Shown here piece by piece: positions 1-64,000 of a stretch of 64,000 bases of DNA. Made by a program: the position numbers and the translations under genes. This DNA comes from a virus. Position 1 is the stretch's first letter; the number at the start of each line of letters is the position of its first letter. The DNA lies in the IMG/VR virus record IMGVR_UViG_3300021420_000017, positions 82,651 through 146,650 of that record. One strand, given 5' to 3'. The notes beneath the pieces were generated by a model. That model did not search any database, was not told the origin of the DNA, and saw only the letters and a program-made list of their open reading frames with translations.

Positions 1-1
1 T

Positions 2-82
2 CCCTACATCGCCGCCGCGCAGCAGGAGATCTTGCGTCAGCAGTCCATCATCCGCGCCCAGATGGCTTCGCAGGGTCGCTGA
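2..82 (+). CDS. 3' end of a gene starting before the window (hypothetical protein)
   Basis: Open frame from base 2 (PYIAAAQQEILRQQSIIRAQMASQGR) to TGA at 80-82 with GC-rich third positions; next gene starts 5 nt later. Confidence 0.6.
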   Translation, partial: PYIAAAQQEILRQQSIIRAQMASQGR

Positions 83-87
83 CCGTA

Positions 88-369
88 GTGAACTTCCGGC
101 TGGCAGTCAAAAGGATCGAAGCCGATCTGGACCCGGATCGTGCAACATCTGTGCCATGGCCGACAAATAGGCCAGTGGTGCATCAGCCGTTGCCCAGCAC
201 GGATGGTCTCGACCCGGCTGCTCCCGGTGGGCCCTCTCCCTTCAACTCGGGGGCGGGGCCCTACGGGGAGCCGGTGGCAACAGATCCTCTGCGAGATACC
301 CCTATCGCCCAGGGTATGCCGATTCCTCACAAATTGGGCCCGGACCTTGACCAAACGACACTTCAGTAG
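88..369 (+). CDS. Hypothetical Pro-rich protein, 93 aa
   Basis: ORF packed between upstream stop (82) and next start (381). Confidence 0.6.
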   Translation: MNFRLAVKRIEADLDPDRATSVPWPTNRPVVHQPLPSTDGLDPAAPGGPSPFNSGAGPYGEPVATDPLRDTPIAQGMPIPHKLGPDLDQTTLQ

Positions 370-380
370 AGGAAAACGGG

Positions 381-2984
381 ATGACTGACTCATTTGCCAT
401 CAATGCCCTGTGGGATGGGGTCACCCGTGACTTCGACGCTGAGCAGGCTCACGAGCGCTTCGTGCGGGGCAAGGTCGCGGTTGCCAGTCACTGGCCCTTC
501 CTCGCGGTCGCGCAGAGCCCCGAGGAGTTCGATCAGCGGATGGCTCTCGCTCTGCCCGCGATCGAGGCCAAGCTCGACCCGGCGGTGGCGCAGCAGGTCA
601 TCGACTCCCTGGTTGAGGACTGGCAGATCATGCGCGAGGCACACCTAGCAGCGATGCCCAGTATTGAGGTCCAGGGGCGTCACCGCGCGGTCGTGGAGGT
701 CGGGGAGCAGTTCTTCCACGCCGCCTCCCAGAAGTGGCTCACCGTGGTCGCTGGACCCGATGGAGAGCCCATCGCGGTCGAGCCGCATGTTGCCCACCTG
801 GCCTACATCGACCCCAGTGATGCCCAGCGTTACTCGACCTACCCCAATCTCAACCCGCCGGTGAACAACGGCGGCATGCCGGTCGACCCGGATGGCTTCG
901 TGGCCAGTCCAGATCCCGACCAGGCGGGCAAGAGCGATGCGGTCATCCAGCAGCGCCAGCTCACCCCGGGAGCCTGGACCGTCACCCCGGGCAGTGAATA
1001 CCCGCAGCACGTCATGCCCCAGTCCGAGCAGTACGGCTACCAGTCCACTGGCTCTTACAAAGATATTGACAAGAATGGTTGTCCTGACTGTGGGACTAAG
1101 TGGGTAGACGGAAAGCTTCAGCACAAGAAAGATTGCCCCACTCTCAAGGAGTTTGACCCGCATCACGAGTCTTCGCGCCACACAAGCGGAGTCGTCACCA
1201 CTGGCTGGACGCAGGCTTCGCTCGATCAGTTGCTGGCGGGGATGGGTCAGTTCGACAAGCTCGCGGGCGATCGATACCACGTGATTGAGGGACGTGGCGA
1301 GGCCGAGTTCCCTTCCGATCCCGATGGTTATCAGGATGGTCTGCGCGACGCGCATTACCATCACTCGCGTGGTGGTTACGACTTCCGCAATGACCCCGAG
1401 TTCGCCGACCAGTCCGACGGCTATCAGACTGGCTATCACAAGGGCAAAGCAGAAGCTACTGATGGTTACCCTCATCGGGCCGTCCGGCACATAGCAGGCG
1501 AAGGCGTCGTGCCCACGCCAGGCCCAAACCCGAACTACTTCAGTCAGGGCACCAATGGGCTCATGGGCGACATGGGCTACCCGACTGATCCAGGCCCGGA
1601 ACCGCTAACCCACAATCAAGTAGATGACTTCTACGGCGCGGTTCCACCGCTGGTCAGCTCAGGCACGGATGGCTCCCAGAACGGCCCCTATAGTCTGCAG
1701 GACCCGCAGGCGATGGCTCCGACCGCGAGCCGCCGCCCTTTAGCTGAGCGCACGGCAGCCACTGATCGTCGGTGGGATGATTTGGCGACTTACAAGGCCG
1801 ATCCGGATCGACAGGGCCCGTCGCCTAAGCATTATCATGATGGTTTTCTCGATGGCGTACTCGGGCGGGATGGTACTCACCACAAACACCCGAAAGCTGA
1901 AGAGAGCTATCAGCTCGGTCACGGGCACGGGCGATCTGTGCCAAATGATTTGCGCTCTTGGGTTGCTGATGGCGGAGATATCAAGCAGTCTGTTTTAGTG
2001 ACGGCAGCCTTCAATGACAGTCACGTGAGTGATTACGTCAACTGGGCTCAAGGGGAAGGTCATGATCCGGATCATCCCAAGACGCTGAAGCGGTATGAGC
2101 AGCGCCCGGGTATCGGAAAGGCACACACCAACTTCCTGGCAGATCAGCTCTATATCGGTAGCGGTGATCAGGACTGGCGCAAGAGCGCAATGACCGACGG
2201 TCGGATCGTCGGTCATTGCGATCACTGTTCGAAGCCCGTCCGTCTGCACACCGAGAACGGTGAGCACGAGCTGCGTCACCTGCATAGCGGCTCGAACTGG
2301 TGCGCGCCCAAGGCCACCGATTCGCTCTCGGTGGCGAAGGTGTCTTCACAGTTTTTCGATCCCACCGACCCGAGTGTGCGCACTGCGGCCATCGGCGACC
2401 CGCAGGACATGAGCGGCCAAGGTGTGGACCCGATGCCAGGTGGCCAGGGTCTCACCCAAGACTCTTCTGGGACCGCTGATGCCAATGTGCCGGTGCCTGA
2501 TCCGATGAGCAGCACCGGCAGCCTCCAGGCCTGGGCGAATCAGTACATCAAGCGGCAGGGCGACTCCTGGGTCATCACTCAGAAGGGGACCGGCAAGGTT
2601 CTCTCCCACCATGACAGTCAGGAAGAGGCCGAGGCCAGCTTCCGGGCGATGATGGAGTCCAAGCACGGGGTTTCTCTGCGCGCTCAGGCCGACGGAGTCA
2701 GCATCGAGCGTCCTACAGCAGAAAACCCGACTGGGCGAGGCTCGGATGAGTTCCAGGCCACACATTGGGACAACATAGTGCAACAGCGACCAATGCAGGC
2801 GCCTGATGGCAGCGGTGGTCGCAATATCAACTCGCCCGTCTTGCCTGCCGCTCCGATCCGCACGATTGACACGAATCGGCCTGGCGGTCGGAATCCGCAG
2901 CAGGACGAGGTCGGAGAGAACCAGAACGAGGATTCGCGTGAGGCCTCGTTGCGCACCCTGGCGCAGATCATGGAGGCCGACTAA
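381..2984 (+). CDS. Large multi-module, low-complexity head-region protein (867 aa), probable internal/minor head protein
   Basis: Long ORF with GAGG upstream; small modules (CPDC, CDHC, GxxxG hairpins, IKRQGDSWVITQKGTGKVLSHHDSQEEA) separated by Pro/Gly/Asp linkers; located upstream of portal. Confidence 0.75.
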   Translation: MTDSFAINALWDGVTRDFDAEQAHERFVRGKVAVASHWPFLAVAQSPEEFDQRMALALPAIEAKLDPAVAQQVIDSLVEDWQIMREAHLAAMPSIEVQGRHRAVVEVGEQFFHAASQKWLTVVAGPDGEPIAVEPHVAHLAYIDPSDAQRYSTYPNLNPPVNNGGMPVDPDGFVASPDPDQAGKSDAVIQQRQLTPGAWTVTPGSEYPQHVMPQSEQYGYQSTGSYKDIDKNGCPDCGTKWVDGKLQHKKDCPTLKEFDPHHESSRHTSGVVTTGWTQASLDQLLAGMGQFDKLAGDRYHVIEGRGEAEFPSDPDGYQDGLRDAHYHHSRGGYDFRNDPEFADQSDGYQTGYHKGKAEATDGYPHRAVRHIAGEGVVPTPGPNPNYFSQGTNGLMGDMGYPTDPGPEPLTHNQVDDFYGAVPPLVSSGTDGSQNGPYSLQDPQAMAPTASRRPLAERTAATDRRWDDLATYKADPDRQGPSPKHYHDGFLDGVLGRDGTHHKHPKAEESYQLGHGHGRSVPNDLRSWVADGGDIKQSVLVTAAFNDSHVSDYVNWAQGEGHDPDHPKTLKRYEQRPGIGKAHTNFLADQLYIGSGDQDWRKSAMTDGRIVGHCDHCSKPVRLHTENGEHELRHLHSGSNWCAPKATDSLSVAKVSSQFFDPTDPSVRTAAIGDPQDMSGQGVDPMPGGQGLTQDSSGTADANVPVPDPMSSTGSLQAWANQYIKRQGDSWVITQKGTGKVLSHHDSQEEAEASFRAMMESKHGVSLRAQADGVSIERPTAENPTGRGSDEFQATHWDNIVQQRPMQAPDGSGGRNINSPVLPAAPIRTIDTNRPGGRNPQQDEVGENQNEDSREASLRTLAQIMEAD

Positions 2985-4145
2985 ATGAGTAGCGCAGTTC
3001 AGATCTTCTGCGGCAACTGCGGAGCGCAGGGGGCGGTCAACAAGGTCACTGCGAGCTTGCAGTGTGTGTGTGGCTCGACCGACCTGGGTCTCGTCGGGGT
3101 CGATACCCCCAAGGTGGTGACCGCCAGCGACTATGGCCACGAGGAAGAAGACTTCGATCTGGGCTTCGAGCACGGGGCGAACGGTCATCCCAAGTCCGGC
3201 GCGAGTGAGGCCTATCATTTCGGTCACGATCGCGGTGTCAGCTACGCCCACTCCACGGGCCGCTTCCGCACCGACCACGAGAACTATGGCAAGGAAGCCG
3301 CTCAACACGTCGCCTACCCGCAAGGGCCGGGTACGGGCTGGGGTAAGCCGCAGGATCTGACTCGGGGCTGGAGCGAGTACCAGGGCCCCCTTCCCGGGGG
3401 CAACCCGCAGTCCTCGGCGCCGGTCAGTGATAACGCCGTCTGCCCGGCCTGTCATGGGGCGGGCTGGGATCCGATGGACTCCACCGTCACCTGCCGGGAG
3501 TGCAATGGCACGGGTCAGGTCAACGCGCCCACCTCCAAGCCGCCGGTGGAAAGCTATGACGCCACCACTTCAGGGCCGCCGGTGGGCGGTGCTCGTTGGG
3601 CTAGCACTCGCACGGCGGGGCGCACTTCCACCGACGTTCTGGGCAGTCCGGAGCAGCACATCCGTGCCACCACCCCGGGCTACAGCGAGCGGGGCGGCTA
3701 CCGGCCTGAGGGAGAGGTCGATCCGAACAACGCAGCGACCTTCTACCCCAAGGCCGACACGTATTCGCCGTTGATCCAGAGCCGGGAGCAGCCAGCCTAC
3801 GAGCATGGCAACAAGCCCTACCAGATGGACTCTTCCTCCTGCCCGAACTGCGACCACAGCCCGACCGAGCTGCGCAAGGACAAGAACGAGGACGCCTGGG
3901 CCGTCTGCCCGCACTGCGGGCCGCTGGCCAACATCGACAAGCACCCCGAGATCAATCCCTACGCATGGCCCCATGGCTTCACCCCGGACCGCTCGATGAA
4001 GACCTCGGCCCTGCTCGGGCGCAACAAGCGCACCGGCAAGCTGTTGCGCATCGTGGCCACCGTGGCGAGTACGAACCCGGGCCTGCATCCGGGAGAAGTC
4101 GTCCGCCTGGCGCGCATGAGCGTTGCCTCGTTCGCGGAGAAGTAG
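2985..4145 (+). CDS. Zn-ribbon protein with DnaJ-type CxxCxGxG motifs (386 aa)
   Basis: CGNC..CVC, CPACHGAG..CRECNGTG, CPNC..CPHC motifs; start abuts the upstream stop. Confidence 0.75.
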   Translation: MSSAVQIFCGNCGAQGAVNKVTASLQCVCGSTDLGLVGVDTPKVVTASDYGHEEEDFDLGFEHGANGHPKSGASEAYHFGHDRGVSYAHSTGRFRTDHENYGKEAAQHVAYPQGPGTGWGKPQDLTRGWSEYQGPLPGGNPQSSAPVSDNAVCPACHGAGWDPMDSTVTCRECNGTGQVNAPTSKPPVESYDATTSGPPVGGARWASTRTAGRTSTDVLGSPEQHIRATTPGYSERGGYRPEGEVDPNNAATFYPKADTYSPLIQSREQPAYEHGNKPYQMDSSSCPNCDHSPTELRKDKNEDAWAVCPHCGPLANIDKHPEINPYAWPHGFTPDRSMKTSALLGRNKRTGKLLRIVATVASTNPGLHPGEVVRLARMSVASFAEK

Positions 4146-4158
4146 GACCGACCCGGAG

Positions 4159-4626
4159 ATGATCTCTCTCTACGAAGGGGACGCCGTCAGCTATGTCGGC
4201 GCGGCAATGCCGCCTGCGCACGGCAAATTGCTTTTTTTCGCCTCCGAGCAGGCCGCGCATGTGAAGTGGTCTGATGGACCCTTCGAGGGCAAGATCGCGA
4301 TCGTTGATATCTGGGACCTGATGCCGGTCGAGTCCGCCCAGGTCCTGGCCAGCCTCGACCCGAACAGCCCCAACGCGCTGCGCCGAGTGATGGCTTCCCA
4401 GGGCGAAAGCGGGGCGGTGAACTTCCTAGTTAGCGCGAATCAGGTGGAGGGCTGGACCGGGATCGCTCGTGAAACGCTGAACTTTGTGCAGGCCAAACTG
4501 CGCAGTGATGCCTCTATGGATATGGCTTACGAACAACTTTCGGCCGCCGAGATTGATTCACTGATCGCTTTCTCTAGCCGTGTTTTGCTTAAAGATGCCT
4601 TCGGCGAACTGAACGAGGCGGACTAA
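4159..4626 (+). CDS. Hypothetical protein (156 aa), N-terminal SH3/KOW-like beta domain plus helical C-terminus
   Basis: ATG at 4159 follows GGAG and avoids overlap with the upstream gene; LYEGDAVSY..G..AHVKWSDG pattern. Confidence 0.65.
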   Translation: MISLYEGDAVSYVGAAMPPAHGKLLFFASEQAAHVKWSDGPFEGKIAIVDIWDLMPVESAQVLASLDPNSPNALRRVMASQGESGAVNFLVSANQVEGWTGIARETLNFVQAKLRSDASMDMAYEQLSAAEIDSLIAFSSRVLLKDAFGELNEAD

Positions 4627-4628
4627 TC

Positions 4629-5315
4629 ATGTCTGTTAGCAACGGATGGGAATCAAGCATGGAGCACGGCATCCGTTACGTTCACCACCAGGGCTACTCC
4701 GGTGCAACCGCTCAAGTCTTAGTGGAACCCCCCAAACTCACGGTGCTGGCGCACGTCTCCGGAAACAGCATCGACTGTCTGCATTGTCCGTTTTGTGGCA
4801 GTGGTGCTATAGTAGCGAGAAGTGACGGAACGATTGAATGTTCCTTTTGCACCTCTTGCTTTACTGTTCAGGTCCAGCCGCAGTTCCCGGCTTTCCCGAT
4901 GACGACCCAGGGCCAGCCCTACCCGTGGCCGGGCCAGCCTGATCCCGCCTCCGTGGTGGCTCCTGGGAGTGCTCCGATGGCTCCTGGTGACCCGCTCGGC
5001 GGAGGTATCGGGGGAGCCCCGGAAGACATCAACGCGGTTGATCCCAACGACCCGGATGCTGATGGGGCGGATGAGAGCGGGGACGATAGCGACGCTCCTC
5101 CCTGGCTCAAGGGCAAGAGTGGCGATTCCGATGCCGGAGACGATAAGAAGGCCCAGGTGGGGGGCAAGAGCGCTCCTCCATTCGTCAAGAAGAAGTCCTA
5201 TCTCACCGTCACCGGCGCGCAGTTGTCCGAGCAGGACTACATCCGCCACCTGGCCATCGCTCACGCCCAGGACAAGAGACGAGTTGCCAGCCTGGTGAAG
5301 GCGAGCCGCACGTGA
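4629..5315 (+). CDS. Zn-ribbon protein with acidic linker (228 aa)
   Basis: CPFCGS..CSFC motifs; tight gene packing. Confidence 0.7.
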   Translation: MSVSNGWESSMEHGIRYVHHQGYSGATAQVLVEPPKLTVLAHVSGNSIDCLHCPFCGSGAIVARSDGTIECSFCTSCFTVQVQPQFPAFPMTTQGQPYPWPGQPDPASVVAPGSAPMAPGDPLGGGIGGAPEDINAVDPNDPDADGADESGDDSDAPPWLKGKSGDSDAGDDKKAQVGGKSAPPFVKKKSYLTVTGAQLSEQDYIRHLAIAHAQDKRRVASLVKASRT

Positions 5316-5632
5316 GCGGCAGCATCACCATCAACGCAGCATTGGCGCAGGCGGGCGTCCCGGACGAGACATTTGCGATAGCCATCGGCCATCCCTGCAT
5401 GGGGGCGAAGTTCCACAGCCCTCGACCGTTGGTTACTCGGCGATTCTTTGATGTGGATTACGTATTCGTCAATGAGGTGTGGCTCTGTCCCACTTGTTAC
5501 GAAAACCTCAAAGTCCTCCTTCACTTAGCGGGCAAAGTCGAAGCATTGGAGTGGACCATTCTCCGCGAGTTCGGCAATCAGCTACGCGCACTGGGCATGA
5601 CCATCGCGCAGAACCGCAGGCAGGAAGACTGA
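5312..5632 (+). CDS. Hypothetical protein (106 aa) with HPC..CPTC possible Zn site
   Basis: GTGA overlap with the upstream stop and TGATG overlap with the portal start. Confidence 0.7.
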   Translation: MSGSITINAALAQAGVPDETFAIAIGHPCMGAKFHSPRPLVTRRFFDVDYVFVNEVWLCPTCYENLKVLLHLAGKVEALEWTILREFGNQLRALGMTIAQNRRQED

Positions 5633-8373
5633 TGGCGGACTTTGCAATCAACGACCGGCGAGGTAAGGGCACCGGTCGGAGCAATGACGACCTGTCGCAC
5701 TCGCGCCTGACCCGCAATGGAATGAATGTGCGCCGGGCCGTGGATGAGCAGGCGGCCAAGTCGAACATGTTCGGCGCTCCTCGGATGAACCGCGACAAAG
5801 AGACCCTCGATCACCTGAGCCGGGCCAAGATGTCGATGAGCCGCCGCGCCAGTCAGGGCACCGGGGTGAACAACGCGCCCAGTATGCAGATGGCTTCGGG
5901 TCGCCCACGCGACCCGATGTGGTACTGGAAGCAAAACAACATTCCGTTCAACTTCACTGAACCAGCCGAGATGCAACGGATTAGGGAGTTTTGCAATACT
6001 CCCGACGCGCCGGTGACAATGGCCGATGGCACCACCAAGCCGCTCGGGCAGATCGTAGCCGGGGACAAGGTCAAGGGCTGGGACTACCTCGTGCACGCCA
6101 CCAACCCGTGGGCCGGTGGCGGCTGGAGTTACGGCGGCAACGGGGGCAAGGTTCGTGAGTACGTCAGTGCCACTGTGCTAGCCACCAGCACCCGCACGGC
6201 TCCGTCGGTGGTCCGGCTGACGATGGCCTCCGGAGCGCAGATCACCTGCACTCCGGATCACCTGTGGGCCAATCCTTACTACGGCCAGCAGGTGCAGTAC
6301 AACGGCCCCTTCCCTCCCAACATGGCCAGCTCGACTGCGCTGATGAGCACCGAGTACGCCCCGGCTCAGGTGGGGACCGAACTGCTTAATGTCGGGGCCG
6401 CCACGATGGACAAGGTCATCTCGATCGAGGATCTGGGCCCTGGCACAGTGGTCTCGATGCAGACCACCACGGGCAACTACATCGTCTGGGGAATGGCTTC
6501 TAAAAACTGCCGTCTGCTCTATGTTACTCACCCCATCATTGCGGCATGCGTAGACATCTTCGCTAAGTTTCCGCTGCAAGGATTACACTTTGAATCGAAA
6601 GACGATCAGCTTACTGATTTCTATAGCGAACTATTCTTTGATCAGTTGCACTATGAAGACCACCTACTTGATATAGGTACTGAATACTGGAACTGCGGCG
6701 AGACGTTCTCTTTAGGGGCATGGAACGACACACTGGGTATCTGGGAGGGCGATCAGCTCATCAATCCGGATGACGTTGAGATTGAAAACGCGCTCTTCCT
6801 CAACGAGCCCCGCTTCCTTATGCGCCTGCCAGCGAGCCTGCGCAAGATCCTTACTACTCGAACTCCGCGTTATGCCTATGAGCAGATCGTGCGTAGCTTC
6901 CCCGAGCTGCTGCAGTATGTCGGCCAGGACGACCTCATGCCGGTCTCCAGCGTCATCCTCAAGCAGTTGCGGTTCAAGGCCGACCGGTTCAGCAACCGGG
7001 GCATCCCGATCCTCATGCGTGGCTTCCGGGCCATCATGCAGGAGGAAATGCTCAACAGCGCGCTGGACTCCATCGCCGACCGTCTCTATACCCCGCTCAT
7101 CCTGACCAAGTTGGGAGCCACGGCGGCTGACCTGGGCACCACGGTTCCCTGGATCCCGGACCAGGACGAGATGGAAGAGTTCAACGTCGCGTTGGATGCC
7201 GCTCTGGCGGCCGACTTCCGGGCCCTGACCTACCACTGGGCTATCGACATGCAGCCCGTCTTTGGCCGAGAGAATGTGCCTGATCTTTCCAACGACTTCG
7301 ATCGGCTCACCGAGCGGCTTCTGATGGTATTCGGACTAAGTCAGACAATGCTCACAGGAGCCTCAGCAGGGGAAACTTACGCCGCTGATGCCCTAAACAG
7401 GGATGTAGTAACACAACTCCTCAGTCATTATCAGCGCAGCCTTGGTCAGTTCTATACAGATCGAGCACTCATCGTCGCTGAGGCGCAGGAGCATTATGAC
7501 TACGAAGTGCGCGGGGGCAAGCGTTATCTGATTACCGAAGAGATCTATGAGATCGATGAGGAAAGCGGAGAGGAACGCATTGTCGAACAGCCGAAGCTCC
7601 TGGTCCCCGAACTCAAGTTCAAAATCCTCAACCTCACTGATGAGGATGCGGAACGGCAATTCATGGAATCACTGGCCGAGGCGGGTGTGCCCGTCCCCTA
7701 CCGTGCGCGTATCTCCACGACCGGCCTGGATTTCAACGAGATGGTCGAACAGCGGTCGAGGGAACAGGTCGCTCTAGCCGTCGCAGAGCAGGAGACGCGC
7801 AAGAAGACCTTCCTTGCACTGCGGGCCGCCGGGTTGCCCGTGCCCAGCGATCTGATGGATGACTTCAGCCCCAAGGCGATCCCCGCCGACGGTACCAATC
7901 CGCCACTGGGGTCCATGGGAGATGAGGTTATCCCGGGGCTCGGTCAGCAGCCACTTGGTCTTCCGGCTCTGTCGCCCACGCCGGACGATCTGGCTCAGGC
8001 TGATCCGAATGCTGATCCCAATGCGGTGCCCAGCGACCAGGACGCGAACATGGATGGCATTCCGGACTCCGAGCAGAATCCCGACCTGCAGCAACCCGGA
8101 GATGACGTGCCGCCTGAGTCGAATGAGGAGAAGGCCGACATGCCCAAGTCGGCCCAGCTCCAGAAGACCGCAGCGCTGCCTAAGTTCGGTATCAAGCAGA
8201 TCACGAAGGACTATTACGTCCCGATCGACAACTCGGAGGAAGAGTCAACCAGGGACCACCGGCCGGACGGGATGTTCGGGACACCGAAGCATGTGGGCCT
8301 GAGACGCCACCTCGCGCCCCTCATCCCGGACGACATCAAGTTGAGTCATCTAGCCCCGGACGGGGATGAGTAA
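5632..8373 (+). CDS. Portal protein containing a mini-intein
   Basis: ATG at 5632 overlaps the previous stop; helical portal-like body (HPIIAACVDIFAKFPL, GIPILMRGFRAIMQEEMLNS, FGLSQTMLTG); position in head module; acidic disordered C-terminus. Confidence 0.8.
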   Translation: MADFAINDRRGKGTGRSNDDLSHSRLTRNGMNVRRAVDEQAAKSNMFGAPRMNRDKETLDHLSRAKMSMSRRASQGTGVNNAPSMQMASGRPRDPMWYWKQNNIPFNFTEPAEMQRIREFCNTPDAPVTMADGTTKPLGQIVAGDKVKGWDYLVHATNPWAGGGWSYGGNGGKVREYVSATVLATSTRTAPSVVRLTMASGAQITCTPDHLWANPYYGQQVQYNGPFPPNMASSTALMSTEYAPAQVGTELLNVGAATMDKVISIEDLGPGTVVSMQTTTGNYIVWGMASKNCRLLYVTHPIIAACVDIFAKFPLQGLHFESKDDQLTDFYSELFFDQLHYEDHLLDIGTEYWNCGETFSLGAWNDTLGIWEGDQLINPDDVEIENALFLNEPRFLMRLPASLRKILTTRTPRYAYEQIVRSFPELLQYVGQDDLMPVSSVILKQLRFKADRFSNRGIPILMRGFRAIMQEEMLNSALDSIADRLYTPLILTKLGATAADLGTTVPWIPDQDEMEEFNVALDAALAADFRALTYHWAIDMQPVFGRENVPDLSNDFDRLTERLLMVFGLSQTMLTGASAGETYAADALNRDVVTQLLSHYQRSLGQFYTDRALIVAEAQEHYDYEVRGGKRYLITEEIYEIDEESGEERIVEQPKLLVPELKFKILNLTDEDAERQFMESLAEAGVPVPYRARISTTGLDFNEMVEQRSREQVALAVAEQETRKKTFLALRAAGLPVPSDLMDDFSPKAIPADGTNPPLGSMGDEVIPGLGQQPLGLPALSPTPDDLAQADPNADPNAVPSDQDANMDGIPDSEQNPDLQQPGDDVPPESNEEKADMPKSAQLQKTAALPKFGIKQITKDYYVPIDNSEEESTRDHRPDGMFGTPKHVGLRRHLAPLIPDDIKLSHLAPDGDE
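5992..6507 (+). mobile_element. Mini-intein (172 aa) in portal, no endonuclease domain
   Basis: Starts CNTPDAPVTMADGTTKPLGQIVAGDKV (block A), has TCTPDHLW (block B), ends VVSMQTTTGNYIVWGMASKN followed by Cys+1. Confidence 0.9.
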
Positions 8374-8391
8374 TCGGACCGTTTAAAGTGA

Positions 8392-8428
8392 CTGTCTGAT
8401 TTGATCTTGGAACGGATACAAGTAGTGA
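8392..8428 (+). promoter_or_regulatory. Putative phage late promoter (variant)
   Basis: CTGTC-N21-ACAAGTAGTGA, intergenic before the membrane-protein trio. Confidence 0.5.
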
Positions 8429-8514
8429 CAGATCAATAACTGCGCGCAGAAGGTCGAGCCTCCGATGACGTGGTTGCCCGTAACCTTCATCCATAACGAC
8501 GGGATGGCTCGTGC

Positions 8515-8838
8515 GTGAGCAGCAGCAATGTACTCAGCATAATTGAGGTGCTCTCCGCGATGTCTGTTCCTCTAGGAACTGGAGCGGTTGCTTATGTCCG
8601 ATGGCGTAAGAACGCGGAAGAGGCACGGCATCAGCGGGAGCAAGCTGCTACGACAGCAGCTAATCGGGCTGCAGCAGATGCAAGAACAGAAGAAAAAGCC
8701 ATGCGCGATCAGTTGCTGAAGGCGAAAGATGACGAGATCGCTCGAATCAATCTGATGCTGCAGCAGGAGCAGGCAGAGAACTCGCGGCTACAGGGGATGT
8801 TCCTAAATAGACCGCCCAATGGAGAAGGTGGGTCATGA
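8515..8838 (+). CDS. Membrane protein, N-terminal TM plus coiled coil (holin-like or lysis accessory)
   Basis: Hydrophobic N-terminus then WRK, then a long charged helix; start uncertain. Confidence 0.6.
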   Translation: MSSSNVLSIIEVLSAMSVPLGTGAVAYVRWRKNAEEARHQREQAATTAANRAAADARTEEKAMRDQLLKAKDDEIARINLMLQQEQAENSRLQGMFLNRPPNGEGGS

Positions 8839-9332
8839 ACCATGAGTTCAAAGATTCCCCTGAATCGTTAGACCCTGTAGTGGCTCCCGCTGTTAAGTCA
8901 GCGATGCTGGAGACAGACCCTCCGGCTGTTCGTCGCAGACTTACTTTCTTCGTTCTATTGATCTTGGGTCTGCTCATCGTGATTTCTACGGGGGCCGCTG
9001 TAGTGGTGGTAGTCGACACCATCAAACTAGATACTTATACCTACTGCCAGGCGCATGTGAATAATTTAAATCGGTTGGTGGCAGATGACGACCGCAAAGT
9101 GAATGATGATCTCGCGCAAGCCAACAATGCATTGAACGAAGCCGACGCCGCCTTGTTTAAGGCTATTTTGGGCGCGCAGTCTCCACTCTCTCGCGAAGAC
9201 TTCATTGCAGCATACGCGAGGTATACTCAAGCATATGCTGCATACCAATCAGAGTTGAGTATCTATACAACCGAGCGAGCTAACAATGATCGCATCCGTA
9301 CTGCTAATCAGCTAACCAGCGGAAAGTGCTGA
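8835..9332 (+). CDS. Membrane-anchored coiled-coil protein (165 aa)
   Basis: RRR then a 25-aa hydrophobic segment, heptad-like region, terminal Cys; ATGA overlap. Confidence 0.65.
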   Translation: MNHEFKDSPESLDPVVAPAVKSAMLETDPPAVRRRLTFFVLLILGLLIVISTGAAVVVVVDTIKLDTYTYCQAHVNNLNRLVADDDRKVNDDLAQANNALNEADAALFKAILGAQSPLSREDFIAAYARYTQAYAAYQSELSIYTTERANNDRIRTANQLTSGKC

Positions 9333-9333
9333 G

Positions 9334-10170
9334 ATGGGTAATCACACCCCGGGAAACGATAACCTCTTCGGATTAGACGATGAGTCGCATCAGGATCCGG
9401 TAGTGCAGCCAGCGGTTACTGAGGCGATGCAGACGTCGAGAAGCGTATCCCACCGAAACGGAGGGCTGCGCGCGGCGATCATCGTTTTTATCGCGACCGC
9501 GCTGTTGATGTTCGGGGGCTATCTGCTTCTGCATGAGCAGACAGACTCGGTCAAGAGCGATCTCGCCTCCACTGAGCTACAGCTTGCGCAAACCCAGCAA
9601 CAGCAGCAGGAAGACCACAAGGTCGCCGAGCAACTGGGTACCCAGCTACAGCAGCATGGGATTGCCCCCAGCGTCACCCCGAGCCCCGCCCCCACGCAGG
9701 TGGTGACCGGCGAGCGAGGGCCGGGCCCCACGACAGACCAGGTGGCCAACGCCGTCTCGCTCTACTGCGCGGCTAACAGCAACTGCACCCCGCCAGCGGT
9801 GACACAGGCCCAGGTGGCGGCAGCGATCAATACCTACTGCGAAGCCAACGGGAAGTGCCAGGGGCCTGCCGGGGTCGTCGGCTCGCCCGGTCCGCAAGGG
9901 ACACCCGGCCCGCAAGGCAATACCGGACCTGGGCCCAGTCCTACTCAAGTCGCGACTGCGGTGAGCGCCTACTGCGCGGCCAATAACGGTTGTGTTGGCC
10001 CCGTCGGCTCGACCGGACCTACGGGACCTCCTGGCCCCAGCGGAGTGACTGGGCCGCCTCCCAAGCAGTACACCGTGCGGGTCCCGGGAGTGTTGAGCAC
10101 TCCCACTGAGACATGTAACCCCAATCCGTCCCCAGCCCCCTCAAATCAGCCCGCTTATACTTGTTCATAG
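9334..10170 (+). CDS. Membrane-anchored coiled-coil/collagen-like protein (278 aa)
   Basis: TM segment, Gln-rich coil, Gly-X-Y runs, three QVAxAVxxYCxANxxC repeats. Confidence 0.75.
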   Translation: MGNHTPGNDNLFGLDDESHQDPVVQPAVTEAMQTSRSVSHRNGGLRAAIIVFIATALLMFGGYLLLHEQTDSVKSDLASTELQLAQTQQQQQEDHKVAEQLGTQLQQHGIAPSVTPSPAPTQVVTGERGPGPTTDQVANAVSLYCAANSNCTPPAVTQAQVAAAINTYCEANGKCQGPAGVVGSPGPQGTPGPQGNTGPGPSPTQVATAVSAYCAANNGCVGPVGSTGPTGPPGPSGVTGPPPKQYTVRVPGVLSTPTETCNPNPSPAPSNQPAYTCS

Positions 10171-10173
10171 CCG

Positions 10174-10209
10174 CTGCCTCGTCTGTCCTCAGAGCACCTG
10201 AAGTAGTGA
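10174..10209 (+). promoter_or_regulatory. Putative phage late promoter
   Basis: CTGCC-N20-TGAAGTAGTGA, 25 nt before GTG 10235. Confidence 0.65.
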
Positions 10210-10234
10210 AGAGCCCATCGGAAGAGGAGACGGC

Positions 10235-13200
10235 GTGATCCGCAAGCTGTCGCATGAGACATTGGGCTATCAGCGGCTTGCCCAGATCGGTGAAGTGTAT
10301 CGCGCCTTCGGCCCGGGCGATGCGGTCATGACGATCGATGGACTGCCGGGCGAGATCACCGCCGTGCTCGACGGACCATTCCCGCAGACCGAGGAGTACG
10401 AGGTCGCCCTCAATGGCGGTGCCGGTGGTGGGCGATACACCGCTGGGCAGCTCCGGGCACTCGGCAGTCTGACTGGCTTGAGTGCGCTCGCGCTCGCCGT
10501 GGACTCCGACGATGAGCAGACCGGCTCGGGCGACACCAGTGACGACCTGAACCCCTACGAGGCTACGGTCGGGCTGCACACCGCTGACCTGGATTACGCC
10601 GAGCTGCACGACATCCTGCACGAGCGGCGCCCGAACGAGAACATCCGGATCTTCGCCTCGCGCACGGCCGCGCTGAACGAGCCCTTCGATGAGGAGTCTG
10701 ACCCCAACGAGGCAATGGGCGAGACCAATGCCGACGGGGCCGAGCTGAACAGGCTGGATCGCGCCGAGCAGCAGGGCAGTCAGCATCCGGCGGTCGAGGA
10801 CATCGGCCAGCCCGATTCCTGCAGCTACTGCGGCAGTCCGGAGTTCGATGAGTTCACCAACACCGGGCGGGGCACGCGAGCCCGGTGTGCCCAGTGCGGG
10901 GCCACCATGACGAGCTGGGGCGGCCAGTGGCAGCCCGATCCGCCTAACTCGCCGGAGAATGCTGCCAGTCGTCAGGGCGACCCTCGGGCCACGATCAATG
11001 ACCTCGGCGCGGTGAGGGGAACTCTTCAGGCCGACTTCGCCGCGCAAGTGATGGCTCGGTATGAACTCCTGAGCACGGGTGATCCGGCCTTGTGTGCCAT
11101 TGCGGCCAACCCGCATGCCGATGCGGTCGCGGCACTGCTGGGTATCCAGCATACCGGTGATGGCCAGTTCCGGACCTTCACCCCCGATGAGCGTGAGCAG
11201 TTCTTCCAGACCCGGCAGGCTAATCTTGCTGATCCGGACCTGAACTTTCACATGACCGCATCGTGGCGCGACGTGCGCGAGAAAGCCAAGCGAATCAAGG
11301 ATTCAGGTGGAGTCCGCATCTTGGCTGCGAATAACTCCACGGTCGTGGGTGAGGTGCAGGGCGATACCGCACTGTACGAAAGTTCGTTGAACTATGTCCC
11401 TGGGACAAAGAAGATCGCCTACTGGGGATGTGGTTGCAAATGGGCTTCGTATAGTTGGGGAAGAAGTCCTGCGTATCGTAGGTTTGAGGGCAGACAATGC
11501 TTCTTGCCCGGGACTCAGGTATCTCTGGCTGATGGCACCCGTAAGCCGATTGAGCAGATAGCACCTGGCGACCGGGTGCTAACTCATGATGGAGTCGGTA
11601 CGGTCCACAATCTATGGGAAAACGATTACTCCGGCGTGATCGTTGGGATTACCAGGGCCGGGTCTCCTGATGTTGTGTGGGCTACTGAAGACCATGGTGT
11701 GCTCGCTAATATTGCTCCTCGTTTGTACCTAAATGATCTGGCTTCAACACGTACCTACCGAAATCGGAAGGTACTTAACGACAAGTCACAGTGGAAGCGT
11801 ACTGAGGCAGGACATCTCCAGGCTGGCGATTGGTTGATGGGTACCTATACAGCCGAGACAACCACAGATTTAAGGGACTGGTCAGCAGCCTCATTGCACT
11901 CTGATCTTCAGGTACAAGGAGACCGTGTCGTCTTTGTCAGCTCTCCCCGGGCACTTCACCAGATAGGCAGAACTTACAATCGAGGCAGTGTTCCACTGAA
12001 TCTGCAGTCTTCGGCCTTTGCCACCCTGTTGGGCTGGTATTTAGCGGAAGGTAGTGTGGCCGACTTTGACCGTAATGGCATCCCAAAGATCATCGAATGG
12101 ACTTTGCATGCCGATGAGACTGAGTATGCCGATGAGATTCGAGCATCGCTACGTGATCTGGGATGCGGAGAGCCGCGTTGGTACGGTCCTACCAAGAAGA
12201 TTCAGAAGCAGACAATAAAGGTCAGCAATACAGCTCTCGCGTTAGTCCTTAGTCATTTGGCGGGAGTTGCTGCTCCAATCAAGCGACTCGATCAGAAGAT
12301 CATGACGACAGAAGTGGCATTCCAGCAGGATCTGATGATTGCTTATCTAAAGGGCGATGGGTGGGAGTCTAAAGCTGGGACAGCCTCGCATGCTTTAGCC
12401 AAGCAACTTGTTACGCTAGGCGCAAGAACCTCCTCGTTCATTCCCAGGATGTCGGTTCAGATCAATAATCGTGGTCCCCAGAATCGAGCGCCGGGTAACC
12501 CGTTCTACTCCGTTGAGACATCTGGGCTGTTCATGCAGGGGCGAGAACGACTACAGGACAACTACTATGCAACGCGCATAAGCGCGGTCGAGCGCAGACA
12601 GTACTGCGGACCCGTCTACAATCTCAATGTTGATTACCAACACACTTACGCGGTAGATGACTTGGTTGTGTTTAACTGCAGTCATGTTACTGCATTGCAG
12701 TATGAAGCACAGAGTCGTGGTATGTTCGGGCGCGCCATCGACCATGACGAGGAGCGCCTGCCCGGGCAATATCAGCGCAGTCCCGTCACGGTGGAGTACG
12801 ACCGGTCCCGGGAGAAGAACCTCAACCGGCGCTCGGTGCCGCCGGGAAACATGCGCCGGACGTTCGGCTCGCACCTGGTCACAGCGGCGCTGAGTTTCAC
12901 CCACCACGGCGACCCGGTGGATGCCGACCAGCATGGCGACCTGATGAACCGCGAGGGCACCCAGGGTCGCATCACCGCCCATGACGAGGATGGCAACGAG
13001 GTCGGCGAGATCCACTATGCGCTGCACCCGCACCACGACCAGGAGGGTGGGCTCATTCGCTCTGAGGTCACCGGTGGCCACGGCCCGCATCTGTTCTCCG
13101 CGCTGGAGGACCACCTGCGCGAGCGGGGTCTGGCGCAGGGTATCTGGAGCCACGACGACGAGGGCCATGATCAGGCTCATCAGATGGGCCTGACGCCGCA

Positions 13201-15142
13201 CTACGCGATGCTGACTCCGCTGTCTCCGATCCAGGTCTTCGCTATGGTGATGGTCGAGTCGCAGGACGAGCCCGAGGCCATCTTCAGCATGCTCGCGGGC
13301 TATGGCGTCACCGGTGAGCCTGCTCTGAGCCTGGTCTCCCAGGCTGCGGCGGTCGACACGGGCGACGATGACGGCGGCGGCGTGATGCCCGGCGATGACA
13401 TCCCGCGTATTCAACTCCGCGACCAGACCGAGCAGAAGAAGAAGCCGGGCCACGAACTGCACCACACCAACGACTCGCGCATGCACGCGCCCGACTTCGG
13501 CAAGGACGTGCCCAACTTCGGTCATCTCGTGTGGTGCGACCAGTGCGCGGGCAGCGGCTGTGGTCACTGCGGCGGTACCGGCCAGGTCGTGCCCGCGCTG
13601 GCTCCGGCTGCTGGCCCGGGAGTCGGGGATATGAGCGCGACCACCAGTCCGGAGTCTGATGAGAGCCAGGATGCGGGCTCGGACATCACCAGCGGTGGCT
13701 TCGACAACACCGGCATACTGCGCCAGGCTGACTACACCGCTGATTCGTTCCTGACCGGACCTCCGGCGCAGAACTACCAAGCCGAGACTCCGCACTCGAA
13801 CTCACCTAACCCCGGTTCGACTGGTTGGGGCACCTCAGCCGACCCGGTGGGCTGGGAAGCTCCGATCATCGGGAACGACTTTTCCAACTTCACCTACACC
13901 GGGAAGGCCGAGGGTCAGCCGAGCTTCGATCCGCCGACGGTCTCTGGAGTCGCACTCAAGGCAGCCGATACCGGCCGGGTCTGGATGCAACAGCGCAGTC
14001 TGGAGGACGAGAACGATCCAGCTCGCGGTACCTGGGAGATGCCAGGCGGCCATCATGAGCCGGGCGATCTCACGAGTCTTCATGCCGGTATCCGAGAGTT
14101 TGAAGAGGAGACCGGGCACCCATTCCCCGAGGGTGGCCATCTGAGCCACACGTGGCGCTCTGGTCCCTACCTCGGTCATGTCGTCGTTGTGCCGTCCGAG
14201 TCAGCGCTGGACATGTCCAAGGGGCGTCAGACAGTAAATCCGGATGACCCAGGGGGCGATCATCACGAGCAGGGCGCCTGGTGGGATCCGGATGACGCGA
14301 AGAAGAACCCGGCACTTCGCGCGGAGTTGAAGAAGGCCAGTCCCTTCGACGGGATCAAGAAGGCTGCTGTCTTCCTGACCCTGGATCGAGCGCGTGAGGT
14401 CGCGCGTCAGGAGGAGCTGCGCACTGGTAAAACCTTCGAGCAACTACTGCGCGAGCGCGTGGCTCAGCAAGAGGCTTATTTCGCGATCCTGCATGACGAG
14501 CCTGAGCCCGCGCTGCCTCAGACCGATGGCGCGACCGATGAGGATGCTGATCTGTCGGCCGCCCTGGCCCAACCCGGAGAGAACGACACCGATCCCAAGG
14601 GTGACATCGGCAGCATCCCGGGCGGCATGATGCTCTCAGCTCAGCCCGACCAGCCTTGGGGCTACTCCAGTCCAGACCCGTGGGCTGCGCCGGGCACCGG
14701 TGGGTCGGCTGATGTCGATACCCCCGAAGACTCGAACACGATGAATGCACCGTTTCACAATGAGGCGTCCCTCATTCGAGATGACATGAGTGACGACGAG
14801 GTCATTGCGGCCTTCCAGTCCACTGCGGCGGCTCGTGCTCTTGCCGCAGAGTCCGATACAGGACCGCAGAGCGATCGAGCAGCGGCAATGGCGGGTGCGA
14901 CCAGGGCACCGAAGCAGGGCGACTACTCTGACTCGCAGATTGCGGCAGCGGCCCAGACAGTCCTCCAGAAGGCCGCGATGAAGGACTTCAGCTTTGCCGA
15001 GCAGCAGGAGTTGATCAGCGAGGGAGCGAACAGCGGCGTGCGGGCTCGCAACTTCGGCGACCTCAAGATCGCAGGCACCCACTACGAGCACCTAGATACA
15101 AATAGCGCACTCATTGACGATGATCAGTTCCTCCTCGCGTAA
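10235..15142 (+). CDS. 1635-aa multi-domain head-region protein: SH3-like, Zn ribbon, intein-split SWIM finger, Nudix hydrolase
   Basis: GAGGAG RBS; CSYC..CAQC; CGC..(intein)..CSH SWIM; Nudix-box-like GGHHEPGDLTSLHAGIREFEEETG at about 14045-14116. Confidence 0.8.
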   Translation: MIRKLSHETLGYQRLAQIGEVYRAFGPGDAVMTIDGLPGEITAVLDGPFPQTEEYEVALNGGAGGGRYTAGQLRALGSLTGLSALALAVDSDDEQTGSGDTSDDLNPYEATVGLHTADLDYAELHDILHERRPNENIRIFASRTAALNEPFDEESDPNEAMGETNADGAELNRLDRAEQQGSQHPAVEDIGQPDSCSYCGSPEFDEFTNTGRGTRARCAQCGATMTSWGGQWQPDPPNSPENAASRQGDPRATINDLGAVRGTLQADFAAQVMARYELLSTGDPALCAIAANPHADAVAALLGIQHTGDGQFRTFTPDEREQFFQTRQANLADPDLNFHMTASWRDVREKAKRIKDSGGVRILAANNSTVVGEVQGDTALYESSLNYVPGTKKIAYWGCGCKWASYSWGRSPAYRRFEGRQCFLPGTQVSLADGTRKPIEQIAPGDRVLTHDGVGTVHNLWENDYSGVIVGITRAGSPDVVWATEDHGVLANIAPRLYLNDLASTRTYRNRKVLNDKSQWKRTEAGHLQAGDWLMGTYTAETTTDLRDWSAASLHSDLQVQGDRVVFVSSPRALHQIGRTYNRGSVPLNLQSSAFATLLGWYLAEGSVADFDRNGIPKIIEWTLHADETEYADEIRASLRDLGCGEPRWYGPTKKIQKQTIKVSNTALALVLSHLAGVAAPIKRLDQKIMTTEVAFQQDLMIAYLKGDGWESKAGTASHALAKQLVTLGARTSSFIPRMSVQINNRGPQNRAPGNPFYSVETSGLFMQGRERLQDNYYATRISAVERRQYCGPVYNLNVDYQHTYAVDDLVVFNCSHVTALQYEAQSRGMFGRAIDHDEERLPGQYQRSPVTVEYDRSREKNLNRRSVPPGNMRRTFGSHLVTAALSFTHHGDPVDADQHGDLMNREGTQGRITAHDEDGNEVGEIHYALHPHHDQEGGLIRSEVTGGHGPHLFSALEDHLRERGLAQGIWSHDDEGHDQAHQMGLTPHYAMLTPLSPIQVFAMVMVESQDEPEAIFSMLAGYGVTGEPALSLVSQAAAVDTGDDDGGGVMPGDDIPRIQLRDQTEQKKKPGHELHHTNDSRMHAPDFGKDVPNFGHLVWCDQCAGSGCGHCGGTGQVVPALAPAAGPGVGDMSATTSPESDESQDAGSDITSGGFDNTGILRQADYTADSFLTGPPAQNYQAETPHSNSPNPGSTGWGTSADPVGWEAPIIGNDFSNFTYTGKAEGQPSFDPPTVSGVALKAADTGRVWMQQRSLEDENDPARGTWEMPGGHHEPGDLTSLHAGIREFEEETGHPFPEGGHLSHTWRSGPYLGHVVVVPSESALDMSKGRQTVNPDDPGGDHHEQGAWWDPDDAKKNPALRAELKKASPFDGIKKAAVFLTLDRAREVARQEELRTGKTFEQLLRERVAQQEAYFAILHDEPEPALPQTDGATDEDADLSAALAQPGENDTDPKGDIGSIPGGMMLSAQPDQPWGYSSPDPWAAPGTGGSADVDTPEDSNTMNAPFHNEASLIRDDMSDDEVIAAFQSTAAARALAAESDTGPQSDRAAAMAGATRAPKQGDYSDSQIAAAAQTVLQKAAMKDFSFAEQQELISEGANSGVRARNFGDLKIAGTHYEHLDTNSALIDDDQFLLA
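11498..12676 (+). mobile_element. Intein with LAGLIDADG homing endonuclease (393 aa)
   Basis: CFLPGTQVSLADGTRKPIEQIAPGDRVL start, WATEDHGV block B, LLGWYLAEGS and IAYLKGDG endonuclease motifs, VYNLNVDYQHTYAVDDLVVFN then Cys+1; AT-richer than host gene. Confidence 0.92.
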
Positions 15143-15150
15143 GGACCCCC

Positions 15151-15543
15151 ATGACTCAGCCTGAATCGCCGCTGCTCAACGCAGCCCAGTTCCCTCTCAC
15201 CTCGCCCGTGGAGCTGGTGCAGCTAGAGGCCGAGATCAATAGCGTGGTGGGCGCAGGGGTGACCGGCTTCGCTCTGACGGGTCCGGCCGATCCCAGTCAG
15301 CCGATTAGCACGACCAATCAGGCCATTCTCTGGGTCAGTCCGGCCAATCTTGATCTGGCTTCGATCGGCACCGTCGTGGACTCGCATTCGCCGAATGAGC
15401 CGACGCAGACCCCCTTCATGGACCTGCTCGTCAAGCTCGCGGCCGAGCCCGATGCCGCACTCACTGAGGACGAGAAAGACCTCCTGCTACGCGGGACCGC
15501 GCAGCTCGCGCACCGATTGATTGCCGGTCGGCCGATTCTCTAG
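15151..15543 (+). CDS. Hypothetical protein (130 aa)
   Basis: AAGGA RBS upstream; tight packing. Confidence 0.7.
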   Translation: MTQPESPLLNAAQFPLTSPVELVQLEAEINSVVGAGVTGFALTGPADPSQPISTTNQAILWVSPANLDLASIGTVVDSHSPNEPTQTPFMDLLVKLAAEPDAALTEDEKDLLLRGTAQLAHRLIAGRPIL

Positions 15544-15556
15544 GAGTTGGATTCGC

Positions 15557-15628
15557 ATGCAGGCTCTTATCATCGTTATCGCACTACTTTTCGGGATCGG
15601 TTTGCTTGCAGCGATGGTGGCGGGATGA
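15557..15628 (+). CDS. Small single-TM peptide (MQALIIVIALLFGIGLLAAMVAG), below the ORF-track cutoff
   Basis: TAGGAG at 15541-15546 upstream; entirely hydrophobic; fills the gap before 15636. Confidence 0.4.
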   Translation: MQALIIVIALLFGIGLLAAMVAG

Positions 15629-15635
15629 CGCGCTG

Positions 15636-15947
15636 ATGCGTCCCCAGGCCTGGGTGATCGAGGAGCGCGAGGACAACACCTACAGCGTCCTGCGCGCGGG
15701 CAAGCTGATCGCGACAGGTCTGCGCTCGACCGCCAACGCGGTGGCTTTCGTTCGTGCCCGCCATCGGCCGGGCGAGCGGATCTATCACGCCGAGCCCGAT
15801 GGCTACCGCAACGAGATCACCGCCCAGATCGTCGGGCCCCGTGCTACCCCGGCGGTGACTCATCTGTCCACCGCCGACTACTGGCGCCTGCGCACTGCAC
15901 GCTTGCGCAAAGCCCGTCATGAGCGGGAAGAGCCCGGCTCGTCCTGA
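15636..15947 (+). CDS. Hypothetical basic protein (103 aa)
   Basis: ATG at 15636 is in frame with the listed ORF; ends just before a late-promoter motif. Confidence 0.6.
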   Translation: MRPQAWVIEEREDNTYSVLRAGKLIATGLRSTANAVAFVRARHRPGERIYHAEPDGYRNEITAQIVGPRATPAVTHLSTADYWRLRTARLRKARHEREEPGSS

Positions 15948-15983
15948 CTGCCTGATCCCGGCCTGGAACGCCTGAAGTAGTGA
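15948..15983 (+). promoter_or_regulatory. Putative phage late promoter
   Basis: CTGCC-N20-TGAAGTAGTGA before the protease gene. Confidence 0.65.
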
Positions 15984-16005
15984 GGCGTCCGGGAAAGGGG
16001 TCGGT

Positions 16006-18528
16006 GTGTTTCGTGTGTTCGGTTCAGCCCAAGTGCTGTCCGTGGCGCGGGGTCAGATCCCGATGTCCAAGAGTGCCCACCGAGTGTCGTTCGACTTCGT
16101 CCCCAAAGAGGGGATGGTCTATGTCCGATCTCGTGCAATTAGTTCAAGATGTAATGATAACTTCGATTACTTCGGCCCTGACGATATTGCGAAGTCTTAC
16201 CAGACTTTCATTGGTAAGCCGGTTTTCGTCAACCATGTGAACTCAGATCACCGGCGCGCGCGAGGCCTCATTATCGATGCCGCGCTGCACCGGGACATCA
16301 ACCCCGATGGTTCGCCCGACACCTGGGCCGAAGTGCTCATGGAGATCGACGCACTCACCTACCCCAAGCTGGGTAAGGCCCTCCTGTCTGGCGCGATCGA
16401 TCGCACCTCGATGGGGACAGACGTCCAGATCTCTAAGTGCTCGATCTGTCACAACGAGGCCACCAACCCGTTGGAATACTGCCTGCATATACCCTCCAAA
16501 AAGGGTAAAAGAATACTAACTCTCGATCCAGTTACAGGACGCAGAGAAGACAAATTGGTCTATGAGATCTGTATCGGGTTGAACTTCTTCGAGAACTCCC
16601 TGCTCGTTGAGCCCCCTGCGGATCCGACGGCTTTCCGACTTGGGCAGGTTGTGGTAGGCCCAGGGCTAGAGCACCTGGGCAGCTTCTCTCATACGGCATC
16701 GGTCGCAGACCCCACTCGTATTACCCCGGTTCAGGTCGAGTTGCTGAAGCAGGCGGCCGAGGAGCGTCCGGCGTACATCTGGGGCTCTTCGGCCAAGCCC
16801 ACCCGTCCGTTGCTCGTCACTGGTGGGCTCTATGGCCATTACTCGACCCCGCTTGTCTGGGATCTGCTCAAGCAGGCCCAGCTAGAAATCAAGGCTGCGA
16901 ATTGGCAAAATGAATTGGGGCTCGACATGCAGCGATCGGCTTATGGCGAGACCAAAGCCCCGACCGACGTCGATACCCTTCGCGATGAGAGCTGCCCGGT
17001 CTGCGGGAACGACACCGCCTACGCGGGCCGAGAGTGCCAAGTCTGTGGGTATGTGTCTCCCCCCAAGGTCTTCGGCGACCCTGACGTCGACAAGGCCAAG
17101 CAGCTCGACACCCTCAAGCAGGATATCGATGACGACCTCGACACAGTGGATCCCTCCCGCAATGGGGCACCGATCGGGGATGCGGTCGGCGACGAGGAAT
17201 CCGCGCTAGAAGGCGATGACCCGGCTAGCCCGGACCTGGAGTGCACCAACTGTGGAACCGGGATCCGCCCGGCAGTCCCACAGACCTCCGACTCAGACCC
17301 CGGCGACGACGCGGCGGCCACTGGTCCGACCGAGGGCGATCCGTGCCCGGTCTGCGGAAAGGGCGAGCTGGCGGCCAGCTCGACATCGCCAGATTCGCAA
17401 GCCAAAGACGATGAAGAAGATCCCGACGCGGATCCGGACGACGAGGACCAGCAGCCCGGCGAGGAAGACGCCGAAGACAGCACCGCGATAGGAGACGGGA
17501 AACTCCCTGCCTCGAAGAATGCTCGGGCTCCGAAGTACCGAGAGCACCACTCATCAATCCGCCACAGTGAAGGGGTCCCAGTAGCCATGGCGCCACGACC
17601 AGTACTCGCCGCGATGATCGAGCAGCAGAAGATCATCGACAACCAGCAGGCCTATATCGCCTCCCTCATGCAGCGCGATGCCGAACGAGAGAACGCCCTG
17701 GCTTCGCAGGCAACCAAGATTCAGCGCCTGACGGCGGGCCTGACCGTGCTGGCCAACCACCTGGGCCCGGAAGTTCTGGGACAGGTCAAGGTCGCCATGA
17801 TCCGCAAGCGCGCGGATGAGCAGAACCCGGCTCAGCCGGTGCCGGAACCGGCTCCTGTGCCTCCGAGTCAGACCACCCTCGATGCCAAGACGCCGGAGGC
17901 ATTCGCCGACGTCACCGCGCCGGGCATGGTGCCCGGGAGCAACCAGGATGTGGCGGCCGATGCGGTCTCCACCGCCTACACCCCGGGCACGGACATTCCC
18001 TCCCCCGGGGTCAAGCAGCTCGTGGATGTCACCGCCCCGGTGGATGGCACTCAGGGACCGCGCCCGATCAACGAGACGCGCACCGAGGTCAATGTGCGTA
18101 CCGGCAACCCGATGAACCCGCAGGTGGCCTACCCGGTCAACGGCCCGTTCGCCCAGACCCAGCGCACCAGTTCGATCGACTCCGACTCGAACCTGCGCCA
18201 GATGGCTTCCATCCGCCTCGCCCGACTCCGCATTGCGGCTGGAATCGCCCCCGAGGGAGAAGACGACCTGAGCCTGGGTGCCCGGATCGCGAGTAACAGC
18301 GATCTGAGCATGGAACTGATCAACGTCGAGACCGCCACCCTCAACAACGTCACTCAAGCCGCCAGTCGCAAGCAGGGGTCTGCGAATGCCCCTCGGGGAC
18401 TGGTTCCCCGTTCGGCCGGTCTGCAGCGCACGGTGCCCGCCATGGGTTCCGCGACCCCGCTTTCCGCGTCCGCCTCGACCACCAGCAATGACGACGAAGA
18501 CCTTGCTGCCGCACTGGCTTTCGGCTGA
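16006..18528 (+). CDS. Prohead (capsid maturation) protease fused to Zn-ribbon/acidic linker and scaffolding domain
   Basis: FIGKPVFVNH (His) ... TSMG (Ser) ... FFENSLLVEPPADPTA, typical of HK97/herpes-fold prohead serine proteases; directly upstream of decoration and MCP genes; C-terminal coiled coil. Confidence 0.8.
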   Translation: MFRVFGSAQVLSVARGQIPMSKSAHRVSFDFVPKEGMVYVRSRAISSRCNDNFDYFGPDDIAKSYQTFIGKPVFVNHVNSDHRRARGLIIDAALHRDINPDGSPDTWAEVLMEIDALTYPKLGKALLSGAIDRTSMGTDVQISKCSICHNEATNPLEYCLHIPSKKGKRILTLDPVTGRREDKLVYEICIGLNFFENSLLVEPPADPTAFRLGQVVVGPGLEHLGSFSHTASVADPTRITPVQVELLKQAAEERPAYIWGSSAKPTRPLLVTGGLYGHYSTPLVWDLLKQAQLEIKAANWQNELGLDMQRSAYGETKAPTDVDTLRDESCPVCGNDTAYAGRECQVCGYVSPPKVFGDPDVDKAKQLDTLKQDIDDDLDTVDPSRNGAPIGDAVGDEESALEGDDPASPDLECTNCGTGIRPAVPQTSDSDPGDDAAATGPTEGDPCPVCGKGELAASSTSPDSQAKDDEEDPDADPDDEDQQPGEEDAEDSTAIGDGKLPASKNARAPKYREHHSSIRHSEGVPVAMAPRPVLAAMIEQQKIIDNQQAYIASLMQRDAERENALASQATKIQRLTAGLTVLANHLGPEVLGQVKVAMIRKRADEQNPAQPVPEPAPVPPSQTTLDAKTPEAFADVTAPGMVPGSNQDVAADAVSTAYTPGTDIPSPGVKQLVDVTAPVDGTQGPRPINETRTEVNVRTGNPMNPQVAYPVNGPFAQTQRTSSIDSDSNLRQMASIRLARLRIAAGIAPEGEDDLSLGARIASNSDLSMELINVETATLNNVTQAASRKQGSANAPRGLVPRSAGLQRTVPAMGSATPLSASASTTSNDDEDLAAALAFG
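17507..17541 (+). promoter_or_regulatory. Intragenic late-promoter-like motif
   Basis: CTGCC-N19-CGAAGTACCGA inside the protease gene, upstream of GAAGGGG and in-frame ATG 17587. Confidence 0.45.
17587..18528 (+). CDS. Putative nested scaffolding protein (313 aa, in frame with protease)
   Basis: In-frame ATG with GAAGGGG 11 nt upstream; begins with a coiled coil (MIEQQKIIDNQQAYIASL..). Confidence 0.5.
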   Translation: MAPRPVLAAMIEQQKIIDNQQAYIASLMQRDAERENALASQATKIQRLTAGLTVLANHLGPEVLGQVKVAMIRKRADEQNPAQPVPEPAPVPPSQTTLDAKTPEAFADVTAPGMVPGSNQDVAADAVSTAYTPGTDIPSPGVKQLVDVTAPVDGTQGPRPINETRTEVNVRTGNPMNPQVAYPVNGPFAQTQRTSSIDSDSNLRQMASIRLARLRIAAGIAPEGEDDLSLGARIASNSDLSMELINVETATLNNVTQAASRKQGSANAPRGLVPRSAGLQRTVPAMGSATPLSASASTTSNDDEDLAAALAFG

Positions 18529-18542
18529 TTTACCCACCATCC

Positions 18543-18577
18543 CTGTCTAGCCGCCCGGTCAGACAGATAAGCAGTGA
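18543..18577 (+). promoter_or_regulatory. Putative late promoter for decoration/MCP genes (variant)
   Basis: CTGTC-N19-ATAAGCAGTGA in the intergenic region. Confidence 0.5.
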
Positions 18578-18653
18578 AGGACCCAGAACCAAGCTCAGCG
18601 GTGCAGTCCGATGAGCAACTCCAAGGTCTTTGCATAGAGAGGACTGTATCGCC

Positions 18654-19169
18654 GTGTTGCGAGTTCCCCTAGGGCTCAATTACATCAAGCGCACCCTGCG
18701 CCCACTCCTGGCGAACACCCAGGCGACTCCCACCAGCGTCTACCTGGATCCCGCCTGGGACCGCTCGGTCGACATCGTGCCCGGGATGGCCATGATGAAG
18801 ACCGCAGGACAGAACGTCACCCTGCTCAATGGCACCGGGATTCCCTACGGTCTGGCGACCTTCTACGAGGCGCCGGTCATGGGGATCACCGAGATCACCA
18901 ACCAGGGCGTCAATGCCTGTGCGGTTCAGGTGCTCGGGCCGGATGCGCAGTTCGAGGTACTGGCCCCGGCCTTTGACACTTCGTTGTCCTGGGTCGATCC
19001 GGGCGACGGCACGATCGTGCTCGTCTACGCCTACACCACCGGCGCGAACCGGGGCAAGCTCTGCCTGGTTGGCAGCACCGGCGCCAGCACCACCCCGATC
19101 GCGCGCCTCATCGCGGTCAGCTCGGCTTCCAAGATCGTCATCGGCGGCCTTCAGGGACGTGTCGGTTAA
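18654..19169 (+). CDS. Head decoration/capsid cement protein (171 aa)
   Basis: GTG 18654 with GAGAGG RBS; small beta-rich protein between scaffold and MCP. Confidence 0.65.
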   Translation: MLRVPLGLNYIKRTLRPLLANTQATPTSVYLDPAWDRSVDIVPGMAMMKTAGQNVTLLNGTGIPYGLATFYEAPVMGITEITNQGVNACAVQVLGPDAQFEVLAPAFDTSLSWVDPGDGTIVLVYAYTTGANRGKLCLVGSTGASTTPIARLIAVSSASKIVIGGLQGRVG

Positions 19170-19211
19170 TCCCGGCACCCACCCACGTCCACAGGAATAG
19201 GAGATAAACGG

Positions 19212-20186
19212 ATGACCACCACGATGGTCCCCCAGGGCATCAAGCCGCCGATGTCGTCTGACGACTATGTGAGCGCGATCTTGGCCCGCCACGAGGGCAA
19301 GAAGGCCTCCTCGTCCAGCAAGCTGACCGCCATCGCGCGAGTGCTCGCTGATGAGGTCAGCGGCTTCAAGCGCCTGGGCGTCGGCATGATCGGCCCGATC
19401 CAGCTCAAGCTGCGCTACCAGGGCATCACCCGCAACGTGCTGGTCGAGGACCCGGTGACCCCGGGCACCCCGGTCGAGTACGACGTGTGGGACGACCTGG
19501 GCCAGGCGTACGTGCTCTCGGGCCACGACGGCGAAGTCAATATCACGATCTTCGAAGGCAAGCGTGTGCGGGTCGACTTCTTCCGGATCGCGGCTCAGGC
19601 CCAGATCCGCAAGGAAGACCTGATGTACCTGCGCATCAACGCCGTCGAGCAGGCCCAGGACGAGACCAAGCAGTCGATCCTCAAGCAGGAGGACTCCCGG
19701 CTGATGGTCGTGCTCCAGGGCGCGCTGAACGACTACAGCACCCGCCCGGATCACACGATCACCCCCAACCACACCATCACCGAGACCTCGGGTTACTTCA
19801 CCCCGACCTCGCTGTACACGGCGGTGGCCCAGACCGACATGCACGAGCTGGTCGCCAGCCGCATGCTGGTCAACCCCTATGACTACCGGGACTTCTTCCG
19901 GTGGGACATCAACACGACTGGTTGGGCCTTCAAGGACCGGGTCGTCGCGGGTGAGACCATCACCAGCTTCGGTGAGTTCCAGTTCCAGCGCTCGATCATG
20001 GTTCCGCAGAAGACCATGTACCTGCTGCCCGAGCCGAACTTCCTCGGTGTCTTCCCCGTCCTCTACAGCCTGGACGTTGAAGAGAACCACGTGGTGGATC
20101 GCTTCATGCGGGGATGGGTGTTCGATGAGATGGTTGCACAAATTGTGCTAAATCCTCGTGGAATAGCAGCAGTCGTAAAGCCCTAA
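19212..20186 (+). CDS. Major capsid protein (HK97 fold, 324 aa)
   Basis: AGGAG RBS; very high GC3; position after protease/decoration; GPIQLKLRYQGITRNVLVED and LNPRG motifs recall Bxz1-type MCPs (recalled, not searched); followed by a terminator. Confidence 0.88.
   Translation: MTTTMVPQGIKPPMSSDDYVSAILARHEGKKASSSSKLTAIARVLADEVSGFKRLGVGMIGPIQLKLRYQGITRNVLVEDPVTPGTPVEYDVWDDLGQAYVLSGHDGEVNITIFEGKRVRVDFFRIAAQAQIRKEDLMYLRINAVEQAQDETKQSILKQEDSRLMVVLQGALNDYSTRPDHTITPNHTITETSGYFTPTSLYTAVAQTDMHELVASRMLVNPYDYRDFFRWDINTTGWAFKDRVVAGETITSFGEFQFQRSIMVPQKTMYLLPEPNFLGVFPVLYSLDVEENHVVDRFMRGWVFDEMVAQIVLNPRGIAAVVKP
20069..20134 (+). repeat. 66-bp inverted repeat, left copy (inside MCP coding sequence)
   Basis: CCTGGACGTTGAAGAG...TTCGATGAGATGGT is the exact reverse complement of 22458-22523. 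Confidence 0.97.
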
Positions 20187-20225
20187 ACTACCATCTCATG
20201 AAATCGTAGCACAGTAAGATACAGA

Positions 20226-20266
20226 CAACAAGAGCCCCACGCCATCGCGGCGTGGGGCTCTTGTTG
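20226..20266. terminator. Bidirectional intrinsic terminator
   Basis: 18-bp perfect stem CAACAAGAGCCCCACGCC / GGCGTGGGGCTCTTGTTG between convergent genes. Confidence 0.85.
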
Positions 20267-20283
20267 TTGCGTCGATCCATAGG

Positions 20284-20727
20284 CTATCTCGTCACGTATT
20301 CGCAGTCCTTCTCGGTGAAGTCGCTGCGCAGTCCGGCAAGATACTCGCCCAGGAAATATGTAGCGGAATCATGAGTCTTGTCTTGCTCGACTAGTTTTTC
20401 CAACTCTTCCAGGATCTGGGTGGCCGTACTGGAGGTCAGAACCAACAACCTGACCCCAGTTGAGGCGAACCACTCCCAAGACAACAAGTCGAATGTCGTT
20501 GGCTGCCGTTCTTCGTCTACGACATCGAGAGCCAATCCCGACTCTGGAATCCAGAGTGAGGGAGAATAGGATCCGCGCACGCTAAAAGTTCGATCAATCC
20601 AACTCACAGGCGCATTTCGGTAAGTATCCACCTCATGCTGCGCGAGTGTGCATGCTTGAATCCAATCGCGAGGGTCGGTCAGCGTACTGATTACGTGAGT
20701 CGGATAATACTGTTGGTCCTTGATCAT
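20284..20727 (-). CDS. Degenerate PD-(D/E)XK-fold protein (147 aa), probably an inactive paralogue of the adjacent nuclease
   Basis: YSPSLWIPESGLALDVV aligns with YDPDFWLPQYEVAVETK of the neighbour; ATGA overlap with the upstream stop. Confidence 0.55.
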   Translation of the reverse strand: MIKDQQYYPTHVISTLTDPRDWIQACTLAQHEVDTYRNAPVSWIDRTFSVRGSYSPSLWIPESGLALDVVDEERQPTTFDLLSWEWFASTGVRLLVLTSSTATQILEELEKLVEQDKTHDSATYFLGEYLAGLRSDFTEKDCEYVTR

Positions 20728-21416
20728 CGGTTACGCTCCTGAGCTATAAGTGATTGAATAGACTCGCTGAAGTTTTCTCCTGATAGTTTCCGTAAGTCTT
20801 CTTTGAATAAGACGACCAGTAAACGACCAGTTGCTCTATAGGCAGCCCATTGAGCGTGCATGTTGGCTCGTGGTACTCCCTTAGTCTCTACCGCTACCTC
20901 ATACTGAGGGAGCCAAAAGTCGGGATCGTAGTTAGACAGATCGTTGGATTTATCCCAGGGAATCAGGAAGCGCTCATCGAATCGCTCTATTCGAACTTTG
21001 GATATTTTGGCTAGTCCCCAAAATAGCGCCTCGTAGGAAGACTGAAGCACGATAACATGCTCAGTCTGATCATCGATGGTCTTGATGTTTTGGTGCACTT
21101 TCAGTCCACGTCGAGCACATGCCTGATTGTGGAACTGCCGATGAGAAGAGGCTCGGTGTTCGAACTCAATGCCACACCACCCACACTTTGAGGTGGTCCA
21201 TTTCGATTCGTCTCGCTGGCGCCTGACCGAGGCCGCTCTCCGGCATTCATGACTGTGGTAGAGACGATTGGCCGCAGAGACAGGTTTGTCGCAGGCGGGG
21301 TTGGCGCATTTGGGTCGAGGTTGATCTACCCGGCGCGCGCGATTGTTTCCTCCGTGATGATTCCTAGAGATCTGGGGGACGGGTAGTGGCTTAGCTGCCC
21401 AGTTGTCGTCACTCAT
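20724..21416 (-). CDS. Zn-finger plus PD-(D/E)XK endonuclease (230 aa)
   Basis: CANPAC..HSHEC and CGWC..HNQAC; SSYE..YDPDFWLP..VETKG matches the T7 endonuclease I/TnsA-like catalytic pattern. Confidence 0.8.
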   Translation of the reverse strand: MSDDNWAAKPLPVPQISRNHHGGNNRARRVDQPRPKCANPACDKPVSAANRLYHSHECRRAASVRRQRDESKWTTSKCGWCGIEFEHRASSHRQFHNQACARRGLKVHQNIKTIDDQTEHVIVLQSSYEALFWGLAKISKVRIERFDERFLIPWDKSNDLSNYDPDFWLPQYEVAVETKGVPRANMHAQWAAYRATGRLLVVLFKEDLRKLSGENFSESIQSLIAQERNR

Positions 21417-22345
21417 GCTCTGGGCTTCCTTCCAGGAGAGCGAACTTGGCGTCCTTCAGCCACGAGCCACCCACGCACCGTCTGATAGGACCTCCCTAGG
21501 GTGTCGCAGACATCGGAAAGGGTCATACCCATGTCGAAATAGCGAACTGCCTCAGCAGCTTGTTCGCGGTCGCGGAGATAAATCCCTCCCTCGGTAGTGA
21601 TTCCACGTTCTTCAATAATCTTGCGCACGGCATCTTGGGAGATATTAAGTTCTTTAGCAACTTCTACTATAGTATTACCTTTAAGGTACGACTCGGCGAT
21701 CTCGTCCGATCTATCTGGTTTAAGACGAGCAGGGCGCTCCTTGTTGATGGGGGTCAGCCCTAGCTCTCGTAGCCATATCTCTGCGGTTCCGTAGTGGATT
21801 CCCAGTTGGGTCGCGATATCGAAGGCAGCTATCCCCGCATGATGAAGAGCGATGACGTTGGGGAGAAGGGAGGGCTTTTTCCCGATTTTGCGTCCTCCGA
21901 CTTGGAACCGGAACCCCTCCTTGGCGAGCCACCGACTGACGGAGTCCGGGGTAAATCCGAATCGATCCGCGATGGACTCGCGAGATTCCCCTGCCCGAGC
22001 GGCCTTGAGCATTGTTGGAATGGCATCCTCACGACGGCGTTGATCCTCGGAGTAAGCCGTGAGGCCTTCTTGCCTGAGCCAACGACTCAGAGTCGTGTAG
22101 GGCACGTTGATCTCGTCTGCGATCTCGGGTGCAGTCCTCTTCTTCGCAATGAGAGTTTGGATCAGCGGGAGATGCTGGCGCTTAGCGCTGCGCTTGGCCG
22201 CAGTGAGAGACAGACCCGCCTCTTTGAGGAGTATTCTGACACGATATGCCGGAATCTCTGCGGAGACTGAGATCTCTTCGGCGTTCGCCCCTTGGTGGTG
22301 CGCTCTGACGATGTAGCTCAGGAGATCAGGGCTGATAGGATCCAC
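21413..22345 (-). CDS. Six-repeat helix-turn-helix DNA-binding protein (about 310 aa)
   Basis: Six HTH units of about 48 aa (e.g. EIADEINVPYTTLSRWLRQEG, SIADRFGFTPDSVSRWLAKEG) with basic linkers; GTG 22345 has AGGAAGG 7 nt upstream (ORF track starts at TTG 22381). Confidence 0.8.
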   Translation of the reverse strand: MDPISPDLLSYIVRAHHQGANAEEISVSAEIPAYRVRILLKEAGLSLTAAKRSAKRQHLPLIQTLIAKKRTAPEIADEINVPYTTLSRWLRQEGLTAYSEDQRRREDAIPTMLKAARAGESRESIADRFGFTPDSVSRWLAKEGFRFQVGGRKIGKKPSLLPNVIALHHAGIAAFDIATQLGIHYGTAEIWLRELGLTPINKERPARLKPDRSDEIAESYLKGNTIVEVAKELNISQDAVRKIIEERGITTEGGIYLRDREQAAEAVRYFDMGMTLSDVCDTLGRSYQTVRGWLVAEGRQVRSPGRKPRA

Positions 22346-22385
22346 AATGAAGCCTTCCTGTTGGTGCTGGTGTCTCGACAACCCC

Positions 22386-22415
22386 AGTCTTCAGGAAGGT
22401 TTCCCTATTTGTCAA
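22386..22415 (-). promoter_or_regulatory. Possible host sigma70-type promoter for the HTH/nuclease operon
   Basis: Perfect TTGACA (22415-22410); -10 only AAGACT at an 18-nt spacer. Confidence 0.35.
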
Positions 22416-22457
22416 ATCGAGTAGGAACTCATCCCACTGTTAATAGCGATTCGGAAG

Positions 22458-22523
22458 ACCATCTCATCGAACACCCATCCCCGCATGAAGCGATCCACCA
22501 CGTGGTTCTCTTCAACGTCCAGG
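22458..22523 (-). repeat. 66-bp inverted repeat, right copy (intergenic copy of MCP sequence)
   Basis: Exact reverse complement of 20069-20134; identity stops abruptly at both ends. Confidence 0.97.
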
Positions 22524-22549
22524 GAGCCCCAAAGGAGATGCTATGACCC

Positions 22550-22867
22550 ATGAAACCGACGTTGAGCCCCGACGGCGACTGGAAGGAGGGAGAGGAGTTC
22601 GACTACCCCGACGACAACACCTCGGCTGACTGCGGAGGCTGCGATCAGCACTGGCAAGTGCATGATCACATGAAGTGGATCGCTGACGGCTGCGCGACAC
22701 TGAAGGATGTCATCGCGCATGTGGAGGCCTTCGCGGCTCACCTATGGGCGCGCAAGGAGGCTGGCTACGAGCTTGCGGATCTGGTGGACAACGGTCACAT
22801 CATCTACAAGCAGTTCGAGGATGATCCCCGGGAAGAGCAGTTTCGGGTCGAGCGCAGCGCTAGCTGA
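22550..22867 (+). CDS. Hypothetical acidic protein (105 aa)
   Basis: AAGGAG upstream; high GC3; followed by a terminator. Confidence 0.65.
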   Translation: MKPTLSPDGDWKEGEEFDYPDDNTSADCGGCDQHWQVHDHMKWIADGCATLKDVIAHVEAFAAHLWARKEAGYELADLVDNGHIIYKQFEDDPREEQFRVERSAS

Positions 22868-22923
22868 GAAGGTCTGGCGCTGCTAGAGTCCGTCTCGGGC
22901 CTACCCAGGCTTCGACCCTTAGC

Positions 22924-22966
22924 CCAAGACCGGGACCTCTCCTTCGCGGAGGGGTCCCGGTCTTGG
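22924..22966 (+). terminator. Intrinsic terminator
   Basis: Stem CCAAGACCGGGACCTCTCC / GGAGGGGTCCCGGTCTTGG followed by TTTG. Confidence 0.75.
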
Positions 22967-23094
22967 TTTGTCTCCCCGACAGGATCCGTCCGAGACGATA
23001 GCGCTTCATCCATGGTCGGACGAGATCGTAGGCATAGCGTCTTGTGTGACACCTGGATGACTTTGACCCTTTAGGCGCCGGTAGGATGCGCGGT

Positions 23095-23595
23095 ATGAGC
23101 ACCCCCGTCCTCACTCCAGGTCAGTACGTCACGGTGCCCGGCAGCGGCTTCGTCTGCTGGTGCATCCGAAAGATCACCCGATCCCCGGTGGCGCATGCCT
23201 TCCTCTACGTGGGCCCGCAGGCCGACGGGACCGACATGGTGGAGGCTGAGCCCGGCGGGGTGCGCTTCGGCCGCACGAGCGACTACCCGGTGCGCTATGT
23301 CTCTGGGCGAGTGCTGGATCCAGCGGTCGCGAAGGCGATTGCGGAGACCGGGATCGCGATGGCGAGCAAGGACACTGACTACAACTTCCTGGCGGACTTC
23401 TATCTCGGGCTGCGCGAGGGTGCGCGACTACCTGTTCCCCAGACTCTGTTCCGGCTCGCCTCGACCGGTAAACACGTCGAGTGCGCGCAGCTTGTCGATT
23501 ACGCATACCTCGTAAATGGGGCACATCTCTTCGAGGACGGGCGCTCGCCCGGCGCTGTCTCCCCGGGCGACCTGTGGCGGTTGGACTACCACTGA
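23095..23595 (+). CDS. Permuted papain-like NlpC/P60 amidase (YiiX/YaeF family-like)
   Basis: SPVAHAFLYVG (His) precedes VECAQLVDYAY (Cys) and ends SPGDL, the circularly permuted order; TAGGAT -10 box 7 nt before ATG 23095. Confidence 0.75.
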   Translation: MSTPVLTPGQYVTVPGSGFVCWCIRKITRSPVAHAFLYVGPQADGTDMVEAEPGGVRFGRTSDYPVRYVSGRVLDPAVAKAIAETGIAMASKDTDYNFLADFYLGLREGARLPVPQTLFRLASTGKHVECAQLVDYAYLVNGAHLFEDGRSPGAVSPGDLWRLDYH

Positions 23596-23617
23596 CCTGC
23601 TCCGCGCGGGATGGATG

Positions 23618-23653
23618 CTGCCCTCCGCGCCGCTGGAGCCCCTGAAGTAGTGA
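23618..23653 (+). promoter_or_regulatory. Putative phage late promoter
   Basis: CTGCC-N20-TGAAGTAGTGA. Confidence 0.65.
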
Positions 23654-23723
23654 AGAGGACTCTGCCTCGTGATGCGGGTCTTCTTCGGGTCGGTGCTCAA
23701 CTCAACCAGCGCGGAGCTGAACT

Positions 23724-24398
23724 GTGACGGCTGATTTCAAGCAGGGCGCCTCTCTTCTCGGAGGCGTGCTGGCCTCGGGGTGCGTGAATCCCACCTATGC
23801 CTGCGCTTTCACTGGCTCTCCGACCGGTGGCACCTTCACCGTATCCATCACCACCGGGATCGGTGGTGTCTCAAATACTCAGTCCACCGGGGCGATCACC
23901 TACTCCGCGAGCCTGACAGCGGCCTCGATTCAGGCCACGGTGCAGGCACTGCCCGGGATGTCGAGCGTCATGGTGACGGGCCCCAACGGCGGCCCTTTCA
24001 CGTTCACCATCCCGAACTCGCTGGGCGTGTCGACAGTGTCGATCTCGGCGCAGGCCCTGACCGGTGGATCCACTCCTTCGGCCGCGATCACGAGCAATGG
24101 GGTTTCGACCTTGCTCTACGCGGTCCCCGTCGCCTCAGCCGTCAAGGTCGCGACATTCTACGTCAGCGCGGCGGCCGGGCAGGCAGGCTACCTATCGATC
24201 TCCGTGATCCCCAATGGGGGCGCGCAAGACGGAACTCACGTTGCCGTTCCGGGCTACCCACTCGTGGCCTACGACTTCCTGAGTCAGGAGGACGTCCTGT
24301 CCGTCGTTAAGGGCGCGATGTGGGATGCCGGGACCCAGTTGTATCTCTACTGCCCGGCCGCCGTCACCTATGGTCTCACCGGGGCGGTGTCGTCCTAG
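23724..24398 (+). CDS. Virion structural protein, beta-rich (224 aa)
   Basis: Thr/Ser/Gly-rich; first gene after the late motif. Confidence 0.65.
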   Translation: MTADFKQGASLLGGVLASGCVNPTYACAFTGSPTGGTFTVSITTGIGGVSNTQSTGAITYSASLTAASIQATVQALPGMSSVMVTGPNGGPFTFTIPNSLGVSTVSISAQALTGGSTPSAAITSNGVSTLLYAVPVASAVKVATFYVSAAAGQAGYLSISVIPNGGAQDGTHVAVPGYPLVAYDFLSQEDVLSVVKGAMWDAGTQLYLYCPAAVTYGLTGAVSS

Positions 24399-26470
24399 TG
24401 CCCGGCTTTTCCGCTCTGAATAAGCGCACGCCGCGCACCAACCCGGCCGACGCTCGCTATGACGCCAACGGGGCAGCGTCCGCAGCGATTGCATCCTCTG
24501 CACAGAAGGCCAATAACGGGTCAGACTTCGCGGACCCCGGATCGACCCGATCGAACCTACAAGTTCCGATGCTCGGTCCATGCAAAGCCGTCGCGACAGC
24601 AAATATCACCCTGTCGGGAACGCAGGTAGTCGACGGCTATGCGGCAGGGGTCGGAGACCAGATTCTCGCGAGCGCGCAGACACTGGGCGCCCAGAATGGC
24701 CCCTGGGTGGTCGCTACCGGGGCCTGGACTCGTCCCACTGATTATGCGAGCGGTTCGGTCATCAAGGGGCGCATGCTCCAGGTCAACACTGGCTCAACAG
24801 CCAACATCGGTCTCTGGACGATGTTGGCTTCTACCTCGGTGACAGTCGATACCACAGCCACGACGTGGGTTCCAGCAGGTCAGGCGCGCAACGATGCAAG
24901 GTACGACGTGGCTGGCGCCGCTGCCACGGCGCAGACAGCAGCGCAGGCGTACACGGACTCTGAAACGACACGGGCGCAGACAGCAGAGCTGCTGGCAGCC
25001 AAGAAGTCCGCAAACCTTTCTGACCTGACAAGCACCTCGACGGCGAGAGCCAACATCAGCGCGGCCAAGTCGGGTGTGAACAGTGACATCACCAGTCTGA
25101 CGGGGCTCACGACCCCGTTGGCGGTCTCCGAGGGCGGCACGGGCAGCGCCTCCCAGAACTTCGTTGATCTCTCGACAGCCCAGACGGTTGCGGGTGTCAA
25201 GACGTTCTCCAGCGCGCCGGTGGTTCCTGCCGCCTCGTTCCCCGAGTCGGCCGTCACCGGCTTGGTTGCCGACCTCGCGGCCAAGGCACCACTTGCCTCT
25301 CCCACTTTCACCGGGACGGTCACTACTCCTGTCCCGGTCAACGCGACCGACGCCGCGACGAAGGCCTATGTCGACTCGGTTGCCGCCGGATTATCAACGA
25401 AGGCATCATGTCGTGTCGCTACGACCGCCTCGCTTCCGGCCAACACCTATGCGAGCGGAGTACTGACTGCTAATGCCTTTGGAGCTTTGACGGTCGATAC
25501 GGTTGCCGTTTCGGTTGGCGACAGAATTAACGTCAAGAATGAAACGGCCCAGGCTAACAACGGGCTGTATGTGGTCACTGCGACGGGGAGTGCGGGAGCG
25601 ACCTATGTGCTTACCCGCACCTCGGACATGAACACCGGGGCGCAGATCCCGGGTGCCTTCGTCTTCATTGAGCAGGGATCTGCGAACAGCAGTTCTGGTT
25701 GGGTGGTCGGCGCCGCCGGTCCCTACACGCTCGGAACGACAGCCATCATTTGGACCCAGTTTTCCGGTGCCGGTGAGATCACTGTCGACTCGACCCTCAC
25801 CGAGGCAGGTAACCAGATCTCTCGCTCGGCGATCACAGGTGACGTCTCAGTCCCTGCTGGATCAAACGTGGCAACGCTGGCCACAGCAAACGCCAATACG
25901 GGCTCCTTCGGCACGGCATCTCAGGTCCCGACGCTGACGCTGGATGGCAAGGGGCGGACGACGGCAGCAGCCAACACGTCGATCCAGATCGCGGAATCCC
26001 AGGTCACTGGACTGACTGCCGACTTGGCCGCGCGGAGTACCACTTTAGTTCTTAAGCCCGTGCAAACGGCCTCATTTACTGCAGTGGTAGGGAATATCTA
26101 CCCGATTAATGCCAACAACGCTGTGATAGTCACGCTCCCCACCGCTCCTGCGGACAAGTCGATCGTTCAGTTCAAGGTCACTATCGGATCCACTGTCGGG
26201 TTGCCCACCGGTGGCCAACTCAATAATCCGGTTATTTACAACACCGGTGGCTCAGATGTCATCAATGTGGCTGGTGGCGTTACCACTGGGCATTTATATC
26301 TGTTAGACCAGGCCGTTACCCTTCAATATGATCAGACGACCGCCGTCTGGATAGCTACCGGTGACGATTTACCGCTCGCTCAGCTCGATGCCCGCTATGG
26401 GCCTTCGACTCTTGATGGGGGCGCCCCGGGCGTACCAAATACTGACACCTACGACGGAGGGGCACCATGA
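24398..26470 (+). CDS. Fibre-like virion protein (about 690 aa)
   Basis: GTG overlapping the upstream TAG; fibre motifs (DAATKAYVD, GSFGTASQVPTLTLDGKGR, NLSDL..ARANI); ends with two DGGAP motifs. Confidence 0.75.
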   Translation: MPGFSALNKRTPRTNPADARYDANGAASAAIASSAQKANNGSDFADPGSTRSNLQVPMLGPCKAVATANITLSGTQVVDGYAAGVGDQILASAQTLGAQNGPWVVATGAWTRPTDYASGSVIKGRMLQVNTGSTANIGLWTMLASTSVTVDTTATTWVPAGQARNDARYDVAGAAATAQTAAQAYTDSETTRAQTAELLAAKKSANLSDLTSTSTARANISAAKSGVNSDITSLTGLTTPLAVSEGGTGSASQNFVDLSTAQTVAGVKTFSSAPVVPAASFPESAVTGLVADLAAKAPLASPTFTGTVTTPVPVNATDAATKAYVDSVAAGLSTKASCRVATTASLPANTYASGVLTANAFGALTVDTVAVSVGDRINVKNETAQANNGLYVVTATGSAGATYVLTRTSDMNTGAQIPGAFVFIEQGSANSSSGWVVGAAGPYTLGTTAIIWTQFSGAGEITVDSTLTEAGNQISRSAITGDVSVPAGSNVATLATANANTGSFGTASQVPTLTLDGKGRTTAAANTSIQIAESQVTGLTADLAARSTTLVLKPVQTASFTAVVGNIYPINANNAVIVTLPTAPADKSIVQFKVTIGSTVGLPTGGQLNNPVIYNTGGSDVINVAGGVTTGHLYLLDQAVTLQYDQTTAVWIATGDDLPLAQLDARYGPSTLDGGAPGVPNTDTYDGGAP
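24504..24540 (+). repeat. 37-bp exact direct repeat at the start of an approximately 360-bp diverged duplication
   Basis: AGAAGGCCAATAACGGGTCAGACTTCGCGGACCCCGG, also at 29296-29332. Confidence 0.9.
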
Positions 26471-26973
26471 GCACGTTGCTCGGCGACATCCTGATGAAGC
26501 GTGGAACTGCAGCACAGTGGACTGCCGCCAACGACGTTCTCCGTGCCAGCGAGCATGGATATGAGACAGATACCCACAAGCAAAAGATCGGCGATGGCAC
26601 CACTGCGTGGAACTCACTGGCTTACACTTCCGGGCCAGGCCTTTGGTCGCTGCTGATCGAGAATGTCAATGCGGTCGCGACATCCGGTGCTGCGGTGACC
26701 ATTCCCGACGTCACTGTCGCCACGCTCAACCGCGTGGTGTTGACCGCCAACTGCACTCTGACGTTTCCTACTGCTGCTGCGGGTAAGACTTTTCTGATCG
26801 CTCTCGTTCAGGACGGGACCGGTTCTCGGACCGCGACCTGGCCGAGCACAGTGAAGTGGCCTTCCGGGACCACGCCGACGCTGACGGCGACGGCAAACAA
26901 GACCGACCTGTTTTCGTTCTCCTGCTTGGATGGAACGAACTGGCTATCCTTGGTTGTCGGCCAGGCGTTCTAA
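26467..26973 (+). CDS. Minor virion protein with Mtd-N/hyaluronidase-like N-terminal anchor domain (168 aa)
   Basis: MKRGTAAQWTAANDVL..GYETDT.K.KIGDG motif; C-terminal LVQDGTGSRTATWP domain shared with 31251. Confidence 0.7.
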   Translation: MSTLLGDILMKRGTAAQWTAANDVLRASEHGYETDTHKQKIGDGTTAWNSLAYTSGPGLWSLLIENVNAVATSGAAVTIPDVTVATLNRVVLTANCTLTFPTAAAGKTFLIALVQDGTGSRTATWPSTVKWPSGTTPTLTATANKTDLFSFSCLDGTNWLSLVVGQAF

Positions 26974-27632
26974 TGCGAGCTTCGCATCTCGTCCTGTGTC
27001 AACCTCCTCCCAGTGGAGGTAGCGGTATTGCTGTACGCAGTTTCGCATTAGCCCACACCATTGCTATCGGTCAGGGCCCGGCTATCACGTCAGCCACATA
27101 TAATGGCGGCGTTACTCCGGTGGCGGGCGATTTGCTGATTGCGTTTGTTAGTATTCGAGACGCTGGTGGTTTAGGCGAGGCTGGTCCGATTAATACGCCC
27201 ACCAACTGGACTGCGCGGGGTCATATCGATACTTCGCCGGATAACTTCTCGTTAGCGATGTTCAGCAGGATAGCGACTGCGACGAGTGCCGATAACATTA
27301 CACCCGCCAGTTCTACTGATGCGGACTTCGAGGATGACTACGACGTCGCGGTTATTGCAGTGAAGAACACAGCGGGAGTAAGTGGCACCCCACCCACTCC
27401 AGTGAATAGTAGCACCGCGCCATCTACGGGATCTGTAGGAGATCTTCTTATTGGAGGCTGGTTTCAATATCCCGCAGGGTCAAACACGGGACTTCCTGGG
27501 TCCATGACTCAGATCGTGTCCGATAATACTGACGACCCACAGCTCTCAGTTGGATACGAGCTGCTTGCCAGTCCTGGGACACGAACTGGGACTGGCACAT
27601 ACGCGGCAGTCATCGCGGCAGCCCACCTCTGA
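26973..27632 (+). CDS. Virion protein, beta-rich (219 aa)
   Basis: TAATG overlap gives ATG 26973; Thr/Ser/Gly-rich. Confidence 0.6.
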   Translation: MRASHLVLCQPPPSGGSGIAVRSFALAHTIAIGQGPAITSATYNGGVTPVAGDLLIAFVSIRDAGGLGEAGPINTPTNWTARGHIDTSPDNFSLAMFSRIATATSADNITPASSTDADFEDDYDVAVIAVKNTAGVSGTPPTPVNSSTAPSTGSVGDLLIGGWFQYPAGSNTGLPGSMTQIVSDNTDDPQLSVGYELLASPGTRTGTGTYAAVIAAAHL

Positions 27633-27647
27633 TGAGGAGCCGGTGAT

Positions 27648-29108
27648 ATGGCTACGCTAGTTGATGGAGGAGCCCCGTCGGGGGCTAGCACATCCGACAC
27701 CATCAGCGGCGGCCCCGACAATGACGTCACACTGCCCATCGCGCAGACCGACGTCACGGGGCTCGTCGCAGCGCTGGGGGCCAAGGCGGACGCGACGGCC
27801 ACTACGACAGCTCTGGCCGCGAAGGCGAATGAGACCGAGCTGGCTGCCTACGTCAAGACGATCAATCATGCCTCTCCTGATGGCTCAGGCGACGTGGAAG
27901 TGGTCATACCGTCAGCCACGGGAGTGGTCCCTTATCACAATCACAACCACCTCGTAGAGCCTCTGGGGGTTGTTAAACACACTGCATCGATGTTGGCGGC
28001 CGAGTTCACGATCACTCAAGGCTTGAACGTCTTCATCGTGAATGCCAACTCGACATTCACCATCGAGGCCCCGCAGTTCGCCGACTCGGAATACAGTCCG
28101 ACCAGTGGCGCCCGTACACCCTTCGGGTCGGCCGGACCCGAGTGGTACTCCACTGCCGCCGGTGGGAGCCAGTTCGGCGCGTTCCCGTTCGAGACGCGGC
28201 ATATCATCGACGTCGCCGTGATCCAGGATGACGTCGGCGGTCATAGCGTCACGTTCCAGAACCTTTTCGAGGGTGCGCCCGTGGCGCTGACCACCGGCGC
28301 GACCTACCCCGGTCCGGCAACCACTACTGCGAATGCTGTTTCATTTTGGCGATTCACTTGGTATGGGCTCCCTCTTGGTTGGGTGCGCGACCTCCTCGGT
28401 GATGGTGCCGCAATGACGATAAAGCCTCTGCCATCATCGACATCCACCTATATCCGAGGCCACTACGTCAGCACGTGCAGTGCTGCTGACGCCACAGCTA
28501 TCGTTACCAACCTCAAGATGATCCCGCTGAACGCCAGGAAGGTTCTCTACGCGGCGGGCCTATACGCCGAACTTGCGCCGGGCAACCAGTCCCCGAGTTT
28601 GATCTGCATCCATAGCGGCGATCTGCCGGGAAGTCGATCTCAAACAGGTTCCCGACCTCTGACCAGCTTCACCCGGCTCGTGTCTCCAAATGGCAGCGGT
28701 GTCGGTGCGGCCTCTTGGACAAACAACGTCAATCCCGTGCTACATGAGTCTGGCCACGCACTGGACTTCATCCTCTATCGCAATGGCGTACCGGTCAGCG
28801 GGACGACGTACTACCGTGTGGGCGATGATCCGAGATTCATCTCTTTGTACAATACCTGTGTTCCTCGTTCTTGGACTGGACGCAACGACTACTACCTCGT
28901 TGACAATGCCTTCTCAGCCGGGGGGATCGGCAAGAATGAGTGGATGGCCCAGATGCTGGGCTGTTACACGTACTATTTGTATCTGACGAACAACTCGTTA
29001 TCGGACGCGACTCTCCTCGAAACCGAGTGGAGTGGCGCAGCGCCGGACGACATCATCGCCACCTTCAAAACGACCGCAGCCTCAGCGTTATCAGCATGGT
29101 TGTCGTAG
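27648..29108 (+). CDS. Fibre-like protein with C-terminal zinc metallopeptidase domain (486 aa)
   Basis: GAGGAG RBS; YVKTINHASPDGSGDV fibre motif; VLHESGHALD (28743-28757) with distal NEWMAQ, an anthrax-lethal-factor/Pro-Pro-endopeptidase-like pattern. Confidence 0.7.
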   Translation: MATLVDGGAPSGASTSDTISGGPDNDVTLPIAQTDVTGLVAALGAKADATATTTALAAKANETELAAYVKTINHASPDGSGDVEVVIPSATGVVPYHNHNHLVEPLGVVKHTASMLAAEFTITQGLNVFIVNANSTFTIEAPQFADSEYSPTSGARTPFGSAGPEWYSTAAGGSQFGAFPFETRHIIDVAVIQDDVGGHSVTFQNLFEGAPVALTTGATYPGPATTTANAVSFWRFTWYGLPLGWVRDLLGDGAAMTIKPLPSSTSTYIRGHYVSTCSAADATAIVTNLKMIPLNARKVLYAAGLYAELAPGNQSPSLICIHSGDLPGSRSQTGSRPLTSFTRLVSPNGSGVGAASWTNNVNPVLHESGHALDFILYRNGVPVSGTTYYRVGDDPRFISLYNTCVPRSWTGRNDYYLVDNAFSAGGIGKNEWMAQMLGCYTYYLYLTNNSLSDATLLETEWSGAAPDDIIATFKTTAASALSAWLS

Positions 29109-29162
29109 CTCATCCGCGATGTGGCGTCGATCGTTTGTCCCGGCATATAGAAAGAGGTTGAT

Positions 29163-30476
29163 ATGGCTACGTTGGCCGATGGAGGCGCTCCCTCGGGAGT
29201 AAGCATCTCAGATTCCATCATCACGACGGCCCTGGTCGCGAAGGCTGATCTCGTTGGCGGGATAGTGCCCGAGACGGAACTGGCGGGGTATGCGAAGAAG
29301 GCCAATAACGGGTCAGACTTCGCGGACCCCGGGTCAGTGCGGGCGAACCTGAATGAGCCGGTGCTCGGCTCATGTCAGGCCGTCGCGACAGCAAATATCA
29401 CCTTGTCGGGAACGCAGACGATTGATGGTTACGCGGCTGTCGCAGGAGATCGCATCCTTGCCACTGCGCAGACCACGGGCTCGCAAAACGGCCCCTGGCT
29501 AGTCGCTTCAGGAGCCTGGACTCGTCCTACTGACTATGCGAGCAGTGCGGTCGTGACTGGTCGCACCGTCCAGGTGCGCACGGGCTCGGCTTCGAATATC
29601 GGCCTGTGGACATTGCTCACCTCAACATCTGTGACGGTCGACACGACAGCGACCACGTGGTCGCTGGCTGGCCGAGCAGCAGGCGATGCGAGGTACGTCA
29701 TAGGTCTAGCGGGGGCTGCCGTCATTACGACCTCGGCGACGCCTGTTGGCGGGAAGAAGAACTCTTACAATGCCTCGGGCGGCTCACTCACTCCAAGCCT
29801 GCCTGCCCTATCGGGATTGTCGGCTGGTCCGACCGAGTATTACGTTGAGAAAAGTATTGCAGACACCAGTGCAAATACCATTACCTTTGTGTGTGCCGGT
29901 GCGGACACTTTTGATTACAGCCCAACTGCGACCAGTCTTCAGCTCGTTGAGCCCAGTGAATGGTATGTGTTAGTGGTCGTATCGATTAGTGGCACGAAGT
30001 ATTGGTCTATCAAAGGGATGGGGGCGGGCCGGTTTCTGAACGACGCGCGGTATGCATCTGGGACGCTTCTGGCCACGGCAACTGGCGCCACTGGTTCTGG
30101 GTCGCTGACATCGACGTCGACTAACTACGTTGTCGGGAGTAGCGCGGTCACAATAGTGCTTGCGTCACAGCGGCGCCTGCGGATCGCGGTTAACGCGCTG
30201 ATCATCCCGGGCTCGTCTACCCCGGGTACTTATACCGTCTTCCCGGCCTACAACTCAGGGGGGTACAACCTCGCCGGAGCAGGTCAAGTGGGTTCTTGGG
30301 GTGCGCAGGGGAGCACGACTAACAACCAGGGAATAACCATCTCTAAGGAAGACAACATTCTGTTGTCGGCCGGTACTTATACGTTTTATCCGATAATCCA
30401 GCGGCTGTCGGGCGGGTCTACGACAGATACAGCGAACTACGGTTACGTTGCCGTCTACGATGCAGGGCCATCGTAA
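29163..30476 (+). CDS. Fibre-like virion protein (437 aa)
   Basis: GAGG RBS; shares an approximately 120-aa module with the 24398 gene; N-terminal DGGAP. Confidence 0.72.
   Translation: MATLADGGAPSGVSISDSIITTALVAKADLVGGIVPETELAGYAKKANNGSDFADPGSVRANLNEPVLGSCQAVATANITLSGTQTIDGYAAVAGDRILATAQTTGSQNGPWLVASGAWTRPTDYASSAVVTGRTVQVRTGSASNIGLWTLLTSTSVTVDTTATTWSLAGRAAGDARYVIGLAGAAVITTSATPVGGKKNSYNASGGSLTPSLPALSGLSAGPTEYYVEKSIADTSANTITFVCAGADTFDYSPTATSLQLVEPSEWYVLVVVSISGTKYWSIKGMGAGRFLNDARYASGTLLATATGATGSGSLTSTSTNYVVGSSAVTIVLASQRRLRIAVNALIIPGSSTPGTYTVFPAYNSGGYNLAGAGQVGSWGAQGSTTNNQGITISKEDNILLSAGTYTFYPIIQRLSGGSTTDTANYGYVAVYDAGPS
29296..29332 (+). repeat. 37-bp exact direct repeat, second copy
   Basis: Identical to 24504-24540. 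Confidence 0.9.
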
Positions 30477-30501
30477 CGGGATGATCCATCGATCCGACCA
30501 C

Positions 30502-30529
30502 TTGATACTCGCCTCGATCTTGGTAGGTT
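30502..30529 (+). promoter_or_regulatory. Host sigma70/SigA-like promoter, leaderless
   Basis: TTGATA-N16-TAGGTT, ATG 6 nt after the -10 box, no RBS. Confidence 0.5.
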
Positions 30530-30535
30530 CGGTTC

Positions 30536-31159
30536 ATGAGAAAAGACCCTGATACCCCGATCTACAGTCCTAATGCGGTAGAGATCCGCGATGGTGCGGT
30601 GCACTACCACTTCGCGGATAAGGATCTGCAGAGCTACATGGAGACCAACTACGGCTTCGTGTGGGACCCGGATCACGACTGCGGGCCCAACCTCTACACC
30701 GGCGTTCATCACTATGGGGCCTACGTAGCCAAGGCGAGCTGGATGCCGGACGGAAGTCTGCATATTGGCATCAACCAGGGCATCCGGGCCTGGCACAACA
30801 CTCAGCCGGAGTTGGTTCGGCAAGACGAACTCGCCAAGGAGAAGGCCACCAACGCCAAAGTCCTCGGGATCGGCATCTGGCAGACCATCGGCTTCATCGC
30901 CTTCCTGATCGCGATGGGCACAAGCAGTCATGCGGATACGAACTTCGCCCCAATCTTCATCATCGGGTGGATCATCTGGATCTTCCTGGGCTTCCTCCCG
31001 GTGATCATCAACTACGAGCCCAAGAGTGAGCTGGGCAAGTTCATTCACGAGATCAGTCCCTATATCGGGGCCGCGATCGTGGCCAAGCACGTCTACGATC
31101 GCCACGAGAAGAGGCAGGCCGAGCAGATCGCGGACGCGGTCCGAAGGGGACTCCTCTAA
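30536..31159 (+). CDS. Membrane protein with 2-3 TM segments (207 aa), moron-like
   Basis: Soluble N-terminal domain, then IWQTIGFIAFLIAMG and FAPIFIIGWIIWIFLGFLPVII; own promoter. Confidence 0.75.
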   Translation: MRKDPDTPIYSPNAVEIRDGAVHYHFADKDLQSYMETNYGFVWDPDHDCGPNLYTGVHHYGAYVAKASWMPDGSLHIGINQGIRAWHNTQPELVRQDELAKEKATNAKVLGIGIWQTIGFIAFLIAMGTSSHADTNFAPIFIIGWIIWIFLGFLPVIINYEPKSELGKFIHEISPYIGAAIVAKHVYDRHEKRQAEQIADAVRRGLL

Positions 31160-31172
31160 CGGGCGACCGGCC

Positions 31173-31208
31173 CTGTCTCAGGCGGTCTTGCGGGACCTGA
31201 AGTAGTGA
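31173..31208 (+). promoter_or_regulatory. Putative phage late promoter
   Basis: CTGTC-N20-TGAAGTAGTGA. Confidence 0.65.
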
Positions 31209-31250
31209 GGGCCACTCCAGGCGGCCATCCACACACCTGAGAGGTTCATC

Positions 31251-31835
31251 GTGGGAAAGCAAGTTACCGTTTTGAGCGGTTTCACTGATGTCGCTCTGCC
31301 GAAGATCTACACGGTCCCGGTCTCCTCGGCGGTCGCGGGCACTCCTGCCCAGACGGTCCAGGTACTCGGCGTCGGCGGCTACAACGCGGGCGACACGGTG
31401 ACCCTGACCGACGCTGAGTATGCCGCGCTCTCGGCCGCCGTCACCCGGGCCCTGGGCAGCCCCACCACCGTGGCGCAGCCCTTCCGCCCCTCGGCCGATC
31501 CGACGTCCTCCAAGGCCACTGTGGCGGCCACCACGTCGGGCACCATCGCCCTGGCGCTGGGCTACAACATCGTAGGCCCGGTGACCGGAGCCACCGTGCT
31601 GACGCTGCCCGCTGCGGGTGCGGGCTGGACGGCGGGATCGCGCTCGACGGTCAGCGTCAAGATCACTCAGGACGCGACCGGCTCCCGGGCGATCACGCAC
31701 CCGACCGGGGTCCGCTGGTTCGGGGGATCTGCTCCCACTGCGACCACCACGGCCAGCAAGGCGGATTACTTCGAGTATTTCAGCGATGACGGTGGAGTGA
31801 CCGTGTACGGGCGAGTGCTCGGGCAGAGTGCCTGA
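31251..31835 (+). CDS. Virion protein (194 aa)
   Basis: GAGG RBS; N-terminal domain paralogous to 41360, C-terminal domain paralogous to 26467. Confidence 0.72.
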   Translation: MGKQVTVLSGFTDVALPKIYTVPVSSAVAGTPAQTVQVLGVGGYNAGDTVTLTDAEYAALSAAVTRALGSPTTVAQPFRPSADPTSSKATVAATTSGTIALALGYNIVGPVTGATVLTLPAAGAGWTAGSRSTVSVKITQDATGSRAITHPTGVRWFGGSAPTATTTASKADYFEYFSDDGGVTVYGRVLGQSA

Positions 31836-31847
31836 TTGATGTGAGCT

Positions 31848-31890
31848 AACAGCGCACCGAGGACTCCGCTCTGGTCCTCGGTGCGCTGTT
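31848..31890 (+). terminator. Intrinsic terminator
   Basis: 17-bp perfect stem AACAGCGCACCGAGGAC / GTCCTCGGTGCGCTGTT. Confidence 0.75.
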
Positions 31891-31899
31891 TCATCTGTC

Positions 31900-31935
31900 C
31901 TGTCTGAGTGATACCTGGGACAAGTGAAGTATCGA
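31900..31935 (+). promoter_or_regulatory. Putative late promoter (variant)
   Basis: CTGTC-N20-TGAAGTATCGA immediately after the terminator. Confidence 0.55.
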
Positions 31936-31964
31936 CAGCCTCCATCGTGAAGGGAACCACCGAC

Positions 31965-32531
31965 ATGCCTGTGTCCGACCTCATCCGCGCCAGTGATTTG
32001 ACCCGCATGGCCAATGAAGGCGCCACCATCGTGGTGCGTAATACTCAGCCCGGCATCACCACCCACACCGACGAGCTGCTCAAGCAGACGACCGAGTGGA
32101 CTGGCGCAGGTGATACCAGCGGCGGGGATGTGCGCGAGGTCCCGGCAGCCTACCTCAAGAACCCGAGCTTCCGTGATGCGATCATGCGCGGGATCTATGT
32201 GGTCGAGGACGGTGAAGAATCGCTGATGAAGGCGGTCGAGTCCCTGCGAGCCGACTGGGACGGTCGCCAGCAGGCCAAGCTCGACTCCAACGAGACGCTG
32301 AAGCGCTCCTCCAACAAGTCGATCGGCAAGGGTGCCTCCTGCATCGCCCCCAAGGGCACGTCTCTGTGTGGCAACATCTCACTCGTGCTCGGCGACGAGG
32401 ACAACCCCAAGCCGCCTCTGTGTGGCGAGCACGCGCACATGAGCACGCAGTACGCCCAGGTCCCCACCGGCCGTCTGGTCAACAACAAGGAAGAGAAGAC
32501 CTGGCGGCGCGGCTCGGTCGCGGCTCACTAG
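31965..32531 (+). CDS. Hypothetical protein (188 aa) with C-terminal Cys/His cluster
   Basis: ATG 31965 with GAAGGGA upstream; C..C..CGEH. Confidence 0.7.
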   Translation: MPVSDLIRASDLTRMANEGATIVVRNTQPGITTHTDELLKQTTEWTGAGDTSGGDVREVPAAYLKNPSFRDAIMRGIYVVEDGEESLMKAVESLRADWDGRQQAKLDSNETLKRSSNKSIGKGASCIAPKGTSLCGNISLVLGDEDNPKPPLCGEHAHMSTQYAQVPTGRLVNNKEEKTWRRGSVAAH

Positions 32532-32558
32532 TAGCACCCTGCCCGGTCCCCACCTGTT

Positions 32559-33092
32559 GTGAAGGAGCACGAGAACATGGTTGACGAAACGGCGCCCGAG
32601 ATCGCGCACAAGCCCTACTCCGAGCGCGACGACTGGATCCCGGATTCGCTGCATGTGACCGGCCATGTGGACACCACAGGGACTGGCGGAGACCTGGCCG
32701 GACGGATCGAGGAGATCTCCCCGGTCTTCGCTCAGGCACGCGCCTCCGCATTCGCCTCAGCAGTGGCCTCGATCGACCACCAGGGTCCGGGTGCTCCCGA
32801 AGGGGTTGTGCTCCCGACAGAGGGCCGCGAGGTTGAGGATGCGGTGGACGAGCTGCGCATGGCGGCCGAGCAGGCCACCAGCAACCCCCAGTTGAGCACC
32901 GGACTGAGTCCGGCTCAGCAGGAGGCGGCTCAGTCCACTTCTCCGGTGGTCGAGCCCGAGTCTGAGCCCGAGTCGGTAGTCGAGGAAATCCAGCCGTCGG
33001 TTGAGCCCGTGATCCCGGTCGAAGAGCCCCAGCCTCAGGCTGAGCCGGTCAATCCTGAGCCCGACCACGCTGACCCGCTCGATAAGGTCTAG
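32559..33092 (+). CDS. Acidic Glu/Pro-rich protein (171-177 aa; ATG 32577 is an alternative start)
   Basis: GAAGGAG upstream of ATG 32577; followed by a terminator. Confidence 0.7.
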   Translation: MKEHENMVDETAPEIAHKPYSERDDWIPDSLHVTGHVDTTGTGGDLAGRIEEISPVFAQARASAFASAVASIDHQGPGAPEGVVLPTEGREVEDAVDELRMAAEQATSNPQLSTGLSPAQQEAAQSTSPVVEPESEPESVVEEIQPSVEPVIPVEEPQPQAEPVNPEPDHADPLDKV

Positions 33093-33108
33093 CTCGCTCA
33101 GTCCGTCT

Positions 33109-33145
33109 CACAGGACCCCGGTCATTCATTGATCGGGGTCCTGTG
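33109..33145 (+). terminator. Intrinsic terminator-like hairpin
   Basis: CACAGGACCCCGGTCA / TGATCGGGGTCCTGTG. Confidence 0.65.
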
Positions 33146-33175
33146 CTGTGTGTTGTGGATCATCTGAAGGAGTGA
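33141..33175 (+). promoter_or_regulatory. Putative late promoter (variant)
   Basis: CTGTG-N19-TGAAGGAGTGA before 33188. Confidence 0.4.
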
Positions 33176-33187
33176 GGAGGTTCTGCT

Positions 33188-33376
33188 ATGAGCCGTCCAC
33201 TGATCGATCGCACCGCGAGGGCAATGTACCGGGATGATCCTGGCGCCAAGAACAAGGCGGACTTTGAATCCCTGCCGCTCGGTGAGCAGATGCGCTACCA
33301 GAGACTGGCAGCCTCTGCGGTCTCGGTAGTGCTGCGCGAGCCGGTCACGGAGAAGGAGCTGGCCAGTCCGGGCTGA
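33188..33376 (+). CDS. Small hypothetical protein (62 aa)
   Basis: GAGGAGG RBS; IDRTARAMY..FESL..MRYQRLA helical motif. Confidence 0.7.
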   Translation: MSRPLIDRTARAMYRDDPGAKNKADFESLPLGEQMRYQRLAASAVSVVLREPVTEKELASPG

Positions 33377-33380
33377 GGGC

Positions 33381-33416
33381 ATGCCTGCCGGGACCCGAGA
33401 GCACTTGAAGTAGTGA
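33381..33416 (+). promoter_or_regulatory. Putative phage late promoter
   Basis: ATGCC-N20-TGAAGTAGTGA. Confidence 0.6.
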
Positions 33417-33456
33417 GGCGATCTTCTTCGTCTTGCTCTGAGGAGGGCCACCGTCT

Positions 33457-34116
33457 GTGACTGCGAATAACTCGCCGCGCCTGGGGCTGATGCTGCCCAA
33501 CAACGCTGACCCCTTCGATCCAGACGACTTCGTGGAGACCTTCACGGTCCTTGATGGGGCTCCGGGGGTGACTCCGATCGCCAACCTGGCCGCGCTGCCG
33601 ACCGGCCTCACGACAGCCCAGCACATGTCGCAATACATCCAGGCCGACAACGGCGCGATCTGGTATTGGTACAAACCCTCCTCGGGCACCCCGGGTGCGT
33701 GGATGCGATCCAATTCGGTCGGGATGCTGAGCCAGCGTTCCAACGGCGGCCTCGTTCAGTCAACCTCAACAGCAGCCCCTGGCGCAGTCGTTCTCGGGAC
33801 CTCTGTTCCCTTGACCGCTCCCGGCGTGCGGGCGTTGCGGGTCGATATCGATATTGATCAGATCAACAGCAGCGGTTCGAGCGGGCTCTATGCAGTTCTG
33901 CTTTATCAGGGCAGCACATTGGTAAAGACCTTCGATCGAGGCGGTCTTCCGGTGAGTATCCCGGGCGACTTCAACGCCAGCTATATCTACCCAGCTCCTG
34001 CGGCTGGGGCCTCGCTGTCTTTCGGAGTCTCAATCTGCACCGGCGGCCTTCTCGCACAAAACCCGACTGGAACAGTCTCTGCCTCCGGAACCACTCTGAC
34101 AGTCTCTGAGATTTAA
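33457..34116 (+). CDS. Virion protein (219 aa)
   Basis: GAGGAGG RBS; SPRLGLMLP..D N-terminal pattern common in phage tail proteins. Confidence 0.7.
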   Translation: MTANNSPRLGLMLPNNADPFDPDDFVETFTVLDGAPGVTPIANLAALPTGLTTAQHMSQYIQADNGAIWYWYKPSSGTPGAWMRSNSVGMLSQRSNGGLVQSTSTAAPGAVVLGTSVPLTAPGVRALRVDIDIDQINSSGSSGLYAVLLYQGSTLVKTFDRGGLPVSIPGDFNASYIYPAPAAGASLSFGVSICTGGLLAQNPTGTVSASGTTLTVSEI

Positions 34117-34118
34117 TA

Positions 34119-34982
34119 ATGCCAGAAGCTGATCGGCAGCAGATTCCGCAGTATCAGTCTGCTCCTCAGTATATTGGCTTGGCTGTTGCTGTCACGGGTG
34201 TGCCCACCGATGTTGATAGCAATATCGTCACTGTCACAGTGGTCAATGAAGACTCTCAATCGACCTTGTTTACTCGCACTGCAGCTCATGTTGGTCTAGG
34301 CCGCTACCAGATTCTCCTCAGCCAGACCGATACTGACGTGCTGGGTAACTATGCTGCGAGTTGGATCTATGCTATCGCAGGGCAATCTCTCCTCTATACC
34401 AGCTACTACGCTGTCGGTGGCGCCGAGCCAGCTTACGATAACTTGACCGATGACTTGAAGGCTATCGCCGACTCGGTCTATGCCAAGCTCGCTGACATGT
34501 TCGATTCACCCTCTGGTGGCCCCAACCTCTACACCTACTTCCAGTCGAACTGGAGCCGAGGCCGTATCGCTCAGTGTATCGACTGGGCACTCGACCGGAT
34601 CAATACCGCTGCTCAGCCCTACAGCAACTACAGCACGGTAGCGGGCGGGGCGGCCTTCCCCACGGCTCAGTGGGGAGCCCTGCTTCGGCAGGCCTGCTTC
34701 GTAGAGGCGCTCAAGCACTTGCGGCGCAGCTACGTCGAACAACCAGACTTTCAGGGATCGACAATCTCACGCTTGGATCGACGCGACTACTTCGATCGAT
34801 GGGGTGTCGTGCTCGCTGACGAGGAGGCACTCTTGCGCCCCCAGCTAGACCACTTCAAGATCAAGCAGATGGGTCTGGGTCGACCCGCAATCCTGGTCTC
34901 AGGCGGCGTCTATGGCCGTTACAGCCCCGTGGCGATGCCGGGCATGGCCGGGCGCCCTCACCTGAGTTTCGTGAACTACTGA
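34119..34982 (+). CDS. Head-to-tail adaptor/neck protein (287 aa)
   Basis: Ig-like N-half plus helical C-half (IAQCIDWALDRIN..LLRQACFVEAL..LDRRDY), adaptor-like; inferred from pattern and position. Confidence 0.55.
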   Translation: MPEADRQQIPQYQSAPQYIGLAVAVTGVPTDVDSNIVTVTVVNEDSQSTLFTRTAAHVGLGRYQILLSQTDTDVLGNYAASWIYAIAGQSLLYTSYYAVGGAEPAYDNLTDDLKAIADSVYAKLADMFDSPSGGPNLYTYFQSNWSRGRIAQCIDWALDRINTAAQPYSNYSTVAGGAAFPTAQWGALLRQACFVEALKHLRRSYVEQPDFQGSTISRLDRRDYFDRWGVVLADEEALLRPQLDHFKIKQMGLGRPAILVSGGVYGRYSPVAMPGMAGRPHLSFVNY

Positions 34983-36076
34983 TGGCCACGTTGGATGCCG
35001 CGACTCTTCCGGCTCGCTGGTCAGACACCTCGGAGTTCCAGGGCTCGGTGTATACCGATGCCTATGGTCACCGATGGGCATCCTTCCGCTGCATGGACGG
35101 ATCCAGCTACGTCGATCAAAAGTTCGCGGCTAACCTCGCCTGGTGCCTCGCTGCCTACAAGGCCGGTCGTATCGAGGGCTACTACGTCTACTTCGTCTAC
35201 CGTCCGGTCGGCGCGCAGACGCTGTTCAACGCCTGGACGGCCCAGCTCGGAGCGACGATCCCGCCCGGAGCTGTCCTGATGAAAGACGTCGAGTCCTGGG
35301 GCGGAGCGATCAGCGGAGACTGCTCGGCCGATTTGAACACCCTGTACGGGATGCTCGCGGGGTACGCAAGAAACTTCGCCCGTGTGGTCGGCTATGGCAA
35401 TCAAAATGATCTGACCAACCTCTGGCGCACCCGCGATTCACGGTGCAGGGTCCTGGTGGCCTCTTACGGAGACACCTGGGTCTATCAGAATGTGCCGGGC
35501 GCATTCGGGCAGCAATACGCCGACGGAGAAGCCAGATATGGCTACCCGACAGGCTGGCCGATCGCCTCCGATCCGTTTGGAAACTGCGATCACAACGGAA
35601 CGCCCAACTACACAGCAGTTCAGTTGGCAGCCCTGCATGGTGTCCAGCGAGGCTCGACCACGAGTGAGGATGACGATATGAGTTTTCGGCTTATGAAGGA
35701 CGCGCCTGACCAAACAGGTGCGGTCTATGCCTACAACAATGCTGGCATGCTCTGGCACGTGCCTGGCCCAGACTGGCTGGCCGTCGTGTGGTCTCTGCCG
35801 GGTTGCGAAAACCCCGGGGCGGTGGACGTCTTCAGCCAGGCCCAGTTCGATGCGACCAAGGGGATGCTGGACACCATCAATGGTGGCATCTCCGGAGACA
35901 TCCCGAACATCCTGAGCTTGGCCACCGGGATTCAGCAAAAGGTGAGTGGGCTCGGTGCGGCCACCATCGATCCGATTCAGTTGAACAAGGCCGTGCTCGA
36001 CGCGGTCAACGCCTCCCTGTCCGGATTCGGGATGAGCGGCACCGTCACTCTTCAGAAGGCAGGAACTCCGGCATGA
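34982..36076 (+). CDS. Endolysin, GH25-like muramidase (364 aa)
   Basis: DTSEFQG near the N-terminus, GYYVYF, MKDVESWGG (DxE), QQYAD..CDHN; followed by a holin-like gene. Confidence 0.78.
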   Translation: MATLDAATLPARWSDTSEFQGSVYTDAYGHRWASFRCMDGSSYVDQKFAANLAWCLAAYKAGRIEGYYVYFVYRPVGAQTLFNAWTAQLGATIPPGAVLMKDVESWGGAISGDCSADLNTLYGMLAGYARNFARVVGYGNQNDLTNLWRTRDSRCRVLVASYGDTWVYQNVPGAFGQQYADGEARYGYPTGWPIASDPFGNCDHNGTPNYTAVQLAALHGVQRGSTTSEDDDMSFRLMKDAPDQTGAVYAYNNAGMLWHVPGPDWLAVVWSLPGCENPGAVDVFSQAQFDATKGMLDTINGGISGDIPNILSLATGIQQKVSGLGAATIDPIQLNKAVLDAVNASLSGFGMSGTVTLQKAGTPA

Positions 36077-36669
36077 CACACGCTGTTTCCGCGCACGCGG
36101 ACCAGACCCCCTCGACCTCGGTCAAGACAAACTGGTTCACTCGGATCACCGGTTGGGTCCTGAAGAAGGAACCCGTCGCGGTGGCATGGTCGGTGAGCAT
36201 GGTGGGCGAGATCCTGGTCGGGCACCACATCGTCGGCGCAGCGAGCTGGACGAGCCTCACCAACGTGATCCTGCCGGTGGCCACCACCGCAGGGGCCGCA
36301 CTGCTGCGTGACACAGTGTTCAGCCCCAAGTCGGCAGCCGCGCTCCAGGCCACCGCCGACAGTTGGCAGGCCAAGGCTGAAGCAGTCGGTATCTTGAGCG
36401 AGGCCGATTTCGGGCGCCTGACACAGTGGATGAACCAGCACCTGCCAGCCCTCCTGCAGGCTCACGCCACCGCAGCGAGTACGAGCACGCCGATTGCGAC
36501 GGTCGTCACCCCGGTCCCGGCTGCGAGCTTGCTGGAGGCCGCTCACGCCGTCTTCGGGACTACTCCTTCGGGATCGCTGGATCTGACCCCGCTTCCTCCT
36601 CTGCCGTCTCCGGCGGTAACGACACTGGCTACTCCTGCGACTGCGACCATCACGCCGCCCCTGTCCTAA
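36073..36669 (+). CDS. Holin-like membrane protein (198 aa)
   Basis: ATGA overlap with endolysin; KKEPVAV followed by two hydrophobic segments. Confidence 0.6.
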   Translation: MTHAVSAHADQTPSTSVKTNWFTRITGWVLKKEPVAVAWSVSMVGEILVGHHIVGAASWTSLTNVILPVATTAGAALLRDTVFSPKSAAALQATADSWQAKAEAVGILSEADFGRLTQWMNQHLPALLQAHATAASTSTPIATVVTPVPAASLLEAAHAVFGTTPSGSLDLTPLPPLPSPAVTTLATPATATITPPLS

Positions 36670-36695
36670 CCTCGGGCGCGGCTCTGAAGTAGTGA
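36661..36695 (+). promoter_or_regulatory. Putative phage late promoter
   Basis: CTGTC-N19-TGAAGTAGTGA. Confidence 0.62.
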
Positions 36696-36718
36696 CAGCC
36701 CTGCCGGGCTGAGAGAGA

Positions 36719-37276
36719 TTGAGGCCGTCGATGGCGATCAACACCGTGACCCAGCGCAACACCTTGGCCACGGCCTACGGGACGGCTGGGGCCTACATCG
36801 GGCTCCTCTCGGCTCTGACTCTGCAGGGCGCCATCTCCATCGGGGCGGTCAGCTTCTCCTCCGACCTGTCGGTCGCGGTTGGGGATACCGTGGTGTTCGA
36901 TCAGGGCCTGTCCACCCAGGAGGCGCGGGTCGTCTCGGCAGTCACGGGAACGGGCCCCTATGCCGTCACCGTCCCGGCCACCACCTTCGCTCACTCCGCC
37001 GGAGCGTTGATCTCGCACCTGCCTGCCGCCGCTACCGGTCATGAGCTGGTCGGGGGTGCCTACGCGCGGGTTGCCTCGGGGTGGGGGTCCGTCGACAACT
37101 CGGCGATCGTCTCGACCCCGACCCCCATCAACGTCCCGATCGGGGCCAAGGTGGGCTCCGTGGCCATCTTCTCGGCCATCTCGGCAGGTGCCTATCTGGA
37201 TGCCTCTGCGGTAGCGGGCCAGTTCTTCGCCACGGCCGGGACTTATACCCCGACGTATACCTATACCCAGGTCTAG
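36719..37276 (+). CDS. Virion structural protein (about 181-185 aa; ATG 36731 is an alternative start)
   Basis: ELVGGAYARV..W motif common in phage tail proteins; Ala/Thr-rich. Confidence 0.68.
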   Translation: MRPSMAINTVTQRNTLATAYGTAGAYIGLLSALTLQGAISIGAVSFSSDLSVAVGDTVVFDQGLSTQEARVVSAVTGTGPYAVTVPATTFAHSAGALISHLPAAATGHELVGGAYARVASGWGSVDNSAIVSTPTPINVPIGAKVGSVAIFSAISAGAYLDASAVAGQFFATAGTYTPTYTYTQV

Positions 37277-37298
37277 GCCATCGGGTGGGGGGTAGAGA

Positions 37299-38621
37299 AT
37301 GACCCTGCTGGGATACCACTACGAGACCGGCCCACAAAGCGCTGCGCTGACTTCGGCCAACACCGGGGCGAGCCTCAGCACCATCAATGGCAGTGCGATC
37401 TTCGATTCTGCGTCCGCACTGAGTGGCAACTTCGGAGGCAAATACTCTTGTAATGCCAATGTTGTTTGTACTCAGCGTTTCTTGCCTAACGCCAGCAGTA
37501 CATCGATGGCTTTTTCAGTCGGATTCGAGTTGCCATCAAGTCCGCTGAGCTTCGATGTGATGTTCTATACTCTTCGATACTCCTCTGGTGTCTCGCTGAG
37601 CCTATTCTGGTCTACAACCAATACCGTCTATATGACGGATGCGTCAGGTGCTAATCGCATCACGTTGATCACCGGAGCAAACCCGGGAACGAAATACCGA
37701 ATCGCCGGTTCGGTGATCGTGGCTACGTCAACCACGGGCACTTACACGATCAACACCTACGTGGGTCAGAGCACATCACCCATCAATAGCGCTCCGTTTC
37801 ACAGCACTGCGTACAATCTTGGCACCTCGGCAATTTCTGCGGTCGACGTAGGTATTGTCAGCGCGAACTCACCTTCGGGCACCGTCGTCATGATTGACGA
37901 TATCCAGTTCAATGACGGTTCGACTACTGAACCTCCCCCTTACTTTCCGCCACTCCCGCCCACGGCTGCGTTCTCTTTCAACCCGATCGGCCTGAGCGTC
38001 ACCTTCGACGGGTCTGCCTCGGCAGCGGTCTCCCCCGCGACCCTGACTGGCTACAGTTGGGATTACGGCGACACCAACACCGGCACCGGAGTTACTCCGA
38101 GTCACACCTATGTCAATGCTGGGACTTACACCGTCAGGCTGACGGTGACCGACTCCAATTCGACCATGAGTTCGATCAGTCACTCAGTAGTGGTGGCTCC
38201 CCCGCGAGGGTCGGTCACGGTCGCTTCGGTGAACACCAGCACCGGATGGTCTCCTTCCCCGGGAGCGACCTCCTTGAGCGCACTGACCGATACCGACTCG
38301 ACCACGTATCTCACCAGCTCGATCAACCCGAGCAATCAGGTATTGCTGCTGACGTCACAGTTTCTGACTCCGCCCCAGGCTGGCCAACCGCTCAATGTGG
38401 TGCTGGGCATCGATGTCCTCGCCTCGGTCTCGGGCGGTCTCGTTACGGCGTCCCTGATCGAGGGATCGACCACTCGCTCGACGCTGACCCCGAAGGCCAT
38501 CCCGATCGGTTCGGGTGGTTCGGTGCAGGGCTCCGTCGTGTGTGCCTTCCCGGCGGCCGACATCGCTGCGGTGACCTCCTGGGCGGCGTTGAAGGTTCAG
38601 CTTCTGGTATCGGCGAGCTGA
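37299..38621 (+). CDS. Virion protein with lectin-like N-terminus and PKD (Ig-like) domain (440 aa)
   Basis: VTFDGSAS..YSWDYGD..PSHTYVNAGTYTVRLTVTD PKD signature at about 37960-38190. Confidence 0.8.
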   Translation: MTLLGYHYETGPQSAALTSANTGASLSTINGSAIFDSASALSGNFGGKYSCNANVVCTQRFLPNASSTSMAFSVGFELPSSPLSFDVMFYTLRYSSGVSLSLFWSTTNTVYMTDASGANRITLITGANPGTKYRIAGSVIVATSTTGTYTINTYVGQSTSPINSAPFHSTAYNLGTSAISAVDVGIVSANSPSGTVVMIDDIQFNDGSTTEPPPYFPPLPPTAAFSFNPIGLSVTFDGSASAAVSPATLTGYSWDYGDTNTGTGVTPSHTYVNAGTYTVRLTVTDSNSTMSSISHSVVVAPPRGSVTVASVNTSTGWSPSPGATSLSALTDTDSTTYLTSSINPSNQVLLLTSQFLTPPQAGQPLNVVLGIDVLASVSGGLVTASLIEGSTTRSTLTPKAIPIGSGGSVQGSVVCAFPAADIAAVTSWAALKVQLLVSAS

Positions 38622-38624
38622 AGC

Positions 38625-39338
38625 GTGTCCGCGACAGTCCGTATTTCAGCCTTCTCGGCCTCGGTTGTCCAGAGCGCCAACACAGGCACCGGCAGCGGTG
38701 GGGCCAACACGTCGGGTCTGTCCTTGCTGGCGGCCGAGGCCAAGAACGGCATTGGCGTCTCGACGGTCGTTGCCAGCGTGAGCAGCCCTCGCTCGATTCA
38801 GGCATCGGGACTGGGTCGGTCCTCGATCATCAGCTCTCCGGCTTCTGTAGGAATGCCCTCGGACTCCGGCGTGGGCAGTTCCTCGACCCATGGCGGCCCT
38901 CACCCTCAGGCCTCTCCCCAGGCCTCCGGGGCGGGCTCCAGCAGCGCCCTGCGCTTACCCTGGGCCCCGGCGACTGGGCAAGGGCAATCTAGTGCCGTTG
39001 GCTTGTTCAAGGCTTATTCAGTTGTGCCTCAATCTGGTAGCGGAGTGGAAACTGGTACAGCTTCTCTCGCCGTCGCTAAATCGGTGTACGTGGTCGGATC
39101 GAACACGAAAATCTGCACTCGTACTTTCACCGGAGGCGCTCCGCTTTACTTCGCGTACGGTAGTGGCCTGGGTCTTAGTGTCGTTTCTGTGAGTAGAGCG
39201 ATATTGGTCGGCTCAGTCCAGGGCTCCGGCGTCGGACAGGCGACTGTTATATCAGACGCCGATTTCAATCCTCCCCCTTCGCCCGTGGGCATTACCGTCA
39301 AGATCGATGGGGAATGGCAGATCTCCTATGGCACCTAG
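38625..39338 (+). CDS. Ser/Gly/Ala-rich virion protein (237 aa)
   Basis: Low-complexity beta-repeat composition; tight packing. Confidence 0.6.
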   Translation: MSATVRISAFSASVVQSANTGTGSGGANTSGLSLLAAEAKNGIGVSTVVASVSSPRSIQASGLGRSSIISSPASVGMPSDSGVGSSSTHGGPHPQASPQASGAGSSSALRLPWAPATGQGQSSAVGLFKAYSVVPQSGSGVETGTASLAVAKSVYVVGSNTKICTRTFTGGAPLYFAYGSGLGLSVVSVSRAILVGSVQGSGVGQATVISDADFNPPPSPVGITVKIDGEWQISYGT

Positions 39339-40188
39339 TCAACTCCCCAACGCGCAGCCGTTCTACGTGCGCGGAGTGCAGAACTGGGCCATCTCCCAGG
39401 AGCGCCAGCGCCATACCCAAGCGCTCTTCCAAGTAGGCGAAATGGTCATGTTCATCCTGCTCTGGAAAACGGAGGACTTCGAGGCAGGATTGGTCGATCG
39501 GTGCATTCGTTGTTCGCCCGTGAATGACTCGCTGATTGCCCGAACCAGCGCGGTCTATGAACAGCCGATCACCTACCGCTGCCCGGTGTGCTTCGGCACG
39601 ACCTATGGCGAAGGGGTCCGAGCCAAGATCATTCGCCCTGCCATCATCACCGACTCCGATGAGGATGAGCGCAAGAGCCCACGAGGGGTTCTGCATGCCG
39701 AGAGCGTGGTGGTGGAATCCACTGAGGATTTCCGCTCTCACACTGGTGACTTCTTGCTTCGCCAGGATGGGTCCCGATGGATGCTGGGCGCGCCCGCTCG
39801 GATCATGATTCGGACCGGGATGCAACGTCCGACTCAGGCCGAGTCCTCAATCGGTTATGCCCGCATCCCCGCCTCCCGCGAGGACGAGGCCAGCGTGGCG
39901 TTCATCATCCCTCCGGGCCCGGCCGAACTGGCACAGTTGCTTGCTCAGCCGGTGGGTTGGCCAAACATGACCGACACCGACGTCCTCAATGGGCCTCTGA
40001 TTCCCTTCGAGGAGTACGTGCCTGCTGTGGTGCCCACGCCAGCGTCTGATTTCGGATTTGACCTTGGTGAGGCCGAGCCAGTCTCAGATGCGAACCGACG
40101 CGACTTCGACTTCGACCTTGGTGGAGCTATGCCCAATCCAGATGCGCATCTACGTGATTCCGACTTCGATGATATGGGTGGTGCGTGA
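39328..40188 (+). CDS. Head closure/stopper-like neck protein with Zn finger (286 aa)
   Basis: RCIRC..CPVCFGT motif then beta-rich region; start moved to ATG 39328; function inferred from position. Confidence 0.5.
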   Translation: MAPSQLPNAQPFYVRGVQNWAISQERQRHTQALFQVGEMVMFILLWKTEDFEAGLVDRCIRCSPVNDSLIARTSAVYEQPITYRCPVCFGTTYGEGVRAKIIRPAIITDSDEDERKSPRGVLHAESVVVESTEDFRSHTGDFLLRQDGSRWMLGAPARIMIRTGMQRPTQAESSIGYARIPASREDEASVAFIIPPGPAELAQLLAQPVGWPNMTDTDVLNGPLIPFEEYVPAVVPTPASDFGFDLGEAEPVSDANRRDFDFDLGGAMPNPDAHLRDSDFDDMGGA

Positions 40189-41336
40189 TGTCCGGGATTC
40201 GCTTACAGCTACGGCATGACTCCAGTGCCAACTGGGCCTCCCAGAACCCGGTGCTCAAAGTGGGGGAGGCGGGCTGGGCTACTGACACCTATGAGCTGAG
40301 AATCGGCGACGGGGTCACCTCATGGATCAACCTTGACCCGGTCGGCGAGTTGAATCTGAGTGGCGTCACCACGATTACCGGGGTTTCCACCCCGGGAGCG
40401 GTCCTTACCCGGATCGATGCCACCACTGCGGGCTGGGCCGTACTGGGAACGGCTTCGGCCCATGCCGCCACCGATTTCGATCCGGCCGGGGTCGCTTCTG
40501 CGGCTCTGGTGACGGCCAAGGCCTATACGGATACGGAAACGATCCGAGCTGAAGGAATCGAGGCCACCAAGCTCAATATTACCGATCCGTCGGTGACGAA
40601 CGCGCGGACGCCTCTCCCGCATGCCGCGACCCATGCCAGCGGAGGAACCGACCCGGTCAGTCCGGCCTCGATCGGGGCTGCAACGGCGACAGCCCTCAGC
40701 GCGGAGATCACCCGTGCGCTGGGCGCCGAGGCGACGATCTCCAACGCATTGGCGACCGCGTTGGCTGGGATGTCGCCTGCTGAGTTCCCCGCAGCTACTC
40801 AAGGCAGCGGGTTGACCCACTCCGGTGTTGGCCAGGTCGTCGGGGGCATCACGATCACCGCAGGGATGCGGGTGTTGGATACCTTGTCCGGCGCAACCGC
40901 TGGCCTGTGGGTGGCGGCGGCGGGCGCCTGGTCTCGGCCCACCGACTTCGCCACGGGCTCCAATGCTCAGGGCAAGCTGGTCAACGTTGATTCCAGCGGG
41001 GGGCTATGGCTCTGTATCTCCTCCAGTCCCGTGACGGTGGATACGACGACGCAGGTATGGAGCGAGATCGATGCCTCGGTGGTCATGGCCGGAGTGGGGC
41101 TCGCCAAGAGCGGCAACTCCTTCTCCGTGCTCTACGGAACTATTACGGGCACTGCTGCGCAGGGTAATGACTCCCGGATCACCGGGGCGGCTCAGGTCGC
41201 GAACAATCTGTCCGATCTCGCCAACGAGGCAGCCGCCCGGACCAATCTCGGACTGGGAACAGCAGCGACTCATGCCGCTACCGACTTCGATCCGCGCGGG
41301 GCAGCCGCCGCACTTGCTCTTGTCTTCGCGGTATAA
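40185..41336 (+). CDS. Fibre-like protein with Mtd-N/hyaluronidase-like N-terminal anchor (383 aa)
   Basis: IQLRHDSSANWASQNPVLKVGEAGWATDT..RIGDG; NLSDL..ARTNLGLG repeat. Confidence 0.72.
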   Translation: MMSGIRLQLRHDSSANWASQNPVLKVGEAGWATDTYELRIGDGVTSWINLDPVGELNLSGVTTITGVSTPGAVLTRIDATTAGWAVLGTASAHAATDFDPAGVASAALVTAKAYTDTETIRAEGIEATKLNITDPSVTNARTPLPHAATHASGGTDPVSPASIGAATATALSAEITRALGAEATISNALATALAGMSPAEFPAATQGSGLTHSGVGQVVGGITITAGMRVLDTLSGATAGLWVAAAGAWSRPTDFATGSNAQGKLVNVDSSGGLWLCISSSPVTVDTTTQVWSEIDASVVMAGVGLAKSGNSFSVLYGTITGTAAQGNDSRITGAAQVANNLSDLANEAAARTNLGLGTAATHAATDFDPRGAAAALALVFAV

Positions 41337-41359
41337 ATAATACCTAAAGGAGAACTCTG

Positions 41360-42754
41360 ATGGGCAAGACGGTGCAAGTGAAGTTTGGATTCACTGACGT
41401 ATTACTTCCAGAGAGTCCTATTTACGGCACCAGGTATCAGGCTGGCCAGTCTGCTACCATTACTGATGCTGAATATTCATCGCTTTCAGTAGCAGTGATC
41501 CGTGCGATTACTGTGACCGCGACGGGTCTCTCTGATCCCATTCGCACTTCGCCTTCCTTACCGCCCTCTCTCACCGACGCTATATCTAAGAAATACGCCG
41601 ATGCCACCTATGCGACTATTTCTGGTGATGGGGCCGAGGTCACGTCATTTCTTACTCGGACGGGCGCTGTTGTTGCGATGGCGGGGGACTACACCGCATC
41701 TCAGGTGGGGGCAGATGTTGCTGGCGCAGCAGCGGCGGCGATTGCTTCCTCAGTACAACGGGCATCTAATCTCTCAGATTTAACTTCTTTTGCTGCTGCT
41801 CGCACCAATATGGGCTTAGGGTCTGCATCAGTTCAGAACAGTAGCGCCTTTGATATTTCGGGTGCAGCTACTACCGCTCAGGCCGCCGCTATCGCTGTTT
41901 CGGTTCAGCGAGCGTCCAACTTGTCTGATCTCGCTTCCGCAGCAACAGCAAGAACCAATTTGGGACTTGGCACTGCTGCAACCCAGGCAAGTGGCGCCTT
42001 CGATTCATCGGGGGCGGCTGCGTCAGCCATAGCATCTTCAGCTCAACGAGCCGCGAACCTTTCAGATCTCGCTTCGGTAACGACAGCTCGCACGAACCTC
42101 GGGCTCGGAACTGCGGCCACTCAAGCCAGCGGCGCATTTGATGCTGTTGGCGCGGCTTCTACTGCTCAAACCGCAGCCGCTGCGTATTCGGATGCGGGGT
42201 TGCTTTCGGCTGCTGGCGCCTTTAGAGCCCCATTGATTGCCTTTCAATACTATGGGGCAGTTACGAACGCTATAACTACTTTGGCATTGGCTAATAGCAC
42301 TGCCTCCGGTGGTCGATTGGTAGTTGGACGCAGTTGCACCTTGACCACTATCGGAGTTGAGGTCGTTACGGTTGGAGTATCTGGATCACTCATTCGACTC
42401 GGCATATACAAGATCAATCCGGCTACTGGCGCATTGATTTTCCTCCTCGATGCGGGTACTGGCGACGGGACCATCCTAGGGATGATTTCGCTCTCTATCT
42501 CTCAGCCTGTCAGCGCGGGAGACAATCTTATTCTTGTCGCTTGTCAGCAGGGCAGTCCGGTTACATTGGCAGTATTGCGAAGTAACTCGGGTCAAGATCC
42601 GTACTTCGGTTCATCCGCGCCAATGACGATTTCTCAGAATGCTCTGATCGGTGCCACTCTTGCTGGTTCTGTCCCCGGAGCATTACCGACCTCAGCACTC
42701 ACCTACACGGGGGCAACAAGTGTGCCCCGGGTGCTTGTTTCCGCAGCAGCCTAA
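41360..42754 (+). CDS. Fibre-like protein with three tandem 46-50-aa repeats (464 aa)
   Basis: AAGGAG RBS; SVQRASNLSDL..ARTNLGLGTAATQASGAFD repeats; lower GC. Confidence 0.75.
   Translation: MGKTVQVKFGFTDVLLPESPIYGTRYQAGQSATITDAEYSSLSVAVIRAITVTATGLSDPIRTSPSLPPSLTDAISKKYADATYATISGDGAEVTSFLTRTGAVVAMAGDYTASQVGADVAGAAAAAIASSVQRASNLSDLTSFAAARTNMGLGSASVQNSSAFDISGAATTAQAAAIAVSVQRASNLSDLASAATARTNLGLGTAATQASGAFDSSGAAASAIASSAQRAANLSDLASVTTARTNLGLGTAATQASGAFDAVGAASTAQTAAAAYSDAGLLSAAGAFRAPLIAFQYYGAVTNAITTLALANSTASGGRLVVGRSCTLTTIGVEVVTVGVSGSLIRLGIYKINPATGALIFLLDAGTGDGTILGMISLSISQPVSAGDNLILVACQQGSPVTLAVLRSNSGQDPYFGSSAPMTISQNALIGATLAGSVPGALPTSALTYTGATSVPRVLVSAAA
41747..42180 (+). repeat. Three imperfect tandem coding repeats (about 140-150 bp)
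   Basis: Repeated QRASNLSDLASxxTARTNLGLG units; end coordinate approximate. Confidence 0.75.
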
Positions 42755-43107
42755 TGGACATCATGCGAGGCGACGTGATCCGGATCCCCGGGGGTGACGG
42801 GACCCACTACGCGACACTGATGTATTGGCACAGTGCGGACGGCGAGATGGAAGGCGAGCCGTTCGGTCTGATGGAGCACCATGCGCATCAGGTCACGGGC
42901 ATGATCCACGGCGGCTATGTGGCCTGGCGCAAGCCTCAGATGCTTCAGGACGACTACGCGGACAACTACCCGGTGATCAAGCACCAGCTCGTCAGTATCG
43001 AGCCGCTGGAGATCTCTCCTAGCTTGCTGTGTGCCTTCACCCCCGAGGGCGGCGAGCGGTGCTCTAGCCACGGATTCATCAGGGCCGGGTGCTGGCACGA
43101 TGCCTGA
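42754..43107 (+). CDS. Hypothetical protein (117 aa)
   Basis: TAATG overlap; high GC3; C-terminal CAF..C..H..C..H. Confidence 0.6.
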   Translation: MDIMRGDVIRIPGGDGTHYATLMYWHSADGEMEGEPFGLMEHHAHQVTGMIHGGYVAWRKPQMLQDDYADNYPVIKHQLVSIEPLEISPSLLCAFTPEGGERCSSHGFIRAGCWHDA

Positions 43108-43798
43108 GCTGCTGCCTGAGATCAATCTGGCCGAGAGGCCGGATCGCATCGTCATGCTGGTCGATGAGGAGTCCGACACCGAGGAGCTTGCGAGCTTCGC
43201 GGTCGAGGTGGCACGCTCCCGGATGCCCAAGGTGACTGGAGCGATGGCCAAGAGCTTGCAGTCGATCTATGGAGACAACTACTTCGGCATCTACTTCCCC
43301 GACCGCAAAACGTGGTTCCTGGAGCAGGGCATCAAGCCCTTCACCATGAATGCCCTCCAGGGCAAGACGATCCCGATGTGGATCGATGACCCGATGGGGT
43401 CCGAGCGCAAGGCGAACCCCAAAGCCGAGAGGCGCCGGACCGCAGATGGCCGGGAGCAGGTTCTCATCTTCCGTCGGGTCGGGAAGAAGGGTGAGCGCAA
43501 GAGGGTCATTCGCCGGGGCAAGGACGGTCTGCCTCGGCCCACCACCGTCCCGGTGAGTTACCCGGGCGCCCCCGGGCGCATCACTCGGCGCGAGATGGGT
43601 CCGCCCCTCGGGCGCGCGGGCAAGGTCGCAGGACAGATCGCTAAGGGTAACGTCGGAGTGCGCTGGCGCCATCCGGGGATCGTGGCCCGGCAGTTTCTTA
43701 ACTCAGCGATGGCTCAGACCGCGATCGAGTTCGGGATCGAGTCAGCGCAGGTCTACCTCACTGACAATGCGTCGTTCTTCAGTCTGATCCGGAGTTGA
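43100..43798 (+). CDS. Neck/tail-completion protein (HK97 gp10-like/virion morphogenesis family), 232 aa
   Basis: ATG 43100; RSRMPKVTGAMAKSL..FLEQG..WRHPGIVARQFL pattern; basic; position before tail terminator. Confidence 0.6.
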   Translation: MPELLPEINLAERPDRIVMLVDEESDTEELASFAVEVARSRMPKVTGAMAKSLQSIYGDNYFGIYFPDRKTWFLEQGIKPFTMNALQGKTIPMWIDDPMGSERKANPKAERRRTADGREQVLIFRRVGKKGERKRVIRRGKDGLPRPTTVPVSYPGAPGRITRREMGPPLGRAGKVAGQIAKGNVGVRWRHPGIVARQFLNSAMAQTAIEFGIESAQVYLTDNASFFSLIRS

Positions 43799-43802
43799 GT
43801 TC

Positions 43803-44480
43803 ATGTATCTCGAACCATTGAAGAGTGCCATTGTCGAATCACTGCGACGCGCTCTCGATGTCGCCTATGTGGACGCTGACTTCACTGCTACGTGGGTCGG
43901 TATCGAGTATCCATTCGATGCTGCCAAGTATCCTGGCATCTGGGTTACCTATGATGATCGCGATACACTAAAGATCGCTTCCATTGATCACACTGAATAT
44001 ATCGTTGATCATTTAGGCGCTATTCACAAGACGACTCGGTGGACCTTTTCTGGAACGGTCACGTTGACGATCGTGGCGATGTCGAGCTGGGAACGAGATC
44101 GGCTCTACGACCAGATCGTACGGGTCTTCGCCTTCAGCCGGGTCGAGGATGCTCCCACCGCCTTCCGGGACACGATCGAGAACAACGACTTCATCGGAGT
44201 GAACGTCGACTGGGACGAGCTGCGCCCAGGAGGAGACAGCGCGGCCCCGGGCACCCCGTGGGGCACCGATGACGAGGTGATCTATGAGAAGAGTCTTAGC
44301 TTCGACGTCATCGGAGAGTTCGTCTCCAGCCCCTCCCAGACCACCCTGGTCAACTTGTCCTCGATCCAGGTCATGGGTGTGACGGAGGCTCCTGACGGGA
44401 GCGCTCCGAACGTGCGGCTGCCCGATCTCCCTGCGCCCCCTGAGCCCTCGGTGGCATTCTCGCCGCACGCTTGGCATTGA
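43803..44480 (+). CDS. Tail terminator/completion protein (225 aa)
   Basis: Directly upstream of sheath; YPGIWVTY..SSWERDRLYDQ. Confidence 0.6.
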   Translation: MYLEPLKSAIVESLRRALDVAYVDADFTATWVGIEYPFDAAKYPGIWVTYDDRDTLKIASIDHTEYIVDHLGAIHKTTRWTFSGTVTLTIVAMSSWERDRLYDQIVRVFAFSRVEDAPTAFRDTIENNDFIGVNVDWDELRPGGDSAAPGTPWGTDDEVIYEKSLSFDVIGEFVSSPSQTTLVNLSSIQVMGVTEAPDGSAPNVRLPDLPAPPEPSVAFSPHAWH

Positions 44481-44486
44481 CCTCTC

Positions 44487-44522
44487 CTGCCTAGCCGTGA
44501 CCTGGCGCGCCTGAAGTAGTGA
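44487..44522 (+). promoter_or_regulatory. Putative phage late promoter for the sheath/tube operon
   Basis: CTGCC-N20-TGAAGTAGTGA. Confidence 0.65.
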
Positions 44523-44561
44523 GGCGAGATCCCAGGCCTAACACAAGGTGAGGCGAGAAAA

Positions 44562-46028
44562 TTGGTGGACTTCCGCAGCGGTTATGTGCCGCCCGGCGTC
44601 TATGTCACTGCCGACTCCTCGGGTTCGGTCGGAGTCGTCGGCGTCGGTGCAACAGTCGTCTGCCTAGTCGGGCGAGGGTTGGGTTACAACACCTTCACCG
44701 AGACGGTGAGCTTCGCCGGGGGCAATGTCGCGCCTTTGACTCAGCAGGGAATCGACCCGGAATCGATCGTGGTTTTCGACTCATCCCAGACCTATGTCGA
44801 GGACGCCAGCCCGACTCTGCATGACTACTCGGTGGTACAGACCGGATCCGGGCCCACTCTCGTCACCACGATCAACCGCGAGCCCAGCGGGGCGCTTCCT
44901 ACCTCGACCACCGTGACGGTGCATGATCACTACACCAACTCGACCTACTACGGGCTGAACAGCTTCTCCGACTATGCCAGCTTCGTTGACGTCTATGGCC
45001 AGCCGTTCGATCCGAGCACCGGCAACCTGATCAGCCCGTTGAGCATGGCAGCCCAGGTGGCCTTCCAGAACGGCGCCAACGTGATCTTCGCGGTGTCGCT
45101 GTCGGGGACCGGCAGTACCGCCAGTCAGTTCGCCGCCGCGCTCGCGCTCACCCTGACCAACTTCGATATCAACATCGTGGTGCCCCTCTATGAGGACGCC
45201 ACGAATGGCACGACTGCCGAAAGTTACCTCGGCGCGCTGGAGAGTTACCTCGTAACGGCCGAGGCCGATGGCTATCCTCGGATCGCCCTCGTGGGCCTGC
45301 CGCAGGCCTTCACTGGAACCGGGCCGGACGTACTGGCCACCCAGGTTGCTTACCGACGGATTGTGCTGGTCTGGCCCCAGGCGTTTCAGTTCTACAACTC
45401 GATCAACAACGTCACCCAGACCGTGGACGGGATTTACTTCGCGGCGGCGTGTGCTGGGGTACTGGCCGGTCAGGCGATCAACCGAGGACTGACTCGCTCT
45501 CAGATCAAGAACTTCTCCGGGATTCCGCTGGCAGTCGCGCAGACCCTGACGGGGACGAACAAGAACCTCTGGTCGTCCAAGGGTGTCTCCGTGGCCGAGG
45601 TCAACCGTAACTCCCAGTTGGTCGTCCGGCACGGGGTCACGACCGATGTCAGCTCGGTACAGAACCGTGAGATCAGCATCGTGCGCGAGCAGGATGCTCT
45701 GTTCGATCTGATTCAGATCAGTCTCAATCAAGCCAACCTGATCGGCACCCCGATCATCGCCACCACCGCGATGAGCGTGAAGGCCATCATCTCCAGCGCC
45801 TTGGAGACCCTGCTGACGGCGGGGACGATCGCGGGCTATACCAACCTGCTCGTGCGCCAGCAGGCGCTGCCCGGTGGCGACCCGACGGTCATTGAATGCA
45901 CCTTCAGTTGGCAGCCCACCTACCCGCTGAACTACATCACGGTCGTGTTCAGCCTGGACTTGAACACGGGCAACCTGACGACCACCGATACCGCGAGCAG
46001 TTCCTCCTCCGTCGCAGTCACTGCCTGA
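44562..46028 (+). CDS. Tail sheath protein (488 aa)
   Basis: YVPPGVYV N-terminus, VVRHGVTTD..REISIVR, C-terminal P.YPLNYITVVF. Confidence 0.9.
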   Translation: MVDFRSGYVPPGVYVTADSSGSVGVVGVGATVVCLVGRGLGYNTFTETVSFAGGNVAPLTQQGIDPESIVVFDSSQTYVEDASPTLHDYSVVQTGSGPTLVTTINREPSGALPTSTTVTVHDHYTNSTYYGLNSFSDYASFVDVYGQPFDPSTGNLISPLSMAAQVAFQNGANVIFAVSLSGTGSTASQFAAALALTLTNFDINIVVPLYEDATNGTTAESYLGALESYLVTAEADGYPRIALVGLPQAFTGTGPDVLATQVAYRRIVLVWPQAFQFYNSINNVTQTVDGIYFAAACAGVLAGQAINRGLTRSQIKNFSGIPLAVAQTLTGTNKNLWSSKGVSVAEVNRNSQLVVRHGVTTDVSSVQNREISIVREQDALFDLIQISLNQANLIGTPIIATTAMSVKAIISSALETLLTAGTIAGYTNLLVRQQALPGGDPTVIECTFSWQPTYPLNYITVVFSLDLNTGNLTTTDTASSSSSVAVTA

Positions 46029-46041
46029 TTAGGACGCAAAT

Positions 46042-46533
46042 ATGCCAAACACCCAAGTTCGCGTGGTGGGGTCGAGCTTCAGCACCTTCCTCTACGCCGG
46101 ACAACCCATCGCGTGGCTGGAGGGGGTCGAAGACTCCGGCCAGCAGGCTTTCTCCGACGCAGGCGCCGCATGGCAGCCGATTCACCCGCTGGGTAATCGC
46201 CACCCGGTAGAGATTGCGACCTCGCGTGTGCTGCAGGCGGGCACGCTCAACCTGACCATCCGCGAGCTGTGGAGCACCGCAGTCTGGGAGCAGTTGTCCG
46301 GCCTAGCGGGCACCAACAACATCGTGGACATCTTCGAGGTTCTGGCTGCGAACCCGGCCTCAGTCACGTGCCAGACGATCATTACGCCCCCTGGGCCTGG
46401 AGCGAAGCCCAGGGGCAAGGTGTACCAAAATTGCGTTATCGTGGGAATAAGTGATAATGACATGATCACGGTCGGCGCGCTTGCTGTGACAAAAGGGATA
46501 GTGGTGGCATACACCCACAGCACTAAGCTCTGA
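46042..46533 (+). CDS. Tail tube protein (163 aa)
   Basis: Follows sheath; QPIHPLG..PVEIAT..GTLNLTIRELW. Confidence 0.8.
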   Translation: MPNTQVRVVGSSFSTFLYAGQPIAWLEGVEDSGQQAFSDAGAAWQPIHPLGNRHPVEIATSRVLQAGTLNLTIRELWSTAVWEQLSGLAGTNNIVDIFEVLAANPASVTCQTIITPPGPGAKPRGKVYQNCVIVGISDNDMITVGALAVTKGIVVAYTHSTKL

Positions 46534-46573
46534 CCTATACAAAATAGGACAAACTATCTAACAGGGGAAGCAC

Positions 46574-47107
46574 GTGGCGGATCTGATACCGGTTGAGGGC
46601 AGCGCGGTTCCGGAGACGGAGTTCAAGCCCGTTTTCGTCCTCCCGGAGGATCCCTCGCTGGAGGAGCAGGAACAGCACGACGAGCTGGCTGATGTGGAGT
46701 CGGTGTTCGACGCCCGCTACCGCGAGCCCTTCACCGGATTGCTCTACCTAGGCCGACTGGAGGAGACGTGTCGCATCGCGGGGCATACCTTCGTGCTCGC
46801 CACGCCGGGCCAGAGCGAGCGGCTGGAGATGGGCCCGGTCCACAAGCCCTGGGTCAATACGATGACCGCCGAGCAAGCGTGGCGTCTGGTTCGAGTCGCG
46901 GCCTACCTGCAGCGCATAGACGACGAGCCTGCACCCGAGCCACTCAAGGGAGGCCGGGTCGAACTGCGGGACAAGTTCCGCTGGGTCTGCGAGTCGATCT
47001 ACAGCGAGACCATCATCGAAAAGCTCTTCGATGCCTGCTTGCTGCTGGAGGAGCGGGTGCGCGTGGTGATCGAGGAACTAGATCGCCTGGGGGAATCCTC
47101 GGCCTGA
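46574..47107 (+). CDS. Tail assembly chaperone (short form, 177 aa)
   Basis: Between tube and tape measure; ends at slippery G GGG GAA. Confidence 0.75.
   Translation: MADLIPVEGSAVPETEFKPVFVLPEDPSLEEQEQHDELADVESVFDARYREPFTGLLYLGRLEETCRIAGHTFVLATPGQSERLEMGPVHKPWVNTMTAEQAWRLVRVAAYLQRIDDEPAPEPLKGGRVELRDKFRWVCESIYSETIIEKLFDACLLLEERVRVVIEELDRLGESSA
47089..47095 (+). other. Programmed -1 frameshift site GGGGGAA
   Basis: In-frame G GGG GAA before the stop; the -1 frame stays open to 47529; same heptamer type as reported for mycobacteriophage L5 chaperones. Confidence 0.75.
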
Positions 47108-47529
47108 CCGGAGAACTTGACCCCTGGGTCCATACCCAGATCCGGCTGGCCGATCGACAGGGTCTGCTCACCCACCCCAATCTCTCCAGCGTGCAGGAGT
47201 ACGCGCACCTGCTGCTCATGAACCTGGAGGAGCGGGACAAGGGCGAGGCCTTCCGCAACCAGATGCGCCGCGATGTGGCCACGATGGGCCCTGTGACCTA
47301 CGTGAAGATGTTCCCCGAGTATGCCCCGCCGGAGGCCACCGAACTCAGTGAGGACGAGCTAGAGGCCGCGCTGGACAACACCGGGGACAACCAGGGCCCC
47401 GTGCGCTACGAGTCCGGTGATGAGATCATGACCCCGGAGAAGATGCAGGAGCTGCTGGCCCGGCTCGCGGCCGACGCGGAGACGGGCTCGATCAGCGGGA
47501 CAGACGTGACCTATGGTGAGTGGGTCTGA
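47089..47529 (+). CDS. C-terminal extension of the frameshifted tail assembly chaperone (long form 46574-47529)
   Basis: High-GC3 -1 frame without a good own start; stop overlaps the tape-measure ATG. Confidence 0.7.
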   Translation, partial: GGILGLTGELDPWVHTQIRLADRQGLLTHPNLSSVQEYAHLLLMNLEERDKGEAFRNQMRRDVATMGPVTYVKMFPEYAPPEATELSEDELEAALDNTGDNQGPVRYESGDEIMTPEKMQELLARLAADAETGSISGTDVTYGEWV

Positions 47530-49712
47530 TGGGTAAGTATCCCAGCAGCAAAAACTCGCAGAATGAACAGATCCGCGAGATTGCCCAGCTACTCAAGACC
47601 GCTGCCGACATGCAGCAGAAGACTGGCCAGCGGGTGGACAACCTCGCGGCCGAGATGGCCAAGGTGCCCTCCTTCATCCAGGCTGCGGTGGACTCGATCT
47701 CCTCGGCCGTGCGTGGCGAGTCCATCAGCGGAGGCCAGAGTGGCAGTGGCACCGGCGGGGCAGCCCCCAAGGCTCGCGACAACCAGACCGTGCGGCCCAA
47801 CCACGGAGGACCGGCCGCGATTTCGACACCGACCTTCCTGGGCCAGCGCAATCTGGGCCTCAGTGCTTACCAGCAGCACCAGCAGCATGGGCTGGCCGGT
47901 CTGCAGCGCACGGTGCAATCCAGCATTGGCAATGCCATCCACAACCGGCACGGGGCGCGCTCGGGCGACACCTTCCTGCCTGCGGCCCACGACGGGGCGG
48001 GCAATGTCACTCACTATCAGCGCTACAACTCCAGCGGGGTGGCCATCGGCCCTGCCGCCGAGGCGGGCAGCCTCGGGCCCGAGCTGGCCGCTGCGGGGAC
48101 AAGGGCGCGCATCAGCACCGTGGCCGCAGGCATGGCCGGTGGTGGCATCGTGGGCGCTGCTAAGGCCGTCCCTATCGCGGGCGATGTAATCCTAGGGGCT
48201 GAGGCGGTCTATGGCGGAGCCAAGGTCGTCGCTGATCAGCGGGCCAGGAACGCACAGTTCCAGAACATCTACGGCGGCTCGAATCTGGCCGGGATGGGAC
48301 AGCGTTTCGATCAGGAGACCTTCAAGCTCGGCCAGCTCTTCTCTGGCGGTCTAACCGGGGCTCAGTCCGACCAGGCATTCATGGGCGTCTCGTCGTTGGG
48401 CCTGCAAGGAGCCAAGCGCAAACAGGGCCTCAACTTCATCGCCAGCAACTACAAGTCTCAGGGCACCGACGTGCAGACCTCGTTGTCGCTGGTTAACGAC
48501 GCGACCAAGGGCTTTGGCCTGACCCTGGACACATTGCAGACTCAACTGAAACAAGTCACTGCGGCAGCGAAGACCGCAGGAGTGAATGTGGGGAAAACGG
48601 CTCAGATGTTTGCCGCTGGTACCTCGGCGGCATTGAGCAGTGGGTTTGGTTTCAACTCGGGGACCCTAGGCAAGGGGCTGACGAATGCTGGTTCTGGAGG
48701 GAGCAATCTTTACTCGGGCGTGAACTACAACGTCATGAATAACCCTACGAGTATTCGGATCATGGCCAACTCGCTCGGAGTAAGTAGTGGGCAGTTTGTA
48801 GGGCAGGCCAACACCAGTTCGCAGATCCTTGGCCAGGGTACTGGGAACCTGCAAGAACAGGCCTTTACGGCTGCCATCGGTGGAAATATGGCAGCGATTC
48901 AAAATATGATTAATGATAACGGTGGGCCTCAAGCGGTGGGCAGTAGTGCGTCAGCCCAGCAAGGCATTGCCACTAAATTGATGGCCGCTAATATATTCCC
49001 GAATCCTGATGCAACGATACAGATGTTAAATAACTACTTCGGTCCTGGGGCTTTCCCGAACGATCCCAAACAGGCGATCGGGCAAATTGTGGCATGGGTC
49101 GCTAACAAAAAGATGGGAGGAGGCGGCTCTCTGGGTAACTTGTCAGGATCTGTGACAGATAACGCGCCCAGTCAAGCTAACACTCCCATGACAGCATCCT
49201 CTTATAGCGCATTGGTGAAGAGCAGCCAGTTCCCTATGCCGAGCTATTCAGATTATCAGAAAATGAATGCGAAGAGTATTGAGAGTGCGATTGGAACGAA
49301 TGACGCTATTGGCGCCACGGGTAATCCAGTCAAGCATTGGGAATTAATAAACAAGACTGTTGATCCAGCCCTGACTTCATTCGCGAATAAAGAAGGCAAC
49401 AACGCGAATGTCACCATCACGAGCAAAGACGGAAAGCAACACACGGCTAAATTTTCCGATGCGTTGAAGAACGGTGACTTCGTTGCTGCCATCAATAGTG
49501 GTGAGGCCGTATTAGGAACTGGCGGAAGGGACAAGGCAGGAGCTAAGTTGTCTACTCTCGGTATCAGTAGCGCGATCGATACCCCGGGGTCAAGCAGTGA
49601 CGATACCTCGACCACGACTGCTAACGGTGTCGTGGTCACTCTGAATGTTCCGCCAGATGTTCGCAAAGCGCTTGGTCTTTCGGTGACGACTGCCCCCCCG
49701 AAAGTTAATTAG
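47529..49712 (+). CDS. Tape measure protein (727 aa)
   Basis: TGATG overlap; Ala/Gly/Gln-rich; follows the chaperones. Confidence 0.8.
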   Translation: MGKYPSSKNSQNEQIREIAQLLKTAADMQQKTGQRVDNLAAEMAKVPSFIQAAVDSISSAVRGESISGGQSGSGTGGAAPKARDNQTVRPNHGGPAAISTPTFLGQRNLGLSAYQQHQQHGLAGLQRTVQSSIGNAIHNRHGARSGDTFLPAAHDGAGNVTHYQRYNSSGVAIGPAAEAGSLGPELAAAGTRARISTVAAGMAGGGIVGAAKAVPIAGDVILGAEAVYGGAKVVADQRARNAQFQNIYGGSNLAGMGQRFDQETFKLGQLFSGGLTGAQSDQAFMGVSSLGLQGAKRKQGLNFIASNYKSQGTDVQTSLSLVNDATKGFGLTLDTLQTQLKQVTAAAKTAGVNVGKTAQMFAAGTSAALSSGFGFNSGTLGKGLTNAGSGGSNLYSGVNYNVMNNPTSIRIMANSLGVSSGQFVGQANTSSQILGQGTGNLQEQAFTAAIGGNMAAIQNMINDNGGPQAVGSSASAQQGIATKLMAANIFPNPDATIQMLNNYFGPGAFPNDPKQAIGQIVAWVANKKMGGGGSLGNLSGSVTDNAPSQANTPMTASSYSALVKSSQFPMPSYSDYQKMNAKSIESAIGTNDAIGATGNPVKHWELINKTVDPALTSFANKEGNNANVTITSKDGKQHTAKFSDALKNGDFVAAINSGEAVLGTGGRDKAGAKLSTLGISSAIDTPGSSSDDTSTTTANGVVVTLNVPPDVRKALGLSVTTAPPKVN

Positions 49713-49714
49713 CT

Positions 49715-50359
49715 ATGGCTGTCTGTCAGTTAGGTAATCTCAAGTGGCGTGTTGATCCCAACTCCATTAACTGGACCTACCAGATCGACACTAACCGGAT
49801 TGAGACTTTGGGTGGGCAAGTTATTCAGGTACTGGGTTCCACCTTGGGCGACCTCAATGTCAGTGGCCTGTTCGGTCAAGATCACGCCAACAAGCTGGAG
49901 TCTTGGCAGCTCGCTCTCGCTTTCCACACTCGCATTCAGCAGATGATCGACGCACAGACTCTCCCGGCGAAGACTGTAAACTTAGGGCCCAGTAATGGGG
50001 TGACAGATGCTGCTGTCGTGCACCAACCGATCACTTTAAACTATCTTGATGGCAAGCATGACTGGAGTTTTAAGGTCCTGATAAAAGCGATATCTGATGC
50101 AGACGGGAGCGCCAGCCTGACTCATTCGTCAGGTAAGTTCTCATATGGCTATCGTCTTACGTTATTCATTGTCGAGTCGAATACCGATTTGCTTTCTACT
50201 GTAGCAACGGACCTGTTCATCAACAACATAGCTCAAGGGCTCGGTTGGAAACGCAGTGTCTACCAGGGAAAAATGACAGCCTCGGATGCTATGACTTTCC
50301 TGTCTAGCAACGGTGGTTCGGTGAGTGCTTACATTGACAAGACTTTGACCGGAGGCTAG
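49715..50359 (+). CDS. Baseplate/tube-initiator-like protein (214 aa)
   Basis: VDPNSINWTY..IETLGG.VIQ pattern; position after tape measure. Confidence 0.6.
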   Translation: MAVCQLGNLKWRVDPNSINWTYQIDTNRIETLGGQVIQVLGSTLGDLNVSGLFGQDHANKLESWQLALAFHTRIQQMIDAQTLPAKTVNLGPSNGVTDAAVVHQPITLNYLDGKHDWSFKVLIKAISDADGSASLTHSSGKFSYGYRLTLFIVESNTDLLSTVATDLFINNIAQGLGWKRSVYQGKMTASDAMTFLSSNGGSVSAYIDKTLTGG

Positions 50360-50361
50360 AG

Positions 50362-50568
50362 ATGACTACTAGCAAGAATACCGTATGGGGATGTGATGTC
50401 AAAGTATCTATGCCTGCTCCGGTGGCTGCTGGAGAAATGCTATTTGACATGAGCGATGGGTTCGCCTTCACGATGAATGGATTAGTTCATAACATGAGCG
50501 CCTCCGATGCCGAGGAGATCAATTCAAATAGGTTGCGTCCAGTTCATGTGAGCGGTAGTCATGGCTGA
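50362..50568 (+). CDS. Small hypothetical protein (68 aa)
   Basis: Fills the gap between neighbouring baseplate genes. Confidence 0.45.
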   Translation: MTTSKNTVWGCDVKVSMPAPVAAGEMLFDMSDGFAFTMNGLVHNMSASDAEEINSNRLRPVHVSGSHG

Positions 50569-51223
50569 TAACATTTCAATGACTGGTTCCAACACTCAGT
50601 TTTCGTACTCTGGAAATACAGCCGATCTTAGATGCTCTGAGTTGGATTTCACTTACACTGTTAACTCTACTGAGTCTCATGCTCGTGAGCATCGCGCTTT
50701 CTACCCTCATCGACGCAGTCAGGGCTCCTTCAGTCTAACGATCGATAACAATCAATGGGAAGAGTTCCAGTCGGTCATTGCCTGGTTTCGCAACTACGCG
50801 ACTAATGCTTTGAACTTGAATAATCTGACTCCACCGCCCATGACTGTCAGCATGCCTAGTCGGAACTTCTTGCGCCTAGGCATCCCCACAACGGGTATGT
50901 CTTTCGGAGACTACGTGGGGTCGATGGTATTCAGCCCCAAGATCGTCTTTGTTTCTGTCAGTGACCCTGGAGACCCCAGCACTGGGATACTTGATAGCAG
51001 CCAGGTTTCTGGGACTGATACCTCCTTGTTTAGTGGAGCTGACACCAGTCTATATTTCTATCCAGATTCAATGGCAAGCAGTCCTGGGGTCTTAACTAAG
51101 TACCTGTATGATCAAGCTACTGCGTCCTTACCTTCCGCAGCTACTGTTTCCGCTGACATCAATGCAGGGATCGCGCCTCCTCCGATTTTGGGCGCGACCC
51201 CTCGTTTCTATACTTCAGATTGA
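50561..51223 (+). CDS. Baseplate protein (220 aa)
   Basis: Beta-rich tube-like pattern; position. Confidence 0.6.
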   Translation: MADNISMTGSNTQFSYSGNTADLRCSELDFTYTVNSTESHAREHRAFYPHRRSQGSFSLTIDNNQWEEFQSVIAWFRNYATNALNLNNLTPPPMTVSMPSRNFLRLGIPTTGMSFGDYVGSMVFSPKIVFVSVSDPGDPSTGILDSSQVSGTDTSLFSGADTSLYFYPDSMASSPGVLTKYLYDQATASLPSAATVSADINAGIAPPPILGATPRFYTSD

Positions 51224-51265
51224 GGTTCGCGCAATGTTCACGACCAGGTTCCAGGGAGGTGTGAC

Positions 51266-53902
51266 ATGTCAACCTTGATCTATGCCCCGGGGATAAGCGT
51301 GCACATCGAGACCACCTCTGGGATTATTGATGTCTCAGACGATTTGGTCCAGTGGGATCTTGACCTACCTGAGAACGCTGTACACACTTTCAATTTCACT
51401 CTTCAGAATGCCCAGCGCAAGTATGACGGGCTCATTGTGCCGATGGATCGAATCACAGTACAGCTTAAGCGGCTGAACTGGCTTCAGAACTTCACTGGTT
51501 ACCTTAACGACGGTCCGGTCTTTCAGGCGTGGCCCGCGACCCTGGATTTCACTGCTAACTGTTCGCTCAAGATCCCACAGTTCTACTACTGGGATCCCAG
51601 TAGCACCGATTCTCAAGCGCTGATTACAGCGGCGTTTAACAGTGGGGGAGTGGGAGAACAGAGCACCACTGGGGACAACGGCATGTCTCAGCTTGTCATT
51701 GATGTGCTCTCTAAGGTAGCGAACTGGGCACCTGAGAAGATCCACATAGGACAGGTACCAGCCAACTGGTATAGCTTTGCCCAAGCTGTTGGCAATCTTA
51801 TTCAAACTGATAACGACATGACTGCGTTGATGGGCACTGGCGCAATCGTGGCGGGTAAGAATGTGGGAACGCTGAAAGTCAGTCTTCCGGCTGACACCTA
51901 TGCTGAAATAGAGCTGGATGCAGCGCAAGCCGCCAATGCCTCGATCATCTATAACACGATGCGGTTTACCTGCGGCCTGTCGAGTCGCGAAGCCAAAATG
52001 GCACTGATGTGTTCTTACGCCGAGTCGAGCTTTCATAACTATGCCAATATCAATGTGTCCGAGTCATTGTCCATACCAAATGAAGGTGTTCAGAAAGACC
52101 ATCGATCGGTCGGATTATTTCAGCAACAAACTCCTGGGTGGGGGTCGGCGGCTGAGTTAATGACCCCGGCTATCGCAACTCAGAAGTTTGCGGCGGCGCT
52201 GGTCAAGTTCGAAGGGCCCCAGAAGGATAAGAACACACTCACAGACTGGGCGATCATCCAAGGGGTACAGAACTCAGCAGTCGGATCTGGCTCGAACTAT
52301 GAAGCGTTCGAACGCCTAGGCACAGCCCTGGTAGATCTCATGGACAACCTCAGTGCTGGTCTCGCTGGAGCGACCGCGTCCAATCCTATTGGGACCGGGC
52401 TCAACACTCCAACGGGACAGTTCACCGGGAGTCAAATCGCCAAGGTCGCGCAAGACCTCATCCTGGCTCATCCGCCTGGACACATCACCTACTCGGGGCA
52501 AGCTGAGGGCTATCACGACGCGAAACAGGACGACCCCGACCCGCTTCTGTTGGACTGTAGCTCATTAGTCGATTGGGTTTACTGGCATGCCACCGGAACG
52601 AGTTTGTTCAAAGGGGGCGCAACGAGATCCAATGCATCCTCAATTTATTCTCAGTGCGTACCAATCCCTCTCGATCTGGCTTATCAGGTTCAAGGAGCCT
52701 GTCTGTTTATCAAAGACGGACCCCCAAGTGACCCCTATGGACATGTCGGAGTCTCATTGGGATCACAAGTAGGTGGGCAATGGCAGCATGTAGCTGCCCA
52801 TGATAGATATTCAGACCCAACATTGGATGTCAACATCTCTTCGGTGGGCACGCAGTTTACTAACGCGGGCCTGCTTCCTGGAATCAACTATGCGGGATCG
52901 GCTGCCACTCAGGCAGCCGCAACCCAACTTCAGACAATCCTGAAGACTGCGACTACCATAGCCCCCAATCTATCTTTGGTAGCAGCCTCGGGAGTCAGCG
53001 GAGCAAATCCAACTGGTACTGATGCTTTTACATCTTTCATCAATAACTTGGTTCTCAACCCTACGGGCAATCAGCTTGGTGGAAACTTCCTGTCTGGCAC
53101 CAGAGCTTTGATGAACAATCAACCTTTGTTGCCCTGGATCAAAAATGTTGTGAACGGTTCGATGCGGAGTTTCTGCTCAGCTCCGAACGGTGACTTCATC
53201 GCCTGGTTTCCTGACTATTTTGGGTATTGGGGTACCGCTGGTATCATAAATATCGAGCAGATCGAACTGCAAAACTTCACAGTGAAGTGGAGTGATCAGC
53301 AGATGGTCACTCACCAGTTCGTCATTGGCGCCCTTGGGAAAACGGCATTCAATAGTGATGATGCCAGTGTTGATCCCGTGGCTCAAGCAACTCAAGGTGC
53401 GTTATTTTCCAGCACCGAGGGAATTGCTACGATGGACACGCCAGAGATCTTTCAAGCTATCTATGGAGCTTCAGCCAATCCAGTATGGCGAGACAAGTTC
53501 ATCGAACGCTTTGGCGCTCGACCGGACATTGTTTCAGTTCCTCAAATCGCAGGAGGTCAGAGCACAGGCAGAGCCGAGTTCTTCATGGCGCTCTACTTGT
53601 TCATGCAGCGCTGGGCCAACATGTTCACTGCGGATATTCCATTGACCTTCATGCCTGAGTGTTGGCCTGGAATGTTGGTGCGGATCCCTGATTTCGGATT
53701 TCAGGCATATATCACTAGAGTCACGCATTCTGGTACTTATGGCCAAGGTGGATCTTTTACTACTAATCTATCGATCTGCGCGCCTGCGAATATCGCGGGG
53801 GCCAACCGTGGCGATCTGCTCTCGCTGCTGCCTGATGGAGGTCAACCGTTGACAGGAAACATCGTCCCGGCAGCGCGCCCTTCCACGAGTCCGGCTAAAT
53901 AA
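51266..53902 (+). CDS. Baseplate hub with lysozyme-like and NlpC/P60 peptidoglycan hydrolase domains (878 aa)
   Basis: GGGAGG RBS; YAESSF..SVGLFQQ (lysozyme-like), LDCSSLVDWVY..GHVGV (NlpC/P60), hub-like N- and C-terminal parts. Confidence 0.8.
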   Translation: MSTLIYAPGISVHIETTSGIIDVSDDLVQWDLDLPENAVHTFNFTLQNAQRKYDGLIVPMDRITVQLKRLNWLQNFTGYLNDGPVFQAWPATLDFTANCSLKIPQFYYWDPSSTDSQALITAAFNSGGVGEQSTTGDNGMSQLVIDVLSKVANWAPEKIHIGQVPANWYSFAQAVGNLIQTDNDMTALMGTGAIVAGKNVGTLKVSLPADTYAEIELDAAQAANASIIYNTMRFTCGLSSREAKMALMCSYAESSFHNYANINVSESLSIPNEGVQKDHRSVGLFQQQTPGWGSAAELMTPAIATQKFAAALVKFEGPQKDKNTLTDWAIIQGVQNSAVGSGSNYEAFERLGTALVDLMDNLSAGLAGATASNPIGTGLNTPTGQFTGSQIAKVAQDLILAHPPGHITYSGQAEGYHDAKQDDPDPLLLDCSSLVDWVYWHATGTSLFKGGATRSNASSIYSQCVPIPLDLAYQVQGACLFIKDGPPSDPYGHVGVSLGSQVGGQWQHVAAHDRYSDPTLDVNISSVGTQFTNAGLLPGINYAGSAATQAAATQLQTILKTATTIAPNLSLVAASGVSGANPTGTDAFTSFINNLVLNPTGNQLGGNFLSGTRALMNNQPLLPWIKNVVNGSMRSFCSAPNGDFIAWFPDYFGYWGTAGIINIEQIELQNFTVKWSDQQMVTHQFVIGALGKTAFNSDDASVDPVAQATQGALFSSTEGIATMDTPEIFQAIYGASANPVWRDKFIERFGARPDIVSVPQIAGGQSTGRAEFFMALYLFMQRWANMFTADIPLTFMPECWPGMLVRIPDFGFQAYITRVTHSGTYGQGGSFTTNLSICAPANIAGANRGDLLSLLPDGGQPLTGNIVPAARPSTSPAK

Positions 53903-53904
53903 CG

Positions 53905-54525
53905 ATGATCTCTTCGCAGAAGAACCCCATCAACGCCAGTGCTCAAGACGGAATCCTCATGAGAACGACCGGCTATGTGGCCGGAATCGACGGGGTGCTG
54001 GCCGATGTCACGCTCAAGTCGGCGGGGGAGACTCAGGTCCGGGTCGATATCAGGATGGGAGCCAGTTCTCCTCCTCAGGTTGGACAGACGTGGCTGTTGG
54101 ACAAGACCTACGGATTCTGGGTTTTCGTGCTCTTGCTCGGGGCCGATGTGCCGTCCTGGCAGGTGCCTGCGCTCAGGGCTCCCTGGACGGCGTCCAATAC
54201 TGGCGCCTGGGCAGCAGGTAGCTCGATCGAGCCCCCGGTGGGCTACTTCCGTTCCATGGACGGCTGGGTGCGTCTGAGGGGGTCGGTGGCCAGCGGGGTA
54301 CCCTCGACGGCCGACACTGCCGGGCCGATCGCGGCTGATCTCTTCCAACTCCCGGTCGGCTACCGGCCCAGCCCGGATGGCCTGCTGCGCTTCGCGGCCC
54401 TCTCCACAACGAGCACCAGCGCGCTCGGCGAGGTGAAGGTCTACCCCGATGGTTGGGTGCGGGTGAGCCAGAGCGCGAACACACGCACGAGCCTGGCGAA
54501 TGTGGCCTTCCAGGCTGGCGGCTGA
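53905..54525 (+). CDS. Spike/puncturing-type protein with fibre-tip-like C-terminal domain (206 aa)
   Basis: OB-fold-like N-terminus (PPQVGQTWLL); YFRSMDGWVRLRG..FQLPVGYRP. Confidence 0.5.
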   Translation: MISSQKNPINASAQDGILMRTTGYVAGIDGVLADVTLKSAGETQVRVDIRMGASSPPQVGQTWLLDKTYGFWVFVLLLGADVPSWQVPALRAPWTASNTGAWAAGSSIEPPVGYFRSMDGWVRLRGSVASGVPSTADTAGPIAADLFQLPVGYRPSPDGLLRFAALSTTSTSALGEVKVYPDGWVRVSQSANTRTSLANVAFQAGG

Positions 54526-54528
54526 ACT

Positions 54529-54564
54529 CTGTTAGGCCGAGCACTGGAACACCTGAAGTAGTGA
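54529..54564 (+). promoter_or_regulatory. Putative phage late promoter for the wedge operon
   Basis: CTGTT-N20-TGAAGTAGTGA. Confidence 0.62.
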
Positions 54565-54586
54565 AGAGCCCCCGAGAGGAGACCCC

Positions 54587-55015
54587 ATGATGACGCTGGC
54601 GCTCGTAGCCGGGGACTTCGTCCTCAGCGCGGGCACCTACGCCACCTTCTCCGGTTCGGACAAGATCCAGCAGGATCTATCGTTGGCTCTCAACGAGGAC
54701 TACGGCAGTGATACCTATCATCCCTATTGGGGGTCGATACTCAATCGCTATATCGGCGCTCCTCTGACGCCTGGCATCAAGTCTGCGGTATCGATCGAAG
54801 TACAGCGGATACTCAAGAACTACATCGCCGCACAGGCAGATGCTGCCAGTACTGACATCGCATCCAACACGAGAGGGTCATTTAATACTTCTGACATCGT
54901 GCAGAAGGTAGAGTCGATCGATGTTGTAGTCGCCTATGATTCAATCAATATAACTGTGGTACTACAAACCATGAGTCGGCAAACCGTCACAATCAAGAAG
55001 CAGATCATCGCATAA
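54587..55015 (+). CDS. Baseplate wedge subunit (gp25/gpW-like, 142 aa)
   Basis: DKIQQDL..YHPYWGSIL..IG motif; upstream of baseplate J. Confidence 0.8.
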   Translation: MMTLALVAGDFVLSAGTYATFSGSDKIQQDLSLALNEDYGSDTYHPYWGSILNRYIGAPLTPGIKSAVSIEVQRILKNYIAAQADAASTDIASNTRGSFNTSDIVQKVESIDVVVAYDSINITVVLQTMSRQTVTIKKQIIA

Positions 55016-56857
55016 ATGGCCACTGTCAACGACTACTCGGCCCGGGTCATCGCGGCACTCGCGCTGACCGAGCCCGACCTAGACACCTCTATCGGTTCGC
55101 CCATGCGTAAGGTGATCGACGCTTTTGCTGGGGTGCAGGCTGAAATGGGCTTGGACCAGCAGCTCTCGGTCTACTCCTGGGACATCGACTCCAAGAGTGG
55201 CGGCGATCTGGATGACTTCGCTGCGGTCTGGGGTCTCCAGCGCTATCAGGCGCAGCGCGCAACTGGAGTGGTGACTTTCTCACGCGGAGCGAGTATCGCG
55301 GCTACCCGATCAGCCACTGTGGGTTCCGGGACTCAGATCATGGCTGCGACGAATCCCCCTGTCTTCGTTCAGACGTTGGCTGGCGCCGTGCTGGCAACAG
55401 GACAGGTCAGCGTGGATCTTCCCGTGCAGGCCATCCTGGCCGGTCCCCAGGGCAATGTCGCTTCGGGCACATTGGTCAATTTAGCCTCTAATGTTGATAG
55501 TGTCACAACGGTTAATAATTCAACTTCTCTCATGGGAGGGGCTGGCGCCGAAAGTGATGCGCAGCTTCGCGCCAGAATCAAGGCGACCAAGCTGCGCAGT
55601 CTGGCCGGAACTGCTGACATGTACGAGGCAATGGCCCTCCAGACCCAGTCCAACCCCAATGATTCGACTACTCGTTCGGTGACGGCGGTCAACGTGCTCG
55701 GGCCCAAGAAGACCTGGACCGAGCAGCTTCAGGTGGTTTCGGGAGTCGCTTCGTCCTCGGTGACTGACGCGACCTACATCTACCCGGCCTCGGTCTATGT
55801 CGGTCCCAATCTGTCGACAGGACAGATCCTCAACCCGGCTCAATACACCGCTACGATCAACAACAACGTCTATCCGGCGACGCTCGTTCTGGCCACAGTC
55901 GGGGCGAACATGCCGGATGGTCTATACGATCTGCAGTTCGACTACGTTCCGACCTATTCTCGCAATGACCCACTCTCCACTCGTTTCGGGACAGTGGGGG
56001 CAAATATCAACAACCGGGTCGATGTCTGGGTCAATGGTTCGGTCACCGCCGCAGCGGTCGACACGTGTGTATTTTCTACTGCCAGCTCGATGCGTTTCAA
56101 CACCACTTCACACGACCCGATGAACCTGAATGTCTGGTCGAAGATGGATGGCACAAGTCCGTCGGTCAATGATTATTTCGTTCCCTTGGGATTCGGTCCC
56201 ATTCTCTCCATACCAACAACGCTCTCCATCGGCGGAAGCACCTACGTCATGGGTACCCATTACGATATCGTCTATCGATCTGACGCCTTCGGTAACGCCC
56301 CTGTGAGCCGATTCGGTCTCGTGTTTTACACTGCTGGTACGGTGCCGACTAACTTCACCAGCTTCTCTATCGCTTATAACTACAATTCAGTTCCTGGCAC
56401 TGTGCAGCAGTCGATCGAATCGAGTTGGCGCCTGCTGGGAACCGATGTCTGGGTACACGCTGGCAAGAAGAAGTCTCTGCGTTTTCACTTTGCGATTATC
56501 TATAACCGCTCTTATGACCAGTCCTCGGTTACGACCGCCATCAATGTGGCGCTCGCTGCCTATGTAGCCAATCTCGGATTCTCCTCCGCGATGCGAGTCA
56601 GCGATATCCTCCAGACGGTGCACAATGTCCCCGGAGTGGATAACGTTCGATTCCTCACCTCTGCTGATGACGGTACGAACTATGGCATTCAACTAATGGT
56701 TCCTGTTACGACCTCGGGCTCGATCGTGGACACCCCGAGTACGGTCTATGCCACGGGCGGCCGTGCCCAGGACATTTACTTTGATGATGCTACCTATCCA
56801 TCATTTGATTCCACTCGGATCATCATCAAGGCGCGCAATACTTTCGGGACTTCGTAA
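55016..56857 (+). CDS. Baseplate J-like wedge protein (613 aa)
   Basis: GGDLDDFA..RYQAQRATGVVTF..GPQGNV..GGAGAESDAQLRAR. Confidence 0.88.
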   Translation: MATVNDYSARVIAALALTEPDLDTSIGSPMRKVIDAFAGVQAEMGLDQQLSVYSWDIDSKSGGDLDDFAAVWGLQRYQAQRATGVVTFSRGASIAATRSATVGSGTQIMAATNPPVFVQTLAGAVLATGQVSVDLPVQAILAGPQGNVASGTLVNLASNVDSVTTVNNSTSLMGGAGAESDAQLRARIKATKLRSLAGTADMYEAMALQTQSNPNDSTTRSVTAVNVLGPKKTWTEQLQVVSGVASSSVTDATYIYPASVYVGPNLSTGQILNPAQYTATINNNVYPATLVLATVGANMPDGLYDLQFDYVPTYSRNDPLSTRFGTVGANINNRVDVWVNGSVTAAAVDTCVFSTASSMRFNTTSHDPMNLNVWSKMDGTSPSVNDYFVPLGFGPILSIPTTLSIGGSTYVMGTHYDIVYRSDAFGNAPVSRFGLVFYTAGTVPTNFTSFSIAYNYNSVPGTVQQSIESSWRLLGTDVWVHAGKKKSLRFHFAIIYNRSYDQSSVTTAINVALAAYVANLGFSSAMRVSDILQTVHNVPGVDNVRFLTSADDGTNYGIQLMVPVTTSGSIVDTPSTVYATGGRAQDIYFDDATYPSFDSTRIIIKARNTFGTS

Positions 56858-58146
56858 TGGGTGTCACCCTTTATCAGAGTGATCGAGGTTCATTCTTTAC
56901 TTCGCAACAGAATAACCCTACTTCAACTGGGATAATCTCTGCGCAGATTGACCCCAGCGAGCCCCAAGTCGACGGGCTCACTTCGGTCACCGACCCTCTG
57001 ATCCCGAATCGGACTACGCGCTCGCGCGTGAGTCACATGGACCCGAGCCAGTACGACCTGCGCGACTCCAGTCACCTGATGAAGTTCATCAAGGCCATCA
57101 TCGGGTCGGGCGGTGCGGGCGGCGTACGCAAGCAGCTCCTGATCAACAGGCTCTCGACCACCTTCTCCGGCTCCAACTTCGCTGACCTGGATGCCTTCTG
57201 GGGTGCGATGTTCGGCATGCCTCGCCTATCCACCGAGGCGATGCCGCAGAACGCGGACGGCACGTCGTTCAACCCGATGACCGGGGTGACTGATGAGGAC
57301 ACCTGGGACCTGATCAGCTCGGCAGATGGCCAGTACCGTTCCCGCCTGGTGCAATTCGTGCAGGCGCTGAATATGGGCGCGACCCGCGAGGGCATCCTGA
57401 TGGCGGCCGAGGCCGTCCTGGGAGTCGACGTCGACCTCGCTGAGTCCTGGGTTCTGGCCGATCAGATCCCGCCTGGCGTATTGCTCTCGGCTATCAACGG
57501 CAACAACTACTTCGTCGTGACCAACCGCTATCTCACGTACGGCGGGATGAGCAGCCACACCTGGGGCCAACTCGTGGGGGGCGAACAGACGGGCGGTCAA
57601 GTACCTCTGGGAAACCGGGGCGAGATCGTGCTCAAGCCCAAGAGCCCTATCACTCAGGAGCAGAAGCGACATGTTCACATGGTGCTCGACCAGCTCATGC
57701 CCGCAGGGACCATGCTGACGATTCTGGACGGCGGAACTCAGGTGCTGAAGCTGATCCTGGCGCAGAACCTCTATGCCGAGTCCGAGGACTGGCGGGTGAT
57801 CTCCTCAGTGACCCAGTCTCCGGGTTTGAACACTCCGGTGGGGGCTCAGATCTATCCGAATCAGGGCCAGTACTCAGCCGGTCGTCCAGCCCTGTCGGCC
57901 TACACTGGCGAATCGTGGGACTACAACAGCCGCATCTCCTCGATCACCTCCTACACGCTGACCCCCGAGGGTGATCCAGTCGTTGGAGCAGGAGCGGATT
58001 GGGGGATCGTGACCTTCTTCGACGGGACGAGCCATGCTTACACCCCGGATGAGGCCGTCATGACCCCTCAGCGCGCCGCGAGTGCCCGTTCGGCGAGTGA
58101 CGGGGTTATGACCTCATACCCCTACAGCGCGGCCCGAGCCTCATGA
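56857..58146 (+). CDS. Baseplate wedge protein (gpI/gp7-like, 429 aa)
   Basis: YRSRL..ALNMGATREGI..VLDQLMPAGT pattern; follows J. Confidence 0.7.
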   Translation: MGVTLYQSDRGSFFTSQQNNPTSTGIISAQIDPSEPQVDGLTSVTDPLIPNRTTRSRVSHMDPSQYDLRDSSHLMKFIKAIIGSGGAGGVRKQLLINRLSTTFSGSNFADLDAFWGAMFGMPRLSTEAMPQNADGTSFNPMTGVTDEDTWDLISSADGQYRSRLVQFVQALNMGATREGILMAAEAVLGVDVDLAESWVLADQIPPGVLLSAINGNNYFVVTNRYLTYGGMSSHTWGQLVGGEQTGGQVPLGNRGEIVLKPKSPITQEQKRHVHMVLDQLMPAGTMLTILDGGTQVLKLILAQNLYAESEDWRVISSVTQSPGLNTPVGAQIYPNQGQYSAGRPALSAYTGESWDYNSRISSITSYTLTPEGDPVVGAGADWGIVTFFDGTSHAYTPDEAVMTPQRAASARSASDGVMTSYPYSAARAS

Positions 58147-61100
58147 CGCACCCGAGCTTGAGCCCGGTCTTTGTCGACCATTCAGATCTTGCCACCCTCA
58201 CGAACGCACTCGCGCTCAACTCGACCCAACTGCCACCGGCGTCGGCCGATCAACAGTTCTGGGCCACGCCAGACCGGCCTAACACCGATGCCACTATCGA
58301 GGTAGTGGAAATCGACCTGTCCGGCGCTCGGCTGGTCAACACGCTGTCTTTCGATCTGGCGCGCTATCCACACTCGGTGTCTGTCGAGTATGCCGACGCG
58401 AGTGGGGCCTGGCGACCGGCGATCGATGCCAGCAGCGGCACTCCCGTATCGGTTTCGATTTCGGAATCAGTCCCTGCCCGGCTACCCAAGGCCACCGTGA
58501 TCCCTGGCCACCTGCACCCGCAGCATGCCTATGCCAACCATTGGGAGCCGATCTCTCTGCGCCTGCGGCCGGTGAATATGCTCCGACTGCGCTTGCAACT
58601 CCAGCGCAGCACGCAGAGCGCACCTCCCACCGACACGTTCGGGATGCCGGTTGCCTACTCGCTGGCGGTCGCTAATCTGCGGATCGGGTACGAAGTCGCC
58701 GGGTTGAACGATGTGCCGCGCTCGGTTCTGGAGACGGGCAGCTTCAATACCCAGGAGTCCTTCGCGACCACTAGCGACCTTCTGGGGTCCAGCGTGGACT
58801 ACGCGCTGCGCACTAAGGGCGCCGCCAATATCTTGAACAACACCGGCGCCCCGTCCCTGCTGATCTGGCAGTCCGAACCCCAACCTTTCCCGGGCGCCGT
58901 AGTGCCCTTCTATGCGGATATCCGCGATGCTGGCCAGGCTCAGATCTTGGACAAGATCTTCATCGATCCCGTTCAGTCTGGCGCGCATATCACGATCTAC
59001 TACTCCAATGACGTGCCGATCGGGGGATTCGATGGATCCGCAACTGCGCTAACGGCTGAGCAGGCACAGATGCTGGGGACCGCGACTCTGCAAAGCGATC
59101 GCCTCCGACTGGGATCTGGTTCGGGCAGCGCTTCTGTCAAGATCGATAACCAAGCCATCGGGTTCGATCCGAGCCTCCCTTGGTGGGTCGGGATGGTCAT
59201 CCGTCCCAACTTCACTCCGTCATCGGGCATGGCCCCTCGCACCCTCTTTGACTGCGGAACCGCTCAGGTTCAGCTCGTGGGCTCCGGTGTAGCCCTATCC
59301 ATGACGGGCAACAACGCCCTCGTTCTACCGCTGGACTATGGCGCTTTACAGTCTATCTCGTTGATCGCCAGCTTTGATGGAAGCCGCCTACGCCTGCATG
59401 CTCGAACAAGTATTCAGGATAAGTCGCTCGATGCTGTGGTTAGTGTCGCTCCTCCCACGGCACCGATCGCTTCCTTCATGCTGGGGGCATCTCTGGATAC
59501 GACCCACGGGGCGAGCATCGACGTGCTCGACTTCGTGCTCAAGGAGGAGGCTCTAGCGAGTGACATCTTCCTTGATGAACCGGACGCCTACTCCTCGGTG
59601 TCGGATTTCCCAGGAGAAGACGCAGCGATCGCCAGGAATGCACTGATCCGCTTCGACCCTTTCAATACTCTCTCCCTCAGCGGGATGTCCCCGAGTGGTC
59701 TCTACGGTGGGGTGGCCAACAAGTATGCCTCCATGTTCTGGACGCCGATTCCTCGTGATTACATCGCCCAGCGCGGATGGATGAAGCTGCCACCGACTCA
59801 AGCCAAGTTCATCAAGCTGGAGTTCACCAACCTGCAGGCGGTCTATAACGAGGTCTACATTCCGGTCAATCAGACGGTGTTGACCTTCCCCCCGACGGTC
59901 ATGCGCGACTTCGCTGAATCGCAAGCGCTGACCGAACGGGCGCAACAGACCCACGAGCTAGGAAATGTCATTCAGGCCAGTCTGGCCGGGAAGCTGCCAT
60001 TTACCGACTTCCCGACCATCACCGGGACCGGGGGGACGGGTAAGGGGTACACGAACACAGAGGCCTATGTGGTCGATGACTACAACTCGGCGCAGAACTT
60101 CTATGCGGCTCGGGGAGTCAACTGGGGCTATGAGAACTGGCATCCCGGCATCTCGGCCCCGCGCTGGAGTTCGACCAGCGAGCATGTCTACACCACACAG
60201 ATCGTCACGCGGACGACGACGGTGGCATACCAAGTCGGATTGCGTCAGATCTCCTTTGCCCGCACGCTCTACACCGGAAACGACACGGTGGGCTGCTATG
60301 ACGATGCGCTGTTTGATGAGCTGAATATCTCGTCTAGTAGTTGGATCTTCGAGACAGACCAGCAGGCGCTCTCATCTGGACAGGCCCAGCAGGCGCAAGC
60401 GACCTCGGTGACATTCGGTGCCAGCCGAGACGTTCGAGGAGTGCAGTTCGCGGCCCAGCAGAGCCCTCCTGTGCAGATCCTGCCGGATTCGGGTTTTGAT
60501 GATCCGCAACGGCGTTACTGGCAACTGGTGGGCGATGCTCAAGTAGTGCCCGACGTCAGCAAGATCCCAGTGATCGGTTCTGTCCTAGAACTCACTCGGT
60601 CAGTGGTGCTGGGCTACTGGGGCGACATCGCCCCGGTCTACCTCACCTACGGCGGCATGGCCTTAGCGGCTCTGACGTGGGGCCAGTTGGCGCAGGGGGC
60701 TCATACGAGCGAGACCCTGGGGGGCATCGCCAGTCTCCCCCAGAAGCAGCCGGTCGGAGGACGCCTCTATGCCGCTGCTCGGGTGTTCGCTGAGCAGGAT
60801 CTGGTCAGTCCGCTCTGGGTACAGATCGTGGATACCGTTACCGGCGCCGTGCTCTCCGAAGAATCCGCCGTGGTTAAACGCGATCAGGTAACGGAGTGGT
60901 ATACGAGCTATACCCTCGGCGAGGGGGGCGCCCGGGTCGGCAATCTCTGGGGCGACCTGACAGGCTCGACCTCGCCGGTTCTCCCCAGGCTCTCAGATTC
61001 TTTTGCACGGGCCGACGCCAGCACCCTGGGCACGATGGACACCAACCAGATCTGGCAGGCCACTGCCGGAGGTGGGCTGCACATTGCCAGCGCGAAGGCT

Positions 61101-62807
61101 GCCGTCACGGTCGCGGGACAGATCAGTTTCATTGACACTCAGACCCCTTGGGGCACGTTGGTTGTCGGTCTGGGGAACTATGTTGCTGGCACTTATCCGA
61201 CCACCTCCGTTCCGATGATCGACCTCGGCACATTCATTGTGATGGATGATGGTCGGATCATGAGCATCAATGACACCGAGATCTTCTATAATCTGACGCT
61301 TGCGAGCAACGACACACTCACTTTCGACTTCATGCCCACGAAGTCACTGAGCGGTCCTGAGACGCCGAGTGGATCGGATCCGGTCATCACTCCTTGGGCC
61401 ATCGCGATCTCTCGAAACGGCACCTATCTGACTACGTTGTTGTCGGGAAGTGGTTACAGCAGCATCCGTAGTTTGCAGGGCGCGGTCGGCCAGAGTTACA
61501 CCTCGTTCAACTGGACTCCGCGTGCTACTCAGATCCCCACCAGCAACACTGTCTCCTATCACCTGCCGATGCCCACTGATGGATCGCTTACTGTTCCCTT
61601 CACTTCAACGACGCCAAATATCTGGACAGACTCGCATGGATTTCAATGGACTTATAGTTATGGCTGGCAGTTCAATACCGCGAGTGCTGTCTACGCGAAT
61701 GCTAATTACGCCTCTGCCGCGCTCGCGACTCCCGGACAGGAGTTATCGCTTTACCTCAACACACTCGATACCTTCGGGACGCTGAGGTTTACGGTTCTGA
61801 CCAACGCCGCCGGGGTGCCATTAACTAACCAGTCGGTTGCCATCATTGACGGGGCTGGTTCGACCATCTACCTACGTCTGCGTGCAGATGGAGCGCTCAC
61901 TGATCCGGTGGGCAATGTGGTAGCTGCCAGCGGGCTGAACATGGGTCTGCCGATCACCGTCCGCTATCTCAACCCTCAGTGGTGCAGCAGTGCCTTCAAG
62001 ACCACCTATGGAGTGGCATCTAATCACAATCAAGCCATCGTCTTCTGCCAGGATGGGGTGGTGACAGGGGTTTTCACTGGCTACAACATCTTGCGCGGGA
62101 CGACTCGGGGCCTGCTCGGTTATGCCTACGACTCCACCCACTACACGATCATCGAGGGCATGGCCTGGTCCCCCGAGGCCAGCCAGGTACTGACCCAGTC
62201 CGGGGCTGGAGTTACCTGGGGTCAGGTCGACCAAGGAGACACCATCACCTGGGGCGGTCTGCTCGGGCACACACTGGCCAACATCAATCCCATCGAAGCC
62301 CGAGTCGTGCAGAAAAGGGCCTCCAGCGATACCTGGCTCATGGACAACCTGAGCCTGTTCTCTGACCCGATCGAGTGGGAGTTCTCCAACAACGGCGGAG
62401 AGATCTGGTGCTCAGCCTATGAGATCCGCAACAACCCCAATGGGGTTCTAGTTTTCCCTCCAACCCCTGTCGATGCTCAGGGTCAGGCTCCGGCGGGCTT
62501 GTTGCGTTGGCGGGTGACTGCCTTCGGGCCGAACTGCTGGGTGAGTCATATCGTCATCCGCCCCTGGTACGTCGGCTTCATGCGGGGAGCCCCGGTGCGC
62601 TCTACTGCATCTGCGCACGGGCCGAACCTGAACTCCTATGATCACTATCCGCCCATTGAGTCGGACCCGCGCTTTCAGGTATGGAGTAATCCGATCCCCC
62701 GTGACTGGTTCTTCGCCTTCCGGTCGATCAATGGACAGGTCACGAACAGTGATGCGACTCAGTGGGTAACCCTGCTGGTCGGCGACGCCTTCATTATCCC
62801 GAGTTAG
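58143..62807 (+). CDS. Large baseplate/tail fibre protein (1554 aa)
   Basis: ATGA overlap; multiple beta-sandwich/lectin-like segments. Confidence 0.75.
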   Translation: MTHPSLSPVFVDHSDLATLTNALALNSTQLPPASADQQFWATPDRPNTDATIEVVEIDLSGARLVNTLSFDLARYPHSVSVEYADASGAWRPAIDASSGTPVSVSISESVPARLPKATVIPGHLHPQHAYANHWEPISLRLRPVNMLRLRLQLQRSTQSAPPTDTFGMPVAYSLAVANLRIGYEVAGLNDVPRSVLETGSFNTQESFATTSDLLGSSVDYALRTKGAANILNNTGAPSLLIWQSEPQPFPGAVVPFYADIRDAGQAQILDKIFIDPVQSGAHITIYYSNDVPIGGFDGSATALTAEQAQMLGTATLQSDRLRLGSGSGSASVKIDNQAIGFDPSLPWWVGMVIRPNFTPSSGMAPRTLFDCGTAQVQLVGSGVALSMTGNNALVLPLDYGALQSISLIASFDGSRLRLHARTSIQDKSLDAVVSVAPPTAPIASFMLGASLDTTHGASIDVLDFVLKEEALASDIFLDEPDAYSSVSDFPGEDAAIARNALIRFDPFNTLSLSGMSPSGLYGGVANKYASMFWTPIPRDYIAQRGWMKLPPTQAKFIKLEFTNLQAVYNEVYIPVNQTVLTFPPTVMRDFAESQALTERAQQTHELGNVIQASLAGKLPFTDFPTITGTGGTGKGYTNTEAYVVDDYNSAQNFYAARGVNWGYENWHPGISAPRWSSTSEHVYTTQIVTRTTTVAYQVGLRQISFARTLYTGNDTVGCYDDALFDELNISSSSWIFETDQQALSSGQAQQAQATSVTFGASRDVRGVQFAAQQSPPVQILPDSGFDDPQRRYWQLVGDAQVVPDVSKIPVIGSVLELTRSVVLGYWGDIAPVYLTYGGMALAALTWGQLAQGAHTSETLGGIASLPQKQPVGGRLYAAARVFAEQDLVSPLWVQIVDTVTGAVLSEESAVVKRDQVTEWYTSYTLGEGGARVGNLWGDLTGSTSPVLPRLSDSFARADASTLGTMDTNQIWQATAGGGLHIASAKAAVTVAGQISFIDTQTPWGTLVVGLGNYVAGTYPTTSVPMIDLGTFIVMDDGRIMSINDTEIFYNLTLASNDTLTFDFMPTKSLSGPETPSGSDPVITPWAIAISRNGTYLTTLLSGSGYSSIRSLQGAVGQSYTSFNWTPRATQIPTSNTVSYHLPMPTDGSLTVPFTSTTPNIWTDSHGFQWTYSYGWQFNTASAVYANANYASAALATPGQELSLYLNTLDTFGTLRFTVLTNAAGVPLTNQSVAIIDGAGSTIYLRLRADGALTDPVGNVVAASGLNMGLPITVRYLNPQWCSSAFKTTYGVASNHNQAIVFCQDGVVTGVFTGYNILRGTTRGLLGYAYDSTHYTIIEGMAWSPEASQVLTQSGAGVTWGQVDQGDTITWGGLLGHTLANINPIEARVVQKRASSDTWLMDNLSLFSDPIEWEFSNNGGEIWCSAYEIRNNPNGVLVFPPTPVDAQGQAPAGLLRWRVTAFGPNCWVSHIVIRPWYVGFMRGAPVRSTASAHGPNLNSYDHYPPIESDPRFQVWSNPIPRDWFFAFRSINGQVTNSDATQWVTLLVGDAFIIPS

Positions 62808-62814
62808 GACATCG

Positions 62815-63531
62815 ATGTCTCGATCACACTTCTACCGAACCATCCAGTCGATGGGTGGCTCCACGATCTCAGGGGCATCGGTCACGGTCTGCGCTGCGGG
62901 AACTGTCATCCCGATCGCGGGCCCCCTCTATGCGGATGCGTCTTCTGCCTCCACCCTCTCCAACCCATTCATCCCCACGAATGGCGTCATCGACTTCTAC
63001 CTCGCGGCTCCTCAAGACATCTGTCTTCAGATCAACTATGGCAGTGCTTCTCTACTCGTTGATTATCAACCAGTACTGCCACAGGCTCATGAGATCGTCA
63101 TAGCGAGCGCATCATCCTACGCGGAGAACATCTCGGGCACACCTACCGTTGGGGTCAGCGGAGGATCGATTCTGATCCCCACCACTGCCATCACCATCGC
63201 CCCGACAACCAGCGCGATGCTCCTGCAGTGGAGTTTGACCGCCACCATCACCAGCGCCGGGCTCGGGCAGATTGGAGCGGCCCTGGTAGAAATCACGGGC
63301 GCACCTACCGAGCTGACGACCATCTATGACCGGATCGAAGATCCCACCATCGACACCAACTACAACAAGACCACGATCTCGGGCTCGCGCAGGGTCTCCG
63401 GCTTCTCCACCGCGCGTCTGTTCGCGCTCTACCTCTACGTCTGGCAGCCCGGTAGTGGATCTTTGCTACAGGCCAGTGCGCTCAACGCCGCAGATGCACC
63501 TTCGTGGCTGCTGGCCACCACGTTGCAGTAA
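62815..63531 (+). CDS. Minor tail protein (238 aa)
   Basis: GASVTV..GT..LYAD..NPF..NGVIDFY N-terminal pattern of phage tailspike head domains. Confidence 0.65.
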   Translation: MSRSHFYRTIQSMGGSTISGASVTVCAAGTVIPIAGPLYADASSASTLSNPFIPTNGVIDFYLAAPQDICLQINYGSASLLVDYQPVLPQAHEIVIASASSYAENISGTPTVGVSGGSILIPTTAITIAPTTSAMLLQWSLTATITSAGLGQIGAALVEITGAPTELTTIYDRIEDPTIDTNYNKTTISGSRRVSGFSTARLFALYLYVWQPGSGSLLQASALNAADAPSWLLATTLQ

Positions 63532-63632
63532 GTCGCAGTGGCTTGCTAAGTAAGAGTACAACTCGACATTAGTACAATCGACTTGCGCATTTAACCATTC
63601 ATCCTGCATCCTAGTGTCATTGATGCAGGAGG

Positions 63633-63953
63633 GTGAGTGCTGTGCTGCTCGACATCGCAGTCGCTCGGGCCGTTGCCCGAGCCAAGCTGCTGGAGCGCGC
63701 TGTCCATGATTCGGGCCCCTGGGAGATCGAGATCAACGGGATGCGCTTCCCTGCGGTCAAGGTCAAGTCTGATGTCCGGGTGCTCTTCCTGACCCACATC
63801 CCGCAGATGTGCTTCGTCACCGCGCCCGAGTTCGCCCAACTCTACTGCCGGGGCGAGCTGGTCGGCTCGCGGCAGATCATCACCCCGCTGGAGGGCAGCT
63901 ACTCCATCCAGTGGGCTCTCTCCGTGGATGAGCCCTCTCCCATTTCGGTCTAA
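63633..63953 (+). CDS. Hypothetical protein (103-106 aa; GTG 63642 is the likelier start)
   Basis: AGGAGG at 63627-63632; high GC3. Confidence 0.65.
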   Translation: MSAVLLDIAVARAVARAKLLERAVHDSGPWEIEINGMRFPAVKVKSDVRVLFLTHIPQMCFVTAPEFAQLYCRGELVGSRQIITPLEGSYSIQWALSVDEPSPISV

Positions 63954-64000
63954 TCGTGGTCGCTGTCTCCATTCTGGAACGACCACTGATGCCCAATGGT

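Follow-up and report, generated by a model that had tools for sequence, protein, structure and literature searches.

A candidate homing-endonuclease island behind the major capsid gene of a soil phage, bracketed by an inverted copy of capsid codons

The end of the capsid gene and its inverted copy

The window analyzed here is a 64,000-nt stretch (positions 82,651 to 146,650) of the 146,650-bp soil phage record IMGVR_UViG_3300021420_000017, a cluster-C-mycobacteriophage-like myovirus. The major capsid protein (MCP) gene (19212 to 20186, plus strand) encodes an HK97-type protein of 324 amino acids that is matched up to its last residue by phrog_2522, major head protein (E value of 1e-94), with identities of 55 to 58% to the MCPs of Myrna and Phabba and of 85% to those of IMG/VR relatives. 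A repeat search confirmed the exact inverted copy reported in the initial annotation: arm A (20069 to 20134, plus strand) and arm A' (22458 to 22523, minus strand) are both 66 nt long, 100% complementary and 2323 nt apart. The 66-mer is present only twice in the record, as these two arms, and a perfect match over 66 nt far exceeds what chance would give. Arm A covers MCP codons 287 to 308 (LDVEENHVVDRFMRGWVFDEMV), its 3' part being the conserved core that is also copied by relatives (see below), and arm A' is intergenic, located between the divergent orf322 and a gene of 105 amino acids. The repeat had been described as a run of MCP codons. It does lie inside the MCP coding sequence, but its boundaries are out of codon register by one base, with the codon CTG beginning at 20070 and the last base of the arm being the second base of the Val codon 20133 to 20135.

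The 3' end of arm A coincides exactly with the start of a silently recoded MCP tail (20135 to 20186, plus strand; AQIVLNPRGIAAVVKP and the stop). The protein encoded by the tail is conserved and agrees with relatives, including an LNPRG motif invariant in about 90 of them; 12 of its 16 codons end in A or T, and GC3 is 0.25 compared to 0.93 in the gene body. Arm A has 6 of 22 codons ending in A or T, versus 7% in the MCP body (P=0.003), so its composition falls between those of the capsid gene and of the island described below. The ends of the identity are as sharp as first described, since the minus strand past 22457 showed no significant similarity to MCP tails either in protein comparison or as DNA (36% of shuffles score as high). 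A second inverted copy of the MCP core, short and older, begins 3 nt past the MCP stop (20190 to 20212, plus strand; ACCATCTCAT...). It is followed by a hairpin with a 20-bp stem (20225 to 20267), recognized in a terminator scan as a bidirectional terminator at the point where the MCP gene and orf147 converge. A contig from an RNA library of a separate study, which spans the junction between arm A and the MCP tail, stops inside this hairpin, at 20236.

Misassembly or amplification chimeras can generate inverted repeats, so that a chimeric join at the short repeat might have produced this structure. However, the same structure recurs in an ENA megahit k141 contig (100% identity over 12.7 kb), assembled with a k greater than the repeat length, and in a 244.6-kb JGI contig of identical gene order. 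In a DNA run, Logan unitigs end 30 nt into each arm, a break required of a k=31 graph, and their depth is 34.3x on the 66-mer compared to 16 to 18x in flanks and cassette, that is, twofold on the repeat and even elsewhere. One junction is crossed by the RNA contig from the other study. The assembly artefact for which the initial annotation had allowed is thus unlikely, indeed extremely improbable.

Genes of the low-GC island

The DNA between the arms is a low-GC island with its genes on the minus strand. Both its GC content (about 0.50 versus 0.63 to 0.65 in the flanks) and its fraction of A/T-ending codons (0.40 to 0.48 versus 0.12 in the MCP gene) indicate that it is foreign. Next to the hairpin, orf147 (20284 to 20727, minus strand) encodes a degenerate paralogue of the nuclease domain of orf230. 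It aligns with the C-terminal domain of the latter (BLASTP E value of 3e-4), with PS...DVV opposite PD...ExK, having lost the catalytic D and ExK residues, and a search among 5.8 billion proteins returned no homologue besides itself. The neighboring orf230 (20724 to 21416, minus strand) encodes a Zn ribbon and a PD-(D/E)XK nuclease with a classical PD...ExK motif, in which E129, D166 and E177-x-K179 are invariant (alignment A1). Its sequence profile matches T7 endonuclease I (E value of 4.9e-5). The fold of its structure model (pLDDT of 77) matches Vsr (Z of 8.6), I-Bth0305I (Z of 7.8), TnsA (Z of 7.7) and VRR-NUC (Z of 7.6), where a Z under 8 may reflect a common arrangement and the Foldseek E values were 0.01 or worse. 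The next gene, orf322 (21413 to 22345, minus strand, in a 310-amino-acid gene call starting at GTG 22345), overlaps the nuclease start by ATGA and contains six helix-turn-helix (HTH) units of the HTH_23/HTH_28 type, detected with Pfam and aligned with one another. It is the counterpart of the N-terminal half of fused proteins found in relatives, which are single chains of four or six HTH units, Zn ribbons and a PD-(D/E)XK domain. In the case of two of them (L094 and L102), the alignment runs across orf322 and orf230 in two frames. This fusion establishes the HTH array and the nuclease as partners.

Upstream of orf322, a promoter-like motif (22400 to 22419, minus strand; CGATTTGACAAATAG...) is conserved with two relatives, L062 and L019 (GATTTGCAAA...), with a poor -10 in the window. 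A consensus promoter scan near the TTGACA hexamer (22415 to 22410, minus strand) found no matching -10, and no promoter was called; the hexamer does lie 42 nt from arm A', as initially annotated. The absence of a transposase or recombinase between the repeats was also borne out, as domain scans found no catalytic domain of either type, only HTH domains and the PD-(D/E)XK nuclease. No dedicated serine or tyrosine recombinase was detected with Pfam or PHROG in any ORF between 16006 and 23595. A PHROG match to a "DNA invertase" was rejected as a recombinase because it covers an HTH unit only.

Nuclease homologues and inverted capsid copies in relatives

Judged by its sequence, the island (20135 to 22457) is a free-standing homing-endonuclease cassette of presumed site specificity. 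It combines intact catalytic residues, sporadic occurrence at one site, foreign composition and an altered flank in carriers, as is typical of homing endonucleases, the genes of which cluster beside capsid genes (PMC10448857). Of roughly 90 related contigs, about 27 have homologues directly behind the MCP gene; these are encoded on the same strand as the MCP and are mostly fused into one protein. Nuclease and/or HTH homologues come immediately after the MCP gene in 15 of 80 IMG/VR relatives, as well as in L088 and L089, and metagenome loci with upstream DNA have them behind the MCP gene in all cases (10/10). The cassette of the window is inverted relative to every relative. Regarding the flank, GC3 of the MCP tail among relatives is 0.72 in cassette-positive and 0.86 in cassette-free loci, and an Arg codon switch to AGR was seen in 14 of the 17 carriers that have a nuclease alone or a single HTH, versus 14 of 63 others. 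An insertion sequence or transposon was also considered and rejected, since there are only transposase-type HTH motifs, with no DDE, HUH or recombinase core, and the homologues are confined to one site, behind the MCP gene. A 10-bp direct repeat (ACCATCTCAT, also at 22458 to 22467) was discarded as a target-site duplication because the short copy at 20190 to 20212 explains it as two inverted MCP copies with a common end point.

A diverged inverted copy of the MCP codons FWKGWVFDEMV (27 to 61 nt, 68 to 91% identity) was present in all nine relatives with a fusion of four HTH units and nuclease and in none of 74 loci without an HTH domain. Inverted MCP-core scores were 15 to 27 in the nine fused loci, at most 16 (mostly 12 or less) in 60 cassette-free loci and at most 11 in 14 nuclease-only loci, although the nine share part of their ancestry and represent fewer than nine independent observations. 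These copies always sit past the MCP terminator, between it and the nuclease gene, abutting -35-like (TTGAC-like) hexamers, and they are the sole conserved block of this intergenic region, while the cassette proteins of the same lineages have diverged to 25 to 47% identity. They do not track the MCP variants of their own genomes and they share derived changes, which indicates that they are old and constrained, not freshly made. The short copy at 20190 to 20212 is homologous to an element located after the stop in L094 and L102, the fused relatives with six HTH units that are closest in architecture, and these have only this short remnant and no long copy.

Sequence comparison thus presents the putative target look-alike as a family trait of the HTH-bearing members. 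Of the two relationships that the initial annotation had raised, the co-occurrence of copy and cassette holds for these members, but the copies of the relatives do not follow the local MCP sequence. Homologous cassettes devoid of any copy of the adjoining gene would have refuted the initial annotation, and the comparison did not refute it. Compared to those of the relatives, the copy in the window is unusually long, perfect and differently placed, which points to a recent event, and it has the opposite orientation relative to the cassette.

Possible roles of the copy and comparison with known systems

The best reading of the copy is as a putative binding site for the HTH array, like the I-TevI operator. 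To the whole reading, a homing island with a docking-site look-alike acting as a cis control element, we give about as much credence as doubt. The sequences themselves show a repeat-flanked island, a nuclease with recognizable fold and motifs, a sporadic distribution tied to the capsid gene, a recoded capsid tail and inverted copies that accompany HTH domains. Beyond this, we infer a target site, its binding, repression and a history of the perfect copy as follows. A free-standing homing-endonuclease island (20135 to 22457) would reside behind the MCP gene of this phage group, its putative enzyme consisting of an HTH array and a Zn-ribbon PD-(D/E)XK domain, here split into two overlapping genes and accompanied by a dead paralogue. 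The enzyme would most likely dock on the highly conserved capsid codons FWKGWVFDEMV (3' half of arm A) and cut near this site in phages with an unrecoded capsid tail; repair of the cut would copy the island into the recipient phage, and the carrier would be protected by its silently rewritten tail (20135 to 20186). The flipped copy would be the version in the window of a cis element that travels with HTH-bearing family members. Upstream of the nuclease genes, such a look-alike would probably hold the HTH array uncut and in this way limit or time cassette expression. The 66 nt of perfect identity would most likely derive from recent copying or gene conversion between the capsid gene and the element, an event coinciding with the rearrangement after which the cassette lay on the opposite strand. 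With six HTH units, 66 nt amounts to about 11 bp per unit, in a single case.

An operator mimic was one of the models of the initial annotation, and the relatives support it, with inverted copies of the same MCP codons beside -35-like hexamers in 9/9 fusions with four HTH units. The window itself fits less well. There, 42 nt separate the copy from the -35-like box downstream of it, with no overlap and no consensus promoter found, and the orientation of the copy to the cassette is opposite to that of the relatives. L094 and L102 have no long copy. Moreover, perfect identity and sharp ends fit a recent accident, and protein binding does not need them.

It is possible, if doubtful, that the perfect copy is a functionless scar that has not decayed yet, left behind when recombination or repair put the cassette in place or inverted it. 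Synthesis by fold-back or template switching, at a break made in the DEMV codons by the nuclease, could have produced it, as could ectopic gene conversion. Such an origin would agree with the 100% identity and abrupt ends (versus 68 to 91% in relatives), with an arm that ends exactly at the start of the recoded tail, as a break or crossover point would, with the absence of a long copy from the nearest architecture and with the inversion of the cassette versus every relative, which implies that a rearrangement did occur. However, inverted copies of this MCP segment accompany nine other cassette lineages, whose proteins are only 25 to 47% identical, and no other intergenic block is conserved there. 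Neutral sequence would have been lost, so the older copies, at least, must have been maintained, and an accident leaves unexplained why copies go with HTH-bearing enzymes only.

At 66 bp, the perfect inverted repeats have sufficient length for phage recombination, and homologous recombination between the arms might invert 20135 to 22457 back and forth, an inversion that the initial annotation had listed among its models. In the flipped form, MCP, HTH and nuclease genes would lie on one strand, the orientation found in all relatives, with the nuclease under the strong capsid promoter, at the cost of an altered capsid tail (DEMV-FRIAINSGMSSYSI). The flipped MCP frame continues through 14 codons to a TGA stop that overlaps the TTGACA box, and frequent flipping would keep the arms identical, as they are here, versus decayed copies elsewhere. 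Such a switch is nevertheless improbable. Neither the segment nor its surroundings encode an invertase or recombinase, flipping would deprive the capsid of the LNPRG motif that about 90 relatives share without variation, and the alternative tail has no significant similarity to MCP tails. Two assemblies and the RNA contig all have the same orientation, although k-mers up to k=67 do not distinguish the two. Likewise improbable is the extension in which a minority of flipped copies, their capsid gene truncated and their island read from the strong late capsid promoter, would supply nuclease against rival phages, while the unflipped majority, with an intact capsid gene and quiet nuclease genes facing it, would provide the capsids, constant flipping again keeping the arms identical.

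The copy had also been proposed to be transcribed as a guide or antisense RNA, pairing with the capsid mRNA or DNA of its own or a rival phage. If transcribed, possibly as the 5' leader of downstream plus-strand genes, the plus strand of 22458 to 22523 would indeed be able to pair perfectly with the MCP mRNA over 66 nt. However, no promoter-like site was found on either strand around arm A', and the copy is upstream of the only conserved promoter motif, which points away from it. RNA coverage of 22494 to 22800 is nil in the one library holding the phage, where the MCP contig is unbranched through arm A and junctions with the second copy are absent (weak evidence, coming from that one library). 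Finally, the copies in relatives do not covary with their own MCP, which speaks against pairing. This model is unsupported, and antisense RNA is unlikely, in our estimate very improbable.

Together with its relatives, this locus defines a family of homing endonucleases, putatively targeting the capsid gene, with an HTH array, Zn ribbons and a PD-(D/E)XK domain, which occurs in large actinobacterial phages. In members that bear HTH domains, the enzyme gene is accompanied by a look-alike of its presumed target. Should this look-alike serve as a binding site, the target of the enzyme could be read directly from the genome, a specificity code of about one HTH unit per 10 to 11 bp could be tested on arrays of four and six, and I-TevI-style self-control would extend to an unrelated, free-standing enzyme class. 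With a perfect copy bracketing the cassette, the window is the extreme case and the most suitable one for experiments on binding, cleavage and inversion. Even if the copy were merely a scar, the locus would still bear the trace of a nuclease-linked rearrangement that took place recently where an essential gene ends.

Among known systems, the invertible segments of Gin, Hin and Cin and the shufflons also have a gene-bearing segment between inverted repeats, one arm in a structural gene, so that inversion would alter the C terminus of a structural protein. They differ in that no site-specific recombinase is present here, the arms consist of ordinary coding sequence, 66 bp long, instead of short crossover sites, and the alternative C terminus lacks the conserved motif. 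SegF, SegG and MobE, free-standing homing endonucleases of T4-like phages, and nuclease genes beside essential phage genes (PMC2988022, PMC10448857) share with the island an insertion between conserved essential genes, sporadic presence, foreign composition, an altered flanking target and the capsid-gene neighborhood. However, they are GIY-YIG or HNH enzymes, and these two papers describe no long inverted copy of a neighboring gene for nucleases of this type. I-Bth0305I (PDB 3r3p), a homing endonuclease with a Vsr-type PD-(D/E)XK domain and a separate N-terminal DNA-binding region, is a tentative structural counterpart of orf230 (Z of 7.8 and rmsd of 4.0 over 91 residues, with 12% identity) and at most a possible member of the same family; it is intron or intein associated and has neither an HTH array nor Zn ribbons.

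The closest precedent for the copy is I-TevI, the operator of which resembles its homing site (15/20) and is bound equally well but cut about 100-fold less (PMC2988022). Autorepression through this operator, together with putative operators of I-TevII and I-TevIII, was described by Edgell et al. 2004 and is reviewed in PMC2988022. I-TevI is GIY-YIG and intron encoded, unlike the free-standing HTH array and PD-(D/E)XK nuclease described here. Its operator of about 20 bp overlaps the promoter, while the copy in the window matches at 66/66 positions, is inverted with respect to the target gene, keeps a distance of 42 nt to the -35-like box and, with the putative real site, encloses the cassette. 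With this precedent, and with a homing endonuclease behind a capsid gene being an ordinary element, the earlier view of an unusual selfish or phage-versus-phage system is weakened. Both systems have a modular nuclease with a separate DNA-binding part and a look-alike of the homing site (here presumably the MCP core) adjoining the endonuclease promoter (in the window a promoter-like motif), with 66/66 matches in the window and copies in 9/9 relatives with four fused HTH units, and in I-TevI, presumably as here, a look-alike that lacks a cleavable sequence at the right distance is bound and not cut.

An inverted capsid repeat flanking a nuclease cassette

The two arms of the repeat, arm A within the major capsid protein (MCP) gene (20069-20134) and arm A' in the intergenic region (22458-22523), are 66 nt each with 100% complementarity, as the initial annotation had described, and the 66-mer occurs only twice, in these arms, in the whole 146,650-bp virus record. 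Arm A corresponds to MCP codons 287 to 308, with the register shifted by one base. The reported sharpness of the ends was also borne out, as neither a profile of MCP tails nor local DNA alignment detected anything MCP-like past 22457. We rejected the minus-strand continuation V-FRIAINSGMSSYSI-stop as a decayed second MCP tail brought in with the cassette, because an HMM of 44 distinct tails scored nothing and the local DNA alignment was equalled or beaten by 36% of shuffles. The likeness of this continuation to a pseudo-copy in the related phage locus L019 was dropped, the two sequences being on opposite strands.

The structure held up in independent data. A megahit k141 contig was identical to the window over 12.7 kb, a 244.6-kb JGI contig had the same gene order, and the Logan unitigs of a DNA run broke 30 nt within each arm, as expected of a k=31 graph, with a depth of 34.3x for the repeat unitig versus 16 to 18x in the flanks and cassette. 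An RNA-library contig from a different study crosses arm A and the MCP tail and stops at 20236, inside the terminator hairpin. With all of these in agreement, an assembly artefact is exceedingly improbable. The RNA contig (862 nt, window positions 19375-20236), from a soil metatranscriptome, is 100% identical to the 3' half of the MCP gene, and the same or a near-identical phage was present in this second sample, probably expressing capsid mRNA. As the library covered only the MCP part, the gap in coverage at the cassette and arm A' should not be taken for silence. The proposal that the copy is transcribed as a guide or antisense RNA against MCP fared poorly and seems highly unlikely, as there is no promoter evidence (a promoter scan of 20100-22700 found no consensus promoter) and the RNA contig runs unbranched through arm A.

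Between the arms (20135-22457), GC content is ca. 0.50, versus 0.63 to 0.65 outside. This island consists of three overlapping minus-strand genes, joined by ATGA overlaps at 21413-21416 and 20724-20727. The first, orf322 (310 aa from a GTG at 22345), encodes an array of six HTH units; orf230 encodes Cys-rich Zn-ribbon motifs and a C-terminal PD-(D/E)XK domain in which E129, D166, E177 and K179 are invariant; and orf147 is a degenerate copy of the orf230 nuclease domain with the catalytic residues gone, for which no homologue was found in a search of 5.8 billion proteins. A hairpin with a 20-bp stem (20225-20267) lies between orf147 and the convergent MCP gene. The sequence profile of orf230 matched T7 endonuclease I (E value of 4.9e-5), and its structural model (pLDDT 77) was aligned by VIA-align to Vsr (Z 8.6), I-Bth0305I (Z 7.8), TnsA (Z 7.7) and VRR-NUC (Z 7.6); the fold was placed by VIA-align, Foldseek against the PDB having returned only weak rows (E value of 0.01 or worse). 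HTH and nuclease domains are thus what the genes between the arms contain, and no transposase or recombinase core was found among them, in line with the initial annotation.

Cassette distribution and recoding of the MCP 3' end

The MCP gene (19212-20186, plus strand; phrog_2522, E value of 1e-94) encodes a protein with 55 to 58% identity to the MCPs of cluster C mycobacteriophages (Myrna and Phabba, among others) and up to 85% identity to those of 80 IMG/VR contigs. In most relatives a conserved gene homologous to 31908-32531 is found directly 3' of the MCP gene; in the window, ca. 11.7 kb of other genes (20187-31907) are inserted between the two. This hypervariable structural-accessory region holds the nuclease island and, on the plus strand, genes for proteins with Ig-like/decoration, fibre-like and Mtd_N-type domains (24320-26470, 26467-26973, 29163-30476 and 31251-31835). 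At 16006-18528, before the decoration and capsid genes, lies the gene for an 840-aa protein with an N-terminal prohead-protease-like region (phrog_18299, phrog_2774) and long extra domains; the relatives' versions of the protein are 1266 to 1473 aa long. MCP itself has C-terminal extensions past the conserved tail in L076 (6 residues) and L017 (36 residues).

Of the 80 IMG/VR contigs, 15 had a nuclease homologue, with or without HTH units, immediately 3' of the MCP gene, as did two further Logan contigs and all 10 metagenome loci having upstream DNA, the relatives' nuclease genes always being on the MCP strand. Fused to the HTH array, the nuclease forms a protein of ca. 400 aa, having four HTH units (4xHTH), or, in L094 and L102, of ca. 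550 aa, having six; the remaining loci have the nuclease by itself or with a single HTH. IMG/VR, the 5.8 billion proteins and GenBank phages yielded no cassette closer to that of the window. In L094 and L102, a single fused protein matches both orf322 and orf230, with the frame shifting within the linker; the two window ORFs are a split version of the six-unit type, and the split may be functional, giving two subunits, or may be a recent frameshift. In L037 (5887-6867), a 4xHTH-nuclease gene ends partway through the nuclease domain, after 326 aa versus 411 aa for its near-twin in L039, probably because of decay of the homing endonuclease or a sequencing frameshift.

The final 16 MCP codons (20135-20186) encode the conserved AQIVLNPRGIAAVVKP, yet 12 have A or T in the third position, giving a GC3 of 0.25 versus 0.93 in the gene body. 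Tail GC3 was 0.72 in cassette carriers versus 0.86 in noncarriers. Arm A has 6 A/T-ending codons out of 22, versus 7% in the MCP body (P = 0.003). A cassette of foreign composition, with an intact nuclease and an altered flank, that occurs sporadically at one site bears the signature of a free-standing homing endonuclease. The Arg codon of the tail motif LNPRG (noted at L001, L002, L005, L007, L011, L025, L027, L073, L078, L089 and L097-L104) is changed from CGN to AGA/AGG, a multi-base synonymous change, in 14 of 17 nuclease-only and single-HTH carriers versus 14 of 63 cassette-free loci. This switch probably indicates where these forms recognize or cleave the DNA and, where the cassette is missing, resistant alleles. 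A Ser codon switch at YSLD was specific to no cassette class.

Inverted MCP copies in related phages

In every locus, the sequence downstream of the MCP gene was searched for repeats of the gene's 3' region. A diverged inverted copy of the conserved FWKGWVFDEMV codons (the MCP core) was present in all nine 4xHTH-nuclease fusion loci (L008, L019, L024, L037, L039, L062, L088, L098 and L105), with lengths of 27 to 61 nt, identities of 68 to 91% and starts 40 to 106 nt past the MCP stop. The segment copied is the 3' half of window arm A. In one uniform scan, inverted-copy scores were 15 to 27 in these nine loci, 16 or less (mostly 12 or less) in 60 cassette-free loci and 11 or less in 14 nuclease-only loci, while direct-orientation scores were at background in all loci. 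The copy always sits 3' of the MCP terminator, adjoining the -35-like hexamers that precede the fusion gene, and is the only conserved block of the spacer in a multiple alignment. The copy therefore accompanies the cassette in its 4xHTH fusion form and not in its nuclease-only form, but it does not track the local MCP sequence, as had also been asked: no co-variation was found with the synonymous MCP variants of the same genome, and several copies share derived changes (GAC to GTA, TTC to TTA). This indicates that the relatives' copies are old and constrained, not freshly made, and have been passed on together with the cassette, and it removes support for a pairing function (RNA or DNA stem) or ongoing gene conversion in these loci.

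Look-alikes were also noted in two other loci. In L099 (156-230), a single-HTH carrier, the post-MCP terminator hairpin is made of inverted and direct look-alikes of the MCP core (TTCCGGAAGGGCGGGGT versus TTCTGGAAGGGCTGGGT), with borderline significance. L048 (4584-5226), without the nuclease, has a minus-strand HTH-like ORF 195 nt past the MCP stop that includes, in inverted form, a 35-nt look-alike of the ENH..F.KGWV codons (score of 16, the highest among cassette-free loci); it may be another type of capsid-linked element.

A putative docking site and its operator-like copy

The co-occurrence with HTH arrays, the promoter-like neighbourhood and the conservation of the copies argue, from sequence comparison, for the MCP core as a putative docking site of the HTH array, of which a look-alike would be retained upstream of the enzyme gene. 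The window departs from this family pattern. Its cassette, encoded on the other strand, is placed between the real site and the copy, and the copy is perfect, 66 nt long and 42 nt from the TTGACA box (a distance that we confirmed), without a consensus promoter. The suggestion of an operator mimic gains support from the nine relatives, with copies beside promoter-like motifs. Both resident sites in the window would be spared cutting, since the neighbour of arm A is recoded and that of arm A' is unrelated. The proportion of copy length to HTH units (66 nt for six, ca. 34 to 41 nt for four) is suggestive, albeit from too few cases.

Perfect identity and sharp ends point to a recent duplication or gene-conversion event, probably in the course of the rearrangement by which the cassette came to be inverted. 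The observed order is not what a simple inversion of the relatives' layout would give. Arm A ends exactly where recoding starts, at the DEMV codons, a boundary that may mark a break or crossover point. Directly past the MCP stop there is a short, older inverted MCP copy (20190-20212), a homologue of which follows the stop in L094 and L102. It explains the 10-bp direct repeat ACCATCTCAT (20190-20199 and 22458-22467), which is better seen as the start of this old copy than as a target-site duplication. That the window copy is purely a scar would agree with its perfection and uniqueness, although maintained copies in nine diverged lineages are at odds with this reading, which we consider possible but rather unlikely. 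Flip-flop inversion between the arms is much more doubtful: the flipped form would restore the usual orientation of the family and keep the MCP frame open for 14 codons, but the invariant LNPRG tail would be lost, a recombinase is lacking, and every assembly shows the same orientation (both isomers have identical k-mers up to 67, so that the k=31 contigs do not tell them apart).

For the docking-site reading, I-TevI provides a known parallel, in which a look-alike of the homing site serves as operator of the enzyme's own promoter; this operator resembles the homing site at 15 of 20 positions, is bound equally well, is cut ca. 100-fold less and represses the promoter (PMC2988022). Homing endonucleases adjoining capsid genes are also common (PMC10448857). 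The unusual system originally proposed is therefore partly familiar, in its capsid-adjacent homing endonuclease and its homing-site mimic as operator, and new in the enzyme family, the systematic link between inverted capsid copies and HTH arrays, and the perfect, cassette-bracketing form found in the window.

Follow-up and report, generated by a model that had tools for sequence, protein, structure and literature searches.

A candidate homing-endonuclease cassette with a T7-endonuclease-I-like nuclease at the 3′ end of the major capsid gene of a Rhodococcus phage E3-like actinophage

Between the major capsid gene and the next late gene, the 64,000-nt window analyzed here (positions 82,651 to 146,650 of virus record IMGVR_UViG_3300021420_000017) contains three minus-strand genes that run antisense to the late operon, referred to below as g1, g2, and g3 in their order of translation (Table 1). 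An earlier note on this DNA had described them as ORFs joined by ATGA overlaps, and these are seen at 20724-20727 (g3/g2) and 21413-21416 (g2/g1), as read from the sequence. The g1 start codon is a GTG with AGGAAGG 5′ of it, and gene calls made independently on this DNA agree on a g1 of 310 aa. The region is indeed AT-richer than its flanks, with a GC content of 0.49-0.56 versus 0.62-0.66, and this is accompanied by GC3 values of 0.59, 0.52, and 0.60 for g1, g2, and g3 as compared with 0.77-0.83 for neighboring genes and approximately 0.9 (0.93) for the capsid gene.

The convergent capsid gene and g3 are separated by a hairpin that had been proposed as a bidirectional terminator. The stem itself stands up well, but a terminator scan calls it terminator-like on the minus strand only, with weak U-tracts on both strands; it probably serves as the terminator for both the capsid gene and g3. 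A scan for sigma-70-like promoters, whose models exclude actinobacterial and phage late promoters, found none for the cassette operon, and the predicted RNA structure upstream of g1 was not significant (z −1.3). An antisense operon of this kind, lacking a recognizable promoter, could be silent.

Table 1. Features of the capsid-cassette region, in window coordinates.
Feature	Coordinates	Strand	Remarks
Major capsid gene (324 aa)	19212..20186	+	PHROG 2522 major head protein, E 1e-94
Left 66-nt arm	20069..20134	+	Inside the capsid ORF; encodes LDVEENHVVDRFMRGWVFDEMV
Recoded capsid tail, …AQIVLNPRGIAAVVKP then stop	20135..20186	+	Native-like protein, AT-rich codons
ACCATCTCAT, 10-nt inverted copy of the left arm's inner end	20190..20199	.	
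Hairpin, 20-pair stem	20225..20267		Between the convergent capsid gene and g3
g3, 147-aa orphan, degenerate PD-(D/E)xK-like paralogue	20284..20727	-	PD to PS, ExK to DVV
g2, 230-aa nuclease, two zinc fingers and a PD-(D/E)xK domain	20724..21416	-	
g1, 310-aa array of six HTH units	21413..22345	-	
Operon leader/upstream region	22346..22457	-	Includes the "tail B" stretch, 22407-22457
Right 66-nt arm	22458..22523	-	113-178 nt upstream of the g1 start
Next late gene	22550-22867		Its RBS is directly adjoined by the right 66-nt arm

The protein encoded by g2 combines two FCS-type C2(C/H)C zinc fingers (about residues 37-100) with a T7-endonuclease-I-like PD-(D/E)xK domain (about residues 106-230) that bears the motifs SSYE, YDPDFWLP, and VETKG. 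An alignment of 10 family members (A1) shows no variation at E129, D166 (in PDF), E177, and K179 or at the Cys pairs of both zinc fingers; g2 carries the full PD-(D/E)xK catalytic set of an acidic residue, (P)D, and (D/E)xK. A family profile searched against the PDB matched T7 endonuclease I (1m0d, E 4.9e-5), over 44 residues only. No Pfam match to g2 was found at E<=1, 3 of 10 relatives gave sub-threshold matches to PF05367 (best E 0.013), and no Pfam model reaches threshold for the nuclease family. The zinc-finger part matches PHROG 1271, annotated "HNH endonuclease" (E 5.7e-8).

An AF2 model of g2 (pLDDT 77) points in the same direction. Residues 106-230 of the model match Vsr with a Z of 8.6 (rmsd 3.1, 100 aligned), and further fold matches include the catalytic domain of I-Bth0305I (Z 7.8, rmsd 4.0, 91 aligned), TnsA (7.7), VRR-NUC (7.6), Bax1 (7.1), and Hjc (5.1). 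These matches came from a wider structure comparison; a Foldseek search of the model against the PDB returned no match at E<=0.001, and the monomer model aligned badly with 1fzr and 1m0d in Foldseek (rmsd 21), which is no surprise given that T7 endonuclease I is a domain-swapped homodimer with composite active sites. As modeled, the g2 core adopts the restriction-endonuclease-like alpha-beta-beta-beta-alpha-beta fold. Because the E, D, and ExK residues are invariant, the profile matches T7 endonuclease I, and the fold is that of restriction endonucleases, g2 is predicted to be catalytically competent, in agreement with the initial description of two Cys/His zinc fingers and a PD-(D/E)xK nuclease of T7 endonuclease I/TnsA type. 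A Tn7-like, TnsA-bearing transposon was considered in view of the fold resemblance and rejected: there are three genes only, none of them a transposase, and the site is fixed. The ends of the island also lack terminal inverted repeats (score 7 versus a shuffle mean of 6.6).

The first gene of the operon, g1, is made up of six HTH units of ~42 aa each, starting at residues 8, 59, 109, 161, 213, and 263 and connected by basic linkers of 8-10 aa. HTH_23 from Pfam matches in five stretches and HTH_28 in four, and there is no catalytic domain, which is how g1 had been described from the letters alone. Arrays of this type occur fused to the N-terminus of the homologous nuclease in related loci L008 and L024, and g1 is 30-31% identical to these (E 2e-18 and 2e-14); for the 400-aa fused relative P0004 (L008) the identity to the HTH part is 30%. 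These comparisons identify g1 as a split-off DNA-binding module of the nuclease, and the idea of a separable specificity subunit is borne out to that extent.

The third gene is more diverged. Its YSPSLWIP..LDVV stretch aligns with the g2 core (BLASTP E 3e-4 in a single comparison), and hhalign against the family profile gives a probability of 80% (E 1.4e-5, 65 columns) with all three catalytic positions replaced, D to S, E to D, and K to V. With tblastn, g3 also finds L011 and L016, in both cases at the nuclease domain (E 1e-4 to 5e-4), and other weak leads are DUF559/Vsr-like. A homologue search otherwise found none, making g3 an orphan known in this phage only. We regard g3 as a degenerate paralogue of the nuclease core with moderate confidence, so the proposal of a dead paralogue survives at that strength, while weak similarity is what speaks to its role and fold. 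A single-sequence AF2 model was unusable (pLDDT 34), and a predicted complex of g2 (residues 108-230, with alignment) and g3 (alone) scored 0.00, a value that carries no weight for or against pairing, the g3 fold being uncertain. A dead paralogue encoded beside an active nuclease of the same putative fold recalls XPF-ERCC1, Mus81-Eme1, and the heterodimeric R.BspD6I, whose small subunit is a weak fold match to the g2 model (Z 4.7); unlike in those pairs, g3 is confined to one phage and the g2-g3 pairing is hypothetical.

The distribution of the nuclease was followed through capsid-seeded and nuclease-seeded loci. In the capsid-seeded, unbiased sample, 12 of 59 evaluable Rhodococcus phage E3-like loci have a g2 homologue. 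Rhodococcus phage E3 itself, the only phage record hit by megablast (76% DNA identity over part of its major capsid gene, gp79), does not have the nuclease. Wherever a homologue occurs, in either set of loci, it lies directly downstream of the major capsid gene and is co-directional with it. The nuclease domain is always C-terminal and is preceded by 0-360 aa of variable HTH/zinc-finger modules, usually as a fusion to 1-4 HTH units; these same modules recur in PHROG families that carry an HNH endonuclease annotation. Searched against 1.84 billion representatives, the family returned at least 94 clusters at a cutoff of E<=1e-30 and 292 when the cutoff was relaxed to E<=1e-10, and a literature search found no paper describing it.

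Each of the other 26 loci has one nuclease gene only, and the three-way split and the inversion were seen in this window only. The earlier proposal of a three-subunit nuclease did not hold up as a conserved arrangement: the three genes were not found together elsewhere and g3 has no homologue, which indicates a lineage-specific split and not a conserved three-subunit system.

Two further properties suggest that the nuclease has moved independently of its hosts. In each of 15 loci compared, the nuclease gene has a lower GC3 than the capsid gene (0.52 versus 0.93 here), and across 105 pairs the capsid identity does not correlate with the nuclease identity (Spearman 0.15, p 0.13), so that on these sequences the nuclease phylogeny is decoupled from that of the capsid. 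High GC3 is usual in capsid genes, and part of the GC3 gap between nuclease and capsid is expected anyway. A fixed post-capsid site, sporadic presence, and a decoupled phylogeny are together the signature of a free-standing homing endonuclease; with the foreign codon usage, they uphold the description of g2 as a homing-type nuclease.

The capsid gene bears traces of such an element. The two 66-nt arms form a perfect inverted repeat (100% complementary) with two copies in the genome, and the repeat is real since its unitig has a depth of 34 as compared with ~17 for the flanks. Capsid GC3 drops from ~0.9 to 0.30 in a 60-nt block from 20112, which reaches from the last part of the left arm into the tail, yet the protein tail resembles the tails of relatives, for example …CQLVLNPRGIAAVTKP then stop in L018. 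The 10-nt ACCATCTCAT just beyond the capsid gene is also a direct copy of the right arm's inner end (10/12 at +3 after the capsid stop). A short inverted motif after the capsid stop was considered as a general phage feature and discarded, as it was not seen in cassette-less loci.

Related cassettes carry comparable traces. In L008, L024, L048, L061, L063, and L086, the nuclease is preceded by an inverted, decayed version of the capsid segment contained in the arms, a situation seen in 6 of 25 loci with the nuclease versus none of 57 without it. The copied segment is ~30-45 nt long, with a core at about −85 to −52 from the capsid stop, and in L008 the inverted copy is found about 80-110 nt before the nuclease. 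L014 and L025 have direct copies of the capsid tail, and scars of the capsid 3′ end of either kind occur only where the nuclease is present. The suggestion that six HTH units at 11 bp each would account for the 66-bp repeat stays numerology, because the copied segment in relatives is shorter and goes with fewer HTH units.

We therefore interpret g1-g3 as a free-standing homing-endonuclease cassette that, in Rhodococcus phage E3-like actinophages, resides at the capsid gene's 3′ end, and put the probability of this reading at roughly two in three. In such a cassette, g2 would be the catalytic subunit, with its T7-endonuclease-I-like domain placed after the two FCS-type zinc fingers, and g1 would be the sequence-reading module, here separate and translationally coupled and in relatives part of the same polypeptide. 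Having diverged as a putative dead copy of the nuclease core while keeping an open frame, g3 would probably be a non-catalytic partner or a brake. From conservation and breakpoints we infer that the putative target is a very conserved capsid segment, …GGNTGGGTNTTCGAYGARATGGT… in cassette-less phages, with a predicted cut near its end, ~52 nt before the capsid stop (the …GAGATGGT boundary). Repair from a cassette-bearing genome would then copy the cassette along with the recoded capsid tail, and the capsid gene, which is the insertion landmark, would probably also be the target of the nuclease.

The right arm would in this cassette be a pseudo-target made identical to the resident capsid gene by recent gene conversion, a reading that follows from the decayed inverted copies upstream of the nuclease in related cassettes. 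Most likely the pseudo-target arm is a candidate operator for autoregulation, or else a repair scar. I-TevI represses its own expression through an operator resembling its homing site, and the resemblance to that case lies in the position of a target-like sequence just 5′ of the nuclease gene, both here and in L008; the putative operator here differs from that of I-TevI in repeating 30-70 nt of the target gene as an inverted pseudo-copy. A by-product of the repeat would be a segment that homologous recombination can invert. Both arms being intact, the phage would have to escape self-cutting through its changed tail if the arm is the recognition site.

Much of this fits with known free-standing phage homing endonucleases (T4 Seg/Mob, and the T5orf172 and HNH genes of ICP1 and others), which likewise are intergenic, sporadic, and located beside a conserved essential gene, with a modular nuclease plus DNA-binding architecture and co-converted or recoded flanks. 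Homing endonuclease genes are found clustered next to essential phage genes, those of the capsid included (PMC10448857). The cassette differs from them in its catalytic domain, which is PD-(D/E)xK and T7 endonuclease I-related and not GIY-YIG, HNH, or T5orf172, and in being inverted, bordered by a 66-nt inverted repeat, and split into DNA-binding and catalytic genes plus a dead paralogue. A restriction-endonuclease-like fold is used for homing by the EDxHD/Vsr-like enzymes I-Ssp6803I (Z 4.7 to the g2 model) and I-Bth0305I, but these are intron-encoded, have other active-site motifs and other DNA-binding parts, and show no detectable sequence relation to g2.

A fuller version of this interpretation is distinctly more tentative. 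It would have the nucleases, for which Pfam has no model at threshold, form a homing family built on a T7-endonuclease-I-like domain, in which the DNA-binding module reads both the target and its inverted pseudo-target, the pseudo-target acts as an operator and forms, with the resident copy, inverted homology arms that allow the cassette to sit or flip in either orientation, and the dead g3 either pairs with g2 as a nickase or restrains the nuclease. We consider this combination rather unlikely as a whole.

The inverted repeat could instead bound a programmed invertible segment, as in the Mu G and P1 C segments, in which an inverted repeat lies in a structural gene and inversion (by Gin or Cin) exchanges the C-terminal coding part. 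A flip between the arms would swap the capsid C-terminus from the present tail (tail A) to tail B and bring the cassette from silent antisense into late co-transcription. The perfect repeat with one arm inside an ORF is what such a switch calls for; once flipped, the capsid ORF would continue for another 16 codons, with tail B reading …DEMVFRIAINSGMSSYSI then stop, and the flipped cassette would take the orientation of all relatives. Nevertheless, we find this unlikely. The Mu and P1 segments come with an invertase gene, whereas a PF00239 search for a serine invertase was negative over the whole 146.6-kb genome and positive in 12 of 14 control genomes; moreover, what lies between the arms is a nuclease cassette and not structural exons. 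Tail B does not contain the LNPRGIA motif that is near-universal in the capsid tails of the relatives listed, and its DNA is no more similar to tail A or to other real tails than shuffled sequence is, so it was rejected as a similar-looking alternative capsid tail. In the related loci, only the tail and terminator are bordered by the inverted copy, and inversion at such a place would destroy the capsid gene. Every repeat-resolving assembly, all from the same data or sample, shows one orientation; the contigs of the one available run end at the arms and carry no orientation signal, and an exact-pattern scan of metagenome contigs hit neither the flipped junction nor the resident junction used as a control.

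To about the same low degree we entertain a domesticated or decaying element, in which the nuclease no longer homes, g1 is mainly a regulator binding the capsid segment and its inverted copy, and g3 is a relic of an older resident nuclease. There is precedent for this, as DNA-binding domains of homing endonucleases get co-opted as stand-alone regulators, with CapR as an example (PMC10448857). The split form unique to this phage, its antisense orientation, and the negative promoter scan would suit such a fate, as would the closer similarity of g3 to the nuclease domains of other lineages than to g2, and the broken nuclease ORF found at this site in L061 shows that decay does happen here. Against it, g2 has lost neither a catalytic residue nor a zinc finger, none of the three ATGA-coupled frames is broken, and an open frame of 147 codons in DNA of 52% GC is unlikely without selection (~1 in 1000 by our own estimate).

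Slightly less probable again is that g2 is a housekeeping junction resolvase, the equivalent of T7 gene 3, that debranches DNA before packaging, with g1 as a general DNA-binding helper and the position after the capsid gene reflecting late expression. T7 endonuclease I (gene 3; PF05367) is the nearest relative by sequence and shares with g2 the YxPDF(W/L)LP…VE(T/x)KG…DD block and the E/D/ExK set. There are also weak matches of g2 to phage proteins annotated as Holliday junction resolvase, and the relatives are co-directional with the late genes. T7 endonuclease I, however, is a small structure-specific resolvase encoded by a core gene and has no sequence-reading domains, whereas the g2 family falls below the Pfam threshold, carries sequence-specific zinc-finger and HTH modules in variable number, fused to the nuclease, and is sporadic, being absent from 47 of the 59 related loci and from E3. 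Foreign codon usage, a phylogeny decoupled from the capsid, and target-gene scars around the nuclease likewise fit a resolvase poorly. Least credible of all is an assembly artefact in which the inverted repeat and the reversed cassette result from a mis-join at the repeat, for although short-k contigs break exactly at the arms, the repeat unitig has doubled depth and a k=141 assembly, with k exceeding the repeat length, crosses both arms within one contig of 146 kb, and the inner sequence is continuous with both; a contig from ENA shows 100% identity over 10.7 kb and is no independent confirmation.

The homing-cassette reading has consequences beyond this phage. If the enzyme homes, a T7-endonuclease-I-like lineage would be added to the short list of homing-endonuclease families. 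With its six-HTH reader and its cutter encoded as separate proteins, the enzyme resembles a ready-made nuclease of two components for long sites, and this natural division bears on how specificity modules swap in nature as well as on the building of tools. At the same time the locus would offer a case of a selfish element that edits the end of an essential major capsid gene and keeps that gene working by means of a recoded tail, while the recurring inverted pseudo-target and the dead paralogue may provide openings onto the self-regulation of such elements.

Structural genes mark the virus as a relative of Rhodococcus phage E3; of its IMG/VR record of 146.6 kb, the window covers the second half. 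The major capsid gene and the next late gene flank a cassette of three genes on the opposite strand: g1, an HTH array; g2, a nuclease; and g3, a putative degenerate nuclease-like orphan. Both ATGA overlaps that the earlier note had described were located, and g1 starts with a GTG at 22345 after AGGAAGG, the start also picked by independent gene calls. The block is indeed AT-richer than its flanks, with GC of 0.49-0.56 versus 0.62-0.66 in the surroundings and GC3 of 0.52-0.60 versus 0.77-0.93. The hairpin proposed as a bidirectional terminator is present, but termination both ways is plausible only, the U-tracts being weak. A second strong, terminator-like hairpin follows the small late gene on the far side. 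That gene is encoded directly after the right arm of a 66-nt inverted repeat, which its RBS abuts, and its product has no PHROG family and a weak zf-DNL hit (E 0.003) as its sole Pfam match.

Features of the cassette and its flanks in the window
Feature	Position	Strand	Description
Major capsid gene	19212-20186	+	flanks cassette
Left arm of 66-nt inverted repeat	20069-20134		within capsid ORF
Tail A	20135-20186		resident capsid C-terminal tail
Hairpin	20225-20267		20 pairs; between g3 and convergent capsid gene
g3	20284-20727	-	147 aa
g3/g2 overlap	20724-20727	-	ATGA
g2	20724-21416	-	230 aa
g2/g1 overlap	21413-21416	-	ATGA
g1	21413-22345	-	310 aa
Right arm of 66-nt inverted repeat	22458-22523		upstream of g1
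Next late gene	22550-22867	+	105 aa; other flank of cassette
Second hairpin	22924-22966		19-nt arms, 95% complementary; 5-nt loop

The zinc fingers and catalytic motifs ascribed to g2 are all present: two FCS-type C2(C/H)C fingers, followed by SSYE, YDPDFWLP, and VETKG. By itself, g2 has no match in Pfam. A profile built from it and nine homologues matches T7 endonuclease I (1m0d, E 4.9e-5) over the PDF…ExKG…DD block, and Phage_endo_I matches 3 of 10 family members below threshold. E129, D166, E177, and K179 are invariant in the family alignment. In the AF2 model (pLDDT 77), residues 106-230 form a restriction-endonuclease-like domain, the best fold matches being Vsr (Z 8.6), the homing endonuclease I-Bth0305I (catalytic domain; 7.8), TnsA (7.7), and VRR-NUC (7.6). 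A PHROG family with the annotation HNH endonuclease is matched by the zinc-finger part (E 5.7e-8). By sequence and model, g2 is a PD-(D/E)xK nuclease that has zinc fingers and a full catalytic set. For its catalytic lineage, no Pfam model reaches threshold and no description was found in the literature searched. Apart from the capsid match, the sole match in 50,697 phage records is a weak one of g2 to gp103 of the cluster-C mycobacteriophage EasyJones (MZ856343.1 50335-50787; 29% identity, E 0.009), annotated as a Holliday junction resolvase, and thus the g2 family is almost absent from isolated phages.

Among 1.84 billion representatives, the family has 94 clusters at E<=1e-30, a number that rises to 292 at E<=1e-10. 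Every homologue with a readable neighbourhood lies directly downstream of an E3-like major capsid gene on the same strand. Its presence there is patchy: in an unbiased, capsid-protein-seeded sample of 59 loci with enough downstream sequence, the nuclease was present in 12 and absent in 47, and phage E3 lacks it. GC3 of the nuclease gene is below that of the capsid gene in all 15 loci compared, and nuclease-domain identity (31-73%) is uncorrelated with capsid identity (70-97%; Spearman 0.15, p 0.13). Variable HTH and zinc-finger modules, spanning 0-360 aa, come before the nuclease domain, which is C-terminal in every case. Homing endonuclease genes are known to cluster near capsid genes (PMC10448857). 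This fixed site next to an essential gene, patchy presence, foreign composition, decoupled phylogeny, and modular design of nuclease plus reader together are the standard signature of a free-standing homing endonuclease gene, supporting the homing-type assignment made earlier; the g2 family behaves like a mobile element whose site is the 3' end of the capsid gene. One relative has two ORFs in place of a single nuclease frame at the same site (L061:5147-6160 and 6164-6409), where the copy is probably decaying. Five short-form nuclease genes (L018, L029, L031, L007, L035) have a GC-rich hairpin in the first ~60 nt past the capsid stop, the 3' arm of which holds, a few bases ahead of the ATG, a likely Shine-Dalgarno sequence (…GAGGGGG/AAGGGG…). 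Such an arrangement suggests that the hairpin masks nuclease translation on the late transcript.

Mapping of unit starts bore out the description of g1 as six HTH units (~42 aa, from residues 8, 59, 109, 161, 213, and 263) with basic linkers. The units also match HTH arrays in PHROG families annotated as HNH endonucleases, and in L008 and L024, where the nuclease carries a fused N-terminal array, that array shares 30-31% identity with g1; g1 and g2 are therefore one protein in split form. This likeness supports the separable specificity subunit suggested earlier, with g1 as the detached HTH module and putative reader of g2. That the six units read the entire 66 bp is speculative.

In alignment with the g2 core, the third gene has PS in place of PD and DVV in place of ExK, as the earlier note had read it. 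The lines of evidence are BLASTP against g2 (E 3e-4, single comparison), hhalign against the family profile (80% probability), tblastn matches to nuclease domains of two other lineages, and ESM Atlas leads to DUF559/Vsr-like endonuclease clusters. Each is weak, and the four agree on a likely degenerate nuclease-fold protein; a search for g3 homologues found none. A recent duplication of g2 was rejected, since other lineages are as near to g3 as g2 is. Continued selection on g3 is argued for by the ATGA coupling and by a frame that has stayed open over 147 codons. In T7 endonuclease I both subunits of the dimer contribute to the active sites, and if g2 dimerises likewise, pairing with a dead partner would abolish one active site or both; such an inactive or half-active g3-g2 dimer is speculative.

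Among 27 nuclease-bearing loci, only the window has the three-gene form and a cassette antisense to the capsid gene. The sequence features given in the earlier note are confirmed and its interpretation holds in part; with the trio absent elsewhere, the cassette is not a conserved three-subunit system. The perfect 66-nt inverted repeat bracketing the cassette is real and not an artefact: its unitig is covered twice as deeply as the sequence on either side, and an assembly at k=141 spans both arms. At the inner boundary of the left arm, capsid GC3 falls from 0.9 to 0.3 while the encoded tail remains native-like, so this recoded, functional capsid tail belongs to the foreign block. Translation in the capsid frame from the right arm towards the cassette gives an alternative tail B, …DEMVFRIAINSGMSSYSI*, which lacks the LNPRGIA motif near-universal among the relatives compared; the capsid protein encoded after a flip would probably be defective. 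The genome encodes no serine invertase, the island ends carry no terminal repeats, and a 10-nt ACCATCTCAT repeat is present in the window. A likeness between tails A and B was rejected, DNA similarity being not above that of shuffles.

An inverted, partly decayed copy of the capsid segment that forms the window's arm (copied core about -85 to -45 relative to the capsid stop) lies in the short region between capsid stop and nuclease gene in 6 of 25 nuclease-bearing loci (L008, L024, L048, L061, L063, L086; weaker in L043 and L032) and in none of 57 loci without the nuclease. The copies have common derived changes, such as TTATGG and GTAGAG, and hence are inherited along with the cassette; in some, patches of regained identity with the resident capsid gene (L048, 25 nt; L061, 17 nt) point to occasional gene conversion. 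Several stop where the window's arm does, at …GAGATGGT, 52 nt before the stop. Because relatives and window alike have the pseudo-copy immediately ahead of the nuclease gene or operon, at its 5' end, we read the right arm as a cassette-borne pseudo-target, recently homogenised over 66 nt. It may be an operator to which the enzyme's own reader module binds, as is known for I-TevI; a scar left by repair, for instance after fold-back priming at the terminator hairpin; or an RNA pairing partner of the capsid message.

In L048, the inverted pseudo-copy of the capsid 3' end is nearly complete at 70 nt, tail included (+79..+148 after the stop, from capsid -74..-2). It creates a large, imperfect palindrome with the terminator inside, and over its final 25 nt it is 100% identical to the resident gene. 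L014 and L025 have a direct second capsid-tail copy downstream of the stop, after the nuclease gene in L014, where the capsid gene's last 32 nt are repeated (L014:1-75 versus L014:980-1011; 91% identity, differing at synonymous sites only) with the native terminator after the second copy. This looks like the displaced original tail, the inserted cassette having brought its own. Contigs from several independent assemblies (L008, L009, L013, and L014) stop within the capsid 3' end or just past it, at 170-400 nt upstream of the nuclease gene; inverted copies could account for this, as could populations in which only some genomes carry the cassette.

The nuclease would target the …TGGGTNTTCGAYGARATGGT… segment, which is highly conserved, in capsid genes that lack the cassette, and break it near its 3' edge; repair would copy cassette and recoded tail together, and the recoded tail, or the insertion itself, would protect the carrier genome. 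The element is best filed as a free-standing homing-type nuclease, whose split, inverted, and repeat-flanked form is unique among the loci compared.
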